The notes: generated by a model from the letters alone, not told the origin. Positions 1 to 64,000 are shown, counted from the first letter of the stretch. The stretch is DNA of 64,000 nt from Planctomycetota bacterium (GCA_046290465.1 JBKAGP010000001.1:2528001-2592000); one strand, 5' to 3'. Program-made: numbers and translations.

Positions 1-822
1 CCGCGCGGTCGCTGGCAACGGCAGCGGCTCCTGCCCCGCCTGCTGCGCGAGCTGCGCGCCGACCTGCTGCACAGCTCGGTCGCCGCGGTGCCGCTGCGCG
101 CGCCGTGTCCGACGATCGCGACCGTGCACGACCTGCCGTGGCTGCACCCAGAGGCCGACGAACGCACCACGTGGTGGCGCCGGTTCGCGACCGTGCGTTC
201 GCTGCGCGCCGCCGCCCGCGTGCTGGCGCCCTCGACGATGACGATGCGCGACGCACAGCAGCTGGTCGGCGACCGCGGCCCCGCGGTCGAGCTGGTGCCG
301 CACGGCACCCACCTGCCGACCACGCCGCCGCCGACCGAACACGAACGGCGCGGACCGTTCGTCGTGCTCGGCGACGACCGGCCGCGCAAGAACCGCGCGC
401 GCGTCGCCGCGGCCCACCGCCTGCTCGCCGGCCTCGGCGTGCCGACCCCGGGGCTGCGCTTCGTCGGCCCGCCGGACGACTACGTCACCGAAGCCGACAA
501 GCAGCAGCTGCTGCGCAGCTGCCGCGCGGTCGTGCACGCGGCGCGCTTCGAGGGCTTCGGCCTGCCGGTGCTCGAGGCGCTGGCGCACGGCGCGCCGCTG
601 GTCTGCTCCGACCTGCCGCCGCTGCGCGAGATCGCCGGCGACGTCGCACACTACGTCGACCCCGACGACCCCGGCTCGATCACCGAAGGCCTGGCGACCG
701 TGCACGGCGACCATGCGCTGCGCGCGCGGCAGGTCGAGGCGGGCCCGCGCCGCGCCTCGCTGTTCCGACCGGAGCGCACCGCCGAACACTGGCGGCGCAT
801 CCACGCGGAGGTGCTCGGGTGA
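1..822 (+). CDS. Glycosyltransferase family 4 (GT-B), 5'-truncated by the window edge
   Basis: Frame is open from base 1 (PRGRWQRQRLLP...). TVHDLPW, PRKN and the GT4 motif FEGFGLPVLEALAHG...SDLPPLREI are present. Confidence 0.85.
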   Translation, partial: PRGRWQRQRLLPRLLRELRADLLHSSVAAVPLRAPCPTIATVHDLPWLHPEADERTTWWRRFATVRSLRAAARVLAPSTMTMRDAQQLVGDRGPAVELVPHGTHLPTTPPPTEHERRGPFVVLGDDRPRKNRARVAAAHRLLAGLGVPTPGLRFVGPPDDYVTEADKQQLLRSCRAVVHAARFEGFGLPVLEALAHGAPLVCSDLPPLREIAGDVAHYVDPDDPGSITEGLATVHGDHALRARQVEAGPRRASLFRPERTAEHWRRIHAEVLG

Positions 823-1892
823 GCATGCACGTGGTCGTCGCGGGCTGGCTGCTCGGCCCCCACTCCGGCGCCAACCGCCGGCTGCTCGGGTTGCTGGGCG
901 CGGCCCACGAGTGGCTCGCCGACGACGAGCGCATCACGGTGCTGCACGGCCCGGACTTCGCGCCGCCGGCCGACCTGCGGCGCATCGACTGGCGCGCGGT
1001 CGCGATCCCGGCCGGTCCGACGGTCCGGCGTGCGCTGGTCGAGCAGCACACGCTGCGGCGGCTGCTACCCGAACTCTCGGCGAGCGTCTACGACCACGGC
1101 TTCCTGCCGCCGCCGCGCGTCGGCCCGCCGCTGTGCCTGACGATCCACGACGTGCGCCACGCCGACGGCTACGGCCGCTGGCCGCGCCTGCTGGCGCGCT
1201 CCGTGCTGCGCAAGGCGCTGCGCCGCACCGCCGGCGTGATCGCGGTCAGCGACTGGACGGCGTCCCGGCTGCGCGAACTGGTGCCGGGCTGCGAACCGAT
1301 CGTCGTCCCCAACGGCGTCGACGAACGCGCGCCGGGCGAACCTCCGGCCGACGTCCCTGAAAACGGCTACGTGCTGCACGTCGGCCACCTCGAGCCGCGC
1401 AAGAACCTGGCGGTGGTCGTGCGTGCGCTGGCATGCATCGAGGCGCAGCGGCGACCGGAGCTGTGGCTGGTCGGCCACGACGCCGGCGAATGGCCGCGGC
1501 TGCGGGCGCTCGCCCGACGCCTCGGGGTGCACGAGCACGTCCGCCACCTCGGCGTGCTGCCCGACGAACGGCTGCCGGCGTGCTACGCCGCGGCGCGCCT
1601 GGTCGTGATGCCATCGCGCTACGAAGGCTTCGGCATGCCGGTGCTCGAGGCGCGCGTGCAGGGCACGCGGGTCGCGGTCGCCGATGCCGGTGCGCTGCCG
1701 GAGGTCGTCGGCGACGGCGCGCTGCTGCCGGCGGACGATGTCGCGGCGTGGGCCGAGGTGATCGCGGACGAGCACCGCGACGGGCCGGAGCTGGTCGAGC
1801 TGCGCGCGGCGACGGCCGCGGCGCACGGCTGGTCGGTGGCGTCGTGCCAGTGGCTCGACGCGCTGCGCCAGCTCAATTCATCGCGTTCATGA
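819..1892 (+). CDS. Glycosyltransferase family 4
   Basis: GTG 819 overlaps the upstream stop (alternative ATG 825). TIHD, VVPNG-like IVVPNGV, HVGHLEPRKN and PSRYEGFGMPVLEA are present. Confidence 0.85.
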   Translation: MSMHVVVAGWLLGPHSGANRRLLGLLGAAHEWLADDERITVLHGPDFAPPADLRRIDWRAVAIPAGPTVRRALVEQHTLRRLLPELSASVYDHGFLPPPRVGPPLCLTIHDVRHADGYGRWPRLLARSVLRKALRRTAGVIAVSDWTASRLRELVPGCEPIVVPNGVDERAPGEPPADVPENGYVLHVGHLEPRKNLAVVVRALACIEAQRRPELWLVGHDAGEWPRLRALARRLGVHEHVRHLGVLPDERLPACYAAARLVVMPSRYEGFGMPVLEARVQGTRVAVADAGALPEVVGDGALLPADDVAAWAEVIADEHRDGPELVELRAATAAAHGWSVASCQWLDALRQLNSSRS

Positions 1893-2691
1893 TCGCGTAG
1901 ACGACGCCACCGCCGACGGCGATCACCAGCAGCACGATCAACAGCCGCTTGCCGCCGGACATCTGGTTGAGGTCGTCACCGAGCACGCCGCCGCCGCCCT
2001 GCTTCTTGGAGTACTGCAGGATCCGGCCCGAGGCCGGCTGCACGTCGTCGCCGCCGGTCCGCTTGCCGGCCGCCGCCCCCTTCTGCGGCTCGCGCGGCGC
2101 CGAACGGACCTCGACGACCGGATCGTCGCGACGCGGCGGCGGCGGCGCCTTCTGCACCTCGACGACCTCGTCCTCGAACTCGACGACGTCGCCGGCGGGT
2201 GGCGCCGGGGCCGGCGCAGGTGCCGGCGCAGGCGCAGGCTCGTCCCCGAGCAGGTCGTCGTCGTCGCCGAGCAGGTCGTCCCCGTCGTCCATCGCCGGGG
2301 CGGGCGCGGGTGCGGGCGGCGGCGCGGCGGCGAGGTCGTCCCCGCCCAGCAGGTCGTCGCCGTCGTCGAACGGATCCGCCGCGGCCGGCGTCGCCGCCTT
2401 CGAACGTCCCGGCAGCTGCCCCTCGCGGTAGACGATCACCGTCTTGCCGATCTCGATGCGGTCGCCGTCGCGCAGCATGCGGCGGTCGACCGGCTTGCCG
2501 TTGAGCAGCGTGCCGTTGCTCGAGTCCATGTCCTCGATCTCGACGACGCCGGCCTCGGCGATCAACCGCGCGTGGCGTCGCGACGCCTTGTTGTCCGCGA
2601 CCACGACGTCGCACGCGGCGACGCGGCCGAGCACCAGCCCGTCGCGCACACCGACCAGCGCGCCGTCCGACAGTTCGAGGTAGCCGCTCAC
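1873..2691 (-). CDS. FHA-domain protein with acidic/Pro-rich linker and C-terminal membrane anchor
   Basis: FHA motifs LGR...ASRRHA...DMDSSNGT. GGAGG lies upstream of GTG 2691. C-terminal hydrophobic segment LLIVLLVIAVGGGVVYAIM. Confidence 0.85.
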   Translation of the reverse strand: MSGYLELSDGALVGVRDGLVLGRVAACDVVVADNKASRRHARLIAEAGVVEIEDMDSSNGTLLNGKPVDRRMLRDGDRIEIGKTVIVYREGQLPGRSKAATPAAADPFDDGDDLLGGDDLAAAPPPAPAPAPAMDDGDDLLGDDDDLLGDEPAPAPAPAPAPAPPAGDVVEFEDEVVEVQKAPPPPRRDDPVVEVRSAPREPQKGAAAGKRTGGDDVQPASGRILQYSKKQGGGGVLGDDLNQMSGGKRLLIVLLVIAVGGGVVYAIMNAMN

Positions 2692-2760
2692 CGACGCGAC
2701 CTCCGGCTCCGACCCGCACTCCAGGGAAACTGCATGCCGACCTGTATACCATCGCGGCTC

Positions 2761-3617
<857 letters not shown>

Positions 3618-3621
<4 letters not shown>

Positions 3622-4553
3622 GGTCCTGGCGCGGCCCGTTGGGCGTGACGGTGCGCCAGTGCCTGCGCGTCGTCACAATGCCGACGCTGCTGGCGACGCT
3701 CGCGGCGGTGGTCGCGCACGCCTGGGCCGAGCCCGAGCTGGTCGACGGCGCGACCGCGACCGCCGCCGCGACGCCGTGGCTGACGCTGCCGCTGTTCGTC
3801 GCGGCGGTCGGCTGCAGCCTGGCCGCCGCCCAGGCCTGGCCGACGTTCACGCAGCGCCGCGACGGCGCCGACACCGTGCGTCGGATCGCGCGCGGCCCGT
3901 TCGGCGGCCGCGGCGCGGTCATCGCCGGCGCACTCGTCGCGCAGCTGCTGCTCAGCCTGCCGCTGGCGGTCGCGCTGACGGCGTGGTTCGAGGCGCCGGT
4001 CGACGCGCGGCGGCACCGCCCGGCCGACGTGCCGTCGATGCCGATCCTCGAAGAGCCGGGCCAGTCGCTGGCATTCGAGCTGCGGCCGCCGATGCGGGCC
4101 GGGCAGATCTTGCTGCGGCCGCGCGCGTCGCTCCCGACCGGCCCCGACCCGACCTTGCTCGAGCTGACCAGCAGCGGCGAACGGCTGCACGACACGCCGA
4201 TCGCGTTCGACGAGTCGCTCGAACTGGTGCGGGTCCCCCTCGACGGCCGGCAGCTCAAGACCTTCGAGCTGACCTGCACCGCCGGTCACGTGCCGCTGCT
4301 GTTCGCCGCCGGCAGCGTCGTGTTGGTCGACGCCGAGCCGCTGCCGCGCTGGGGCAACGCCGTGCTGCTCGGGCTGCTGGCCGCCGGCACGTCGCTGCTG
4401 ACCCTGCTGCTGGCGGCGCTGATCGGTGCGGGGTCGGGCTGGCCGACGGTCGCCAGCGCGATCGGCGCGACCCAGTTCGTGCTGTGGATCGGCGGCGTCG
4501 GACCGATCGACGACGCGATCCTGGCGGTTCTGCGCGGCCAGTGGTTGTGGTGA
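3618..4553 (+). CDS. Multi-pass membrane protein, probable ABC permease-like subunit with a soluble beta-rich insertion
   Basis: Overlaps the ATPase stop. Several hydrophobic helices flank a soluble central region. Start is uncertain (TTG 3618, GTG 3645 or ATG 3678). Confidence 0.55.
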
Positions 4554-4646
4554 CAGTGGTGGTTGCGTCACCGCTGGGCTAGGGTTTTTCCGGCCGCGGC
4601 CGCCGCTCCTCACGCGAGGGCCGACCGCATGGCGATAGCTGTATCG

Positions 4647-5414
4647 ATGCCTTTCCTGCGCGCGACCTGCACCCTGAGCCTGTTCGGCGCCGCCCTGGCG
4701 ATGCTGCCGCCGACGGGCGAACGCCTGCGCGAGTGCGCCAGCTGGTTCTCGCGACCGGCGCGGCTGCCGTTCGCGTGGCAGGCGCTGCAGACCGCGCAGC
4801 GCAGCGGCGACGGCGCCGAGGCGTTTGCGCGCGGCCAGCAGATCCTCGACCTGGTGCCGAGCTGGACCATCGGACACTCGGGGATCGCCTACCGCTACGT
4901 GCTGACCCAGGACGACCGCGGCACCGCGGCCGAGGACGCCGAGCAGGCCCGCCGTCGGCTGGCGGTGGCGCTGGCCTGGCTCGACGGCGCGCGCACACAC
5001 GCCGGCCACCGCGAACCCGAACTGCTGCTCGCCGCGGCGTTCCTGCCGCGCATGGCGTGCCGGCAGTTCCCAGGGCTCGAACAACTGCTGCCGCCGGGCG
5101 GCGCCGCCCGCATCACCGACCGCTACTTCGCCGAGATCGAGCGGCGTTTCCCGGGCCCCGAGGCGCACGAGCAGCGCACGTTCCTGGCGCCGACGCTGGC
5201 GGCCGCGCTGCTGGAGGCCGGCCAGCGGCAGGCCGCGATCACGGTGCTGCGCGACGCGATCGAGCGGTCCCGCGAAATACGCGACCGGCAACTGGCCACC
5301 GAATGGTCCGCCCGGATCCTCGAAGCGGCGCGCCGGCTGGCCGGCGAGCCGGTCGACCTCGAGCCGGTGTTCGCGGACCCCCGCCTCGAGCCGCTGTGGC
5401 CGTATCTCCGCTGA
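4647..5414 (+). CDS. Hypothetical helical protein with N-terminal hydrophobic segment
   Basis: Coding-like codon usage, co-oriented with the ABC genes, stops 13 bp before the dedA-like gene. Start is uncertain (4629 or 4647). Confidence 0.55.
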   Translation: MPFLRATCTLSLFGAALAMLPPTGERLRECASWFSRPARLPFAWQALQTAQRSGDGAEAFARGQQILDLVPSWTIGHSGIAYRYVLTQDDRGTAAEDAEQARRRLAVALAWLDGARTHAGHREPELLLAAAFLPRMACRQFPGLEQLLPPGGAARITDRYFAEIERRFPGPEAHEQRTFLAPTLAAALLEAGQRQAAITVLRDAIERSREIRDRQLATEWSARILEAARRLAGEPVDLEPVFADPRLEPLWPYLR

Positions 5415-5427
5415 CGCACGCGACCTG

Positions 5428-6300
5428 ATGGACATCGACGCGATCATCCAGACGATCACGGACTACCCGTATATCGGGGCAGCCGCCGTGTTCCTGCTGT
5501 GTGGTCTCGGCCTGCCGATCCCCGAGGAGATCGTGCTGCTGGCGTCGGGGTTCGTCTGCGCCAAGTTCCCCGACAAGGCGCAGCTGCTGCCGATGATGGG
5601 CTGGTGCGCGACGGCCATCATGGTCGGCGACATGATCCCGTTCCTGCTGGGGCGGATCTTCGGCGTGCGCCTGCTCAAGCTGCGCTGGCTGCGCTACTTC
5701 ATCACCAAGCAGCGGCTGGCGACGTTCGACCACTGGTTCCGCCGCCGCGGCGACCTGGTGATCGTGATCTCGCGCTTCATGCCCGGCCTGCGGGTGGTCG
5801 CGTTCTTCACCGCCGGCGCGATGAAGATGCGGATGACGCGGTTCCTGTTCCTCGACGGGCTCGGGATCGTGCTGATGGTGCCGTTGATGACCTGGATCGG
5901 CTTCCGCAGCGCCGGGTTCATCGAGGAGGCGTTCCAGACCGTGCAGAAGGTCGAGCGCGGCCTGCTGTGGGGCGGCATCGGCCTGGCCCTGGTGTTGGCC
6001 GCGTGGATCTGGTGGTGGCGGCGCCGCCGCGGCCAGCGTCAGCAGAAGGCCCTGAAGGAGGCGTTCGTGCAGCCGCGCAAGCCGGTGCAGGGGCCGCCGA
6101 CCTTCCCGGGCGGGCCGCTGCCGGACGAACTGCACGCTCCGGACGATCAGGAGCAGGCCGACCAGGAGTTGGCCGAGACCATCGAACTGCCGCCGCTGGA
6201 CCCGCCCGAGGCGCCCGCCACCGAGGCGGAATCCCCCGAGCCGACGGCCGACGACGACGGCGCTGGCACCGACGATTCGGCGCCCCCGGCCAAACCGTAG
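5428..6300 (+). CDS. DedA family membrane protein with acidic Pro-rich C-tail
   Basis: GLGLPIPEEIVLLASG, GD..PF.LGR and SRFMPGLR...FTAGA DedA motifs. Confidence 0.9.
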   Translation: MDIDAIIQTITDYPYIGAAAVFLLCGLGLPIPEEIVLLASGFVCAKFPDKAQLLPMMGWCATAIMVGDMIPFLLGRIFGVRLLKLRWLRYFITKQRLATFDHWFRRRGDLVIVISRFMPGLRVVAFFTAGAMKMRMTRFLFLDGLGIVLMVPLMTWIGFRSAGFIEEAFQTVQKVERGLLWGGIGLALVLAAWIWWWRRRRGQRQQKALKEAFVQPRKPVQGPPTFPGGPLPDELHAPDDQEQADQELAETIELPPLDPPEAPATEAESPEPTADDDGAGTDDSAPPAKP

Positions 6301-6398
6301 TTCCGCCCGGCCATCCCCGCGCTTGTTTCGGGGTAGCCACAGCCGCTATCGTGCTGGCCCCTTTTCGCGCCGGCTACAGCTCCGCCGGCGGCCATGAC

Positions 6399-8522
<2,124 letters not shown>

Positions 8523-8523
8523 G

Positions 8524-8548
8524 AGCGCGTCCATGTAGTGGACGCGCT
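8524..8548. other. Perfect 10-bp hairpin immediately after the hppA stop (possible terminator or element-end remnant)
   Basis: AGCGCGTCCA-TGTAG-TGGACGCGCT. No U-tract follows. Confidence 0.6.
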
Positions 8549-8606
8549 GCCGACCGTGATCGCGAAAGCGGCGTGTACGCGTGCGGACGGGGCTTTGCCC
8601 GCTAGC
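8544..8606 (+). repeat. 63-bp dispersed intergenic repeat, copy 1
   Basis: Matches the reverse complement of 38594-38656 at 61/63 positions by manual comparison. Confidence 0.9.
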
Positions 8607-8905
8607 CCGCGGCGCGCGCCCCAAAGGCGCCAGAGCCGTCGGATCGCCCCCCCGGTCCGCAAGATCTGCTCCCGGAACCGATCAGGCGGACCATTGCCGG
8701 CGACCGTGAATGGTCCGTGAATGCGGGCCGGCGGCGCCCAAAGCCCGGCGAGAAGGGGTAAAAACGGGGCCACTCGACCTTGCTCCGCAACGGTCAGGGC
8801 CCGGGCGCGGGGGCCAAATGCGGAGCGGGGGTTACCAGCCTCTGCCGCGCAGGTATCCTTCACGGAGTCGTTGTGCATCCATCCCCAAGCTCCGAGACCC
8901 GAGAG

Positions 8906-9451
8906 TTGAGTTCCAAAGCATCCGAGAGTTCGCAGAGAACCTCCCCCCAGCCTGGCGCAGCACCTGACCAGGACACCCGCGAGATGGCGCTGAAGCTCGC
9001 CGAGCGCCTCGACGAGAAGCAGGCCACCGACATCAAGATCCTCGATGTCTCCGGCCCCCTCGTGATCGCCGACTACTTCGTCGTGGCCACCGTGCAGAGC
9101 ACGCGCCAGGCGCAGTCCCTCGCCAAGGAGCTCGACATGGCTCACAAGGCGATGCGCGGTCGACGCAAGCGCAACGGCGGCAGCGAAGGGGAGGAGAGCA
9201 ACTGGGTGTTGCTCGACTTCAACGACATCGTCGTGCACCTGTTCCTGCCCGAGGCTCGCGACTACTACGGGCTCGAGAGCCTGTGGGCCGACGTGCCGCG
9301 CCTGGACTTCACGCCGACGGCGAAGCCCGACGACGCGACCGCCGGCGCCGAGGTGCGCCAGCCGACGCTCGACGGCTTCGGCGCCTTCCAGCCGCTCGAA
9401 CCCGACGCGGCCGATCCGTCGGGCGACGGCGACGACGAGCTGCCGGAGTAG
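8906..9451 (+). CDS. rsfS: Ribosome silencing factor RsfS (Iojap) with acidic C-terminal extension
   Basis: EKQATDIKILDV, IADYFVVAT, WVLLDFNDIVVHLF and RDYYGLESLWAD. Start is TTG 8906 or ATG 8984. Confidence 0.9.
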   Translation: MSSKASESSQRTSPQPGAAPDQDTREMALKLAERLDEKQATDIKILDVSGPLVIADYFVVATVQSTRQAQSLAKELDMAHKAMRGRRKRNGGSEGEESNWVLLDFNDIVVHLFLPEARDYYGLESLWADVPRLDFTPTAKPDDATAGAEVRQPTLDGFGAFQPLEPDAADPSGDGDDELPE

Positions 9452-9501
9452 CGAAGCTTCCCGAACGTATCGGCGCACGAGCCGATACGATGAAGCAGCG
9501 C

Positions 9502-11256
9502 ATGACGGACCCCGTGCAATGGCAACACTTCGAGCCGGCGACGCTGGCTCGGGCGGCGAAGGAGGACAAGCTCGTCCTGATGGTCATCACGGCTCCGTGG
9601 TGCCAGTACAGCCGCGAACTGATGGCGACCAGCTTCGCCGATCCCGAGATCGTCGCCGCGGTGCACGAGGGCTTCGTGCCCGTGCACATCGACAGCGAAC
9701 GGCGGCCGGACGTCAACCAACGCTTCGGCACCGGCGCCTGGCCGACGATCGCCTGGCTGACGCCCGACGGCGAGCTGATCGCGCAGGACAACTTCCTCGA
9801 CGCGGCCGAACTGCACGTGCGCATCGACCGCATCCGCGAGGCGTGGCGCACCGACAAGCACAACATCCAGCGGCGCATCGGGGAGCTGTGGTCGCAGCTC
9901 GACGAGCGCAACTCGCAGAGCGGTGACAAGCTGCGCCGCGAGATGGTCGACGACATCACCGCGGCCATCTACGAGAAGTTCGACCGCAAGCACGGCGGGC
10001 TCGGCGACGGCATCAAGTTCCCCCACCCCGAAGCGCTCGACTTCGCGCTGGTGCAGGTGCAGAAGCGCAACGACGAGCGCATGCGCGAGGTCGTCACGCT
10101 GACCCTCGATCGCATGATGGAGAGCCCGCTGCACGACCACGTCGAGGGCGGGTTCTTCCGGTTCTCGCAGACGCCGGACTGGCACAGCCCCAACTACGAG
10201 AAGCTGCTGGACCAGAACGCGCTGGTGCTGCGCACCTACCTCGAGGCCTACCAGGTGTTCGGCACCGAGGCCTACCGCAAGACCGCCGAGGGCATCGTGC
10301 GCTGGATGCTCGACGTGATGCGCGACGAGCACGCCGGCAGCTTCGCCGGCAGCCAGGACGGCGAGGCCGACTACTTCACCGGTGATACCGAGCAGCGCAG
10401 CAAGCGCCAGCCGCCGGCGATCGATCGCACCGTCTACTGCCACGCCAACGCGCTCGCGGCGTCGAGCCTGTTCAAGGCAGCCGCCGTGCTCGAGCGCCCG
10501 GAGTGGCGCAGCGCGGGCCAGGCCGCGGTGCAGTTCTTGCTCGACAACCTGTTCGATGGCCGCGACGTCTACCACTACTGGGACGGCACCTACCACCTGC
10601 CGGGCATGCTCTACGACCAGGCGCTGCTGATCCGCGCGCTGATCGACGCCGCCCAGAACACCGGCGACTCGGACCTGCTGGTGCCGGCCGAGAAGGTCGC
10701 CGAACGCACCATCGAACAGAACAAGGCGCCGAACGGCGGCTTCTTCGACATCCTGCTGGACCCGCAGAGCCAGGGTTCGATGAAGCGCCGCAACCGCTCG
10801 ATCCTCGACAACGGCGCGATGGCCGAGTCGCTGGTGCGGCTGTCGTACCTGGCTCGCCGCCCCGAGCTGTACGACGAGGCGAAGGTCGCGCTCGAAGCGT
10901 TCACCAACGACTACCGCGAGTACGGCTACTACGTCGCCGGCTACGGCCGCGCGGTCGACCTGTGCTTCTACGAGCCGCTGTTCATCACGATCGTCGGCGA
11001 CCGCGAGTCGTCGGCCGCGGTCGAGCTGCGGCGCACGGCGCTGTCGACCTACGTGCCGTCACGCATCGTGCAGACGCTCGACCCGCAGCGTGACCCGATC
11101 CTGCTGGGGCGCAGCGGCCTCTCGGTGCAGGACGGTCCGATCGCGCACCTGACCGTCGGCACCAAGGCGCAGGGAACGGCCCACACGCCGGACGAGTTGC
11201 TGCAGGCGATCGAGTCCGTCGAGCGGGATCGACGGCAGTCGCTGCGCGGCGACTAG
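9502..11256 (+). CDS. Thioredoxin-domain protein of YyaL/SSP411 (DUF255) type
   Basis: APWCQYS, DSERRPDV, GAWPT, LHDHVEGGFFRFS, PNYEKLLDQNA and a helical C-terminal domain. Confidence 0.85.
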   Translation: MTDPVQWQHFEPATLARAAKEDKLVLMVITAPWCQYSRELMATSFADPEIVAAVHEGFVPVHIDSERRPDVNQRFGTGAWPTIAWLTPDGELIAQDNFLDAAELHVRIDRIREAWRTDKHNIQRRIGELWSQLDERNSQSGDKLRREMVDDITAAIYEKFDRKHGGLGDGIKFPHPEALDFALVQVQKRNDERMREVVTLTLDRMMESPLHDHVEGGFFRFSQTPDWHSPNYEKLLDQNALVLRTYLEAYQVFGTEAYRKTAEGIVRWMLDVMRDEHAGSFAGSQDGEADYFTGDTEQRSKRQPPAIDRTVYCHANALAASSLFKAAAVLERPEWRSAGQAAVQFLLDNLFDGRDVYHYWDGTYHLPGMLYDQALLIRALIDAAQNTGDSDLLVPAEKVAERTIEQNKAPNGGFFDILLDPQSQGSMKRRNRSILDNGAMAESLVRLSYLARRPELYDEAKVALEAFTNDYREYGYYVAGYGRAVDLCFYEPLFITIVGDRESSAAVELRRTALSTYVPSRIVQTLDPQRDPILLGRSGLSVQDGPIAHLTVGTKAQGTAHTPDELLQAIESVERDRRQSLRGD

Positions 11257-11304
11257 CCAGCCATCCAGCCATCCAGCGCAGGCATGCGCCAGGTGTGGAC
11301 GCGG

Positions 11305-11529
11305 CTACAGCGCGCCCATCGTCGGATCGACCTGGTCCTCGTCGGGCACCAGCTCGATGAGACCGCGCTTCAGCTCCTCGCTGGCGATCTTGATGTAGTT
11401 GCGCTCACGCGTCTCGAACAGCGGGCGCTGGCCACGAACGAGTTCGCGGACGCGCTTCTGCAGCAGCGCGGTCAGGCGGAACGAGCCGCCGACCTGCTTC
11501 ACCAGCTCCTGGGGGAGGGTTTGATCCAT
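11305..11529 (-). CDS. rpoZ: RNA polymerase omega subunit
   Basis: 74 aa; VGGSFRLTALLQKRVREL..G.RPL and KIA.EEL omega-type pattern. Confidence 0.75.
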   Translation of the reverse strand: MDQTLPQELVKQVGGSFRLTALLQKRVRELVRGQRPLFETRERNYIKIASEELKRGLIELVPDEDQVDPTMGAL

Positions 11530-11681
11530 ATGGGGTGTTGGGTTCTCGGGCCGAGAAGGGCGAAGAATCCTACGGTTCGCCCGAAGCCGGATCAACTGCC
11601 GGAGCGGCCGGGGGGCCAGGAACGGCCCGACCCGACCCGGTGGCGAACCCCGCGGCGCCGGTCGCAGGCCGCCGCCCCGGC

Positions 11682-12734
11682 CTACAGGTCGCGCGCGTCG
11701 ACCGTCAGCTGCATGTCGGCCCAGGCGAACCGGCCGGTCCGCTGGGTGCTCGAGATGACCATGTGAAGGTGCACCTGGCGCGCCGAACTCGGCCCCACCA
11801 CCTGGATCTCGAACCCGTGCGGGAAGCCCTCGTCGGTCGTGTCCTCGAGGCCGTAGGCCCCCACCCCGAAGCTATCCTGCGCGTAGATGCTCGCGATCGA
11901 GTGGTGACGGTAGCTCAGCATGCCGGTCGGCTCGTCCTCGGTCAGCAGCACCTCCCACGGGTTGGGCCGCGGCAACAGCGGCGTCACCGTCAGGCTGCCG
12001 TCGACCGAATCGACCTGGCGGAAGGTGCCCGAGACGCTCGGCAGCTCGCCACGCAGCCAGACGACCTCGGCCGGCGAATGCGTGTCGCCGTTGTCGTCCG
12101 GGGTCGCGTTGAGCAGGTGCAGCAGCACCTCGGCCTGGTCGTCGGCGTCGGTGATCCGGTCGATGCCGGCGCCGTCGATCAGCGGCTCGGTCTCGACCCG
12201 CACGATGTTCAGGCCGATCGGATGGCTTGGGTCCGGGCCGCCGTCCTCCTCGGTCAGGTAGTAGTAGACCCAGCGGTAGACGTCGACGAGGTACTCGTTG
12301 CCGCTGGTGCAGGTGAAGCGGTCGCTCCACACCAGCTTGGTGAAGAACAGCGAGTTGCCGGTGATCTCGCTGCCGGACGTGTCCGGGCGGATCGTCTCGC
12401 TGGTCGAGACCGTCGGCAGCCGGCTGGTGCCGAGCACCGGCGGCGCGTTCGACAGGTCGAGCACCGCCAGGTTGGCGTTGCCCTCGGTGTCGTTGCTGAA
12501 CAGGCGCACCGACGAAACCAGCTCCAGGCGAAGGTCGTCGACGACCTCCTGGGTGATCTCGGTGCAGCGCGTCAGACGACGCGCGTACTCCTGTGCCTGG
12601 CCGCCGCTGACGGACAGCGTCGCCACGGCAAAGATCATCATCGCCAGCAGCGCCGACGAGATGACCAGTTCGATCATGCTGTAGCCGGACTCGCGCCGGC
12701 TACCGAGGTCGTGGGTCGACATGGTCGTGCTCAT
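11682..12734 (-). CDS. Prepilin-type N-terminal cleavage/methylation domain protein (~350 aa)
   Basis: RRESG|YSMIELVISSALLAMMIFAV class III signal with E5. ATGA overlap with the upstream gene. Confidence 0.8.
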   Translation of the reverse strand: MSTTMSTHDLGSRRESGYSMIELVISSALLAMMIFAVATLSVSGGQAQEYARRLTRCTEITQEVVDDLRLELVSSVRLFSNDTEGNANLAVLDLSNAPPVLGTSRLPTVSTSETIRPDTSGSEITGNSLFFTKLVWSDRFTCTSGNEYLVDVYRWVYYYLTEEDGGPDPSHPIGLNIVRVETEPLIDGAGIDRITDADDQAEVLLHLLNATPDDNGDTHSPAEVVWLRGELPSVSGTFRQVDSVDGSLTVTPLLPRPNPWEVLLTEDEPTGMLSYRHHSIASIYAQDSFGVGAYGLEDTTDEGFPHGFEIQVVGPSSARQVHLHMVISSTQRTGRFAWADMQLTVDARDL

Positions 12735-15700
12735 CGTTGGATGTAGATGCGGGTCTGGTGCCACGCGTAGTGCACCTGCGCTCCCTGCCGGAAGCACTCG
12801 ATACGGAGCAGGTAGCTGCCCTCGGGGAAGTCCGCGACCGGCACGCTCCACGTGTAGCTCTCGTCGCCGGCGCTGTTGTCCGACTCGATGTGGATCGCGC
12901 TGGACGGCCGTTCGCCGGGCGTCGCCAGCGCGTTGTCCTGCATGTAGTAGTAGCTGCCGCCGTTGTCGTTGGAGTACATCAGCACGTACTCCATCTCGTT
13001 CTCGTCCTCGGCGAACGTGCCGGTCTGGGTGTAGGGCTGGCCGTCCCAGCGCACCCAGTCGATGCCGAACAGCACGTCGATGTCGGTCGGGTTGTTGAGC
13101 TCGGTGATGTCGGTCGGCGACTCGATCTCGACACGCGGCATCTGCTTGATGCGGAGCGTGTTGCCGGTGTCGCCGGCCTCGAGGTACGAGTGCACCAGCG
13201 ACAGCACCGCCCACTTGGCGATGAACGACGTGCCCGACTCGACCACCTTGTCGATGCCGTTGACGACCACGTAGCCGGCCGACGTGCCGCCCGGGTTCTC
13301 CAGCTTGATCAGGCCGGAGCCGGTGCCGGAGCCGTGCGTGTAGTACGTCTGGTAGAGAGAGCCGGTGTAGCGCGTCGAATACGGCGCGAAGTTCCAGTGG
13401 CTGCCGCCACTCCCACCGTAGTTGAGCTGGAACGGGCGGCTGATCGGCGCCGACGACGGCATGGTCATGCTGTAGTTGTCGGCTACTTCCTGACCGACAG
13501 ACGTCAACGCCCCATTGCCGCTGGTCGAAACGTGCCGGAAGCGCGACGACGAAGTGCCAATGTTGAAGAATGCCGAGCACCCGTTGACCGACGTCCGCTG
13601 GTGGTTGTCGTAGATCGCCGTGCCGTAGGCCAGACGCGGTGACACCGCATACGCGATGTTCGACCGGTACTGGAACACGCTTCCCGTCGAGCTGCCGGCG
13701 GGCAGGTTCCCGCGCACCGACCCACCCGACGCGTCGAAGAACGACGAAGCGAGGTCGTCCGGGTAGAGTTCCCCAAGCCACGGGAAACCCGACCACCATC
13801 CCGACGGCAGGCTCGTTACCGCAAGCCTGCGCGCCGACGTGATGGTGTTGATGAAGCCCGTGCCAGTGCCGTAGTGCGGCGTCAGGTCGCTCGGGATCGC
13901 ATTGGGGTAGCCGTTCGCAGCGTCGTAGCCGATGTCGTTGCCGACCCCGAGGTAGTAGTACGAGAAGCCGGTCAGCGACGTGTAGACGCAGGCGCTCTCG
14001 ACCAGGCCGTTGCGCAGCAGTTCGAAGTAGCGCGGCACGTCGCACCACATCGCGTTGTCCCAACGGTTGCGCAGGTGGCTGCTGTCGATCGTGACGAAGT
14101 CCGCGGTCGCGCTGTTGGTGTTGTTGAGGCTGTCGTGGTACCAGTTGTAGCTGTTGGGGAAGTCGTCGCCGCCCTCGAAGCAGTCCTTGTAGGGCAGGTG
14201 CCGCGGGTCCCCGTGGAACTGGGCGCGCTCGGTCATCGGCACGTCCTCGGCGCTGTCCGTCCACCACGCGTAGGTCGTCGACAGGTTGTCGGGCTGGATC
14301 GCGCCCGGGAACATCGTGCCGCTCGACTCCCAGTCGGAGTCACCGCCGCTCATGTTGCTGGCGATGCGCGTCTTGACCGTCATCAGCACGTCGCCCGTCG
14401 GGTCGTAGTTCGAGCCGCCGGCGTCGACGAACAGGTTGCTGGTCAGCACGTCCGGATCGAGCTCGAGCGTCCACCGCGCGGTGTTCTTCGGCCCGACCGC
14501 GTCGTCGTCACAGAGCTCCTTGCCGTCGAACGTCGGCCCCGCCGCCACCGGCGACGGGATGTACTCCATCATGTAGAGCCGCGCGCGTTGCGTGTTGGCC
14601 AGCCCCTTGTTGTTGACCAGCGTGCAGGACAGCGGCGTGTTGTAGAGGTAGATCCGCGTGAACGGGTCCGAGCCGCCGACGAACTCGGCGCGGTAGTACA
14701 TCTGCTCGGCCGCGACCGCGACGTCGTCGGCGTGCACCGCGTCCTGCCAGTCGTTCGGGTACTCGTTGAGGCCGTTGGCCCAGACGCCGCCGTAGATGTG
14801 CTTGAGCCGCGCGTCCGCGATCAGCCGGTCCTCGTCGGCGTCGCCGTGGTCGATCAGGTCGATGCCCATCACCTCGACGACCATCGGCTCGGTCATGCGG
14901 TCCGACCCCGAGTAGTGCATCGGGTAGTCGGTGTAGGCATACATCCGGAACCGCAGCGGATCGGTGGTGCCACCGTCGTCGTTCTTGGTGCGCAGCTCTT
15001 CTGGGTGCGTGACCACGCGCCAGTTGGGGTGGTTGACCGGGTCCTTGGCCGCGTCGCTGAAGTTGCGCAGCGCCGGCATCGGCAGCAGCTCCCCGTGCAG
15101 GTTGATGATCAGCGCGTTCTTGTACTTGTCCGGGTCGGTGTTGAGGTCGTCGAGCAGCAGCCGCATGGTCGGCTCCTTCGACATGTCGACCAGCTCGTCC
15201 GGCGGCGTCGTACCGGCCAGTTCGGCCGCCTGGATCGCCTGCTCGCGCGCCGTCACCAGCGCCACGCGGGTGTCCCAGAGGGCCTTCTCCTCCGGGTAGC
15301 GCATCGCGTGGTTGAAGAAGTCGGCGAGCGCGTACGGGTAGGGGTTGGTGGTCGCGTCGTAGCCGTTGGTCTCGGTGCCGTCGACGTTGATGCGCGCCTT
15401 GATGTTGTCCGGGACGTAGTAGTAGCTCGACGCGTTGCCGTCCGGCATCCGGCCCGGGTAGTGGTAGACGTCCGGGATCACCTCGTGGCTGTCGAGCGCC
15501 TCGTTGGTGTAGGGACGGTAGGCCTGGTTGCGACCGAAGCCGGCCTTGGTGATCCAGTGCGTGCGGAACGACAGGCCCGGATTGCGGTTCTCGAGGTCGG
15601 TGATCATCGACTCGACGAACGGCTTGATCGAGTCCATGAAGACCCACCAGCCGGGGATGTTCTCGATCGCGAGCAGGTAGACGTCGTAGACCTGCGTCGT

Positions 15701-16228
15701 CGGGAACGCGCTGCCGGCCGAGTTGATGACCGCCGACAGGTCCGCCATCGGGTTCTCGGTGCCGTCCCGGCCGCGCTTGAAGATGCGCACCGTCACGTAG
15801 CGCACGTTGCGGTTGTTGAGGCCGAGGAACGGCTGCACCTGGATCCGGCGCGTCCAGACCCACTGGCCCTCGCGCTGGTAGTTGCCCGAGACCGCGTGGT
15901 CGGCGAGCACCAGCGTGCCGACGCCGGGGTCACCGGTGCCCGGCTGGGTCTGGATCGTCAGCGTGTTCTTGGTGCCGACGCCGTCGTCGAGGATGTCGAG
16001 GTCGACGGCCGCCTCGATGTCGCCGCGGTCGACGAACGCCTGGATCTCCGACAGGATCGCCTGCGCCTTGGAGTAGGCGAACACGCGGTCCCGTTCGGTG
16101 GCGGTCGTAGAATAGTTGACCGAGATGTGGTTGATCAGCACCACCGCACCGATCACCAGGATGAGGATCGCGAACGTGAGTTCGGCGAACGTGAAACCAG
16201 CCTCCTTCTTCGGCCCGGACTTTCGCAT
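12731..16228 (-). CDS. Giant (~1165 aa) prepilin-type protein with large extracellular body
   Basis: RBS AAGGAG; MRKSGPKKEAG|FTFAELTFAILILVIGAVVL class III signal; Y/N/D/G/T/S-rich body. Confidence 0.8.
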   Translation of the reverse strand: MRKSGPKKEAGFTFAELTFAILILVIGAVVLINHISVNYSTTATERDRVFAYSKAQAILSEIQAFVDRGDIEAAVDLDILDDGVGTKNTLTIQTQPGTGDPGVGTLVLADHAVSGNYQREGQWVWTRRIQVQPFLGLNNRNVRYVTVRIFKRGRDGTENPMADLSAVINSAGSAFPTTQVYDVYLLAIENIPGWWVFMDSIKPFVESMITDLENRNPGLSFRTHWITKAGFGRNQAYRPYTNEALDSHEVIPDVYHYPGRMPDGNASSYYYVPDNIKARINVDGTETNGYDATTNPYPYALADFFNHAMRYPEEKALWDTRVALVTAREQAIQAAELAGTTPPDELVDMSKEPTMRLLLDDLNTDPDKYKNALIINLHGELLPMPALRNFSDAAKDPVNHPNWRVVTHPEELRTKNDDGGTTDPLRFRMYAYTDYPMHYSGSDRMTEPMVVEVMGIDLIDHGDADEDRLIADARLKHIYGGVWANGLNEYPNDWQDAVHADDVAVAAEQMYYRAEFVGGSDPFTRIYLYNTPLSCTLVNNKGLANTQRARLYMMEYIPSPVAAGPTFDGKELCDDDAVGPKNTARWTLELDPDVLTSNLFVDAGGSNYDPTGDVLMTVKTRIASNMSGGDSDWESSGTMFPGAIQPDNLSTTYAWWTDSAEDVPMTERAQFHGDPRHLPYKDCFEGGDDFPNSYNWYHDSLNNTNSATADFVTIDSSHLRNRWDNAMWCDVPRYFELLRNGLVESACVYTSLTGFSYYYLGVGNDIGYDAANGYPNAIPSDLTPHYGTGTGFINTITSARRLAVTSLPSGWWSGFPWLGELYPDDLASSFFDASGGSVRGNLPAGSSTGSVFQYRSNIAYAVSPRLAYGTAIYDNHQRTSVNGCSAFFNIGTSSSRFRHVSTSGNGALTSVGQEVADNYSMTMPSSAPISRPFQLNYGGSGGSHWNFAPYSTRYTGSLYQTYYTHGSGTGSGLIKLENPGGTSAGYVVVNGIDKVVESGTSFIAKWAVLSLVHSYLEAGDTGNTLRIKQMPRVEIESPTDITELNNPTDIDVLFGIDWVRWDGQPYTQTGTFAEDENEMEYVLMYSNDNGGSYYYMQDNALATPGERPSSAIHIESDNSAGDESYTWSVPVADFPEGSYLLRIECFRQGAQVHYAWHQTRIYIQR

Positions 16229-16399
16229 GGAGAGCTCCTTGTTGAATCGCCGCGGCATGGTCCGTGGGCTATCGGCAGTTCGGGCCCTCGGGGTGGTGGC
16301 GAACCGACCCGCGGGTCCCATCGCGGGACCGCCGGCGCCGAGTCCCCGGCAGCGTCGACGTTTGCAACACCGCCCGCCGCGACCCATGCTGCTGCCCAC

Positions 16400-18166
16400 G
16401 TGTCCTGGCTCCGCTCGCTGACCCGCGCCTTCCGCCGCCCGTTCGGCCATCTGCGCCGCTACTGGCCGATGGTGCTGGTCGGCATGCTGCTCGTCCCCGT
16501 GCACGCGGCGGCGATGCTGTGGATGCCGCGGCTGCTGGGCGAGACCCTCGACCACCTCGCCGCAGGCGGGGATCGCGCCGAGCTGGCGTCGATCTGCTGG
16601 CTGCTGCTGGCGCTGGCCGCGGTCGAAGGCGTGTCGCGGTTCGTCTCGCGCAAGCTGCTGATCGACGCGTCGCGGCTGGTCGAGCAGTCCCTCAAGGACG
16701 ACATGGTCGCCCACCTGCACCGGCTGCCGATCGGCTGGTACGACGACGCCAAGACCGGCGACCTGACCTCGCGCATGACGCAGGACGTCGAGCTGGTCCG
16801 CTTCGTCATGGGCCCGCTGCTGCTGCACGGCGGCAGCACGCTGTGCCTGCTGCCGGCCGGCCTGGTGCTGATGCTGTCGATGGACGTGCCGGTCGCGCTG
16901 GCCAGCCTGCTGGCGCTGATGACGGTGTTCGTGGCGATGAAGTTCGTGCTGCCGAAGTTGCACACCTGGAGCAAGAAGTCGCAGGAGGCGATCGCCGAGG
17001 TCTCGCAGCAGGCGCAGGAGGACTTCGCCGGGGTCCGCGTCGTGCAGCAGTTCGACGGCGTGCCGCGCGAGCTCGCCGCGATGGCGACCAAGAACCGTCG
17101 CTACCTGCTGGCCAACCTGCGGCTGGTGCGGCTGCGCTCGCTGCTCAACGCGCTGATGCACTCGAGCACCGGCGTGGTGATGCTGGGCGTGCTGCTGGTC
17201 GGCGGCCACCAGGTCATCACCGGTCGGATCACGGTCGGCGAGCTGTTCCAGTTCACCGGCTACCTGGCGCTGATGACGTTCCCGCTGCAGATCCTCGGCT
17301 GGACGATCGCGATGATCCCGCGCGCCCAGGCGGCCGCCGAACGCATCGAGGAGCTGTTCGCGGCCGCGCCCGAAGCGCAGACCGGCGCCCGGCCGGCGCT
17401 GCGCGGCGACGTCGAGGTGCGCCAGCTGACGTTCACGTATCCCAAGGGCGATACGCCGGCGCTGCGCGACGTGTCGTTCGAGCTGCGCGCCGGGCAGAAG
17501 CTCGGGCTGGTCGGCCCGGTCGGCAGCGGCAAGTCGACGCTGCTGGAGCTGTTGCTGCGCTTCTACGACCCGCCACCGGGCACCGTGTTCGTCGACGGCC
17601 ACGACGTGCTCGAGCTCGACCCGCGCGCGCTGCGCGAGCTGTTCGCGCTGGCGCAGCAGGAGCCGTTCTTGTTCAGCGACACCGTCGCCAACAACGTGAC
17701 CTTCGACGACGACGGGATCGACGCCCAGCGGCGCGACGACGCGGTCGCCGCCGCTGCGCTCGACCAGGACCTGCCGCAGCTGCGCGACGGCCTAGACACG
17801 ATCGTCGGCGAACGCGGCGTGACGCTGTCCGGCGGCCAGAAGCAGCGCGTGTCGCTGGCGCGCGCGGTGCTCAGCGACCGCAAGGGCCTGCTGCTCGACG
17901 ACACCCTGTCGGCCGTCGACCCCACCACCGAACGGCGCATCCTCACCGGCCTCGGCAGCGCCCGCGACGGCCGCACCGTGATCGCCGCGACCCACCGGCT
18001 GTCGGTGACCACCGACGCGGACCTGATCCTGGTGCTCGACCAGGGCGCCGTGCAGGAGCGCGGCAGTCACCAGCAGCTGCTGCAGGCCGGCGGCCGCTAC
18101 GCCGCCGCCTGGCGCCGCCAGACCGAGGCGCGCGCGCTCGAGAGCGGCAGCGAGGAGGCCTCGTGA
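16400..18166 (+). CDS. ABC exporter, fused permease/ATPase, subunit A of a heterodimer (MdlA-like)
   Basis: TM domain with TGDLTSRMTQD, GPVGSGKS, GERGVTLSGGQKQR and degenerate Walker B LLLDDTLSAVD. Confidence 0.9.
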   Translation: MSWLRSLTRAFRRPFGHLRRYWPMVLVGMLLVPVHAAAMLWMPRLLGETLDHLAAGGDRAELASICWLLLALAAVEGVSRFVSRKLLIDASRLVEQSLKDDMVAHLHRLPIGWYDDAKTGDLTSRMTQDVELVRFVMGPLLLHGGSTLCLLPAGLVLMLSMDVPVALASLLALMTVFVAMKFVLPKLHTWSKKSQEAIAEVSQQAQEDFAGVRVVQQFDGVPRELAAMATKNRRYLLANLRLVRLRSLLNALMHSSTGVVMLGVLLVGGHQVITGRITVGELFQFTGYLALMTFPLQILGWTIAMIPRAQAAAERIEELFAAAPEAQTGARPALRGDVEVRQLTFTYPKGDTPALRDVSFELRAGQKLGLVGPVGSGKSTLLELLLRFYDPPPGTVFVDGHDVLELDPRALRELFALAQQEPFLFSDTVANNVTFDDDGIDAQRRDDAVAAAALDQDLPQLRDGLDTIVGERGVTLSGGQKQRVSLARAVLSDRKGLLLDDTLSAVDPTTERRILTGLGSARDGRTVIAATHRLSVTTDADLILVLDQGAVQERGSHQQLLQAGGRYAAAWRRQTEARALESGSEEAS

Positions 18167-19959
18167 GCGCGCCGTACGACGACGACCTGCCCGAAGCGCG
18201 CTTCCAGCTGGCGTTCCTGCGCGAGCTGTGGCCGTTCGTGAGACCCTACCGGCGCGGCTTCGCGGCGTGCCTGTTGATCCTGTTGGTGTCGTTCGGGCTG
18301 GAGCTGGCCGGGCCGTGGCTGATGCGCCACGCGATCGACGGCCCGATGCGCGACGTCACGGCCGACGAGCACGGCCGGCTGGCGTCGCTGTGGTGGTACG
18401 GCGCCGGCTTCCTCGGCGTCACCGCCGGCGGCGCGCTGCTCGGCTACGTCTACGGCTTGTTGACCGCGTGGAACGGCCAGCGCGTGATCCGCGACGTGCG
18501 CCGCCGGGTGTTCTCGCACGTGCTGTCGACCGACCTCGCGTTCCACGAACGCAACCCCGCCGGCAAGCTGACGACCCGCGTCACCAGCGACGTCGAGAAC
18601 CTCAACGAGCTGATCGCGACCGGCGTGCTGCAGTCGGTGTTCGACCTGCTCAAGATCGTCGGCGTGCTCGTCGTGCTGTTCTTCCTCGACGTCGAGCTGG
18701 CCCTGTTCACGGTCGCGACGACGCCGGTCGTGGTGATCCTGAGCGTGATCTTCCGCCGCAAGGCACAGGCCGCCTACCGCGCCGTGCGCAGCCGACTGGC
18801 GCTGCAGAACGCGTTCGCGACCGAGCTGATCGGCGGCGTGCGCACCAGCCGCGCCTACGGTCGCGAGCAGGCCGTCGCCCGCAAGTACGCGGAGCGCAAC
18901 CAGGCAACCACGGACGCGTGGAAGGACACCGTCCTGCACTTCTCGACGTTCTTCTCGCTGGTCGACTTCGCGCTGCGCGCGACCACCGTCGGCCTGCTCT
19001 GGTTCGGCGGCGTCGCGGTGCTCGACGGCGACCTGCAGCCGGGGCAGTTCATCCAGTTCTGGCTCTACTTCAGCATGCTGTCTGGCCCGGTGCGCGAACT
19101 CGGCGAGAAGTACAACGTGCTGCAGGCGGCGTTCGCCAGCTGCGAACGGATCTTCCAGCTGCTGGCCGAACCGACGTTCCCGCCGCCGCGGCCGGCGGAT
19201 CGGCCCGCCATCGACAGCGCGCGGCGCGGCGCCGCGCGGGTCCGATTCGACGACGTGACGTTCGCCTACGGCGACGGACCGACCGTGCTCGACGGCATCT
19301 CGTTCACCGCCGAACCCGGCCAGACCATCGCCATCGTCGGGCCGACCGGCGCGGGCAAGACCACGCTGCTGTCGCTGGTGGCGCGGCTGCGCGAGGTGCG
19401 CTCGGGCAGCGTCGCCGTCGACGACGTCGACGTGCGCGACCTCGACCTGTCGCAGCTGCGCCGGCGGATCGCGTTCGTGGCGCAGGACCTGTTCTTGTTC
19501 ACCGGCAGCGTGCTCGACAACGTGCGGCTGTTCGACCCGGCCATCGGCGAGGACGCGGTGTGGCGCGCGCTCGAGACCGTCGGCGCCGCCGAGTTCGTGC
19601 GCGCGCTGCCCGCGGGCCTGCAGTCCCCGGTCGCCGAACGCGGCGCGACGTTCAGCCAGGGCCAGCGGCAGCTGCTGGCGTTCGCCCGCGCGCTGGTCAC
19701 CGAGCCGGACCTGCTGGTGCTCGACGAGGCGACGGCCAGCATCGACAGCGAGTCGGAGGCGCGCCTGCAGAACGCGCTCGACGTCGCGCTGCGCGGCCGC
19801 ACCGCGCTGGTGGTCGCCCACCGCCTGTCGACGGTGCGCAACGCCGACCAGATCCTGGTGCTCGACGGCGGCCGCATCACCGAGCGCGGCACGCACGACC
19901 AGCTGGTCGCGCGCGGCGGCCACTACGCGCGCATGACCCGGCACGCGGCGGCCGGGTGA
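18163..19959 (+). CDS. ABC exporter, fused permease/ATPase, subunit B (MdlB-like)
   Basis: GTGA overlap; GKLTTRVTSD, GPTGAGKT, FSQGQRQL, LVLDEATASID and VAHRLST. Confidence 0.9.
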   Translation: MSAPYDDDLPEARFQLAFLRELWPFVRPYRRGFAACLLILLVSFGLELAGPWLMRHAIDGPMRDVTADEHGRLASLWWYGAGFLGVTAGGALLGYVYGLLTAWNGQRVIRDVRRRVFSHVLSTDLAFHERNPAGKLTTRVTSDVENLNELIATGVLQSVFDLLKIVGVLVVLFFLDVELALFTVATTPVVVILSVIFRRKAQAAYRAVRSRLALQNAFATELIGGVRTSRAYGREQAVARKYAERNQATTDAWKDTVLHFSTFFSLVDFALRATTVGLLWFGGVAVLDGDLQPGQFIQFWLYFSMLSGPVRELGEKYNVLQAAFASCERIFQLLAEPTFPPPRPADRPAIDSARRGAARVRFDDVTFAYGDGPTVLDGISFTAEPGQTIAIVGPTGAGKTTLLSLVARLREVRSGSVAVDDVDVRDLDLSQLRRRIAFVAQDLFLFTGSVLDNVRLFDPAIGEDAVWRALETVGAAEFVRALPAGLQSPVAERGATFSQGQRQLLAFARALVTEPDLLVLDEATASIDSESEARLQNALDVALRGRTALVVAHRLSTVRNADQILVLDGGRITERGTHDQLVARGGHYARMTRHAAAG

Positions 19960-19968
19960 GCGCCGCGG

Positions 19969-21129
19969 CTACTTCTTCGCGAACTCCTTCGGGAGGTCGC
20001 CGGTCAGCGCGTTCAGGAAGGCGACCAGCGCCTCGACCTGCTCCGGCTTCAGCTTCTTGTTGAGCTGGTTGTCGGCCATGTCCTTGACGGCGTCCTCGAG
20101 CGTCGCGATCGAACCGTCGTGGTAGTACGGCGCGGTCTTCGCGACGTTGAGCAGGCTCGGCACCTTGAACATGTACTTGTCGCTCTCCTGGCCGGTCACC
20201 TGCATGCGCCCGGTGTCCTTGCCGCTGTACGGCTTCAGCACGCCGAGCTTCTGGTAGGTGTGGCCGCCGAGCAGGCGGGTCATGTGGCACTGCGTGCAGC
20301 CGACGTCCATGAACGTCTTGAGACCGAGCAGCTCCTCGTTGCTCATCGCCTTCTGGTTGCCGTCGAGGTAGGCGTCCCACTTGGACTTCGTCACCAGCGT
20401 GCGCTCGAACGCGCCGATCGCGGCGCCGAGGTTGCCGGCCGTGATCGGATCGTCCTGACCGGGGAAGGCCTTCTGGAACAGGCCGACGAGCCGGTCCTGC
20501 TCCTTGATCTTGGTGATCGCCGCGGCGGTGTCGGCGAACCCGTGCGCGATCGGATCGACGACCTGCGCTTCGACCGACTCGCTGCGCCCGTCCCAGAACT
20601 GCCGGAAGTGGCGGAACGCGTTGTAGGTCGTCGGCGCGTTGCGGTCGCCCTTCTCCCCGGACGAGGTCTTCTGGTTGTCGACGCCGTAGTTGGCGAGGTC
20701 GTGGCACGACGCGCAGCTCTGCTCGCTGTTCGCCGACAGGCCACGAGCGTGGTAGAGCGCGTTGCCGAGCGCGACCAGGTCGGGCGTCGCCTCGACCTCG
20801 GCCTTCGGCGACGACGGGTCGTTGCCGAACAGCGGCTTGACCAGCGCGGTGTTGATGCGCGGCCGACGGATGCGCTTCTTCGGCTTCGGATCCTGTGGTG
20901 CGTCGGCCTTCGGTGCGGCCGCATTCGAGGTGCCGTTCGCAGGCGTATCGGCCTTCTGCGCGTTGGCATCCGCCTGGCCGTCGCCGCCCCCGTTCGAAGC
21001 AACCTCACCGCTGCCGGACGAGGAGGAGTTGGTGTTCGCCGCGTTCTGCGGCGAGGTCTTCGTCTCGCCGCCACAGGCGAGCAACAGGACGACCGGCAGG
21101 CAGCCAGTCAGCAGGGATCCGATCTTCAT
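19969..21129 (-). CDS. Di-heme cytochrome c peroxidase/MauG-family lipoprotein
   Basis: Lipobox LLLAC; two CxxCH (CASCH, CTQCH); RNAPT, QFWDGR and FKVPSLLNV..TAPYYHDG. Confidence 0.85.
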   Translation of the reverse strand: MKIGSLLTGCLPVVLLLACGGETKTSPQNAANTNSSSSGSGEVASNGGGDGQADANAQKADTPANGTSNAAAPKADAPQDPKPKKRIRRPRINTALVKPLFGNDPSSPKAEVEATPDLVALGNALYHARGLSANSEQSCASCHDLANYGVDNQKTSSGEKGDRNAPTTYNAFRHFRQFWDGRSESVEAQVVDPIAHGFADTAAAITKIKEQDRLVGLFQKAFPGQDDPITAGNLGAAIGAFERTLVTKSKWDAYLDGNQKAMSNEELLGLKTFMDVGCTQCHMTRLLGGHTYQKLGVLKPYSGKDTGRMQVTGQESDKYMFKVPSLLNVAKTAPYYHDGSIATLEDAVKDMADNQLNKKLKPEQVEALVAFLNALTGDLPKEFAKK

Positions 21130-21349
21130 GGTGGTAGGTGTAGGGCGCGTCCGGATGACTTTCACGTGATGCAACTTCCGGTGGCCGAACGGGATTTCAT
21201 CTGCGGTGCTCGCAACGGCTTGCAGCGCGCATCGCCCCGCCGCGGTCGCCGCCGGCCGCGCGCCGGATCGCAACGGGCCATGTAACGACCTGGTGCACAA
21301 GGACATGCCGCTTGCATCCAAAGGACGGGAGCGGCGATAACCCAAGACG

Positions 21350-21928
21350 ATGTCCGGTCTGATTCTGGGGAGCGGCTCGCGCTATCGGCGGCTGCTGATG
21401 GAGCGACTACAAGTGCCGTTCGACGTCGAGGTTCCCGACGTCGACGAGGCACCGGCCAAGGCCAGCGGCGCGCAGCCGCAGGCGATCGTGCAGGAGCTGG
21501 CCCGGACCAAGGCGCGCGCGGTCTTCGACCGCCACCCGAAGTCGGTGGTGATCGGCTGCGACCAGGCAGCCGTGCTCGAGGGCGATCTGCTCAGCAAGCC
21601 GCACACCGAGGCCAATGCGATCGCGCAGCTGCAGTCGCTGCGCGGCCGCGAACACCGCCTGATCACGGCCGTCGCGATCGCACACCACGACGGCCTGGTC
21701 GAGTTCACCGACATCACGCGCCTGACCATGCGCGCCCTCAGCGACGCCGAGATCGAGCGCTACGTGCAGCGCGAGCAACCGCTGGACTGCGCTGGCAGCT
21801 ACAAGATCGAAGGTCTCGGGGTGACGTTGTTCGATCGGATCGACACGCGCGACCACACCGCGATCATCGGCCTGCCGCTGATGCAGCTGTGCGCCGAGCT
21901 GCGCAAGCTGGGCGTGGCCCTGCCGTAG
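21350..21928 (+). CDS. maf: Maf family nucleoside triphosphate pyrophosphatase (YceF-like)
   Basis: LILGSGSRYRR, VIGCDQ, LSKP, PLDCAGSYKIE and IIGLPL. Confidence 0.9.
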   Translation: MSGLILGSGSRYRRLLMERLQVPFDVEVPDVDEAPAKASGAQPQAIVQELARTKARAVFDRHPKSVVIGCDQAAVLEGDLLSKPHTEANAIAQLQSLRGREHRLITAVAIAHHDGLVEFTDITRLTMRALSDAEIERYVQREQPLDCAGSYKIEGLGVTLFDRIDTRDHTAIIGLPLMQLCAELRKLGVALP

Positions 21929-21934
21929 CGGGGT

Positions 21935-22582
21935 CTACCAGTAGACGTCGATGCAGGCGCGCACGCGCGCCAGCACCTCGCGACCGCGGTTCTTCCACAG
22001 CACCGGCAGCGAGTAGGTGGAGAGCGGCGGAGCCGCGACGCCGTAGGTCTCGAGGCCGAAGTGGCGGCCGAGGAACACCATGCGCGGCACGTGGAAGTCG
22101 TTGCTGGCGACGATCGCCGACGACATGCCGAAGGTCCGGCGACAGTTGCGCAGCGAGTCGATGGTGCGCAGGCCGTCGGGGTCGTCATGGATGGCAGCCG
22201 GCGGCACGCCGCGACGCTGCAGCCAGCGACGCATCGCCCCCACCTCGTCGACGGCAACCGACCCGCCGCCGCGGCCGCTGACGACGATCGCCGGCGCCTT
22301 GCCGTGGCGAAACAGGTCCAGCGCGGCCGCCAGCCGGTCCTCCAGCATCGAATAGGGTCGCCCGTCGGCGTGGATCCGGGCGCCGGGCACCAGGATGCAG
22401 TCGGCCTGCGGCGCGTCCGCGACCCCGTGCAGGAACGGCTCGGCGCCCTGGACCACGTGGCGCTGAACCAGCCATACCGCCGCGCACAGCAGCAGGGTCA
22501 GCACCAGCAGCCCACGCCTGAGCCGGCGCAGGCGGCGGCGGCGCGCCGGCGGTGCCGGGGCCTGTTGTTCGGGATTCTTCAC
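21935..22582 (-). CDS. SanA/YdcF/ElyC (DUF218) family membrane-anchored protein
   Basis: [37 protein letters not shown] and REVLARV. Start is uncertain. Confidence 0.85.
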
Positions 22583-22686
22583 GGCACGGCTCCGGGCCGC
22601 AGTTGACCGCCGATTCGCTTTCGCGACAATCCTTCGCCGCCTTTCCAGGCCGCAGCACCACCAGACGCCACCAGCAGCCACCTTTC

Positions 22687-24522
<1,836 letters not shown>

Positions 24523-24545
24523 CAACCCGCTAGACTGCAGCGCGC

Positions 24546-25274
24546 ATGGCCCGCGTGAACCCAGCCATCCAGAAGGCGCGCGAACGTTCGCTGCTCGAAC
24601 TCAGCGAACGGCTGGGCTACGAGTTTCGCGACATCGCGCTGCTCGACCGCGCGCTGACGCACGCGTCGATGGGCAACGAGGGCAAGAAGAGCTACGAGCG
24701 GCTCGAGTTCCTCGGGGACGCGTTCTTGAACTTCGCCGTCGCCGACGTGCTGTTCCGTCAGGACAACGACGTCGCCGAGGGCCGCCTCACCGAAACCCGC
24801 GCCCGCATCGTCAGCCGCCAGCCGCTGGCCAGCGCTGCGCGGCGGCTCGACCTGCAGTCCCACCTGCTGTCGGGCAAGGGCCTGCGCGAGAGCGAGCGCG
24901 GCAGCGCCCGCATCCTCTGCGACCTGATGGAGTCGGTGCTGGGTGCCGTGCTGATCGACGGCGGCGTCACGCCGGCACGCGCGTTCGTGCGACGCCACAT
25001 CTTGCCCAAGAACGCCAAGGCTGACCCGGCCGCGGAGCAGGAGAAGGACGCCAAGACCGCGCTGCTGCACCACTGCCAGCACAACAAGCTGGGCCAGCCG
25101 CGCTACGAACTGGTCGAGACCATCGGCCTGCAGCACGAACAGGAGTTCGTCGTGCGCGCCCACCTCGAGGACGGCCGCGACGCCAGCGGCTCCGGCCGCA
25201 CCAAGCGCGCCGCCGAGAAACAGGCCGCCGCCCGCCTCCTGACCCGCCTCCGCAAACGGCGCCCAGCTTCGTAG
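24546..25274 (+). CDS. rnc: Ribonuclease III
   Basis: ALTHAS, ERLEFLGDA, D..ES.LGAV..DGG and C-terminal dsRBD (DAKTAL...G.GRTKRAAEKQAA). Confidence 0.95.
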   Translation: MARVNPAIQKARERSLLELSERLGYEFRDIALLDRALTHASMGNEGKKSYERLEFLGDAFLNFAVADVLFRQDNDVAEGRLTETRARIVSRQPLASAARRLDLQSHLLSGKGLRESERGSARILCDLMESVLGAVLIDGGVTPARAFVRRHILPKNAKADPAAEQEKDAKTALLHHCQHNKLGQPRYELVETIGLQHEQEFVVRAHLEDGRDASGSGRTKRAAEKQAAARLLTRLRKRRPAS

Positions 25275-25324
25275 ATCTGGTTCGCCTGGTGCCGGGTTGG
25301 TCGGTCTGGTTCCGCGACGGCGAC

Positions 25325-26191
25325 CTACACTCCACCCGGCCGGTCCGTAGCTTCCCTTCCCGGAACCAGAGTCGCGGACGGAACCGGAGCCGCGGATCGG
25401 AGCGGGCTTGCGAGCCGGCGGCGGGGTAGGAGCGGGGCGAGCAGGGCGGTGATGTAGTTGCGTTCGAACGGCTCGGCGATGCCGACCTTCTTCGGCATGC
25501 GGCGCGGGTCGTGGTAGGTGCCGAACGCGAGGTCCATCAGCGGACTCAGGTTGGCGAAGTTGACCATGCCGCGGGTCGCGATGGCATGGTGCCAGTGGTG
25601 CAGCCGCGGCGCGCCGATCAGGTAGCGCAGCGGGCCCGGATCGACGTTGGTGTTGGAGTGGATGAAGATCGCCCACATGCCGCGGAACACGGCGAAGCCA
25701 GCAATCGTGTACATCGGGAACCCGAGCAGCAGCAGCGGCACGTTCTCGACGGTGCGCGTGTAGAGGTTGTCGAGCGGATGCTCGCGGTGCGCCGCCAGCC
25801 AGTCCATGCGCTCGGCGGTGTGGTGCACGCGATGGAAGCGCCACAAAAACGCGTTGTGGTGCTGCCAGCGGTGCGCCCAGTAGATCGCGCAATCGCTGAT
25901 CAGGATCGCGACGCCGAACTGCAGCCACCACGGCCACGCTGCGAACGCGGCGCGTGCTCCCTGCAGAGACCCCTGCAGGGGCAGGTGCTCCATCTGCGCG
26001 TGGCCCCACGTGATCGCCAGCACGACCGGCGTGTTCCACAGCAGGTACTGCCCGAGGAAGTAGCAGAGATCCGCCCCGAACCCGCGCCGCAAGAACCCCT
26101 GGCGCCGCGCGGTGAACGTGCGCTCGAGCGGCAGGAAGATCAGCGTCAGGATCCCGAACGAGATCACCGCGTGCTCCAGGTCGTCGAACAT
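25325..26191 (-). CDS. Sterol desaturase/fatty acid hydroxylase family protein
   Basis: His boxes YWAHRWQHH, RFHRVHH, FIHSN and LHHWHH, plus NFA...DLAFGT. Confidence 0.9.
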   Translation of the reverse strand: MFDDLEHAVISFGILTLIFLPLERTFTARRQGFLRRGFGADLCYFLGQYLLWNTPVVLAITWGHAQMEHLPLQGSLQGARAAFAAWPWWLQFGVAILISDCAIYWAHRWQHHNAFLWRFHRVHHTAERMDWLAAHREHPLDNLYTRTVENVPLLLLGFPMYTIAGFAVFRGMWAIFIHSNTNVDPGPLRYLIGAPRLHHWHHAIATRGMVNFANLSPLMDLAFGTYHDPRRMPKKVGIAEPFERNYITALLAPLLPRRRLASPLRSAAPVPSATLVPGREATDRPGGV

Positions 26192-26193
26192 CG

Positions 26194-26646
26194 CTAGTCG
26201 CCGCCGCCTTTGCCGCCGCCCTTGCCGGCCCCCTTCTTGGCCGCGCCCGCGGCCGGCTTCTTCGGCGCGCCACCCGCCGGCCCGGCCTTCTCGCCGCTGG
26301 CCGCAGGCTCGGCCGGGATCACCAGGACCTTCGACGACGGCAGCAGCGGCGCCGGCTGCACGTCCTGGATCGGAACGCTGCCCGACTTGCTGCTGGACAG
26401 CAACGGCTCCTCCAGCACGACGTCCTTCGAGGACGGCAGCAACACGGCATCGGGCTGGTCGCCAGCAGCACCACCACCGCCATCGCCATCGACCGGCTGC
26501 GGCGCCGCCTGCCCGGGCCGCTGCGCCTGCCGCCGGTCCGCGCCCTGCTGCGCGTGGTAGACCAGATAGCCGACGACGCCGATCGCGATCACGACGGCGA
26601 ACACCTTGAAGACGGGAGAAGACGACGAAGCGTGGCTGCGGCTCAT
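26194..26646 (-). CDS. Small membrane-anchored protein with three LL(P/S)SSK repeats
   Basis: N-terminal TM VFAVVIAIGVVGYLVY; repeats LLPSSK, LLSSSK, LLPSSK; stop lies 2 bp before the desaturase start. Confidence 0.65.
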   Translation of the reverse strand: MSRSHASSSSPVFKVFAVVIAIGVVGYLVYHAQQGADRRQAQRPGQAAPQPVDGDGGGGAAGDQPDAVLLPSSKDVVLEEPLLSSSKSGSVPIQDVQPAPLLPSSKVLVIPAEPAASGEKAGPAGGAPKKPAAGAAKKGAGKGGGKGGGD

Positions 26647-26755
26647 GGCATTTCCTGGAAGGCTTCGTTCTAGCCGAGCCGACCGACCGGTTCGGTAAGC
26701 GCCGCGTCAGCCTCCGCGATTGCAACCCGGAGCGGAAGCCCCCACGATCCCGCCC

Positions 26756-27598
26756 ATGGCAACGATCGCAGTCTTGGGCACCGGCCTCCTCGGTGCAGCC
26801 TTCGTGGAGAACCTCCTCGAGAAGGGCCACACCGTCCGCGTCTGGAACCGCACCCGGGAGAAGCTACAGCCGCTGGTCGACAAGGGCGCCATTGCCGCCG
26901 ACGACCCCGCCGACTGCGTGCGCGGCGCCGAGCGCGTGCACCTGGTGCTGGCCGAGGACACCGCGGTGGACGCCGTGATCCCGCAACTCCTGCCCGGCCT
27001 CGGCGACAACGTGCCGCTGGTCGACTTCTCGACCAACCTGCCGCAGAAGGTGCGCGAACGGTTCGAACGGCTGCGCGCCGCCGGCGTTCGCTACGTCTCG
27101 TCGCCGGTGTTCATGGCGCCCAAGCACGCCCGCGAGGCCAGCGGCCTGATCGTCATGAGCGGCCCCGCGGCCGACGCCGACGAACTGCGCCCGGCACTCG
27201 AGACGATGACCGGCAAGTTCTGGTACGTCGGCGAGCGCGTCGACCTCGCGGCGATCTACAAGCTCGCCGGCAACGCGTTCTACTTCGCCGTCACCGCCGC
27301 GGTCGGCGACACGCTGGCGCTCGGCCGCGCCAACGGCGTCGACGGCGCGACCATGATGCAGTTGTTCCAGGAGTTCAAGCCGGGCAGCGGCCTGCACATG
27401 GTCGAGCAGCGCATCGCCAGCGCCGGCAGCGGCACCGCGAGCTTCGAGATGACGATGGCGCACAAGGACGCACGCCTGACCAGGGAAGCGTCCGGCGACC
27501 AGCACCTCTACGTGCTGCCCGCGGTGCTCGACGGCCTGCAGCGCGGCATCGACAAGGGCCACGGCGAGGCGGACTTCGCCGCCTTCGCCAAGGTCTGA
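26756..27598 (+). CDS. NAD(P)-dependent oxidoreductase, beta-hydroxyacid dehydrogenase family
   Basis: IAVLGTGLLG, VWNRT, VDFST, YKLAGN catalytic Lys motif and HKDARL. Confidence 0.85.
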   Translation: MATIAVLGTGLLGAAFVENLLEKGHTVRVWNRTREKLQPLVDKGAIAADDPADCVRGAERVHLVLAEDTAVDAVIPQLLPGLGDNVPLVDFSTNLPQKVRERFERLRAAGVRYVSSPVFMAPKHAREASGLIVMSGPAADADELRPALETMTGKFWYVGERVDLAAIYKLAGNAFYFAVTAAVGDTLALGRANGVDGATMMQLFQEFKPGSGLHMVEQRIASAGSGTASFEMTMAHKDARLTREASGDQHLYVLPAVLDGLQRGIDKGHGEADFAAFAKV

Positions 27599-27607
27599 GC
27601 GGCACGC

Positions 27608-28711
27608 CTACTTGTCGAAGTCGAGTTCGGGCAGCTTCTCGCTCTTGTCGCCGCGCGCATCGAAGACCTTCAGCTTCAGCGGGATCCTGGCGCTCTCGAC
27701 GTCGCGCGGACTCAGGTGCTTGCGCTTGCCGAGCCGTTCGATCAGCTGATCGAGCTCGGCGCGACGGCGCTCGAAGCCCGCACGGGTCTCGGCCTCGAGC
27801 TGCTCGGCGCCCTTCCACTGCACGAACAAGGAAGGGTAGATGCCGACGTCGGTGCCGGCCGCGGCGTTGAGCCACAGCATCGCAACGGTCAACGACGGCC
27901 GTTCCTGACGGGCATGGCCCTCGAGCTGATACGCCTGGTAGACCGCCTTCTCCTTGCGGCTCAGGTAGATCGCGGGCAGCGGGTCCACGGCCGGCACGAC
28001 CACCCGATCGCCCTGTTCGCCCGAACCGCGCGTCGTCAGGTCCAGCTCGACCAACGGCGGAAAGCCGGGCTCGGTCTTGAGTCGCGGCGGCTTGCGGCCG
28101 CCGCCGAGGCCGACGGCACTGTTCCACACGTTGTCGGGATCGCCGTCCTCGACCGTCACGGTGAACGTGATCTCGGCGCCTTCGAGCGCGTACAGCACCA
28201 GATCGCGCACGCCGCGCTTCTTGTGGATCAGCAGCTGCCCGGCCGCACGTCGCACCAGGTCCCGGTTGGACGCCGGCTGCTTCGCGATGCGAACCAGGTC
28301 CATCGCGTAGGCCACCGGATCCTGCGCCATCACCGCGAACGCCGCGTCACGGGTCAGCGGATGCTCCAGCAGGCGCGCCAGCACCGCCGGCGGCGCCTTG
28401 CGGCCGACGCGCAGCAGGCCGTCGAGCAGGTGCAGCTGCACGACCAGCTGGGTGTCGGTCAGCTCGTCGCCGGTCGCGGCCCACTCGTTGAGTTCGCGCA
28501 GGATGCCGCCGCCAGCCTTGTAGAGGCGATACTTGCCCGCGAGGTAGGCTCCCCACGCCACGTCGCCCGCCTGGTCGGACTTCAGCAGTTCCTTGACGCG
28601 CGGCAGCAGCAGGTCGTCGAGTTGATCGCCGTGATCCTGCGCAGCCGCCTCGTGGGCACACAGCAGAACGGGCAGCAGCAGCGACAGCAGACGGGACACG
28701 GGGCTCCTCAT
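27608..28711 (-). CDS. Secreted hypothetical protein
   Basis: Signal-peptide-like MRSPVSRLLSLLLPVLLCAHEAAAQ and coding-like codon usage. Confidence 0.6.
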   Translation of the reverse strand: MRSPVSRLLSLLLPVLLCAHEAAAQDHGDQLDDLLLPRVKELLKSDQAGDVAWGAYLAGKYRLYKAGGGILRELNEWAATGDELTDTQLVVQLHLLDGLLRVGRKAPPAVLARLLEHPLTRDAAFAVMAQDPVAYAMDLVRIAKQPASNRDLVRRAAGQLLIHKKRGVRDLVLYALEGAEITFTVTVEDGDPDNVWNSAVGLGGGRKPPRLKTEPGFPPLVELDLTTRGSGEQGDRVVVPAVDPLPAIYLSRKEKAVYQAYQLEGHARQERPSLTVAMLWLNAAAGTDVGIYPSLFVQWKGAEQLEAETRAGFERRRAELDQLIERLGKRKHLSPRDVESARIPLKLKVFDARGDKSEKLPELDFDK

Positions 28712-28778
28712 GGCGCCCATCATGCCACGGAGCGGCGCCGGCAGCCGACAGGTCCGCGCCAGAGAACGGGCCATCGGG

Positions 28779-31529
28779 CTACATCTTCTCGATCCTGGCG
28801 CGCAGGGCGGCGGCGCGGTCGGTGTCTCCCTGCGCGAGCCGCACCTGCAGCAGGTGCTGGTGCAGCCGCCGGACCAGGCCCGGCGGTGCGCCGCCGCAGC
28901 GTTCGCAGCCGGCGATCGCCCGCTCGATCCACTGCCCGGCCTCACCGTGGCGGCCCATCATGAACAGCGTCGAATACAGCGGCGTCAACGCGCCCCAGGT
29001 GCGCAGGTCCTGCTCGCCGAAGGCCGCGAGCCGGCGCCGGTGGCCGTCGCGGGCGAGTTCGACCGCCCGTTCGAAGTCGCGATGCACGTAGCAGGCGCGC
29101 ACCAGCGCATCGATCCCGCGCAGCACCAGCTCGTGCTCGGGCCCGTGGATCGTGCGGCGCATCTGCAGCGCCCGCTCGGCGAGCGCGAGGCTGCGACGGC
29201 GCTGCTCTTCGGAGCCTGCGAGCAGCGCGTAGTGCTCGAGGGCCGCGGCGTGCTGCGGCGTCGGCTCGCCGGCGACCGCGTCGAACACCTCGATCGCCTC
29301 GGCGAGCCGTTGCTCGGCATCGTCGATGCGCCCGGCCCCCACCAGCGCGACGCCGAGTTCGGTCAGGCAGACGCCAAGCTCCGGATGGGGCGCCGCGTAT
29401 TGTTGGCGGAAGATCGCGAGCGCCTCGGTCGACAGCGCGATCGCCTCGTCGAAGCGGCCGAGAGAACGTTCGAGCACCGACAGGTTGTCGAGCGCGATCG
29501 CGAGCTCACGGTGCGGGGTCTCGCCGAAGACGCGACGCCGGATCGCGAGCGACTCGCGCAGCAGCGGCGCGCCCTCGTCGCGGCGGCCGTGTTCGACCAG
29601 GCAGTGGCCGAGGTTCTGCAGCAGCGTCGCCAGCCGCAGGGTGTCAGGTTCGTGGCGGCGCGCCAGCGCGACGTCGTCACGCCAGCCGGCGACCGCCTCC
29701 TGCCAGCGGTCGGCCGCGGCGAGCACCGTCGACAGCGTGCTGTGCAGTTTTTGCCAGGCGCGCCCCGGTCGCTGCACCAACGCGAGCTGGTCGCGCAGCA
29801 GCCGCTCGGCGCGGCTGAGGTCCCGCCGCGCCCGCGCCAGCATGCTGGCCAGCCGGCGGCTCGCGTAGCGCCGGACCACCGCGTCGCCGTCGATCGACGG
29901 ACGCTGCAGCACGCGCTCGAAGCGTGCCATGGCGCGCTCGTGATCGCCGACCGCGTCCTCCTGATCGGCCTCGGCCAGCTCCAGGCGAAGCTGCTGCAGC
30001 GGCCCCGACAGCTCGCTCGCGGCGTAGCACGCGCGCGCGCGGGAGAGGTGATGGGCACTCGCCTGCAGTTCGCCGCGCGCATGGAACGCCTCGAACAGCA
30101 GCAGGTGCACGCTGCCCTGCACGAACGGCTCGTCGCCGTGCTCGTCGTCGACCTGCGCGGCAAAGCGCCGCACGACCTCCTCCATGTCGGCGGGCCGGCC
30201 GCCGTTGTGGTGCGGCACCGACTCGAGGATCAGTTCTTCGAGCACGGCGACCGAACGGTCGAGCGCCTGGCCGCGCAGCCGTTCGCGCAGCAGGGCCCGT
30301 TCGGCGACGTCGCGGGCGGCACGCGCCTCGCCGCGCTCCAGCAGCGCCCAGACCATGCCACCGCCGAGCGACGCCAGCACCAGCAGCGCCGCCGAGCACG
30401 CCACGCGGTGCCGGCGCACGAACTTGCGCAGCCGGTAGAGCGTGCTCGGGCGCCGCGCGACCACCGGCTCGTCGTCGAGCACCCGCTGCAGGTCGCGCGC
30501 CAGCGCGCCGGCGTCGGCGTAGCGCAGCGCCGGGTCCGCCGCCATCGCCTTGCCGACGACGGTCTCGACATCGGAGCCGGCGAGCGCGGGGCAGTGGCGG
30601 CCGAGCGGTTCGGGTTCGCGCTCGACGACCTGGCGGATCACGGCCGCGAGCGAAGTGTCGGGCAGGTCGAGCGGCGGCCGACCGGACAGCAGCTCGTAGG
30701 CGACGACGCCGAGCGAGTAGACGTCGATGCGCGCATCGAGCCGCGCGTCGCTGCGCGCCCCGCCGACCGAAGCCAGCAGCTCCGGCGCCATGTAGGTGAC
30801 GGTGCCGAGCACCTGCCCGGAGCGGGTCTGCAGGCGGTGGCCGCCGCCGTCGAGCACGCGCGCGATGCCGAAGTCGAGCACCTTGACGCGCCCCTGGCGG
30901 TCGACCAGCACGTTCTGCGGCTTGAGGTCGCGGTGCAGCACGCGCTGCGTGTGGGCGTGCGCGACCGCCTCGCACAGCTCCACGACGAGGCGCAGCCGCT
31001 CGGCGACGGGCAGGTCGCGACCGGCGCACCAGGCATCGATCGGTTCGCCGTCGACGAGCTCCATGACCAGGTAGGGAACGCCGTCGAACGCCGCCGCGTG
31101 GCCGACCCCGTAGACCTGCGCGATGCCCGGATGCGACAGCCGCGCCAGCGCGTCGCCCTCCTGCTGCAGGCGCGCCCGGCCGTGCTCGTCCTGCGCCATC
31201 GCGAACGACAGCGTCTTCAGCGCGACGCGCCGTTCGGGCTGCTGCTGCTGCGCCTCGTAGACGACCCCCATGCCGCCGCGGCCGAGCTCGCGCACGATCC
31301 GGAAGCCGTCGATGGTGCTGCCGACGAACGGCGACAGCACGCGTTCGGCGTGGTCGGCGACCGCGAACGTGAACGGATCGCGATCGCCGAGTTCGGCGTC
31401 GGCGCGCAGCAGCGACGTGACCCGCCGCCGCAGCTCGACGTCGTCGATCTCCGCCAGCAGCCCCGCGCGGCCGGCCTCGTCGAGTTCGACCGCCTCCAGG
31501 AACAGCTGCATCTCCCGCGGCTCACTCAT
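28779..31529 (-). CDS. Membrane Ser/Thr protein kinase with C-terminal TPR-like repeats
   Basis: LGRGGMGVVY, VALK, HRDLKPQN, DFG, GT..YMAPE, DVYSLG, a TM helix, then helical repeats (LQNLG, LDNLS). Confidence 0.93.
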   Translation of the reverse strand: MSEPREMQLFLEAVELDEAGRAGLLAEIDDVELRRRVTSLLRADAELGDRDPFTFAVADHAERVLSPFVGSTIDGFRIVRELGRGGMGVVYEAQQQQPERRVALKTLSFAMAQDEHGRARLQQEGDALARLSHPGIAQVYGVGHAAAFDGVPYLVMELVDGEPIDAWCAGRDLPVAERLRLVVELCEAVAHAHTQRVLHRDLKPQNVLVDRQGRVKVLDFGIARVLDGGGHRLQTRSGQVLGTVTYMAPELLASVGGARSDARLDARIDVYSLGVVAYELLSGRPPLDLPDTSLAAVIRQVVEREPEPLGRHCPALAGSDVETVVGKAMAADPALRYADAGALARDLQRVLDDEPVVARRPSTLYRLRKFVRRHRVACSAALLVLASLGGGMVWALLERGEARAARDVAERALLRERLRGQALDRSVAVLEELILESVPHHNGGRPADMEEVVRRFAAQVDDEHGDEPFVQGSVHLLLFEAFHARGELQASAHHLSRARACYAASELSGPLQQLRLELAEADQEDAVGDHERAMARFERVLQRPSIDGDAVVRRYASRRLASMLARARRDLSRAERLLRDQLALVQRPGRAWQKLHSTLSTVLAAADRWQEAVAGWRDDVALARRHEPDTLRLATLLQNLGHCLVEHGRRDEGAPLLRESLAIRRRVFGETPHRELAIALDNLSVLERSLGRFDEAIALSTEALAIFRQQYAAPHPELGVCLTELGVALVGAGRIDDAEQRLAEAIEVFDAVAGEPTPQHAAALEHYALLAGSEEQRRRSLALAERALQMRRTIHGPEHELVLRGIDALVRACYVHRDFERAVELARDGHRRRLAAFGEQDLRTWGALTPLYSTLFMMGRHGEAGQWIERAIAGCERCGGAPPGLVRRLHQHLLQVRLAQGDTDRAAALRARIEKM

Positions 31530-32110
31530 CGTGCCTCCTCCTCACGCAGGCGGTCGTGCAGCCACGCGCGCGCGAACTGCCAGTGGCGTTTGACGGTCGG
31601 CGCCGAACAGCCGAGCGCCAGCGCCGTCTCGTCGATCGTCAGGCCGGCGAAGAAGCGCAACTCGACCACCTGCGCGCAGGCCTCGGAGACCCGTTCGAGC
31701 CCGGCGAGCGCCTCGTGCAGGTTGAGCACCGCCGCACCCTGGGCCCACCGCTCGTCCGCCGGCTCGCAGCCGGACAGGGTTACGCGCAGGCGATCGCCGC
31801 CGCGCCGGTCCGCCTGCCGCGCGCGCGCGTGGTCGACCAGCACCCGCCGCATCGCGCGCGCCGCGGCGCCGAAGAAGTGCGCGCGACGTTCGAACGCGAC
31901 CGGCGCGTCGGGGTCGGTGCCGGCCAGCGACAGCCAGGCGTCGTGCACCAGCATCGTCGCCTGCACCAGGGACGCCGCGTCCTCGCGCCGCAGCAGCCGC
32001 CCGGCGAGGTCGCGCAGCTCGCCGTAGACGCGTTCGAGCAGCCGCTCCCGCGCCTGCTGCTCGCCGCGCGCGACGGCCTGCAGCAGCCTGGTGATCGGTT
32101 CGGGAGCCAT
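31526..32110 (-). CDS. ECF sigma factor, kinase-associated (TIGR02999/ECF43-like)
   Basis: ITRLL...VYGELRDLA, LVQATMLVHDAW, HFFGAAARAMRRVLVDHAR and VELRFFAGLT...W.FARAWL. Overlaps the kinase start. Confidence 0.9.
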   Translation of the reverse strand: MAPEPITRLLQAVARGEQQARERLLERVYGELRDLAGRLLRREDAASLVQATMLVHDAWLSLAGTDPDAPVAFERRAHFFGAAARAMRRVLVDHARARQADRRGGDRLRVTLSGCEPADERWAQGAAVLNLHEALAGLERVSEACAQVVELRFFAGLTIDETALALGCSAPTVKRHWQFARAWLHDRLREEEAR

Positions 32111-32175
32111 GTACGCATCGACGATAGGCAGGCCGCGCACGCCCGACCAGGGGCCGCGCGCGACCCGCGCGAGGC

Positions 32176-35100
32176 TCACTGGCCGATGCCGCTGTAGACG
32201 GCGTTGGTCAGCGTGATCGAGCCGTTCTGCCGCAGCCAGGCGCCCTGCGTCGCGAAGGCGACCCCGACCAGGCTGGTGTCGCTCGGCACCACGAACGAGC
32301 CCTCGAACCCGGGCGCCGCGCCGGCAGCCGCGACCACCGTGCCGCTGGGGTCGACGTGCAGCCAGCAGCCCAGCGCCGCCACGGCCGGACCGAGCTGGCC
32401 GCCGAGCAGCACGAAGCCGAGGTCGCCGACATCGCCGCCGATCTGCCGGACCTCTACCGGTTGGCCGACCCGAGCCGGCGTCGTCAGCAGGCGGCTGCGG
32501 CCGTCGCACGGCACGCCGACGACCTGGTTGGACGCACCGGGCGCCGCGAACCGCACCAGCTCGTTGCCGTCCTGCGGCGACCACAGGCCGCCGACGATCG
32601 TCGAGCCGACGACCTGCGGCTCCTGCAGCTCGCCGTCGAACAGCGCCAGCACGCCATTCTCGTCGAGTTCGTAGACGACGCGGTCCTCCGCGACCGAACC
32701 CGAGGCGCTGAACACGACGCTGCCGCCGACCTGCACGAAGTGGTCGGGCGACGACGACTCGCCGCCCTCGAGCAGATCGACCTGCTCGACCTGCGCCGAG
32801 GTCAGCAGCCGCAGTTCGTTGCCGGCGTCGACCGAGGTGCCCGACGCGACCCACTTGCCGTCGACGAAGTGGAACTCCTCGACCTCGATCTCCGCGTCGG
32901 CGGCGCCGAGGTTGACGTCCTGCACCAGCTGCGCCTGCCCGGCCGCATCGACGGCGTACGGCTCCTCGCCGAGGTTGTTGAAGAACGCCTCCATCATCAG
33001 GATCAGATCGACCGCCTGGCCGAAGCCGAGGAAGTTGGCCAGCCCGACCACCAGGAAGCTGCCGCCGGTGTCGAACAGCACCGCGACGTTGCCGCCGATG
33101 TCGGTGCCGTCGTCGACCGTCAGTTGCAGGACCTTGGTCGAACCGCCGACGAACGCGGTGAACAGCAGCGACGTCTCGTCGCGCGCGGCCGAGAACTTCT
33201 GCGGGCCGCTGCCCGACGCGCCGGGCACCAGGTCGAGCAACAGGTCGACGGTGGTGCCGTCGTAGGCGAACAGCTCGGCGCCGTGCACGCCGTCGTTGGC
33301 GCCGAACACGACCAGGTTGGCGCCCGACTCCGGATCGATGATGCGGTTGAGCTCGCCCGCGAACGACGACGAACCACCGGGGCGCACGTCGAACACCTGC
33401 ACGCCGGCCACGCCGTTGCGGGCGACGACGATCTCGCGGCCTTGCGACGTGGTCACCGCGGTGCACACCAGCGTCTGGTGGTCGAACGCGATCAGCTGCT
33501 GCGGCGACGACGACAGCGGGCCGCTGCGGATGTCGGCGACCAGCTCGGCGGGCCCGCCATCGGTCGAGCGGTAGAGTTCGGTGCCGATGCCGTTGGCGTT
33601 GGCGGTCCAGTAGGCGGTCCGGCCGACGATCGTCAGCCGCGCCGGGTTGCCGTCGTCGGGGCCGGGCACGACCTCGATCGGGCTGGCGCTCTGGCCGTCG
33701 AAGAAGAACACCTCCTCGCCGTGCGCCTGCGTCTCGGCCACGAAGTAGAACGCAACCGCGTCGATCGGCCGCACCGAGCGCGGCCGGCTGCCGGCCGTGC
33801 CGACGACCGGCACCAGGTCGTGCACGACGGTGCCGGTCGCGGTGCCGTCGCTGACGGTCAGCTCCGGGCCGTCCGGACCGTTCGCCGAACACAGCAGGCG
33901 GGCGCCGCAGCAGAACAGGTCGGTCGGCTGGCTGCCGTCGGCACCGGGCAACAGGTCGACGACCAGTTGCGTGCCGGCCGGCGTGCCGTCGGTCACGAAC
34001 AGCTCCTCGCCGGTCGCCGCCGAACGGGCGCGAAAGAACACCAGCGCGCCACAGCAGACCGTTTCGCGCAACAGCGAACTGGCCGTGCCCGGCGCCAGGT
34101 CGGCCAGCCGCAGCGTGCCGGCGGCGGTGCCGTCGGAGGCCCACGGCTCGTCGAAGGCGCTGTCACCGCTGGCACCGAACACCAGCCTGCCAGCGCAGAC
34201 GATCAGGTCGTGCGGGTTGCTCGACGCAGCACCGGGCCGGAGGTCGACCAGCAGCGCGGTGCCGGCGGTCGTGCCGTCGCTGACGTGCAGTTCGCGGCCG
34301 ACGCCGGGACCGTTGGCGCTGAAGACCACCAGGCTGCCGAAGCAGGTCAGCTCGGTCGGCGCGCTCGACGAGCCGCCGGCCTGCAGGTCGCGTACCAGCC
34401 GCGTGTTGGCCGCGGTGCCGTCGGTCGCGAACAGCTCGGTGCCAGCGACCCCGTCGTTACCGCGGAAGAACAGTTCGCCGTTGCAGCACACCGGCGGCTC
34501 GGAGGCGACCACGCCGTTGTCGGCCCCGGGGTTGAGGTCGACGACCAACGCGGTGCCGGCCGCGGTGCCGTCGCTGACGTAGAGTTCGTCGCCGGTCGCG
34601 CCGTCGTCGGCGCAGAACAGCACCTGGCCGCCGCAGCAGACGAACCGGTGCGCTTCGGCAGAACCCGGCAGCGAACCGCGCGGACCGGGTTGCAGATCCG
34701 CCAGCAGGATCGTGCTCGCGGCGGCGCCGTTGGTGCGGTGCGGCTCGCGGCCCGCACCGGCGGCGAACGCCGTGAAGAACAGGTCCGCGCCGCAGACGGT
34801 CAGGCCGGCCGGAGCCGAACCCGCCGCTCCGGGCGCGACGTCGACCGCCAGCACCGTGCCGCCGGCGGTGCCGTCGGTCCGCCACAGTTCGCGGCCGGCG
34901 ACGCCGTCCGAAGCCGAGAACCAGACCTCGCCCTGGAACACCACGAAGTCGTCGGGATGCGAGCCGCGGCTGCCGACGTGGATGTCCTTGAGCAGCTGCG
35001 GGGCGCCACCGTTGTCCGGCAGCAGCCACAGCTCGCGGCCGGCGACGGCGTCGTCGGCGGCGAAGATGCAGCCGATCCCGGGCAGGGTCGCGCCGAAGCC

Positions 35101-35229
35101 GGGTTCGGAGCCGAGCGCTTCGGCGACGGTCTCGAGGTCGACCAAGGTGTCGGGCGCCGGGCCCTGGGCCAGCGCGAGGCCGGAGAACAACGTGAGCGAC
35201 GCGCTCACCGCGCGGATGGATGGGTTCAT
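32176..35229 (-). CDS. Secreted ELWxxDGT-repeat (beta-propeller) protein
   Basis: Signal peptide MNPSIRAVSASLTLFSGLALAQ; a dozen or more repeats such as GRELWRTDGT, DELYVSDGT, TELFATDGT. Confidence 0.9.
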   Translation of the reverse strand: MNPSIRAVSASLTLFSGLALAQGPAPDTLVDLETVAEALGSEPGFGATLPGIGCIFAADDAVAGRELWLLPDNGGAPQLLKDIHVGSRGSHPDDFVVFQGEVWFSASDGVAGRELWRTDGTAGGTVLAVDVAPGAAGSAPAGLTVCGADLFFTAFAAGAGREPHRTNGAAASTILLADLQPGPRGSLPGSAEAHRFVCCGGQVLFCADDGATGDELYVSDGTAAGTALVVDLNPGADNGVVASEPPVCCNGELFFRGNDGVAGTELFATDGTAANTRLVRDLQAGGSSSAPTELTCFGSLVVFSANGPGVGRELHVSDGTTAGTALLVDLRPGAASSNPHDLIVCAGRLVFGASGDSAFDEPWASDGTAAGTLRLADLAPGTASSLLRETVCCGALVFFRARSAATGEELFVTDGTPAGTQLVVDLLPGADGSQPTDLFCCGARLLCSANGPDGPELTVSDGTATGTVVHDLVPVVGTAGSRPRSVRPIDAVAFYFVAETQAHGEEVFFFDGQSASPIEVVPGPDDGNPARLTIVGRTAYWTANANGIGTELYRSTDGGPAELVADIRSGPLSSSPQQLIAFDHQTLVCTAVTTSQGREIVVARNGVAGVQVFDVRPGGSSSFAGELNRIIDPESGANLVVFGANDGVHGAELFAYDGTTVDLLLDLVPGASGSGPQKFSAARDETSLLFTAFVGGSTKVLQLTVDDGTDIGGNVAVLFDTGGSFLVVGLANFLGFGQAVDLILMMEAFFNNLGEEPYAVDAAGQAQLVQDVNLGAADAEIEVEEFHFVDGKWVASGTSVDAGNELRLLTSAQVEQVDLLEGGESSSPDHFVQVGGSVVFSASGSVAEDRVVYELDENGVLALFDGELQEPQVVGSTIVGGLWSPQDGNELVRFAAPGASNQVVGVPCDGRSRLLTTPARVGQPVEVRQIGGDVGDLGFVLLGGQLGPAVAALGCWLHVDPSGTVVAAAGAAPGFEGSFVVPSDTSLVGVAFATQGAWLRQNGSITLTNAVYSGIGQ

Positions 35230-35379
35230 GGTTGGATCGGAGTCGTGGGGACACCAGCCATGCGGCGGCGCCGGCACGGGGCGGATCACGATTCCGTCGA
35301 AATCGCGATCCGGCCGCCGGCATTCGGCGGCGCTGCGCCGTGTCGCTGGCACCCGATGCGGGCTAACCTGCTCGGCCCG

Positions 35380-38300
35380 ATGTCTGCCGCCGATCCCGTC
35401 GCGAGCCTGCTGGAGGCGTTCGCCCGCCTCACCACGACGCGTAACCTGGTCGCCCAGGTGGAGCGCGGCGCCCGCGTCAAGGCCGGCGGCCTGTGGGGCG
35501 CGTCCGCGGCGCTGCCGCTGACCGTGCTGCGCCGCCGCCAGAACAAGGACCAGACGCTGCTGATCCTGACCGCCGACGACGTCGACAGCCTGCAGCTGCA
35601 GACCGACCTGCTGGCGTTCGGCACCGACAGCCACGTGCTGATCCGCGAAGAGGAGGACGACGACGGCGAGGTCGACGCGACCAGCCGCAGCGCCCGCCAG
35701 CGCACGATGCAGCAGTTTGCGGCGGACCGGGCCCCGCTGGTCGCCAGCATCGAGGCCATGCTGCAGCCGATCGCGACGCCGCGCGGCCTGCGCAAGTCCC
35801 AGCTCGAACTGGCGGTAGGGCAACGCCTCGACCGGACCCAGATCCTGCAGCGGGCCCAGGCCGCAGGCATGCGCAGCGTGCCGCTGGTGCTGGCGCCGGG
35901 CGAGTGCAGCGTGCGCGGCGACGTCGTCGACGTGTTTCCGATGGCGAGCGAACACGCGCTGCGGCTCGAGTTCTTCGACGACACGCTCGAGTCGATCCGC
36001 AGCTTCGACGCCGCTTCGCAGCGGACCACCGAGGTCCACGACCGCTATGCGCTGGCATTGGCCGAACAGGACGAGGGCGAGGTCGGCCCGGTATTGAAAC
36101 ACCTGACGCCGTCACAGACCTGGACGGTGCAATACGAGCCATTACGTATTGAGGAGCGGGTCGCCCGATTGACGACGTTCGACGGCAATCTGGCGCCGCG
36201 CTTGCAGCTGGTGCAGGACACGCTGCGGCCGTGCGCGCACGTCGACCTGTCGTCGCTGCCGAGCCACGAATACGACTACAAGGTGCTGTCGGCCGGCTCC
36301 GCGGTCGGATCGGGCGAAGCCGACCCCGGCGGCCGCCTGCGCAGCGTGCGCGGCGTGCAGGGCCGGGTGCTGCTGTTCTGCCGCAGCGACGACGAGCGCG
36401 AACGGCTGCGCGAGATCTTCGCGCACAAGGACGTCGACCTGCGCAAGGAACGCGTCGAGCTGCTCGACGGCGCGATCAGCAAGGGCTTCCGCATCCCGGA
36501 CCTCAAGACCACGGCGCTGTCCAACGTCGAGTTCGCCGGCGTCGCCCAGCAGCCGCGGATCCGCGAGCGCGCGGTGGTGCCGTCGCGCGCGATCCAGAGC
36601 TTCTTCGAGCTCGGCCCCGGCGACCTGGTCGTGCACGCCGTGCACGGCGTCGCGCGCTTCGAGGGCACCGAGCTGGTGCACCGCGGCGAGGGCACCGAGG
36701 AGCACCTGCGGCTGGTGTTCCAGGACGAGGTCAAGCTGCTGGTCCCGGCCAGCAAGATCCACCTGGTCCAGAAGTACGTCGGCAGCGGCGGCAAGGCGCC
36801 GCTCGACAAGCTCGGCGGCAAGGGCTTCCAGAAGCGCAAGGAACAGATCTCGGAGTCGCTGTTCGACCTGGCCGCCGAACTGCTCGAGGTGCAGAGCAAG
36901 CGCGAGCTGATCAAGCGACCGCCGTATCCGCACGACCAGCTCGAGCGCGACTTCCTCGACAGCTTTCCGTTCCGCGACACGCAGGACCAGGCGCGCGCGT
37001 GGTCGGAGATCCAGCGCGACCTCGAGAAGGACACGCCGATGGAGCGGCTGCTGTGCGGTGACGTCGGCTTCGGCAAGACCGAGGTCGCGCTGCGAACGGC
37101 CTTCCGCGTGGCGATCACCGGCCGCCAGGTGGCGGTGCTGGCGCCGACCACGGTGCTGGCCGAACAGCACGCGCGCACGTTCGCCAAGCGCTGCGAACCG
37201 TTCGGGCTGACCGTCGAGCTGCTGTCCCGCTACCGCAAGCCGAAGGAGCGACGCGAGGTCCAGCAGAAGCTCGCCGCGGGCCAGGTCGACGTCGTCATCG
37301 GCACCCACCTGCTGCTCGGCAAGGACGTCAGCTTCCACGACCTCGGCCTGGTCGTCGTCGACGAGGAGCAGCGCTTCGGCGTGCGCCAGAAGGAGAAGCT
37401 CAAGAAGCTGCGCGCCGGCGTCGACGTGCTGACGCTCAGCGCGACGCCGATCCCGCGCACGCTGCACGGCTCGCTGCTCGGCATCCGCGGCATCAGCACG
37501 CTCGACAACCCGCCGCCGGGCCGACAGGAGGTCGAGACGCGCGTGCTGTTCCGCGACGACAAGGTGCTGCGCGACGCCCTGCACCGCGAACTGTCGCGCG
37601 ACGGCCAGGTGTTCGTGCTGCACAACCGCATCGACGAGCTCGAACCGCTGGCCAACCGCCTGCGCGGCCTCGCGCCCGGCGCCAAGATCGCGATCGGCCA
37701 TGGCCAGATGACCGAGGTGCAGGTCGAGAAGACCGTGCGCGCGTTCGTGCGCGGCGAGTTCGACGTGCTGGTGTCGACGACGATCGTCGAGAACGGCATC
37801 GACATCGCACGCGCCAACACGATCCTGATCGACAAGGCCGACCACTTCGGTCTGGCCGAGCTGCACCAGCTGCGCGGCCGCGTCGGCCGCAGCAGCGAGA
37901 AGGCCTACTGCTACCTGCTGCTCGACCGCGACACGCCGCCGGGCCAGGAGGCCCGCCAGCGGTTGAAGGCGCTCGAGGAGTTCTCGCACCTGGGCGCAGG
38001 CTTCGCGATCGCGATGAAGGACCTCGAGATCCGCGGCGCCGGCAACCTGCTGGGCCCACAGCAGTCCGGCCATATCGCGTCGGTCGGATATGATATGTAT
38101 TGCCAGCTGCTGCGATCGGCCGTCGAGTCCGCCAAGGTCGACCGCCGCGCGATCGCGCAGGTGGTCGAGGTCGACGTCGACCTGCGCCTGCAGGCCTACC
38201 TGCCCGAGCAGTTCCTCAAGGACCCGCGTCAGCGCCTGGAGCTGCTGCGCGAGATGGACGAGGCAACCGACGACGAGCGCTTCCGCCAGCTCGAGGCGGA

Positions 38301-38598
38301 GCTCCGGGACCGCTACGGCAAGCTGCCCAAGCCCGTGACGACGCTGCTGCGGCAGTTCCGCCTCAAGCACGCCCTCATGCAGCTCGAGGTGCACAGCGTG
38401 CAGTGGGTCGAGGACGACCGGCTGGTCGTGCGGCACCCCGCCGGCGTGCCGCTCGGCGGCAGCTGGCTCGACCACTTCCGCGAGGTGCGCCCGGTCGAGG
38501 CCGGCAAGACGCACCTGATGCTGCCGCGGCCGCGGCGCGGCAAGCAGACGGCCGACAAGGTGCTCGAGCTGCTGCTGGGCGCGACCACCGGCAGCTAG
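35380..38598 (+). CDS. mfd: Transcription-repair coupling factor
   Basis: PGECSVRGDVVDVFP, GDLVVH..HGVARF (RID), CGDVGFGKTEV, DEEQRFG, LSATPIPRT, QLRGRVGR and DLEIRGAGNLLG. Confidence 0.97.
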   Translation: MSAADPVASLLEAFARLTTTRNLVAQVERGARVKAGGLWGASAALPLTVLRRRQNKDQTLLILTADDVDSLQLQTDLLAFGTDSHVLIREEEDDDGEVDATSRSARQRTMQQFAADRAPLVASIEAMLQPIATPRGLRKSQLELAVGQRLDRTQILQRAQAAGMRSVPLVLAPGECSVRGDVVDVFPMASEHALRLEFFDDTLESIRSFDAASQRTTEVHDRYALALAEQDEGEVGPVLKHLTPSQTWTVQYEPLRIEERVARLTTFDGNLAPRLQLVQDTLRPCAHVDLSSLPSHEYDYKVLSAGSAVGSGEADPGGRLRSVRGVQGRVLLFCRSDDERERLREIFAHKDVDLRKERVELLDGAISKGFRIPDLKTTALSNVEFAGVAQQPRIRERAVVPSRAIQSFFELGPGDLVVHAVHGVARFEGTELVHRGEGTEEHLRLVFQDEVKLLVPASKIHLVQKYVGSGGKAPLDKLGGKGFQKRKEQISESLFDLAAELLEVQSKRELIKRPPYPHDQLERDFLDSFPFRDTQDQARAWSEIQRDLEKDTPMERLLCGDVGFGKTEVALRTAFRVAITGRQVAVLAPTTVLAEQHARTFAKRCEPFGLTVELLSRYRKPKERREVQQKLAAGQVDVVIGTHLLLGKDVSFHDLGLVVVDEEQRFGVRQKEKLKKLRAGVDVLTLSATPIPRTLHGSLLGIRGISTLDNPPPGRQEVETRVLFRDDKVLRDALHRELSRDGQVFVLHNRIDELEPLANRLRGLAPGAKIAIGHGQMTEVQVEKTVRAFVRGEFDVLVSTTIVENGIDIARANTILIDKADHFGLAELHQLRGRVGRSSEKAYCYLLLDRDTPPGQEARQRLKALEEFSHLGAGFAIAMKDLEIRGAGNLLGPQQSGHIASVGYDMYCQLLRSAVESAKVDRRAIAQVVEVDVDLRLQAYLPEQFLKDPRQRLELLREMDEATDDERFRQLEAELRDRYGKLPKPVTTLLRQFRLKHALMQLEVHSVQWVEDDRLVVRHPAGVPLGGSWLDHFREVRPVEAGKTHLMLPRPRRGKQTADKVLELLLGATTGS

Positions 38599-38656
38599 CG
38601 GGCAAAGCCCCGTCCGCACGCGTACACGCCGCTTCCGCGATCACGGTTGGCAGCGC
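38594..38656 (-). repeat. 63-bp dispersed intergenic repeat, copy 2 (inverted); its end overlaps the mfd TAG stop
   Basis: Reverse complement of 8544-8606 with 2 substitutions. Confidence 0.9.
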
Positions 38657-38887
38657 CCGCCCGCAGGGTCCACGGCGGCTCCGACGCGGCCGGAACCACC
38701 GTGCACAACCTGTGGAATCACCTGGGCAACAACACAGGTTCGGGCGATGCGCCGGGCCGCTCGGCTGCATGACGCATCCGGTACGTGCGATACGCGGAAA
38801 AGGTTGGCAGCGGCCATGCGCGGTTCCGTAGAAGGGTCCCCCCTTCTGCGCGCTGCCACCCCTGGCGCCAGCCCATTCGATTCGCAC

Positions 38888-40675
38888 ATGCAGAGCCTCC
38901 GCTCGCTATTCGTCCCCGCCGTGCTGGCGACCTGGATGCTGAACGCGTCCGGTCCGATCGCGCAGGAGCCTGGAAGCCAGGCGCCCGAGCGTTCGCAGCC
39001 GCGGACCGAGTCCCCCCGCCCGTCCAACCAGGACCCGCGCCCCGCGGGTCGCCGCCGCGCCGGCGGACGCCGCCGCGGGCTGATCGTGATCGAAGCCGGC
39101 ACGGTGCACCCGGTCAGCGGACCGCCGATCGAGAACGGCGTCGTCGTCATCCGCGGCGACCGCATCCTCGCGGTCGGACAACAGGGCGACCTGCAGCTGC
39201 CGCCGAACACGACGGTGCACAAGTTCCCCGATGGCCATGTCTACCCCGGCCTGATCGACGCCTCGACCGACGCGTTCACCGACTCCGGCCTGCAGCGCGA
39301 CGGCAGCCTCAACGGCGGCAGCGAGCTCGCCGACGGCCTGGTGTGGACCGGCGACCGCGACGACCAGCTGGTCCGCCACGGCGTGACCACGGCCTACGTG
39401 AACGTTCGCACCGGCGCGCAGGTGCGCGGCCAGGGCGCGATCGTGCGCCCGCACGCCAGCGGCTTCGAGCTGTGGGAGGACAAGGAGCAGGCCGCGCTGC
39501 AGCTGCGCATGGCGGCCGGCACCGGCAACTCGCACCCGCTGCAGCGGCAGGCCCAGCTGCAGGCGGCGGGCCGCCTGTTCGACGGCCTCGAGGAGTTCCG
39601 CGACGCGCAGGAGAAGTTCGAGAAGGATCTCGAGAAGTACAACGAGGAGTTCGAGAAGTACCTCGACCACCACAAGAAGAAGAACGGCAAGGAAGACAAG
39701 CCGAAGGCCGACCCGAAGGCCGACCCCAAGCCCGACGGCGAGGCAGCCAAGAAGGAGGGCGAGAAGCCCTCGGAGGCGCGTCCCGGACGGCGTCGACCCG
39801 GCGGTCGCCGCCGCCCGCCGCAAGGTGGCGGGGACGGCAACGGCGAGGGCGGCCAGCAGCCTGAGGAGCTGACGGCCGAGGCCGTCGAGAAGGCGCTCGC
39901 CACGATGATGGCGCTGGTCGGTGAGCCGCAGCCGCAGGCCGACGCGCAGGATCCGCGCCGCGGCCGGCGCCCGAGCGGCGCGCCGCAGGGTCGTTCGCAG
40001 GGTCGCCCGCAGGGCACCCCCGCCGCCGCCAAGGCGGGCGGGGACGACAAGAAGAAGGACGACGGCCCCAAGCGCCCGAAGTACCCGAAGAAGCCCAAGG
40101 CGGACCCGCAGAAGGACGCGCTCGCCAAGGTCGTCGACGGCGTGCTGCCGCTGCGCATCGAGGCGCACCGCGTCGAGGAGCTGCGCGCCGCGCTGCGCCT
40201 GCAGCGCGACAACGACGTGCCGCTGATCGTGCTCGAGCAGGCCTACGGTGCCGGCTCGATCGCCGACGAGATCGCCGCCCAGGGCGCCACCGTCGTGCTG
40301 ACCAACGTGCTGCCGAGCGCGCTCGGCGTGCCGGGCGACAAGCGCAACCCGTTCGCGAAGTTCGACCTGACCGAGCTGCCCGGCCAGCTGCACGCGGCCG
40401 GCGTGCCGTTCGCGATCGCGAGCGGCCGCGCGCGCCTCGCGTCGGTGCTGCCGATGATGGGTGCCGCCGCCGTCGGCGCGGGCCTGTCGCCCGAGGCCGC
40501 GCTGCGCGCACTGACCCTCACCCCCGCGGAGATCCTCGGCGTCGCCGAGGACACCGGCTCCCTGTCGCGCAACAAGTTCGCCGACGTGCTGGTGACCAGC
40601 GGCCCGCTGTTCGCGAGCGACAGCAAGGTGCTGCTGGTGATGTCGAAGGGCCGCACCGAGTACGAGAGCAAGTAA
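38888..40675 (+). CDS. Exported amidohydrolase-family protein 1 (HxH absent; long Lys/Pro/Arg-rich insert)
   Basis: Signal-like N-terminus; GTVHPVSG..IENG, VYPGLIDASTD, GVTT, ALT..PA.ILG...GSL...KFAD. Confidence 0.85.
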   Translation: MQSLRSLFVPAVLATWMLNASGPIAQEPGSQAPERSQPRTESPRPSNQDPRPAGRRRAGGRRRGLIVIEAGTVHPVSGPPIENGVVVIRGDRILAVGQQGDLQLPPNTTVHKFPDGHVYPGLIDASTDAFTDSGLQRDGSLNGGSELADGLVWTGDRDDQLVRHGVTTAYVNVRTGAQVRGQGAIVRPHASGFELWEDKEQAALQLRMAAGTGNSHPLQRQAQLQAAGRLFDGLEEFRDAQEKFEKDLEKYNEEFEKYLDHHKKKNGKEDKPKADPKADPKPDGEAAKKEGEKPSEARPGRRRPGGRRRPPQGGGDGNGEGGQQPEELTAEAVEKALATMMALVGEPQPQADAQDPRRGRRPSGAPQGRSQGRPQGTPAAAKAGGDDKKKDDGPKRPKYPKKPKADPQKDALAKVVDGVLPLRIEAHRVEELRAALRLQRDNDVPLIVLEQAYGAGSIADEIAAQGATVVLTNVLPSALGVPGDKRNPFAKFDLTELPGQLHAAGVPFAIASGRARLASVLPMMGAAAVGAGLSPEAALRALTLTPAEILGVAEDTGSLSRNKFADVLVTSGPLFASDSKVLLVMSKGRTEYESK

Positions 40676-40697
40676 CCGCGGGAGCCAGGAGAACAAC

Positions 40698-41873
40698 ATG
40701 CACACCTTCACCCAGCACCTTCTGCAGCGGAGCCTCGCCGGCGCCTGCCTGCTCGCCGCAGCGGCGGCGCCCGCGTGCGCCCAGGACCTGCTGATCAAGG
40801 CCGGCCGCATCGTGGTCGCCCCCGGCACCGTCCTGACCGACAGCGCGCTGCTGGTCCGCGACGGCAAGATCGCCTACGTCGGCAACGACATCCCCGCCGA
40901 AGCCCGCGGCCGCGCGCGCACCGTCGACTACGGCGACGCGACGGTCTCGCCGGGCTTCGTGCTCGCCGCGACGACGCTCGGCAGCGACGCCGACCTGGCC
41001 GAAGGCGCGCTCGCCTTCACGCCGGACCTCAAGGTCGCCGAGGCGTTCGATCCGTGGAGCGAGAACCTCGAGCGGCTGGCCCCCTACGGCGTGACCTCGT
41101 TCGGCCTGACGCCGTCGCCGCGCAACGTCGCCGGCGGCATCGGCGTGCTCGCCAAGCCGGGCAAGGAGCGCGGCCGCGTGATGGCAGCCGAGGCGTTCGT
41201 CGGCTTCTCGCTGACGCGCGCGGCGCGCAGCCAGGAACGGGACCCGACCTCGCTGATGGGCGCGCGCGAGATGCTGCGCGACGCGTTCGACACGGCCCGC
41301 ATCGGCGTCGAGATCGGCCCGGACCTCGCGGTGCTGCGCCAGGTCATGGCCGGCTCGCGCCGCGCCGTCGTGCACGCCGACACGTTCGCCGAGCTCAACG
41401 CCGCGCTGTCGCTGGGCAAGGAGTTCAACTTCGCGCCGGTCATCGTCGGCGGCCGTGAGTCCGCCAAGGTGCTCGCCAAGCTGGCCGAACGCGGCGCCGG
41501 CGTGGTGCTGCCGACGCTGACCCCGACGGCGCGCATCGCCGACCTCGAACTGCCGGCTGCGCTGGCCGAGGCCGGCGTGCCGTTCTGCTTCGCCGGTCGC
41601 CCCGACCAGCTGCGCGTCTCGGCGGCGCTGGCGGTCCGCAACGGGCTGTCGCGCGAGCACGCCCACGCGGCGCTGACCCGCACGCCGGCGACCCTGATGG
41701 GCCAGCAGGCCGCGGTCGGCGCGCTGCGCCAGAACTGCAGCGCCGACTTCGTCGTCTTCGCCGGCGACCTGCTCGACCTCAGCGCGCGCCACGTCGCGAC
41801 CTGGGTCGACGGCGTCCGCGTCAGCGGCGACGCCCCCGCCAGCAACCACACGAACACGAAGGCAAGCCGATGA
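40698..41873 (+). CDS. Exported amidohydrolase-family protein 2 (HxH absent)
   Basis: RBS AGGAG; signal ...APACAQ; VRDGKIAYVG, VSPGFVLAATT, GVTS and VGAL...ADFVV. Confidence 0.85.
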   Translation: MHTFTQHLLQRSLAGACLLAAAAAPACAQDLLIKAGRIVVAPGTVLTDSALLVRDGKIAYVGNDIPAEARGRARTVDYGDATVSPGFVLAATTLGSDADLAEGALAFTPDLKVAEAFDPWSENLERLAPYGVTSFGLTPSPRNVAGGIGVLAKPGKERGRVMAAEAFVGFSLTRAARSQERDPTSLMGAREMLRDAFDTARIGVEIGPDLAVLRQVMAGSRRAVVHADTFAELNAALSLGKEFNFAPVIVGGRESAKVLAKLAERGAGVVLPTLTPTARIADLELPAALAEAGVPFCFAGRPDQLRVSAALAVRNGLSREHAHAALTRTPATLMGQQAAVGALRQNCSADFVVFAGDLLDLSARHVATWVDGVRVSGDAPASNHTNTKASR

Positions 41874-43108
41874 TCCGCAAGCTGCTCACCTGCACGTTGT
41901 CCCTCGCGTTCGCGTCCGCCGCGTTCGCGCAGCAGGACGTCACCGCCTACACCAACGCGACCATCCTTCCGGGCGGCAAGCCCGCGCTGCGCAAGGCGAC
42001 GCTGGTCGTCGCCGGCGGCAAGGTCGTCGCGATCGGCAGCAGCGCCGACATCACCGTGCCCGAGGGCGCGGCGGTCGTCGACTGCAACGGCAAGACGATC
42101 ACGCCGGGCCTGATCGACGCCTCGTTCGTGGCCGGCCTCAGCGGCCAGGACGCCAACGAACAGAGCGAAGAGGTCACCCCGCACCTGCGCATCCTCGACA
42201 GCCTCGACCCCGAGGACCCGATGTTCCGCCGCGCGCGGCGCGACGGCGTCACCACGGCGCACGTCATGCCGGGCACGCAGAACGTCATCGGCGGCCTCGG
42301 CTGCGTCATCAAGACGTTCGGGGACGACCCGGACGCCATGCTCGTCAAGCAGGACGCCAGCATGCGCATCGTGATGGGCGCCGAACCGTCGGCGCGCAAC
42401 CGCGCGATCCGCGGCGGCCGCGTCAACTCGATCTACTACCGCCGCCCGACCACCCGCATGGGGGTCGTCTGGGCCGTTCGCAGCGCCTTCTTCGACGCCC
42501 AGGAGGCGATGAACAAGACGCAGGGTGCGCCCGACCAGGGCCCGCCGTCGCCCGGCATCGAGGTGCTGACGCGCGTGCTGCAGGGCAAGCTGACCGCGGT
42601 CACCACCGCGCGCAGCGAACAGGACGTGCGCACCGCGCTGCGGATTGCCGATGAGTTCGGCTACCAGACCGTCATCGACGAGGCGCAGGACGCCTACATG
42701 GTCGCCGACGAACTGGCCGCGAAGAAGGCCGTGGTCATGCTCGGCGCGCCGAGCGCGACCTCGGTCGGCGGCAGCGGCGCGCGCGACGGCGCCGCGCCGC
42801 GCAGCGGCACCGTGCGCACGCTCGCCGAGAAGGGCGTCAAGTTCGTCATCACGACGGGCACCAACACCCAGCACCTGCCGCTGATCCGCGAGGCGATGTT
42901 CGCCGCGCGCAACGGTCTCGGCCCGCAACAAGCACTCGACGCGATCACCATCGAGCCGGCCAGGCTGCTCGGCATCGACGATCGCATCGGCAGCCTCGCC
43001 AACGGCAAGGACGCCGACTTCGTCATCTGGTCCCAACATCCCCTCGACCCGGCCGCCGTCGCCGAGTCTGTCCACATCGACGGCAAGCCCGTGTCTCGAA
43101 TCCGATGA
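41870..43108 (+). CDS. Exported amidohydrolase-family protein 3 (HxH absent)
   Basis: ATGA overlap; signal ...SAAFAQ; GKTITPGLIDASFV, GVTT, PTTRMG and IGSL.NGKDAD. Confidence 0.88.
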   Translation: MIRKLLTCTLSLAFASAAFAQQDVTAYTNATILPGGKPALRKATLVVAGGKVVAIGSSADITVPEGAAVVDCNGKTITPGLIDASFVAGLSGQDANEQSEEVTPHLRILDSLDPEDPMFRRARRDGVTTAHVMPGTQNVIGGLGCVIKTFGDDPDAMLVKQDASMRIVMGAEPSARNRAIRGGRVNSIYYRRPTTRMGVVWAVRSAFFDAQEAMNKTQGAPDQGPPSPGIEVLTRVLQGKLTAVTTARSEQDVRTALRIADEFGYQTVIDEAQDAYMVADELAAKKAVVMLGAPSATSVGGSGARDGAAPRSGTVRTLAEKGVKFVITTGTNTQHLPLIREAMFAARNGLGPQQALDAITIEPARLLGIDDRIGSLANGKDADFVIWSQHPLDPAAVAESVHIDGKPVSRIR

Positions 43109-44412
43109 ACCTCTCCCTCCTGCGAATCGCGGTCGTCAGCGCGACGATCGCCCTCCCCGCCATCAGTCAGGACCTCGTCGCCGTCAAGGCGAAGACGATC
43201 CACACCATCACCGGCCCGAGCGTCACGGACGGAGTCATCCTGCTGCAGAACGGCCGCATCAAGGCGATCGGCAAGCAGAGCGACGTCGAGATCCCGTGGT
43301 CGGCCAAGGTCATCGATGCCAGCGACAAGGTCGTGATGCCGACGTGGGTGCTCGCGCACAGCAACGGCGGCATGCGCGGCAGCAACGAGTCGATGCAGAA
43401 CGTCCCGTGGCTGACGGTCGCCGACGCGCTCGATCCGGGCTCGACCTACTTCGAGGGCATGCGCCGCAACGGCGTCGGCACGATCCACGTGCTGCCCGGC
43501 AACAACACGCTGATGGCCGGCAGCGGCATGGTCGTGCGACCCGCCGGCCGCACCGTCGAGGACATGACGGTCGCCGCCAACACCGGCATGAAGCTGTCGC
43601 TGCTCGCCAGCGGCGGCAGCCGCCTGCAGAAGATCCGCGAGATGCGTCGCGCGATCGCCGACATCCGCGAGTACCTCGCCGACTACAACCGCCAGAAGGA
43701 CGAGTTCGAGAAGGAGAAGGCCGCTGGCGCGATCGCCGACGACAAGGAGTGGGAGAAGGAGATCGACCGCAAGAAGCAGGCGGCCGTCGACCTGATCGAG
43801 AAGAAGCTCAAGGGCTGGCTCTACGTGCCGAGCTTCGCCGAGCTCGGCGAAGCGCTGCGCATGGGCCAAGAGCTCGACCTGACGCTGGTGCTCGGCAGCA
43901 ACCTCGACGAGGCGCTGCCGATGCTGCGCCGCCTGAAGAGCCCGGTCGTGCTCGACGCCAACCTCGAGTACTACGAGACCGACCCGGAGACGCGTGAGGA
44001 GGAGCAGTTCTGCTCGGCCAAGATGCTGGCCGACGCCGGCGTGCCGTTCGCGCTGTCGCTGGGTTCGGGCCCGAGCGGCAACCCGTGGTGGCAACTCGGC
44101 ACCTGCGTGCGCAACGGCATCAGCAAGCAGCAGGCGCTCGAGGCGCTGACCACCGTGCCGGCCAAGATGCTCGGCCTCGACGACCAGGTCGGCTCGCTGA
44201 GCGAAGGCAAGCTGGGCAACCTGCAGATCCTGACCGGCGATCCGATGGCCGCGACCACCTGGGTCGAGACCGTCATCCTCGAAGGCGAGGTCGTCTACGA
44301 GCGCAGCAAGGACCCGCGTCTGCAGTACCTGTTCGAGGCCGCCGAGAAGGCCTCGGAGCCGCAGCAGCCGAAGAAGGCCGGCGACAACTCGAACGAGGGC
44401 GAGGGCAAGTGA
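43105..44412 (+). CDS. Exported amidohydrolase-family protein 4 (single His)
   Basis: ATGA overlap; signal ...LPAISQ; VMPTWVLAHSN and VGSLSEGKLGN. Confidence 0.85.
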   Translation: MNLSLLRIAVVSATIALPAISQDLVAVKAKTIHTITGPSVTDGVILLQNGRIKAIGKQSDVEIPWSAKVIDASDKVVMPTWVLAHSNGGMRGSNESMQNVPWLTVADALDPGSTYFEGMRRNGVGTIHVLPGNNTLMAGSGMVVRPAGRTVEDMTVAANTGMKLSLLASGGSRLQKIREMRRAIADIREYLADYNRQKDEFEKEKAAGAIADDKEWEKEIDRKKQAAVDLIEKKLKGWLYVPSFAELGEALRMGQELDLTLVLGSNLDEALPMLRRLKSPVVLDANLEYYETDPETREEEQFCSAKMLADAGVPFALSLGSGPSGNPWWQLGTCVRNGISKQQALEALTTVPAKMLGLDDQVGSLSEGKLGNLQILTGDPMAATTWVETVILEGEVVYERSKDPRLQYLFEAAEKASEPQQPKKAGDNSNEGEGK

Positions 44413-47255
44413 TGCAACGTTCCTCCTCCCCCACCCGAGGCGCCGTGCTCGCGGCCGCGCTCGGTGCAGCCTTGCTGGCTGCGCCGCTCGCCGCCCAGCA
44501 GGCGCCGAGCGGCACGTTCGCGGTGCGCTGCGGCACGCTGCTCGTCGGTGACGGCCAGCAGGCCATGACCGACGCGTGGCTGGTCGTGCGCAACGGCAAG
44601 ATCGAGAGCGTCTCGCAGGCCGCGCCGCCGGCCGACCTGCCGGTCGTCGACGCCAGCGGCAAGGTCGTGATGCCGGGCATCGTCGCGGTCGACACCGACC
44701 TCGCGCCGGTTCGCGACAGCGAGTACCAGGTGACCCCCGACGCGTTCGCCGTCGATGCGTTCGACTTCGAGCGTTCGTGGCGGCCCGCCCTCGAGGGCGG
44801 CATCACGTCGGCCTACCTGTCGCCCGGCCGCAGCCGCCTGGTCTCCGGCCAGGGCGCGGTCGTCAAGCTCGCCGGCACCGACCTGGTCGAGCGCGTGCTG
44901 ACCGACGAGGCGTGCCTGCGCGTCAACTTCGGTCCGGCCGCGCTGGCCGCGCCGCGCGTGTTCGAACCGAACGCGCACCCGACCGACGACGAGCCGCTGG
45001 AGCCGGCGCGCATCCAGACGCCGACGTCGCGCATCAGCCTGCTCGCCGAGCTGCGCGCCCTGTTCGCGTCGGCGACCGACAAGGACCAGGGCCCCGGTGG
45101 CCAGGGCCCGGCCGAGCACCTCTACGACGAGCGCGCGCTGCGCATGGTCGTCGAGGGCAAGATGCCGATGCGGGCCTCGGCGCAGGACGCCGGCGACATC
45201 CGCCGCGCGCTGCAGCTGCAGAAGGAGCTGGGCTTCAAGATCGTGCTCGAGAACCCGGACGAGATCGAGCGCGTCGCGGCCACCGCGGCCGCGCAGAAGG
45301 CGATGGCGACGTTCCGCATGCCGACGATGTTCGGCAAGTCGGTGCCCGGTGGCGAGGATCGCTACCAGGACGTCAAGGAGCCGAACTTCGACGCGCCGGC
45401 GAAGGCCGCCGCCGCCGGCATGACCGTCGGCATCAGCCCGGCCAGCGGCGTGCCGCTGCGCGACTACCTGATGTCGGTCGCGATCGCCGTGCGCCACGGC
45501 CTGCCGGAGTCGACCGCGCTGCGCGCCGTCGGCCTCGACGCCGCCAAGGTGCTCGGCGTCGACGGCCGCGTCGGCTCGCTGCAGAAGGGCAAGGACGCCG
45601 ACTTCGTCGTGCTCAGCGGCGACCCGCTCGCCGTCGGCACGATGGTCGAGGCGACCTGGATCGACGGCGTGCGCCGGTTCGCGCGCGAGACCGACAGCCA
45701 GGTGCTGGCGATCCGCACCCACCGCGTGCACGACGGCACCGGCCGGGTGCTGCGCAACGGCGTCGTGCTGATCCAGAACGGCCGCATCAAGGCGGTCGGC
45801 GAGGACCTGGCGATCCCGTACGGCGCCGAGGTCCTCGAGCTCGACGACGGCGTCGCGACGCCCGGCTTCGTCGACGTGTTCTCGCACCTCGGCCTCGCCG
45901 GCGAAGGCACCGGCGTGCCGAACGGCAGCCCGAACCAGCGCCTGCACGACATCCTCGCGTTCGACGATCCGATGTTCGAACCGGCGCTGCGCGAGGGCAT
46001 CACGTCGCTGCTCGTCGGCGGCAAGGACGGCGGCCTGACGTCGGGGCGCCTCGCCGCGATCAAGACCGGCGCCCGTGACCGCGACGGCATGCTGGTGCGC
46101 GAGATCGCCGGCCAGCGCATGGTGTTCGACGCCATCGGCCCGAACGCCACCAAGCCGCTCGCCGACCAGATCGCGCGTGCGCGCAAGTACGCCGACGCGT
46201 GGCAGAAGTACGAGAAGGCGCTGGCCGAGTGGCGCGCCGGCGTCGAGGGCACGCCCGCTCCCGAACCGGAGAAGGAGGAGCCGAAGCCGAAGGAGGGCGC
46301 CGAGAAGGCCGACCCGCTGACCGGCACCTGGGAAGCGGAGATCGTGATCCAGGAGCGCTTCCGCCTGCAGATCAAGCTGGACCTGACGCTCAAGGGCACC
46401 AAGGTCACCGGCACGATCTCGCTCGGCATGGGGCGCGGCGGTCGCGGCCCGCGCCCGCAGGAGATCGAGGGCACGTTCGAGAACGGCACGCTCAAGATCG
46501 AGTTCAGCGGTGCGATGGGCTCGGCGACGCTCGAGGCCACCGTCGAAGGGGACACGATGACCGGCAAGCTGAGCCTCGGCCCGATGGGCACGCAGGACGT
46601 GACCGGCACGCGCACCAGCAAGAAGCCCGGCGCCGCCGCCAAGGCCGCGCCGCCCCGCCGCAAGAAGAAGGGCGAGGACGACGGCCGGCCGAAGCCGCCG
46701 AAGACCGACGAGAACCTCGAGCCGCTGCGCGCGATCCTCGCCGGCAAGGCGACGCTGGTCGTGCGCACCAACCGCGCCCCGGCCATCCAGGGCGTGGTCG
46801 CGCTGCTCGAGAAGGAGAAGATCAGCTACGCCTTGACCGGCGCGGACGATCTGCTCGACGACGGCTCGCTGCTCGGCGGCAAGAAGCCGGCGATCGTCGT
46901 CGGCCCGGAGGTCGTCGTCGAGGACGACGGCGATCTGGTCAACGTCGCGTCGACGTTCGCCGACCACGACCTGCCGATCATGTTCGGCACCGGCAACTGC
47001 GCGGGCACGCGCTTCCTGCCGATGCACGCCGCCTACGCGGTGCGCTACGGCCTCAGCCCGCAGGACGCCCTGCAGGCGCTGACGCTGTGGCCCGCCAAGG
47101 CCTTCCACCTCGACGAGCGCATCGGTTCGCTCGAGAAGGGCAAGGACGCCGACCTCGTGGTGTTCTCGGGCAACCCGTTCGAGCCCACGAGCACCGTCTT
47201 GCTCGTCGTCTGCAACGGCCGCGTGGTCGTCGACAACCGGGAGCAAGCGCAATGA
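44412..47255 (+). CDS. Exported tandem two-domain amidohydrolase-family protein 5 with inserted beta-rich domain
   Basis: Signal ...APLAAQ. Domain 1: VMPGIVAVDTD...GSLQKGKDAD. Domain 2: ATPGFVDVFSH...GSLEKGKDAD. Start is ATG 44412 or GTG 44409. Confidence 0.88.
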   Translation: MQRSSSPTRGAVLAAALGAALLAAPLAAQQAPSGTFAVRCGTLLVGDGQQAMTDAWLVVRNGKIESVSQAAPPADLPVVDASGKVVMPGIVAVDTDLAPVRDSEYQVTPDAFAVDAFDFERSWRPALEGGITSAYLSPGRSRLVSGQGAVVKLAGTDLVERVLTDEACLRVNFGPAALAAPRVFEPNAHPTDDEPLEPARIQTPTSRISLLAELRALFASATDKDQGPGGQGPAEHLYDERALRMVVEGKMPMRASAQDAGDIRRALQLQKELGFKIVLENPDEIERVAATAAAQKAMATFRMPTMFGKSVPGGEDRYQDVKEPNFDAPAKAAAAGMTVGISPASGVPLRDYLMSVAIAVRHGLPESTALRAVGLDAAKVLGVDGRVGSLQKGKDADFVVLSGDPLAVGTMVEATWIDGVRRFARETDSQVLAIRTHRVHDGTGRVLRNGVVLIQNGRIKAVGEDLAIPYGAEVLELDDGVATPGFVDVFSHLGLAGEGTGVPNGSPNQRLHDILAFDDPMFEPALREGITSLLVGGKDGGLTSGRLAAIKTGARDRDGMLVREIAGQRMVFDAIGPNATKPLADQIARARKYADAWQKYEKALAEWRAGVEGTPAPEPEKEEPKPKEGAEKADPLTGTWEAEIVIQERFRLQIKLDLTLKGTKVTGTISLGMGRGGRGPRPQEIEGTFENGTLKIEFSGAMGSATLEATVEGDTMTGKLSLGPMGTQDVTGTRTSKKPGAAAKAAPPRRKKKGEDDGRPKPPKTDENLEPLRAILAGKATLVVRTNRAPAIQGVVALLEKEKISYALTGADDLLDDGSLLGGKKPAIVVGPEVVVEDDGDLVNVASTFADHDLPIMFGTGNCAGTRFLPMHAAYAVRYGLSPQDALQALTLWPAKAFHLDERIGSLEKGKDADLVVFSGNPFEPTSTVLLVVCNGRVVVDNREQAQ

Positions 47256-48664
47256 TGATGTTCCGTCCCACGATCGCGGCGCTCGCCGCGTGCTCGCTGC
47301 TGGCGACCGTCGCCGTGGCCCAGGAAGCCGCGGCGAAGGCCCCGGCCGCCGCCGAGCCGGCACCTGCCAAGCAGGAGCCGAAGCCGTTCCAGACCTGGCA
47401 CCCGCGCCGGCCCAAGGAGGAGAAGGACTACGTGGTCGCCAAGTGGGGACCGCGCGGCCTGCCGAGCCCCGGCTACGCGTTCTACGCCGCCAAGATCCTG
47501 CCGGTGACGTCGGCGCCGATCATCGACGGCGTCATCATCACCAAGAACGGCGTCATCGAGGCGATCGGCAAGGCGTCGGAGCTGACGGTGCCGAGCGGCT
47601 ACGAGAAGGTCGACTGCGGCGACGCGGTGATCTGCCCCGGCTTCGTCGAGACGCACTGCCACATCGCGAGCCCGAGCTTCGACCTCAACGACACGGTCCA
47701 CCCGACCAACCCGGAGTTCCGCACGCTCGACCTGATCAGCATGGAGCACGATCAGATCCGGGTGTCGCGCGCCGGCGGCGTCTCGACCGCGCTCTACATC
47801 CCGGGCTCCGGCTCGAACATGGGCGGCTTCGGCACGCTGACCAAGACCTGGGGCAACTCGCCGGAGGAGGCGCTGGTGCGCTTCCCGGGCAGCCTCAAGA
47901 TCGCGCAGGCCGGCAACCCGGAGCGCGGCTCGGGCGACCTCGGGTCGGGCATGATGGGCATGTCGGAGGGCATCCGCATGACCCTGCTCGACGGCAAGGA
48001 GTACTGGGAGCAGATGCTCGCCTTCGAAGCCGGCAAGGGACCGAAGCCGGAGTTCAACGCGACGCTCGAACTGATCAGCGGCCTGTTCCGCCACGAGTTC
48101 CCGCTCAGCGTGCACACGCAGATCTACCAGGTCGTGCTGCAGACGCTGCAGGAGCTGCGCCTCGAGCTCGGGCTGTGGACCGTCGTCGTGCACGGCACGT
48201 TCGACGGCTACCGCCTCAGCGAGGACCTGCTGATGGCCGGCATGCCGGTCTCCGGCGGCCCGCGCGCGTACCACTACGATCGCGCCACCGGCGCCTTCAA
48301 CGGCGTGCTCGCCAACTACTCGCTCGGCGGCAAGATGGGCTGGCGTGAGCCGGTCATGGGCCTCGGCCGCGACGGCGTCGGCGTCAACACCGACTCGCCG
48401 GTGGTCGCCCAGGAACAGCTGCAGCTGCAGGCCGCCATGGGCGTTCGCCTCGGCTGGCCGCACGAGTGGGCGCTGCGCGGCCTGACCATCAACAACGCGG
48501 TGTTCTTCGGCATCGACCACCGCGTCGGCTCGCTGGAAGTCGGCAAGGACGCCGACCTCGGCGTGTGGAGCGGCGACCCGATCGACCCGCGCTGCTACGT
48601 CGAGCTGATGGTGATCAACGGCACCATCTGCTACCGCCGCAACCCCGACCGTCCGGACTGGTAG
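47252..48664 (+). CDS. Exported amidohydrolase-family protein 6, catalytically complete
   Basis: Signal ...VAVAQ; PGFVETHCH, SLKIAQAGNP, SVHTQ, VVHGTFD, NTDSP and GSLEVGKDAD. Confidence 0.9.
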   Translation: MMMFRPTIAALAACSLLATVAVAQEAAAKAPAAAEPAPAKQEPKPFQTWHPRRPKEEKDYVVAKWGPRGLPSPGYAFYAAKILPVTSAPIIDGVIITKNGVIEAIGKASELTVPSGYEKVDCGDAVICPGFVETHCHIASPSFDLNDTVHPTNPEFRTLDLISMEHDQIRVSRAGGVSTALYIPGSGSNMGGFGTLTKTWGNSPEEALVRFPGSLKIAQAGNPERGSGDLGSGMMGMSEGIRMTLLDGKEYWEQMLAFEAGKGPKPEFNATLELISGLFRHEFPLSVHTQIYQVVLQTLQELRLELGLWTVVVHGTFDGYRLSEDLLMAGMPVSGGPRAYHYDRATGAFNGVLANYSLGGKMGWREPVMGLGRDGVGVNTDSPVVAQEQLQLQAAMGVRLGWPHEWALRGLTINNAVFFGIDHRVGSLEVGKDADLGVWSGDPIDPRCYVELMVINGTICYRRNPDRPDW

Positions 48665-48693
48665 TCCGGGCGGTCCGCCCCCCACACACCGCT

Positions 48694-49947
48694 GTGCGAC
48701 CGACCTCCACGACCCTGATGCTGCTGTGCGCCCTGGCTTCGGCCAGCGCGGCTGCACGCGCACAGGCGGAGGCGGGCACGGCCCCGTCGGCGAACCGCGC
48801 GACCGCGCACCTCGCCGCCCGCATCCTTCCCTGTGACCGCGCGCCGATCACCGACGGCGTGCTGATCGAACGCGGCGGCAAGATCGTCGCGATCGGTCCG
48901 CGCCGGCAGACCACCGTTCCGCCCGGAGCCACCGTCGTCGACCACGGCGCGAGCTGGCTGACCCCGGGCTTCGTCGACCTGCACCACCACGTCAGCAGCG
49001 GCGGCGGCGACATCAACGACATGACCGAGCCGTTGAACGCGCAGATGCGCACGTTCGACACGGTCAAGCCGTCGACCGACGAGATCCGTCGGACCGCCGC
49101 GGGCGGCGTCACCACGACGCTGTTCATCCCGGGCAGCGGCACGTTCATCTCGGGGTTCGGCTGCCTGCTCAAGATGCGCGGCGGCGGCACGCTCGAGGCG
49201 ATGACGATCCAGGCGATCGGCGCCATGAAGGTCGCGCAGGGCTTCAACCCGGAGCGCTACAGCGGCGACCTCGGCCAGACCCGCATGGGCAGCAGCGAAC
49301 TGCTGATCAAGCAGCTGGACGCCGGCCGCGACTACGCCGCGGCGTGGCGCGCGTTCGACGCCGGCGACGGCCCGAAGCCGGAGTTCGACCCGGCGCTCGA
49401 ACAGCTGCGGCTGGTGTTCGACAAGAAAGTGCCGGTGCTGATCCACACCGCCGGCATGCGCGACTGCCTGTCAACCTCGCGCATGTTCCAGGACCGTTAC
49501 GACGTGCGCATGATCCTGTCGCACGGTTCGTTCGACGGCTGGCTCGCCGCCGAACCGCTGGCGAAGAAGCAGACGCCGCTCAATCTCGGACCGCGCATGT
49601 ACCAGCTCGACCGCTACGGCCGCATGCAGGGCATGTGCCAGGCGTTCTACGACGCCGGCTGCCACAACCTGTCGATCAACACCGACGCGCCGGTGATCCC
49701 GGCCGAGGAGCTGCAGCTGCAGGCCGCGATGGCCGCGCGGCTCGGCCTGCCCTACCAGGCCGCGCTGGCGGCCGTCACCATCATCCCGGCGCGCCAGATC
49801 GGTCTCGACGACCGCGTCGGCTCGCTCACGGTCGGCAAGGACGCCGACTTCCAGGTCACCGCGGGAGACCCCCTCGACCCCCGCGTGGCCCCGCTCGAGG
49901 TCTACATCGAAGGCCAACTGATCCACCGATTCGGAGACGTGCGATAG
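48694..49947 (+). CDS. Exported amidohydrolase-family protein 7, catalytically complete
   Basis: Signal ...AARAQ; PGFVDLHHH, AMKVAQGFNP, LIHTAG, LSHGSFD, NTDAP and GSLTVGKDAD. Start is GTG 48694 or ATG 48718. Confidence 0.9.
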   Translation: MRPTSTTLMLLCALASASAAARAQAEAGTAPSANRATAHLAARILPCDRAPITDGVLIERGGKIVAIGPRRQTTVPPGATVVDHGASWLTPGFVDLHHHVSSGGGDINDMTEPLNAQMRTFDTVKPSTDEIRRTAAGGVTTTLFIPGSGTFISGFGCLLKMRGGGTLEAMTIQAIGAMKVAQGFNPERYSGDLGQTRMGSSELLIKQLDAGRDYAAAWRAFDAGDGPKPEFDPALEQLRLVFDKKVPVLIHTAGMRDCLSTSRMFQDRYDVRMILSHGSFDGWLAAEPLAKKQTPLNLGPRMYQLDRYGRMQGMCQAFYDAGCHNLSINTDAPVIPAEELQLQAAMAARLGLPYQAALAAVTIIPARQIGLDDRVGSLTVGKDADFQVTAGDPLDPRVAPLEVYIEGQLIHRFGDVR

Positions 49948-49948
49948 C

Positions 49949-51382
49949 ATGCGAAACCACTTCTTGAGCCTCTCGGCCGCCGCGCTGCTGTGCGTCGGCG
50001 CCGTCACCGCCCAGAACGCGCGACCGGTCGCGTTCACCAACGCGCGCATCCACACGGTCAGCGGCAAGGTCGTCGAGAACGGCACCCTGGTCGTGCGCAA
50101 CGGCAAGATCGAAGCCGTCGGCAAGGACGTCACGGTGCCCGCCGGCGCCAAGGTCGTCGACGCCAGCGGCAAGACGATCATGCCGGGCCTGGTCAGCGCC
50201 TGGTCGCGCGCCGGCCTCAACCCGCCGCGCTCGCGCAGCAACACGCCAACGCGCGGCAGCCGCCGTTTCACCCGTTCGTTCCGCTCGTCGTCGAGCAACG
50301 GCCGCACGTCGAACAGCGCCGCGACCCGCGTCGTCGACGGCCTCTACGTGCGCCAGCCGATCTTCCACGACCTGCTCGAGGTCGGCGTCACGTCGCTGGC
50401 GCTGAACCCGAGCGGCGCCGGCTTCCCGGGCCTCGGCGCGGTGCTCAACCCGGCCGGCAAGACCCGCGGCGAGCTGACGCAGGACGACGAGGCGTTCGTG
50501 CAGATCGGCATGCAGCGCAACAACTCGGCCAAGAAGCTGCTCAAGGACACGTTCGAGAAGGCCAAGAAGGTCGTCGAGGAGCGCGAGAAGCCGCCGGCAC
50601 CGCCGAAGAAGGAAGAGCCCAAGAAGGAGGAGGCCAAGAAGCCCGAGGCCAAGCCCGGCGAGAAGCCCGCCGAGAACAAGACCGAGGGCAAGCAGCCGCC
50701 GAAGAAGGACGAGCCGAAGCCCAAGGGCGACGAGCCCAAGCAGGATCCGAAGAAGGACCCGAAGCAGGACCCCAAGAAGGCGACGCCGAAGCCCGCCGCC
50801 AAGCCGAAGCCCAAGCCGAAGGACCCCAACCTCGAGGTGCTGGCCGACCTGCTGCAGGGCAAGCGCCGCGCGATCGTGCAGATCGACTCGGCCGCCGACC
50901 TGCTGCACTGGCAGCACGCGGTCGGCGACGACCTGAAGTTCCCGCGCATGGTCGCGGTGCAGCGTCACGACACCCGCTCCGGGACGATCGACATGGTCGT
51001 CGACCACCTCAAGAAGTGGGAGTGCTCGGTGCTGCTGCCGCCGTCGCTGTCGACCAAGCCCGGCTCGTCGTACCTGATCCACCCTGCCAAGGAACTGCAC
51101 GACGCCGGCATCGAGGTCGGCTTCGCGATCGGCGAGTCGACCAACAGCGTGCGCGCGCTGTTCTACAACCTGATGGAACTGGTGCGCGCCGGCCTGCCGG
51201 CCGACGTCGCGATCAAGGCCGTCACGCAGGTGCCGGCCAAGGCGCTCGGCATCGACGAGCGCGTCGGCACCCTCGAGGAGGGCAAGGACGCCGACCTGCT
51301 GGTGTTCGACGGCGATCCGCTGTCGCCGACCGGCAAGCTCGAGCAGGTCTGGCTGCGCGGCCAGCAGGTCGAGAAGAACTAG
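49949..51382 (+). CDS. Exported amidohydrolase-family protein 8 (HxH absent; Lys/Pro/Glu-rich insert)
   Basis: Signal ...AVTAQ; FTNARIHTVSG, IMPGLVSAWSR and VGTLEEGKDAD. Confidence 0.88.
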   Translation: MRNHFLSLSAAALLCVGAVTAQNARPVAFTNARIHTVSGKVVENGTLVVRNGKIEAVGKDVTVPAGAKVVDASGKTIMPGLVSAWSRAGLNPPRSRSNTPTRGSRRFTRSFRSSSSNGRTSNSAATRVVDGLYVRQPIFHDLLEVGVTSLALNPSGAGFPGLGAVLNPAGKTRGELTQDDEAFVQIGMQRNNSAKKLLKDTFEKAKKVVEEREKPPAPPKKEEPKKEEAKKPEAKPGEKPAENKTEGKQPPKKDEPKPKGDEPKQDPKKDPKQDPKKATPKPAAKPKPKPKDPNLEVLADLLQGKRRAIVQIDSAADLLHWQHAVGDDLKFPRMVAVQRHDTRSGTIDMVVDHLKKWECSVLLPPSLSTKPGSSYLIHPAKELHDAGIEVGFAIGESTNSVRALFYNLMELVRAGLPADVAIKAVTQVPAKALGIDERVGTLEEGKDADLLVFDGDPLSPTGKLEQVWLRGQQVEKN

Positions 51383-51420
51383 GCCGCGCCCACAACCCCA
51401 CCGCACACCCCGAACCCAAC

Positions 51421-52788
51421 ATGCGCACGTCCACCCTGTTCGTCCTGTCGCTCGCGCTGCTCAGCGCGCTCGACCTCCCGGCCCAGGGCCGCGGCCGCCG
51501 CGGCCGCCGCCCGACCCAGCAGCCGCAGCAGGCTCCGGCTCCGGAGGCCCCGAAGAAGGAAGAGAAGAAGGAGCCGAAGAGCTACCTCGCGATCGTCGGC
51601 GGCGACGTCTACATCGGCACCGGCCAGCGCCTGACCGGCGCGACCGTGCTGGTCGCCGACGACAAGATCGAGAAGGTCGGCCACAACCTCGAACTGCCGG
51701 AAGGCACCAAGGTCATCGACGCCAAGGGCAAGTGCGTCAGCCCTGGCTTCGTGATCGTGGAGGGCTCGGGCATGGGCGCCGGCTTCAGCGGCCCCTACAA
51801 GGACACGGTCAACCCGTTCGACCAGTCGATCAAGCAGGGCCTGGCCGCCGGCATCACGTCGTTCCTGGTCGGCTCGACGTCGTCGCGCGGACGCGTCGGC
51901 GGCAGCAACGCCGTCATCAAGACGCACTACGGCGACATCGACGGCATGGTGCTCAGCGAGAACAGCGTGTGCGGCATCTCGGTGCCGCTGCAGCGCACCC
52001 AGAAGGAGCAGCTGAAGACGCAGATCCAGCAGTGCCGCGACTACCTGAAGGCGCTCGAGGACTACCCGGCCCAGAAGGCCAAGGACGCGAAGGCCAAGGC
52101 GCCGCAGGCGCCGCGCGGTGCCGACAAGGTGCTGGCGGTGCTGCAGGGCAAGGCGAAGCTGTGGGTCGCCTTCGGCGGCGGCCGCTTCAACCCGTTCGGC
52201 GGCGGCGTCAGCGGCGGCTCGTCCGACGTCGACAAGATCCGCGAGGCGCTCGAAGTCTCGCGCATGTTCGGCCAGGGCGTCGTGATCCAGAAGCCGGTCA
52301 GCGCCTGGCTGATCCCGGACGAGATCGCCAACACCGGGTCGAGCGTCATCTGGAGCCCGCGCACGCGGATTCCGGCGGACCCGAAGGACCCCGACCGCAC
52401 CGGCAGCAACCTCGCCCAGGCGGCGATCCTGGCCAAGGCTGGCGTGCCGGTCGCCGTGACGTGCCCGAGCGGCCGGTTCGGTGGGTCCGGTGTCGGCACC
52501 AACGGCATCCTCGGACAGGACCTCAACACCCCGCACGTCGACGCGGCCTACGCCGTGCGCGGCGGACTCGACAACCGTAAGGCTCTACGAACGCTGACGT
52601 TGGACGCGGCCGAGATGATGGGCGTCGGCGACCGGATCGGCTCGCTCGAGGCCGGCAAGGACGCCGACATCTTGATTCTGGACGGCGATCCGCTGCACTA
52701 TAGCACGTTCGTGACCACGGCCGTCGTCAACGGCAAGGTCGTTTACGAGAAGGGCAACGAAGCCCTCTTCCGACACATCGAGCGGTAA
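51421..52788 (+). CDS. Exported amidohydrolase-family protein 9 (HxH absent)
   Basis: Signal ...DLPAQ; GKCVSPGFVIVEGS, GITS and IGSLEAGKDAD. Confidence 0.88.
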   Translation: MRTSTLFVLSLALLSALDLPAQGRGRRGRRPTQQPQQAPAPEAPKKEEKKEPKSYLAIVGGDVYIGTGQRLTGATVLVADDKIEKVGHNLELPEGTKVIDAKGKCVSPGFVIVEGSGMGAGFSGPYKDTVNPFDQSIKQGLAAGITSFLVGSTSSRGRVGGSNAVIKTHYGDIDGMVLSENSVCGISVPLQRTQKEQLKTQIQQCRDYLKALEDYPAQKAKDAKAKAPQAPRGADKVLAVLQGKAKLWVAFGGGRFNPFGGGVSGGSSDVDKIREALEVSRMFGQGVVIQKPVSAWLIPDEIANTGSSVIWSPRTRIPADPKDPDRTGSNLAQAAILAKAGVPVAVTCPSGRFGGSGVGTNGILGQDLNTPHVDAAYAVRGGLDNRKALRTLTLDAAEMMGVGDRIGSLEAGKDADILILDGDPLHYSTFVTTAVVNGKVVYEKGNEALFRHIER

Positions 52789-52920
52789 CCCGAGCTGCGG
52801 GCCCTACCGCGAGGATGGTCGAGGCGGTGACCGTGGAGCATCCGGTAGGAGGTTCCGGGCGATGAGCCCGGGACCCGATCGGACCCGATCTGCCTCGATG
52901 TCATCCACTTCAGAACAGAC

Positions 52921-53337
52921 ATGAGCGTAGAAAGCCTGAAGGAACTGGACGACTTCTTCCGCAGCATGCGGCAGGCGTTCAACAGCCGCGACCTCAAGAC
53001 CTTCCGCTCGCACTTCTGGACCGACAAGCGCTTCCACAACCTCGACGCCTCCGGCCGCCGCGACCGCGGCTGGGGTGCCTTCGAGGAGGTGCTCGACCAG
53101 GAGTTCCGCTACCTCGAGTCGGTGCGCATGGAACTCAAGGACCTGGACTGTCAGGTCTTCGAAGACCAGTTCGGCACGGCCGTCGCGACCTGGAAGCTGA
53201 CCCAGGTCGACCCCGAGGGTCGCAACCACGAGCAGAACGGACGCTGCACGTTCTCCCTGTGCAGGTTCAGCGACGACTGGAAGATCGTCGCGCAGCACTT
53301 CTCGCCGCTGTCGGCAGAAGAAGCCGCCGCCGAGTGA
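52921..53337 (+). CDS. NTF2-like/SnoaL-like fold protein
   Basis: 138 aa; AFNSRD...RGW, GRCTF and the C-terminal WKIVAQHFS pattern. Confidence 0.75.
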
Positions 53338-53383
53338 TTCTCGGTGGCCCACCCGCCGGCCACGCCCCAAGCCGGACTCCGGG

Positions 53384-53392
53384 TGCTACATT
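53384..53392 (+). promoter_or_regulatory. Candidate extended -10 promoter (TGcTACATT) for icmF
   Basis: TGn-TAnnnT lying ~20-35 nt upstream of the candidate starts. Confidence 0.4.
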
Positions 53393-53410
53393 GACGGCCC
53401 TGGTCCTCAT

Positions 53411-56400
53411 TTGACGCAACCTCCCGTGACATCTACGGCTTCCGCTTCCGAGCACGCGTCGTCGGCCGGCAGCGGCGACGGCGAGCCCTTCCTCGCCAAG
53501 AACAAGATCCGTCTGGTCACGGCAACGAGCCTGTTCGACGGGCACGACGCCTCGATCCACATCTTCCGGCGGATCGCACAGGCATCCGGCGCCGAGGTCA
53601 TCCACCTCGGCCACAACCGGTCGGTGCGCGAGATCGTCGACGCCGCCATCGAGGAGGACGCCCAGGGCATCGCGGTGACCTCCTACCAGGGCGGCCACAA
53701 CGAGTTCTTCCGCTACATGCACGACATGCTGGCGGAGCGCGGCGCGCCGCACGTGCGGCTGTTCGGCGGCGGCGGCGGCGTGATCCTGCCCGAGGAGATC
53801 GAGGCCCTGCAGCAGCACGGCATCGAACGGATCTACTCGCCCGACGACGGCCGCGCGCTCGGCCTGCAGGGCATGATCGACGACATGCTGCGCCGCAGCG
53901 ACTTCCCCACCTGTGAGGAAGGCGACGAGCTGCCGAAGGTCTCGGCCGACGACCTCGGCAAGGTCTCGCGCGCGATCACGCTGATCGAGTCGTTCCCGGA
54001 GAAGCACCGCGAGGACCTGCGCAAGCGTGCCGCCGCGCTCGAGACGACCCCGCCCGTGCTCGGCATCACCGGCACCGGCGGCGCCGGCAAGAGTTCGCTG
54101 ATCGACGAGCTGCTGCGTCGCTTCCTGCTCGACTTCCCGCAGCACCGCATCGCCGTGCTGTGCGTCGACCCGACCCGTCGCAAGACCGGCGGCGCCCTGC
54201 TCGGCGACCGCATCCGGATGAACTCGGCGGTCGACGAGCGCGTGTTCGTGCGTTCGATGGCGACCCGCCGCGCCAACATGGCGCTGTCCGAGTCGGTGCA
54301 CGACGCGCTCGACGTGCTCAAGCTCGCCGGCTTCGACCTGATCCTGCTCGAGTCGAGCGGCATCGGCCAGTCCGACACCGAGATCGTCGAGCACGCCGAC
54401 GCGTCGCTCTACGTGATGACGCCGGAGTTCGGCGCGCAGAGCCAGCTCGAGAAGATCGACATGCTGGACTACGCCGACCTGGTCGCGATCAATAAGTTCG
54501 ATCGCCGCGGCGCGCGCGACGCGCTGCGCGACGTCAAGAAGCAGGTCCAGCGCAACAAGAAGGCGTTCGACGTCGACTTCGGCACGATGCCGGTCTACGG
54601 CACGATGGCCGCGACGTTCGCCGACGCCGGCACCAACACCCTCTACCGCGCGATCGCGAACAAGCTCGACGAGCTGCGCCCCGGCGACTTCTCGAGCAGC
54701 GTCGAACTGCGCGAGGGCGAGCCGGACGGCACCCACGTGATCCCCGGCGAACGCGTGCGCTACCTCGCCGAGATCGTCGAGAACAACCGCCGCTACAACA
54801 GCTGGGTGCACGAGCAGGCGGCGATCGCCGAGCGCTGCTACGTGCTCGAGAAGGCGGCCGCCGAGCTGCCCGAAGGCGCCGAGGCCGCGAAGCAGGCGCT
54901 GGTCGAGCAACTCGCCGAGGTGCAGAGGCAGCTGGCGCCCGAGTGCCAGGAACTGCTCGCCGGCTGGGACGATCGCTGCGCCCGGCTCGCCGCCGAACAC
55001 TCGGTGTTCCAGGTGCGCAAGCGCGAGATCAAGGTCCAGAACCACACGACTTCGCTGTCGGGCCTGCAGATCCCGAAGGTCGCGATGCCGCGCTACCAGA
55101 GCTACGGCGACCGCCTGCGCTGGCTGCTCGCCGAGAACGTGCCGGGCAGCTTCCCGTTCACGGCCGGCGTCTACCCGTTCAAGCGCGACGGCGAGGACCC
55201 GACCCGCATGTTCGCGGGCGAAGGCGGCCCGGAGCGCACCAACAAGCGCTTCCACTACCTCTCGCACGGCCAGCCCTACAAGCGGCTGTCGACCGCGTTC
55301 GACAGCGTCACGCTCTACGGCGAGGACCCGGCCGAGCGCCCCGACATCCTCGGCAAGGTCGGCAACGCCGGCGTGTCGATCTGCACGCTCGACGACGCCA
55401 AGCGCCTCTACTCGGGCTTCGACCTGTGCGCGCCGGTCACGTCGGTGTCGATGACGATCAACGGTCCGGCGCCGATGCTGCTCGCGTTCTTCCTCAACGC
55501 GGCGGTCGACCAGCAGTGCGAGCGCTGGCTGCAAGAGAACGGCAAGGTCGACGAGGCCAACGAGAAGATCGACGCGATCTACGCAGCCAAGAACCTGCCC
55601 CGCCCGCGCTACCGCGGCGAGCTGCCGCAGGGCCACGACGGTCTCGGCACGCTGCTGCTCGGCGTGACCGGCGACCAGGTCGTGCCCGCCGACGTCTACG
55701 ACGACATCCGCGCGAAGACGCTCGCGACCGTTCGCGGCACGGTGCAGGCCGACATCCTCAAGGAGGACCAGGCGCAGAACACCTGCATCTTCTCGACCGA
55801 GTTCGCCCTGCGCATGATGGGCGACGTGCAGTCGTTCTTCACCGAGAACGGCGTGCGCAACTTCTACTCGGTGTCGATCAGCGGCTACCACATCGCCGAG
55901 GCCGGCGCCAACCCGATCACGCAGCTGGCGTTCACGCTCAGCAACGGCTTCACCTACGTCGAGTACTACCTGTCGCGCGGCCTGAAGATCGACGACTTCG
56001 CGCCGAACCTCAGCTTCTTCTTCAGCAACGGCGTCGACCCCGAGTACGCGGTCATCGGCCGCGTCGCCCGCCGCATCTGGTCCAAGGCGATCAAGCACAA
56101 GTACGGCGGCAACGAGCGCAGCCAGATGCTGAAGTACCACATCCAGACGTCGGGTCGTTCGCTGCACGCGCAGGAGATCGACTTCAACGACATCCGAACC
56201 ACGCTGCAGGCGCTCTACGCGATCTACGACAACTGCAACTCGCTGCACACCAACGCCTACGACGAGGCGATCACGACGCCGACCGAGGAGTCGGTGCGCC
56301 GCGCGGTGGCGATCCAGCTGATCATCAACCGCGAGCTCGGCCTGGCGAAGAACGAGAACCCGCTGCAGGGCTCGTTCATCATCGAAGAGCTGACCGACCT

Positions 56401-56833
56401 GGTCGAAGAGGCCGTCTACGCCGAGTTCGTGCGCATCAGCGAACGCGGCGGCGTGCTCGGCGCGATGGAGACGATGTACCAGCGCTCCAAGATCCAGGAC
56501 GAGTCGATGCTCTACGAGGGCAAGAAGGCGTCCGGCGAGATGCCGATCATCGGCGTCAACACGTTCCTCGGGAAGGACGGCTCGCCGATCCAGGTCGTGC
56601 GCGAGGTGATGCGTTCGACGGACGACGAGAAGCAGGCGCAGATCGACGACCTGAAGACCTACCAGACCGCCGCCGATACCGATGCGACCGCGGCCCTGAC
56701 GTCGCTACAGCAGACCGCCCTCTCCGGCGGCAACGTCTTCGGCAGCCTGATGGACGCGGCCAAGACCTGCAGCCTCGGCCAGATGTCGCGCGCGCTCTAC
56801 GCGGTCGGCGGCCAGTACCGACGCAACATGTAG
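53411..56833 (+). CDS. icmF: Fused isobutyryl-CoA mutase/G-protein chaperone IcmF
   Basis: B12-binding FDGHDA, GTPase GTGGAGKSS and NKFD, mutase RMFAGEG (Phe at the specificity position), [15 protein letters not shown] and [11 protein letters not shown]. Start is TTG 53411 or GTG 53426. Confidence 0.95.
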
Positions 56834-56872
56834 CCCCGGTGCCGCTGGGCGCCCCGCTATCTCAGGCTGCCT

Positions 56873-56904
56873 GATCCGAAGGCTGGCCGATCCGAAGGCT
56901 GGCC
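56873..56904. repeat. Perfect 16-bp tandem duplication
   Basis: GATCCGAAGGCTGGCC x2 between the convergent icmF and ECF sigma genes. Confidence 0.85.
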
Positions 56905-56920
56905 GGTTCTCAGCCGGGCT

Positions 56921-57613
56921 CTACTGCCAGCCCTGGATCTTGCTGGCCAGCGCGTCGATCTTCGCGCCGAGGCACTCGCGCACCTTGTCGCGCGCGCGCA
57001 TGAAGTGGCTGCGCAGCGTCGCCTCGTTGGTGCCGCCGGTGCGCTCGGAGATCTCGGCGAACGACAGTTCGTGCTGTCGCCGCATCACGTAGACCTCGCG
57101 CATCTGGTCGTTGAGCCGGCTGACGCAGTCCTCCTCGGCCTTCTCGAGCTCGCGGAAGCGCACGATCTGGGTAGGCGTCTCCTCCTTGGTCGGGGTCGAC
57201 TCCGGGATCGAGAACGGTCGCGAATCGGTGCCCGACGCGCCGACATCGCCCTTGCCGAGCAGGCCGAGCTTCTGGTCGCGGTTGTGCTTGCGCCACAGGT
57301 CGCGCCACATGTTGCCGGCCAGCGTCTGCACCCACTTCCAGAACGAGTCCTTGCCGCGATACTCGAACGAGTCGATCGACGTCAGGATCTTCAGCATCAC
57401 GTCACTGACGAAGTCCGTGAACTCGATGCCCTGCGGAAACGAGCTGCGGCCGAAGCGCGTCTTCAGGTAGTGCAGGCACTTCTGCGACAGCATGCCCCAG
57501 GCCTGCGTCTTCTCGCCGCTGACGACCTCGCGCAGCAGGAACTCGGTGCCACCGGCGCCAGCCTGCGGGGCCGGCTCTTCGGGCTTGTTCGGGTCGGAAT
57601 CGGATGACGTCAT
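56921..57613 (-). CDS. ECF-type sigma-70 factor (planctomycete-like)
   Basis: Region 2 DFVSDVMLK...FEYRG..SFWKWV...N..RD; region 4 L....REV..MR....LSFAEI...TLRSH..RAR. Confidence 0.8.
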   Translation of the reverse strand: MTSSDSDPNKPEEPAPQAGAGGTEFLLREVVSGEKTQAWGMLSQKCLHYLKTRFGRSSFPQGIEFTDFVSDVMLKILTSIDSFEYRGKDSFWKWVQTLAGNMWRDLWRKHNRDQKLGLLGKGDVGASGTDSRPFSIPESTPTKEETPTQIVRFRELEKAEEDCVSRLNDQMREVYVMRRQHELSFAEISERTGGTNEATLRSHFMRARDKVRECLGAKIDALASKIQGWQ

Positions 57614-57727
57614 GATGCTCCGGGAGACACGGAAGCATACATCATGCCAGCCGCTGCCGCGTATGCCTCGTCGCAACGAGGCCACCGCCGGTCGGATCGC
57701 GCGGCCAACGGCCGGTGCGAACGGCGA

Positions 57728-60700
57728 CTACGAGCGCTCGGCCCGGCGCTGCCGGGCGGTCTCGAGCAGCCGCTGCACGGCCTCGTCGTGGTCGCTGCCG
57801 GCCGTCGCGTTGGCGAACGTCTCTTCGTAGAGCTTCCACAGCGCCGAGCCGGCGGCGGTCTTGACCAACAGGCCGAGCCGCGCTTCGCGGCCGGCCTCGG
57901 CGACCAGGCGCTCGGGATCGAGCTGCTCGCGGATCGCGCCACGCACCCGCTGGTTGCCCGCGACCAGGTCCTCGAGGATCGCCAGCACGTCGTCGAAGAA
58001 GCGCGTCAGGAAGTAGTCCGATGCGGCCGCGCCGTCGGCCTCGCCGGTCGGCCGCAGCAGTTCGGAGCGGACCTCGCCCGCCGTGCGCAGCGGGGCACGC
58101 GAGCCGCCGGCCTGCGTCGCGCGCAGCGCCAGCTGGGTCCCGAACAGCCGCCGCCATTCGAGCAGCTCCTCGATCCAACGTGAGGTGACGTCGACGAAGC
58201 GCTGCACCCGACCGCAGAACTCCTGCACCTCGGCGCCGCTCTCGAGCTCCGGAGCTTCGGTCAACGCCCGCGCCAGCTGCCGAACCGAACGCAGGGCCAC
58301 CGCGGCCAAGGGGTCTGCAGGTGGTGGCTCGCTGGGCGGCGGCGGGGCCGCGACGGCGCTGGCAGCGCCCGCCGGCGCGACCATCTCGAGGATCGCTTCG
58401 AGGCTCTGCAGCAGCCCGTTGCGTCCGAGCGACTGGCGCGCGCCGTCGAGGCTCGCGCTGAGCGCGGCGTGCACTTCCTGCTCGCCGCGATCGGCGAACT
58501 CGGCGTAGGCCGAACGCAGCTCCTCGTAGACCTCCTGCACGCTGAGCATCGGCACCGCGACCGACTGCGTCGCCTCGGCATCGGCGCGGTGGAACGACAG
58601 CATGAACGGTCGGATGTGGATCACGCTGCCGTCGTCGAGCGGGTGCGGCACCTCGACCGGCAGGCGGATGCCGTCGACCTCGGTGCCGTTGGTGCTGCCG
58701 CGATCGAACAGCACGTACTCGCCGTCGACGCACTCGATCACCGCGTGCTTCGACGACACCATCGCATCGCCGAGCTGCAGCAGGTTCTCGCCCTCGCGCC
58801 GGCCGATCGTGACCCGTTCCTGGGAGAAGTGGTACTGCTGGATCGACGACTCGCCGACGCGGCCGACCGCGAGCACGAAGCCCGGTGGCGATTCGCCGTC
58901 GGCAGCCTCGACGGCGTCGGCCAGCGGCGAGCTCGCCCCCGGCCCCGGCGCCGGCATCGTGTGCAGCGGGGCGTCCGTCTCGCCGAGTTCGCCGCGCAGT
59001 GCGACGACGCGCTGGTTGCAGACCCGCGCGATCATCGCATCGCGCGCCGCGCCGTCGAACAGCTCGACGTGCAGCTGCCGCTCGAGGCTCTCGACCTCGG
59101 CCAGCACCGCCTGCATCGGCCGCGCGGCGCCACCGACGCCGTCGCCGCGCGCGATCGGCGACGCCAGCAGCAGCTTGCCGGCGAGCGCCATCAGCGCCTG
59201 CCAGATCGGCTGCGGCACGACCGCGGTGCCCTTCAGCTGCGCGTCGAACACCTCCTGGCGATCGGCACGGCGATGCATGACGTTCCAGCTGGCGAAGCGG
59301 CCTTCGGCCTCCTCGCCGTCGAGGATCTCCTGCCACATGTCGCCGAGCGGCATGCCGTCGTCGGTCGCCGCCGAGTTGGTCATCATGTTGACGCAGCGCT
59401 CGACCGCGTCGGAGACCTCGATCAGCGACTGTTCGTCGTGCACCAGCAGGATGCGCAACAGCAGCACACCGAGTCCGTAGAGGTCGGCGCTCGGGCTCGA
59501 GCGGCGCACGAACGACAGCCGCGCATCGAACGTCGCCTCGCCCCACGCCGACGTGCCGAGGTCGAGCACCGAAGCCTGCAGGCCCTTGGCCCCGACCTCG
59601 TCGACGCGCGCGGTCGCCGACGCCCCGCCGTCGATTTGCTGCACCAGCAGCAGGTCTCCCGGCAGCACGAACGACGGCACCCCGGCGCGGTGCACGTCGA
59701 CGACCAGCTGTTCGCCGCCGTCGGTGTCGGGCACCGTGCGGCACGCGACCGACATCGTCACCGAGCCGCCCTCGAGCGAACGCAGCGTCGGCGACAGGAA
59801 CCGCCGCGACACCTCGTCCTCGCTGACCTCGCGACCGGGCTGCCACAGCACCTCCTCCTTGTCGGGGGACGGCAACTGCACCGGACGCGCCCCGCCGAGG
59901 TCGGTCAACGCGAACCGCATGCGCCAGCTCGGCGGCAGCGCGCTCGATCCCGCCGTGTCGAACGCGACGATGTTGGCCGGCGAAATGCCGAGGTGGGGCC
60001 GGCCGCTGTCGTGCACGTCGCGCACGCCGCGGCAGATGTCGGCGAACGCCGCGAGCTTCAACCGCAGCGCCTCGAGCGTGCGCCCACGCGCGTCGCCGCC
60101 GGCCATCCATGCCCGCGTGCCGTGCGCCGCCGGCAAGCCGCCGCCGAGCCGCATCACCGCGGTGTCGAAGTCGGTCGCCGCCAGCTGGATCGCGGTCGAA
60201 TCGACGTCGTAGAACGACACCGCGTGCAGTTCTCGTTCGGCCGGCACCGCGCCGTCGCCGCCGGGGTAGCACGCGCCGCGGTGCTCACACGTCTGGCACG
60301 GCAGCTCCGGCGACGGTTCGTCACCGTGCGCGATCCGGGACCAGCCGCGGATCAGCTCGGCGAGGCCCGCGATGCGCGCGGCGCCGGTGTCGTGCTGCGC
60401 TTCGCCCGCCCGGTAGAACGTCAGCGGGCCGTCGGCGCGTCCGTGGTGCAGGTAGCGCACGTGGTCGGCGGCGTAGGCCGGCAGGCCGGCCCGCTGCAGC
60501 AGCGCATCGTCCCGGCAGACCTTGAGCGGCGCGCGCGTGTCGGGGCAGACCGGATGGAAGTAGCTGTCGGTGCGCCGGCAGTAGAACACCGGCGGCGACT
60601 GCGTCAGCGCCGACGGCACCGCGACCGGCGCGACCACGTGCGGCGAGTGCACCCGCAGCAGTTCGGCCCGTTCGAGTCGCCAGACCTGGTCGAGCTCGGC

Positions 60701-60970
60701 GTTGCTCGGCGGCGTGCGGCCGCCCGACGCCTCGGCCGAGACCGCGTCGACGCGCAGCTTCCACGCGAAGCGCGCCTGCGCGACCCCGTCGTCCCCGACC
60801 AGTTCGGCCAGCAGGATGCGGGCGTAGCGGCCTTCGTGAACGGTCACGAACGGCTGCGCCGCGCCGTCGGCGGCGCGCACCAGTCGTGCGCGCAGTCCGC
60901 CCGAGCCGGCCGGCGACACCAGCGTCGACCGGATCCAGGCTTGGGTTGCGCTCGGCCGGCCCTGCATCAC
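57728..60970 (-). CDS. Multidomain protein: Cys-rich N-terminus, degenerate kinase-like domain, FHA domain, TagH/Fha-like C-terminal domain
   Basis: HLGISPANI...TDLGG...ADLYGLGVLL; FHA VTIGR...VSSKHA...DRGSTNGT; C-terminal FFDD...LDPERL...ALWKLYEETF. Confidence 0.75.
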   Translation of the reverse strand: MMQGRPSATQAWIRSTLVSPAGSGGLRARLVRAADGAAQPFVTVHEGRYARILLAELVGDDGVAQARFAWKLRVDAVSAEASGGRTPPSNAELDQVWRLERAELLRVHSPHVVAPVAVPSALTQSPPVFYCRRTDSYFHPVCPDTRAPLKVCRDDALLQRAGLPAYAADHVRYLHHGRADGPLTFYRAGEAQHDTGAARIAGLAELIRGWSRIAHGDEPSPELPCQTCEHRGACYPGGDGAVPAERELHAVSFYDVDSTAIQLAATDFDTAVMRLGGGLPAAHGTRAWMAGGDARGRTLEALRLKLAAFADICRGVRDVHDSGRPHLGISPANIVAFDTAGSSALPPSWRMRFALTDLGGARPVQLPSPDKEEVLWQPGREVSEDEVSRRFLSPTLRSLEGGSVTMSVACRTVPDTDGGEQLVVDVHRAGVPSFVLPGDLLLVQQIDGGASATARVDEVGAKGLQASVLDLGTSAWGEATFDARLSFVRRSSPSADLYGLGVLLLRILLVHDEQSLIEVSDAVERCVNMMTNSAATDDGMPLGDMWQEILDGEEAEGRFASWNVMHRRADRQEVFDAQLKGTAVVPQPIWQALMALAGKLLLASPIARGDGVGGAARPMQAVLAEVESLERQLHVELFDGAARDAMIARVCNQRVVALRGELGETDAPLHTMPAPGPGASSPLADAVEAADGESPPGFVLAVGRVGESSIQQYHFSQERVTIGRREGENLLQLGDAMVSSKHAVIECVDGEYVLFDRGSTNGTEVDGIRLPVEVPHPLDDGSVIHIRPFMLSFHRADAEATQSVAVPMLSVQEVYEELRSAYAEFADRGEQEVHAALSASLDGARQSLGRNGLLQSLEAILEMVAPAGAASAVAAPPPPSEPPPADPLAAVALRSVRQLARALTEAPELESGAEVQEFCGRVQRFVDVTSRWIEELLEWRRLFGTQLALRATQAGGSRAPLRTAGEVRSELLRPTGEADGAAASDYFLTRFFDDVLAILEDLVAGNQRVRGAIREQLDPERLVAEAGREARLGLLVKTAAGSALWKLYEETFANATAGSDHDEAVQRLLETARQRRAERS

Positions 60971-61000
60971 GGGTGATGAGAGATCGCGCCCGACGCGATG

Positions 61001-62860
61001 TCAACGGCTGGTCGCGGCGTGCAGCGCCCCGACGCCACCGACGATCGGCAGCGTCAGCTCGGTCGCCGAGATGTCGACCGTGACCTTGGTCCCGGGCGCC
61101 GGGTGCAGCGTGTGCTCCTGGTCGCTCGAGAAGATCATCAGCCCGATGCGCTGGCCCGCGCGGATGACCTGGTCGTCCGGCTGAAGGTCGAACGCGAGGT
61201 CGTACCAGGCGCCGGGCTTGAGCGGCGCGCTCTCAGTCAGCGACGCGTGGTTCTGCGGGTCGGCCCAGCCGCGCGTGATCACGTTGTCGGTGATGCGCCG
61301 GGTGCGCTCCCAGGGCAGCGACACCAGCATGACCGACAGGTTGCACGCCGGCTTCGACGACGCCACCCGGATCTTCAGGCGCGCGGTGCCCGAGATGTGC
61401 ACCTCGTTCTTGAGCTCGGGGGTCGCGAACAGCAGCCGGTGCTCGGAGGCCTCGGCGAGCGCGAGGTCCTTGGCCGTCTTCGACACGTCGTCGACCAGCG
61501 TCTGCTGGTGGTTGCCGGGCGCGTCGATCAGCTGCGCGAGGTCCCCGATCTTGCTGCCGTCGCCGACCGGCTTGAGCTTGACCGGCTGCGCCGCCGGGTT
61601 GGGGTAGTCCGCGTAGCTGGTCGGGTTGCTCTGACGATCGCCCTCGCGAACGATCCAGGCGCGCGGGCCGGCCAGCACGTCGTTGTCGACGCCGTAGAGG
61701 AACCGGGAGAACCACTTGTTGACCAGTTCGCCGGGCGGCTGGCCGCCGTGGCCGTTCTGGTGGAAGTAGGCCATGCACGGCAGGCCCTTCTTCTTGAGCG
61801 CCGCGTAGATGCGCACGCTGTGCTCGGGCATGACGTTCCAGTCGTTGAACGCGTGCGCCATCAGGCACGCGGCCTTCATCGGACCGAGGTCATTGAGGTA
61901 GTCGCGGCCGGCCCAGAAGTCGTTGTAGTCGCCGGACAGCCGGTCGGCCTTGGCCGCGAGCAGTTCGTCGCGGACCTTCTCGTTGCAGTAGTCGCGCTTG
62001 TCCGGGTGGCCGCTGTGGATGAAGTCGAACAGCACGTCGACGTCCTCACCGAGGTAGCCGCCGGGCGAACGGACCAGACCGTTGCTGCGGTAGTAGTGGT
62101 AGTACGACGTGTTGGGCGCGATCGGCACGATCGCCTCGAGACCCTCGACGCCGGTGGTCGCCGCGGCCAGCGGCAGCGTGCCGTTGTACGAGGTGCCGAT
62201 CATGCCGACCTTGCCGGTGCACCAGTAGGCCTTGACCTCCTCGTTGCCGTCGACGGTCGTGTAGCCCTTGGCGCGGCCGCACAGCCAGTCGATCACCGCC
62301 TTCGGCGCGAACGACTCGTTGTCGCCGCCGATCGTCGGGCAGCCCTGCGACCAGCCGGTGCCGGGCGAGCACGAGTGCACCACCGCAAAGCCGCGCGGCA
62401 CCCACGTCAGCGCTTCGCGGTCGCGCTGCAGCGGCACGATCATGCCCGGCTTGCTGCGGAACTTGATCTCCGGCATCTCGGCGCGCTCGGGCGGCACCGC
62501 GCCGATCTCGTGTTCGACGTTCCAGAAGAACTGCTGCCCGCTCGAACCGATGCCGGAGAAGTACGGGCTGGTCTCGTAGACCACCGGCACCTTCAGGCCT
62601 TCGGAGTCGGTCTGCTTCGGCCGCGTCACGTCGACGTGCATGCGGTCCTTCTTGCCGTCGCCGTCGGTGTCGAAGTCGGTCTCGACCCACAGCCAGTGGC
62701 GCACCCATTCGCGCCGGTTGCGGAACGCGTCGACGACCTGGGCCTGGCCGTCCTCGAACACCGGCCCGGCCTTCTCGGTGGGCTCCTGCGCGCAGAGCGG
62801 CGGGGCCACGAAGGCCGCCGCCAGGGCGAAGACGAACGAACGTGCTGCGGTTCTTTGCAT
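61001..62860 (-). CDS. pepX: Secreted Xaa-Pro dipeptidyl-peptidase (S15, CocE/NonD family)
   Basis: Signal peptide; DTDGDGKKD, ETSPY, AVIDWL.GR, nucleophile GTSYNG, NDWNV and HQNGH. Confidence 0.85.
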   Translation of the reverse strand: MQRTAARSFVFALAAAFVAPPLCAQEPTEKAGPVFEDGQAQVVDAFRNRREWVRHWLWVETDFDTDGDGKKDRMHVDVTRPKQTDSEGLKVPVVYETSPYFSGIGSSGQQFFWNVEHEIGAVPPERAEMPEIKFRSKPGMIVPLQRDREALTWVPRGFAVVHSCSPGTGWSQGCPTIGGDNESFAPKAVIDWLCGRAKGYTTVDGNEEVKAYWCTGKVGMIGTSYNGTLPLAAATTGVEGLEAIVPIAPNTSYYHYYRSNGLVRSPGGYLGEDVDVLFDFIHSGHPDKRDYCNEKVRDELLAAKADRLSGDYNDFWAGRDYLNDLGPMKAACLMAHAFNDWNVMPEHSVRIYAALKKKGLPCMAYFHQNGHGGQPPGELVNKWFSRFLYGVDNDVLAGPRAWIVREGDRQSNPTSYADYPNPAAQPVKLKPVGDGSKIGDLAQLIDAPGNHQQTLVDDVSKTAKDLALAEASEHRLLFATPELKNEVHISGTARLKIRVASSKPACNLSVMLVSLPWERTRRITDNVITRGWADPQNHASLTESAPLKPGAWYDLAFDLQPDDQVIRAGQRIGLMIFSSDQEHTLHPAPGTKVTVDISATELTLPIVGGVGALHAATSR

Positions 62861-63050
62861 AGGTTTGGAATCGGGGTCAGCTCCAAGACCATAGCGACGA
62901 CGCAGGCGTGGGGCCCCGGTCAGCAGCGGGATCCTGCGGGCGCCGCGGAATTGCGCCACCCAGCATGCTCGTCGCAAGCGTGTACTCGCACCCCACTGCC
63001 GCGCCGCGTGGCTATCGTCGACAGACCTGCCATCCCCCACTCGCAACCCT

Positions 63051-64000
63051 ATGCGCGCACCACTCGTCCTCGTGACCTCTCTCCTGCTGACCTGCGGCCT
63101 GCAGGCGCAGCTCTCCGGCACCTACCTGATCAACCCGCTGATCCCGACCGGCGGCAACACGTTCTCGTCGTTCGCCGACGCGACCGCCGAGCTGCTCGCC
63201 CAGGGAGTCGCCGGGCCGTGCGAGTTCCTCGTCTTCGACGACGGCGGGCCCTACACCGAGTCGAGCCCGATGGGTACCGGCGTCACCTACGGCACCAACG
63301 ACGCGGTGCTGGTGATGGCCAGCTGGACCGGATCGTCGGCGGCCAACCGCGTGACGTTCCGTCCGGCCCCCGGCGAACGTCCGGTCATCGACGCGACCGG
63401 CCGCGCGATGGGCGTGTTCTGGGGCGGCGCGGACTACGTCACGCTGCAGGGCTTCGAGGTCCGCAACGCGACCTACGACGGCATCTCGCTGTTCGCCGAG
63501 ACCGCCAACGGCGTCGCCAACGACCCGATCATCGACTCGTGTCGCGTGCACGACTGCGGCAGCGCCGGCATCACGATCTACGGCAACTCGCCGAACCCGA
63601 CCAACACCCTGGTGCAGAACTGCACGCTGTGGAGCTGCCAGACCAACAACTCCGGCGCGTTCACGACCACGTCGCGGTTCGGCTACATCACGACGCGTCG
63701 CACGATCAACACGCGCATCGTGCACAACACGTTCTTCGTCGACACCGCGTCGGGCCAGGACTTCTGCGTGATCGGCTCGCGCACGTCGAGCGCCGGCGAG
63801 ATGCCGTACGCCGAGATCAGCAACAACGTGATCTTCAAGACGGCCGGTGCCGGCCGCCCGATCTTCCGCTTCCACACGCCGGCGACGAGTTCGTTCCCGA
63901 TCCCGCCGATCTGCAACGGCAACTGCTTCTTCGACGCGACCACCAGCCCGTTCGCCGAATACGGCGACGCCGCGGCCACCGTCGCGGCGACGTTCGCCGG
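63051..64000 (+). CDS. Secreted right-handed beta-helix protein, 3'-truncated (not in the ORF track)
   Basis: MRAPLVLVTSLLLTCGLQAQLSGTY...; YVTLQGFEVRN, GISL, IIDSCRVHDC, GITIYG, LVQNCTLW and IVHNTF beta-helix rungs; runs off the window end. Confidence 0.8.
   Translation, partial: MRAPLVLVTSLLLTCGLQAQLSGTYLINPLIPTGGNTFSSFADATAELLAQGVAGPCEFLVFDDGGPYTESSPMGTGVTYGTNDAVLVMASWTGSSAANRVTFRPAPGERPVIDATGRAMGVFWGGADYVTLQGFEVRNATYDGISLFAETANGVANDPIIDSCRVHDCGSAGITIYGNSPNPTNTLVQNCTLWSCQTNNSGAFTTTSRFGYITTRRTINTRIVHNTFFVDTASGQDFCVIGSRTSSAGEMPYAEISNNVIFKTAGAGRPIFRFHTPATSSFPIPPICNGNCFFDATTSPFAEYGDAAATVAATFA

Follow-up and report, generated by a model that had tools for sequence, protein, structure and literature searches.

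A conserved planctomycete operon of predicted exported amidohydrolase paralogues probably encodes one periplasmic hetero-oligomer built mainly from inactive copies

The eukaryotic 20S proteasome, the chaperonin CCT/TRiC and the core of the RNA exosome are assemblies in which a homo-oligomeric ancestor has been replaced by many fixed paralogues; the proteasome and exosome are mostly non-catalytic, and the immunoproteasome has exchangeable catalytic subunits. To our knowledge, complexes of at least eight fixed paralogues consisting mostly of dead subunits are a eukaryotic theme. The amidohydrolase superfamily, whose chemistry employs two metals bridged by a carboxylated lysine, includes COG1228-type dipeptidases, prolidases and ochratoxinase, all with binuclear chemistry. 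It also includes the CRMP/DPYSL paralogues, which lack DHPase activity and prefer heterotetramers (PMC4051505); these are animal, cytosolic proteins, five members of which enter variable tetramers, and the accessible part of that article describes no obligatory active partner.

The nearest structural relative of the proteins considered here is 3OOQ, an amidohydrolase of Thermotoga maritima MSB8, which provides the best match in sequence and fold for active and dead domains alike. A profile of the catalytic subunits searched against the PDB returned 3OOQ at E 5.8e-84 (next match 1.7e-23), and two products of the operon searched singly, g7 and g3, matched it over its full length at E 3.2e-43 and 1.4e-53. 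The entry, a structural genomics deposition with no function in its title, has ten chains and is listed as dihedral in the accessible part of a preprint that benchmarks complexes of 10-30 chains (10.64898/2026.08.06.736029), from which we infer a D5 decamer. It is a homo-oligomer of one sequence, whereas the operon encodes nine types predicted to be exported, eight of them without a site. The next-best PDB matches, COG1228-type dipeptidases, prolidases and the ochratoxinase ADH3 (3MTW, 2QS8, 3BE7, 8IHQ; several entries with eight chains), have the same fold and match mainly at the termini; unlike the operon, they are homomeric and all active. The wider family also contains gene pairs of one active and one dead member, and single chains of the form dead-active-dead, with about 44 such three-domain chains among the best 150 matches, named from Acidobacteriota, Armatimonadota and Planctomycetota. 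Like the operon, these systems combine one active domain with dead partners, and their active domains group with g6 and g7 (support 98), but their dead partners are a separate radiation, with two or three types against nine in the operon. No characterisation of these two- and three-domain members was found in the open-licence PMC and bioRxiv literature.

The operon lies in a stretch of 64,000 nucleotides, hereafter the window, from a Planctomycetota bacterium (GCA_046290465.1, JBKAGP010000001.1:2528001-2592000), whose genome also holds one pair and one three-domain locus. Ten amidohydrolase domains occur in nine ORFs, g5 being the two-domain ORF, and all nine products pass the Pfam amidohydrolase gathering cut-off (PF01979 or PF07969), with a summed mass of about 466 kDa. 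Genes and their positions in the operon (slots) are as follows, ligand counts referring to the six metal ligands discussed below.

g1, slot 1: 38888..40675, + strand, putative exported pseudo-amidohydrolase carrying a long, charged insertion of low complexity; 0/6 ligands
g2, slot 2: 40698..41873, + strand, putative exported pseudo-amidohydrolase; 1/6 ligands
g3, slot 3: 41870..43108, + strand, putative exported pseudo-amidohydrolase; 0/6 ligands
g4, slot 4: 43105..44412, + strand, putative exported pseudo-amidohydrolase; 2/6 ligands (first His, Lys)
g5, slots 5a and 5b: 44412..47255, + strand, two fused putative pseudo-amidohydrolase domains; 5a 0/6, 5b 1/6 ligands
g6: 47252..48664, + strand, catalytic-type subunit with a complete H-x-H / K / H / H / D binuclear-site signature
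g7: about 48694..49947, + strand, second catalytic-type subunit with a complete signature; accessory; GTG start inferred
g8, slot 8: 49949..51382, + strand, putative exported pseudo-amidohydrolase with a K/E/P-rich insertion; 0/6 ligands
g9, slot 9: 51421..52788, + strand, putative exported pseudo-amidohydrolase with its own conserved motifs; 0/6 ligands

The original prediction described nine consecutive, co-oriented genes with no other gene type between them and junctions at 41870, 43105, 44412, 47252 and 49949 that overlap or nearly touch; the reading frames and their coordinates agree (gaps from g1 to g9, in order, of +22, -4, -4, -1, -4, about +29, +1 and +38). A scan for promoters and terminators gave little information, with one promoter-like site against 0.3 expected and no terminator-like site on the + strand. 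The prediction's view of the paralogues as highly diverged, and hence not the product of a recent tandem amplification, also stands: pairwise identity among the ten domains is 22-33%, reaching 41% for g6 and g7. Other shared features proved less uniform than had been claimed. Judged from translations, every product has an N-terminal hydrophobic stretch that ends in a small residue and Q, but AxA followed by Q, the ending ascribed to most, is strict in four of nine (A followed by Q in eight). The GxLxxGKxAD motif is exact in seven of ten domains and degenerate in g1, g2 and g4, and the PG-type strand-1 motif is PT in g4. A hydropathy scan found hydrophobic leaders in nearly all orthologues and none in internally fused slots, at a threshold weak enough that 57 of 65 internal 5b controls pass. 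Long, charged insertions of low complexity occur in slots 1, 5b and 8; slot 5b also carries an inserted run of eight beta-strands (residues 607-706 of the AlphaFold2 model of g5) with no match in Pfam.

The alignment with 3OOQ reveals the binuclear-site pattern of the superfamily, an H-x-H pair together with one lysine, two more histidines and one aspartate. Among the ten window domains, only g6 and g7 have all six, at the same positions; g1, g2, g3, g4, 5a, 5b, g8 and g9 retain 0, 1, 0, 2, 0, 1, 0 and 0, respectively. The earlier treatment of the products as ten hydrolases must therefore be abandoned: eight of the ten domains are without the metal ligands and are predicted to be catalytically dead. 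Among relatives, all 89 catalytic-slot domains carry the six ligands (domains shorter than 330 residues left out). In the other slots (503 domains), two domains keep six and two keep five, all four in slot 2, and the seven remaining slots (440 domains) never exceed four, even with a tolerance of one residue on either side. Complete slot 2 sites were found by per-slot realignment in L023 and L069, and by eye also in the metagenome loci L110 and L113; the generalization that no non-catalytic slot ever keeps a site was rejected on this account. A full slot 2 site is lacking in 61 of 63 loci. Because the six ligands persist in a few other lineages, slot 2 was probably once a second active position that has decayed in most, including that of the window.

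Slot 4 is the best conserved of the dead slots, its first His being kept in 54 and its Lys in 57 of 65 orthologues. Slot-specific conserved positions number 17 in slot 4, 11 in slot 9 and five in 5a, and range from 0 to 2 in slots 1, 8, 5b and 2, with none in slots 1 and 8. Because slots 4 and 9 possess such positions and slots 1 and 8 do not, some dead subunits (slots 4 and 9, for example) may bind ligand while others may be mainly structural. By simple counting in 7 of 23 loci, with ratios inflated by high GC, dN/dS of the dead domains was 0.13-0.73, below 1 in each of the seven relatives wherever alignable, and that of the catalytic genes 0.12-0.52; ratios in this range show purifying selection on the dead genes, which are not pseudogenes.

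Gene order in relatives is 1-2-3-4-5a5b-catalytic-8-9. Within the window's taxonomic order (27 regions out of 40 relatives, selected by length of contig), 23 of 27 loci are complete and in order, four are cut by contig ends and none departs. In 21 other families (38 loci fetched of 62 slot-4-positive genomes outside the window's order), 34 loci carry all nine classes in order, one is cut by a contig end and three depart, two being split after 5b and one having no slot 9 in place, with the missing parts elsewhere in the genome. Splits or gene moves in G169, G185 and G076 retain the parts, and in the first two the operon is broken between 5b and the catalytic gene. One genome (G127) has two whole operon copies, the first-position domains of two loci (L066, L104) scored ambiguously, and the full operon also occurs on one contig with a slot-4 protein assigned to Armatimonadota by NCBI, although bin labels can be wrong. 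Downstream of the operon, loci of the window's order have a SnoaL-like gene in 15 cases and an IcmF-type mutase in 13; outside that order, a sigma factor of apparent ECF type, judged by its motifs, adjoins the operon in 11 loci; no partner gene conserved phylum-wide was found among the loci examined, and neighbouring genes in the flanks examined gave no clue to the substrate.

None of the 65 loci has a duplicated dead slot. The catalytic gene is present in one, two, three and four copies in 3, 9, 4 and 2, respectively, of 18 same-order genomes; outside that order it is single in 61 of 66 genomes and double in five (once as a second whole operon). Close relatives retain g6, but L074, L076 and L093 have lost g7 cleanly, and two other congeners have only remnants of it. 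Free variation in copy number and order had been named as the outcome that would speak against the original prediction; copies do vary from one to four and g7 has been lost in congeners, but in the catalytic slot alone. Ten domains as a fixed count is a lineage-specific feature, and the rule that ten genes equal ten fixed subunits was rejected, the catalytic gene being single in most lineages. The invariant core is nine domain types, not ten, drawn from the single-copy dead slots and a catalytic gene at one to four copies.

That each position constitutes its own orthogroup, in fixed order across Planctomycetota, is borne out by gene order and by the trees, with slot 1 weak. A FastTree analysis of 272 domains from within the order recovers each of the nine slot classes as a single clade, with support of 0.99-1.0 for seven slots, 0.67 for slot 2 and 0.13 for slot 1. 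A phylum-wide IQ-TREE analysis (77 rows) recovered eight of nine slots as single clades (support 85-100), slot 1 excepted, and a 309-row hmmalign/FastTree tree had stray rows in slots 1, 2, 3, 5b and 8; relations among slots at depth have no resolution in these trees. A slot-4 profile identified clear orthologues in 80 of 301 genomes of the phylum (E <1e-116; next match 1.9e-73), and the markers for slot 4, slot 9 and the catalytic gene were detected in 80, 81 and 84 of the 301, respectively. All three occur together in 74 genomes, one or two in 12 and none in 215, so that 86 have at least one. Each threshold was placed in a gap between scores, a narrow one for slot 9, and five or six candidates were scored per genome; the genomes are drafts, and because they are related the counts are not independent. 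Three genomes with partial markers were checked, and each had the whole operon.

Natural fusions join neighbouring slots. Every locus has 5a fused to 5b; in-frame fusions of 1+2 occur in L046, L059 and L097, of 1+2+3 in L060 and five representatives, and of 8+9 in L035 and two representatives, one representative in each of the latter two sets being probably the same protein. The internal domains checked have no hydrophobic leader. An apparent 4+5 fusion in L045, which spans an N gap, was dropped. The AlphaFold2 model of g5 (pLDDT 89.7) comprises a TIM barrel and terminal beta-sandwich matching 3OOQ (TM 0.85 by target); its pTM of 0.56 leaves 5a and 5b without a confident mutual orientation in isolation. 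A natural dead-active-dead single chain, modelled with 43 sequences, folds as a single confident unit (pTM 0.88), as would be expected if the dead domains pack on the active one, although the chain belongs to a different branch and likeness to 3OOQ, which was released in 2010 and may have been in the training set, may help. A complex prediction for g7 and g8, each with its own alignment, was uninformative, with a score of 0.01 and a mark of 0.32.

Taken together, the fixed-order orthogroups, the pseudoenzyme status of most domains, nearly all-or-none occurrence and the natural fusions support co-assembly, and we favor, with a probability of roughly 0.6, the reading that the operon encodes one periplasmic hetero-oligomeric amidohydrolase built mainly from inactive copies. 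Its ancestor would have been a homo-oligomer of the 3OOQ type, duplicated repeatedly, with each copy then fixed at one position. Each chain would leave the cytoplasm on its own through Sec, with assembly following in the periplasm; the dead subunits would build the particle and shape access or binding in a scaffold or gating role, and g6 and g7 would hydrolyse an amide or peptide bond by means of two metals bridged by a carboxylated lysine.

The strongest competitor, though we consider it unlikely, is that the products assemble into smaller heteromers, two or three in number (such as 1-2-3, 4-5a-5b and catalytic-8-9), or a catalytic chain with varying dead partners that tune its specificity. 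Every fusion stays inside such blocks, G169 and G185 are split precisely between two of them, and the full slot 2 sites of some lineages would make 1-2-3 a dead-active-dead unit resembling the free-standing three-domain proteins, of which one is compact in its model; the domains of g5 do not pack confidently in theirs. Yet slots 1-3 are kept in loci where slot 2 is without a full site, leaving that block no active site of its own, and 4-5a-5b never has one; one assembly is the easier explanation for the joint retention of all blocks. In the three-domain proteins, moreover, the dead domains form their own clade (99), which argues against the operon as three copies of a dead-active-dead module, a proposal that neither profile scores nor tree supported.

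Joint retention also bears on the improbable alternative that each dead paralogue acts on its own in the periplasm, as a ligand-binding or sensing protein, sharing its regulation with one enzyme of the same pathway but not stably bound to it, under which single gains and losses are expected and none is seen. A signal-like N-terminus on each gene, the slot-specific residues of slots 4, 9 and 5a, and the sigma factor beside some operons would suit such binders; the near absence of slot-specific positions from slots 1, 8, 5b and 2 is poor for specific ligand pockets, and no transporter or receptor gene is conserved beside the operon in the flanks examined. Finally, the insertions in slots 1, 5b and 8 and the beta-rich domain of 5b could be docking arms of an open or higher-order structure, whether a filament, a lattice or a scaffold fixed to the envelope, that bears one enzyme. 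This we regard as very improbable, given that one gene per slot in strict single copy fits a closed, counted assembly, that 3OOQ, the nearest structure, is closed and dihedral, and that lipobox-like motifs are rare (0-2 per slot).

The architecture of the favored single hetero-oligomer is a more tentative matter. A closed periplasmic particle of uncultured Planctomycetota, in which eight of the nine or ten different paralogous subunits are pseudoenzymes and the catalytic isoforms are exchangeable, would be a proteasome-like end point of the passage from homomer to heteromer in a family that keeps its one-, two- and three-type stages and a decaying slot 2; we rate this picture a little short of an even bet. 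By analogy with 3OOQ, the stoichiometry we favor, at rather less than even odds, is a pseudo-D5 decamer: eight unique dead positions and two catalytic ones, with a mass of about 0.47 MDa. In most lineages the product of one gene would occupy both catalytic positions; after duplication they would go to g6 and g7, or to exchangeable isoforms. Two places filled by a single or doubled gene would explain why the catalytic gene alone duplicates repeatedly. However, new specificities in one exchangeable position account for the duplications as well, six of 18 same-order genomes have three or four catalytic genes, and the genomic data suit a 9- or 18-mer, its one catalytic position being exchangeable, just as well. 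Since identical three-domain chains cannot make a ten-mer, oligomer size is not constant in the family.

Existing annotation gives little indication of such a system. None of the nine products passes a functional cut-off among the NCBIfam models listed: the best score is 88 bits against a cut-off of 298 for imidazolonepropionase HutI (TIGR01224), and 105 bits against 500 for Xaa-Pro dipeptidase (NF051886). The database name "imidazolonepropionase-like" describes these proteins at the level of fold only. A protein atlas gave only generic amidohydrolase clusters, with Planctomycetota the commonest taxon. Neither a description of the operon nor a function for 3OOQ was found in the open-licence PMC and bioRxiv literature, where a search for cd01309 gave only unrelated medical papers among the matches listed; the Psc iota-CgsA sulfatase, a candidate considered there, is described in the accessible part of its report (PMC4144425) as a beta-propeller plus amidohydrolase protein, a different architecture. 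The system is real and conserved and is apparently undescribed; it would take a known principle of evolution to an unexpected degree and into an unexpected setting. With the proteasome and CCT it shares ancient paralogues in single-copy orthogroups (slot 1 weakly) and non-catalytic subunits under selection; those complexes and the exosome have unrelated folds and are eukaryotic and intracellular, whereas this is a single bacterial operon that has no ATPase and whose products are predicted to be exported and to assemble.

If the favored reading is correct, the operon would provide a bacterial, exported, single-operon case of such an assembly, accompanied by simpler relatives (homomer, pair and triple) and by independent late duplications of the active subunit, and the question of adaptive versus entrenched complexity would become directly testable. 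For the planctomycetes themselves, it would imply a conserved, unannotated putative activity of the cell envelope, masked by "imidazolonepropionase-like" labels, in 86 of the 301 genomes sampled.

The nine-gene operon is flanked in the window by the following genes, those named from motifs being marked as presumed.

Genes flanking the operon
about 32176-35300, minus strand: divergent gene, presumably for an exported ELWxxDGT-type repeat protein (motifs)
about 35400-38598, plus strand: presumed Mfd-like helicase gene (motifs), immediately 5' of the operon
52921-53337, plus strand: SnoaL-like protein gene, 3' of the operon
53411-56833, plus strand: fused B12-binding/MeaB/mutase (IcmF-type) gene, 3' of the operon
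57005-57607, minus strand: gene for what we take to be an ECF-like sigma factor
57728-60970, minus strand: gene for a large protein, presumably kinase-like and probably containing an FHA domain

Linkage of the SnoaL-like and IcmF-type genes to the operon is confined to near relatives. A gene that we assume to encode an ECF-type sigma factor adjoins the operon in 11 loci (L037, L039, L049-L052, L055, L058, L061, L064 and L068), lying upstream and divergent in six of these and downstream in the other five. In L039 the gene that comes after it resembles, we presume, one for an anti-sigma factor.

Within g5, the gene of the fused domains 5a and 5b, the AlphaFold2 model predicts an insertion in domain 5b:

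46299-46649, plus strand: inserted run of eight beta-strands

A Pfam search with this insertion returned no match.

Besides the operon, the same genome (G000) carries two simpler loci of the amidohydrolase family, a pair and a triple that together comprise five types:

L028, C1:3462324-3464770: gene pair, one active and one dead (non-catalytic)
L107, C1:5651116-5655530: two-domain dead-active gene, then a dead gene

Genome G127 holds the whole operon twice, as complete and diverged copies (L097, L037). Solitary catalytic-slot genes, apart from the operon and with all ligands present, occur in two genomes (L072, G022 C279; L073, G023 C141), and these lone genes are candidates for exchangeable subunits.

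Follow-up and report, generated by a model that had tools for sequence, protein, structure and literature searches.

Most of the known fixed-order hetero-oligomers in which dead paralogs predominate come from eukaryotes and plastids. In the 20S proteasome beta ring, the RNA exosome core and CCT, a symmetric homo-oligomer has been converted into a fixed-order hetero-oligomer whose paralogs are mostly or wholly inactive; all three are eukaryotic and cytosolic, and their folds are unrelated to the one considered here. The chloroplast ClpPR protease core combines catalytic ClpP1 and ClpP3-6 with non-catalytic ClpR1-4 (PMC6508832), the plan of a homo-oligomeric hydrolase thus being filled by many paralogs, some of them non-catalytic yet retained. 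A bacterial example is the metformin hydrolase MfmAB, which is reported to have two MfmB per MfmA and a metal-free paralog subunit that may occlude the active-site entrance (PMC10927577). Within the amidohydrolases, the nearest solved structure is 3OOQ, a structural-genomics entry from Thermotoga maritima MSB8 in which a single gene supplies ten identical intact chains, and for which no function was found in the literature searched. 3OOQ is tabulated as D5 with an oligomeric count of 10 (PMC9556563, supplement) and treated as a ten-chain, dihedral assembly in a benchmark (10.64898/2026.08.06.736029); the CombFold supplements searched contained no match.

The window analysed here, a 64,000-nucleotide stretch of planctomycete DNA, carries a candidate bacterial case within one 14-kb unit. 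Nine plus-strand genes packed within positions 38888-52788 encode ten amidohydrolase domains, gene 5 contributing two of them. We designated the degenerate positions p1, p2, p3, p4, p5a, p5b, p8 and p9 and the intact ones A, with an equals sign denoting domains fused in one protein:

38888-40675, plus strand: p1, degenerate amidohydrolase (DASTD), with a signal-like N-terminal segment and a long charged insertion after barrel strand 4
40698-41873, plus strand: p2, degenerate in the window (LAATT), strand-5 His kept in the ligand alignment
41870-43108, plus strand: p3, degenerate (DASFV), matching 3OOQ at E 1.4e-53 and carrying near-invariant Arg/Glu/Asn residues
43105-44412, plus strand: p4, degenerate (LAHSN), first His and Lys kept in the ligand alignment
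44412-47255, plus strand: p5a=p5b (gene 5), one protein with two degenerate domains, fused wherever a locus holds both
about 44412-45689, plus strand: p5a domain (AVDTD), N-terminal part of gene 5
about 45690-47252, plus strand: p5b domain (DVFSH), C-terminal part of gene 5
46323-46619, plus strand: predicted all-beta insert inside p5b (residues 638-736 of gene 5)
47252-48664, plus strand: A1 (gene 6), intact binuclear-site amidohydrolase (ETHCH, LKIAQ, VHTQ, HGTFD, NTDSP)
48694-49947, plus strand: A2 (gene 7), second intact type, starting at GTG 48694 or ATG 48718
49949-51382, plus strand: p8, degenerate (SAWSR), with a Lys/Pro-rich insertion
51421-52788, plus strand: p9, degenerate (IVEGS) by motif alignment

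Successive genes are separated by 22, -4, -4, -1, -4, 29, 1 and 38 bases; scanning of the sequence gave a single weak promoter site and no terminator-like site on the plus strand. The p5b insert is missing from some lineages, and had no significant match in the PDB or the Atlas and no assignable family. All nine proteins scored above the curated cut-off of Pfam Amidohydro_1 and/or _3 (PF01979/PF07969) and belong to the amidohydrolase superfamily, in the 3OOQ-like group. 3OOQ was the best sequence match, with E-values of 3.2e-43 for gene 7 and 1.4e-53 for gene 3, the match being stronger for the degenerate p3 than for the intact gene 7. Next came peptidases of the COG1228 type, namely the L-Arg carboxypeptidase Cc2672 (3MTW), Xaa-Pro dipeptidases (2QS8, 3FEQ) and the ochratoxin hydrolase ADH3 (8IHQ), which share the binuclear amidohydrolase fold at just 14-19% identity in the fold search.

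Compared with 3OOQ, with which the intact genes share the HxH, Lys, His, His and Asp set, the operon replaces ten identical intact chains by nine or ten different domains, eight of them degenerate, and its proteins bear signal-like N-termini and insertions that 3OOQ does not have. It resembles ClpPR in the retention of non-catalytic paralogs and MfmAB in being a predicted bacterial binuclear metallohydrolase with a non-catalytic paralog. ClpPR differs in its serine protease fold and in that ten of its fourteen sites are active, where two of ten are predicted here; the operon is a single bacterial unit with predicted export and putative assembly. MfmAB differs in its arginase fold, two genes and known substrate, as against eight different degenerate paralogs. 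The literature search, which most subscription papers lay beyond, returned no publication on the operon or family.

The binuclear centre and catalytic base of the amidohydrolase superfamily are built by HxH, Lys, His, His and Asp. The initial annotation had recognized ten strand-1 motifs, had considered only genes 6 and 7 intact, and had noted loss of the strand-8 Asp motif elsewhere. All ten motifs (those listed above, with DLHHH in gene 7) are indeed present in the translations and fall in one alignment column block. Genes 6 and 7 possess all six ligands, that is, HxH, the strand-4 Lys (SLKIA/AMKVA), the strand-5 His (SVHT/LIHT), the strand-6 His (HGT/HGS) and the strand-8 Asp (NTD), and are by these residues predicted binuclear amidohydrolases. 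The other eight domains retain 0-2 of the six, too few for a binuclear site, and none has the strand-8 Asp: p1, p3, p5a, p8 and p9 hold no ligand at all, and what is left amounts to the strand-5 His of p2, the first His and Lys of p4 and the second His of p5b. This split is far from chance across 131 non-redundant complete operons, where all six residues were present in the first intact gene of each operon (131/131), six degenerate positions never exceeded 3, and p4 reached 4 once. p2 attained five ligands in five of these 131 operons; over 179 loci it had all six in three (L071, L080 and L095) and five in three more, and p2 was therefore probably active ancestrally.

To define how far this arrangement extends, we compared 146 regions, none longer than 20 kb, from other genomes. 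Of these, 89 belong to the same class and 57 to different classes of the phylum; 28 genome-scan loci (partly from the same genomes) and 80 metagenome loci were also included. As the regions were picked by a strong match to gene 6 or p4, they speak to architecture, not prevalence. The complete order p1 p2 p3 p4 p5a=p5b A(n) p8 p9 was found in 126 of the 146 (80/89 in the own class, 46/57 elsewhere), with 9-13 domains per operon against ten in the window, and most of the incomplete loci were truncated by contig ends. Since only own-class profiles were used to label the loci of other classes, recovery of the same order there constitutes an independent check. In two genomes (G269 and G329) the operon lies in two pieces broken between p5b and A, with A and p9 kept elsewhere. 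Loci L086 and L253 end after p5b, A and p9 being located on another contig of their genomes; split operons retained those parts that were checked. Furthermore, p9 is located elsewhere in L110, and in L116 a weak 125-aa fragment labelled p9 lies upstream of p1. No lineage examined loses single degenerate genes. In a tree of 436 own-class domains (445 less 9 fragments) all nine position classes were monophyletic with support of 0.78-1.0; in a small six-locus phylum-wide tree with an unresolved backbone, p1, p2 and p3 were not fully so.

Prevalence was assessed separately. A match to the p4 profile (E 1e-90 or better) was obtained in 216 of 221 class genomes, 215 of which had just one, and in 103 of the 104 high-quality class genomes, some near 2 Mb in size; one genome (G039) lacked both gene 6 and p4. 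In a phylum-wide sample of 401 genomes, p4 was matched at 1.1e-105 or better in 103, the next weaker match being 9.5e-76, and p9 was matched in 102 by a search with a stricter first look, three of these probably being generic family matches. p4 and p9 occurred together in 95 of the 110 phylum genomes having either, and 291 of the 401 had neither. The operon is thus real and strongly conserved. In the Atlas, one Pseudomonadota-dominated look-alike cluster was seen, which we record as a lead only.

Paralogs within the operon are mutually 19-34% identical, except for A1 and A2 at 42%. Averaged over 39 loci, identity amounted to 0.56 in A1 and to 0.36-0.47 in the degenerate classes, which accordingly evolve faster than A1 yet stay constrained. 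When the window genes were compared pairwise with 14 close loci by the Nei-Gojobori method, with 7-13 loci usable for each domain, median dN/dS was 0.29-0.41 in degenerate domains and 0.26-0.29 in intact ones, all 99 values lying below 0.8 (maximum 0.77) and likely being overestimates, as dS is compressed by high GC. The selection check proposed in the initial annotation therefore disclosed no relaxation, and its argument for retention over decay was borne out by fixed order, near-universal single-copy presence and purifying selection. A recent tandem expansion with decaying copies could be suspected from tandem paralogs that have lost their catalytic residues; given the low identity among the paralogs, the order kept across classes, the near-universal presence of p4 and the uniformly low dN/dS, this reading is refuted and its probability is negligible. 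The operon thus contains non-catalytic paralogs under purifying selection beside a catalytic one, and in this sense is a pseudoenzyme-containing hydrolase system.

What does vary is the number of intact genes. Complete own-class loci held one, two, three, four or five intact-type genes in 18, 39, 18, 4 and 1 cases, respectively, three of the 39 two-gene loci having a broken second copy, and 44 of the 46 complete loci from other classes held one. Gene 7 is missing in L001, L002 and L023 despite 87-91% identity of gene 6, and is missing or broken in the close relatives L001, L002, L023, L044 and L045. A tree of 238 intact domains split them into two old types, A1 and A2, their assignment outside the own class resting on weak deep nodes. 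In the own class no operon has more than one A2, which always comes last, additional copies are A1, and A1 with A2 is the commonest state (38/86). With eight degenerate domains fixed and intact genes varying from one to five, a ratio of two in ten is lineage-specific, so that the earlier claim of two active subunits does not hold as a constant gene count; what is conserved is a core of eight degenerate domains and one intact gene.

Natural fusions join p5a and p5b always, p1=p2 in 12 loci, p1=p2=p3 in four and p8=p9 in one (L079), p2 thus being joined to p1 in 16 loci altogether. Five fusions that were inspected had linkers of 12-55 aa and no internal signal peptide. All fusions were among degenerate domains, and no real fusion to A was found in 255 loci; an apparent A=p8 fusion in L036 proved to be an artefact of a broken A2 in frame, and an apparent p4=p5a fusion in L097 an artefact of a run of N. 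A hydrophobic signal-like segment, called by a heuristic and not by a signal-peptide predictor, precedes 85-98% of unfused domains (105/118 to 129/131 by position), as against 4/131 at the internal p5a/p5b junction. AlphaFold models of p5a=p5b were confident for both domains (pLDDT 87.7 and 92.2), and with such a model Foldseek again gave 3OOQ as the best solved match (TM 0.84 over target), indicating that in these models the degenerate p5a and p5b retain the fold. Their relative placement had pTM 0.60 and 0.69 at pLDDT 88 and 92; as two unplaced halves would by our own arithmetic give about 0.54, the packing of p5a against p5b is only partly confident.

We propose that the eight degenerate domains and the intact ones would assemble into one hetero-decamer on the D5 plan of 3OOQ, with eight scaffold positions and two exchangeable catalytic positions per particle. 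The number follows from 3OOQ having ten chains, since eight fixed domains plus two intact types, or plus two copies of one A, make ten; most classes have nine distinct domains, so that a decamer there needs A twice. Every chain would be exported by Sec, as the signal-like segments suggest. The catalytic slots would be filled by A1 and A2 in the lineage of the window, by the same protein twice in lineages with a single A, and by interchangeable A1 duplicates in those with three to five intact genes. A subunit present twice cannot fuse one-to-one, which fits the lack of A fusions, if weakly. In a simple layout, five dimers would follow gene order, [p1 p2] [p3 p4] [p5a p5b] [A A] [p8 p9], although the p1=p2=p3 fusion crosses one of these proposed boundaries. 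Retention of the degenerate subunits would then be due to interfaces specific to each position; ligand binding or restriction of access may be further roles. That the products form one complex of whatever stoichiometry we consider probable; for the exported decamer with eight scaffold and two catalytic positions, the chances appear about even. The suggestion of the initial annotation that inactive subunits act as scaffold has thus gained a decameric homolog and natural fusions in its favour, co-assembly itself being what we infer, and a scaffold role within one complex is likely the best reading.

Coevolution analysis over 131 operons (effective number about 115) recovered pooled intra-domain contacts and gave no signal between domains, for which this sample is underpowered; for gene-adjacent and fused pairs, 291 and 259 of 300 random sets, respectively, were equally high in the same underpowered data, which speak neither for nor against the decamer. 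Weighing against it, four sister pairs of degenerate classes, as a C2 intermediate predicts, had no tree support, p1, p2 and p3 were not fully monophyletic in the six-locus tree, the placement of p5a against p5b had intermediate confidence, and p2 is fully intact in three loci. The same genome also carries a pair and a three-domain unit of this amidohydrolase family; as ten is not a multiple of three, decamers need not be the rule throughout the family. All nine classes might instead form one non-decameric complex, a nine-domain unit or its dimer, for example as trios [p1 p2 p3] [p4 p5a p5b] [A p8 p9], each unit then having a single catalytic slot. Outside the own class, the operon looks ancestral and has exactly nine domains (44/46 complete loci), the break in the split operons of G269 and G329 coincides with a trio boundary, the three-domain unit offers a precedent, and all four fusion kinds lie inside trios. 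The last point is tempered by our own arithmetic, by which four fused junctions out of eight would all lie inside trios by chance in 15 of 70 cases; moreover, the only solved relative is D5 and two old intact types exist, and we regard the nine-domain unit as rather unlikely.

In another explanation, the degenerate proteins would act singly in the periplasm, binding ligands or serving in a chaperone-like way, or would pair into several small heterodimers, and would be co-regulated with an intact enzyme that forms homo-oligomers. Each degenerate class does have its own set of near-invariant polar residues, A is never fused to degenerate domains, and simple active/inactive pairs occur in the same genome. 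Independent binding proteins would be expected to differ in number and order, whereas single degenerate genes are never dropped in the lineages examined while gene 7 is lost freely, and no conserved transporter lies beside the operon, which makes this explanation unlikely. Still less probable is a multi-activity hydrolase pathway in which several of the degenerate domains would be active through modified metal sites or without metal. Ligands do persist in some orthologs (p4 first His in 114/131 and Lys in 118/131, p5b second His in 72/131), as they do in the intact p2 of three loci, but p1, p5a, p8 and p9 present no invariant alternative His/Asp/Glu set at the C-terminal face of the barrel, the five window domains devoid of all six residues include these four and p3, and the degenerate classes are less conserved than A1. 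The scaffold reading within one complex thus stays preferred, and the operon likely encodes a pseudoenzyme-rich hetero-oligomer of the ClpPR/MfmAB kind.

The occurrence of the operon in 103 of 104 high-quality class genomes, even in some of about 2 Mb, suggests that it has a core role in the envelope that has gone unrecognised. It is possible, at somewhat less than an even chance, that the operon specifies a cell-envelope machine that is core to several planctomycete classes, in the form of a hetero-decamer without any symmetry and with a different paralog at each ancestral D5 position, eight dead subunits forming a substrate-selecting cage and two exchangeable catalytic cassettes. If so, subunit diversification in the style of the proteasome and ClpPR would have a bacterial counterpart that is exported and encoded in one operon. 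Natural intermediates exist in the one-gene decamer 3OOQ, the pair and trio of the same genome, the lineages with intact p2 and the range of one to five catalytic genes; together with the single 14-kb unit, they make the question of origin, neutral entrenchment or new function, testable.

This putative role is at present hidden under the annotation 'imidazolonepropionase-like', homologs being named merely so or 'amidohydrolase family' in databases. No NCBIfam family reached its cut-off for any of the nine proteins: the Xaa-Pro dipeptidase model NF051886, whose cut-off is 500 bits, gave at best 104.6 (gene 5), with genes 6 and 7 scoring 48.1 and 55.7, and the imidazolonepropionase HutI model TIGR01224 at best 88.4 against 298. 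As the characterised relatives that rank next hydrolyse amide bonds in peptides and N-acyl amino acids, periplasmic amide hydrolysis is predicted, and A would cleave an amide bond of the peptide or N-acyl amino acid type at its binuclear metal site. Across classes no neighbouring gene, transporters included, is conserved beside the operon, and the lineage-specific flanks give no substrate clue. In the own class only, a SnoaL-like gene was found downstream in 33 loci and a fused methylmalonyl-CoA mutase/MeaB gene in 31.

The degenerate position p2, second in the order of the amidohydrolase operon, retains all six metal-site residues (HxH, the strand-4 Lys, the strand-5 and strand-6 His and the strand-8 Asp) at three loci from two families (L071, L080 and L095), and these intact p2 genes are natural intermediates in pseudo-enzyme formation. 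The degenerate p4 was present in all 29 genomes of family f9, and was kept there in genomes as small as 1.8–2.5 Mb (e.g. G574 and G553). An ortholog of the intact gene 6, at 93% identity, was found on a 2.6 kb contig whose record title reads Luminiphilus (L003), which probably reflects a binning error and not transfer. Within p5b, structure prediction placed an all-beta insert that is missing from several lineages, and for which a search for a known match returned none.

Besides the operon, the genome holding the window (G000) carries two further, smaller units of the same amidohydrolase family. One is a pair of an intact and a degenerate domain, and the other a trio in which a fused degenerate–intact protein is followed by a degenerate protein; both fall outside the nine position classes of the operon.

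Features within and around the operon (window coordinates) and smaller family units (G000 contig C1)
28779-31529, minus: putative Ser/Thr kinase
31526-32118, minus: putative ECF-like sigma factor
about 32176-35300, minus: putative ELWxxDGT-type protein
about 35386-38598, plus: mfd (TRCF), immediately 5' of the operon
46323-46619: predicted all-beta insert in p5b
52921-56833: SnoaL-like gene and fused B12-binding/MeaB/methylmalonyl-CoA mutase gene, after the operon
56921-60970 and 61001-63121, both minus: ECF sigma factor, FHA protein and S15 X-Pro dipeptidyl-peptidase
G000:C1:3462336-3464848: smaller unit L075, the pair
G000:C1:5651113-5655470: smaller unit L076, the trio

The SnoaL-like and mutase genes follow the operon at approximately 30 loci, all of the source organism's own class, and mfd adjoins it upstream at only a few loci. 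Further upstream lies a minus-strand row of three genes, which, from their sequence, we take to encode a secreted ELWxxDGT-type repeat protein, then an ECF-like sigma factor and, beside the latter, a Ser/Thr kinase with TPR-like repeats. Downstream of the operon, the FHA protein (1080 aa) showed a weak match to the T6SS FHA C-terminal.
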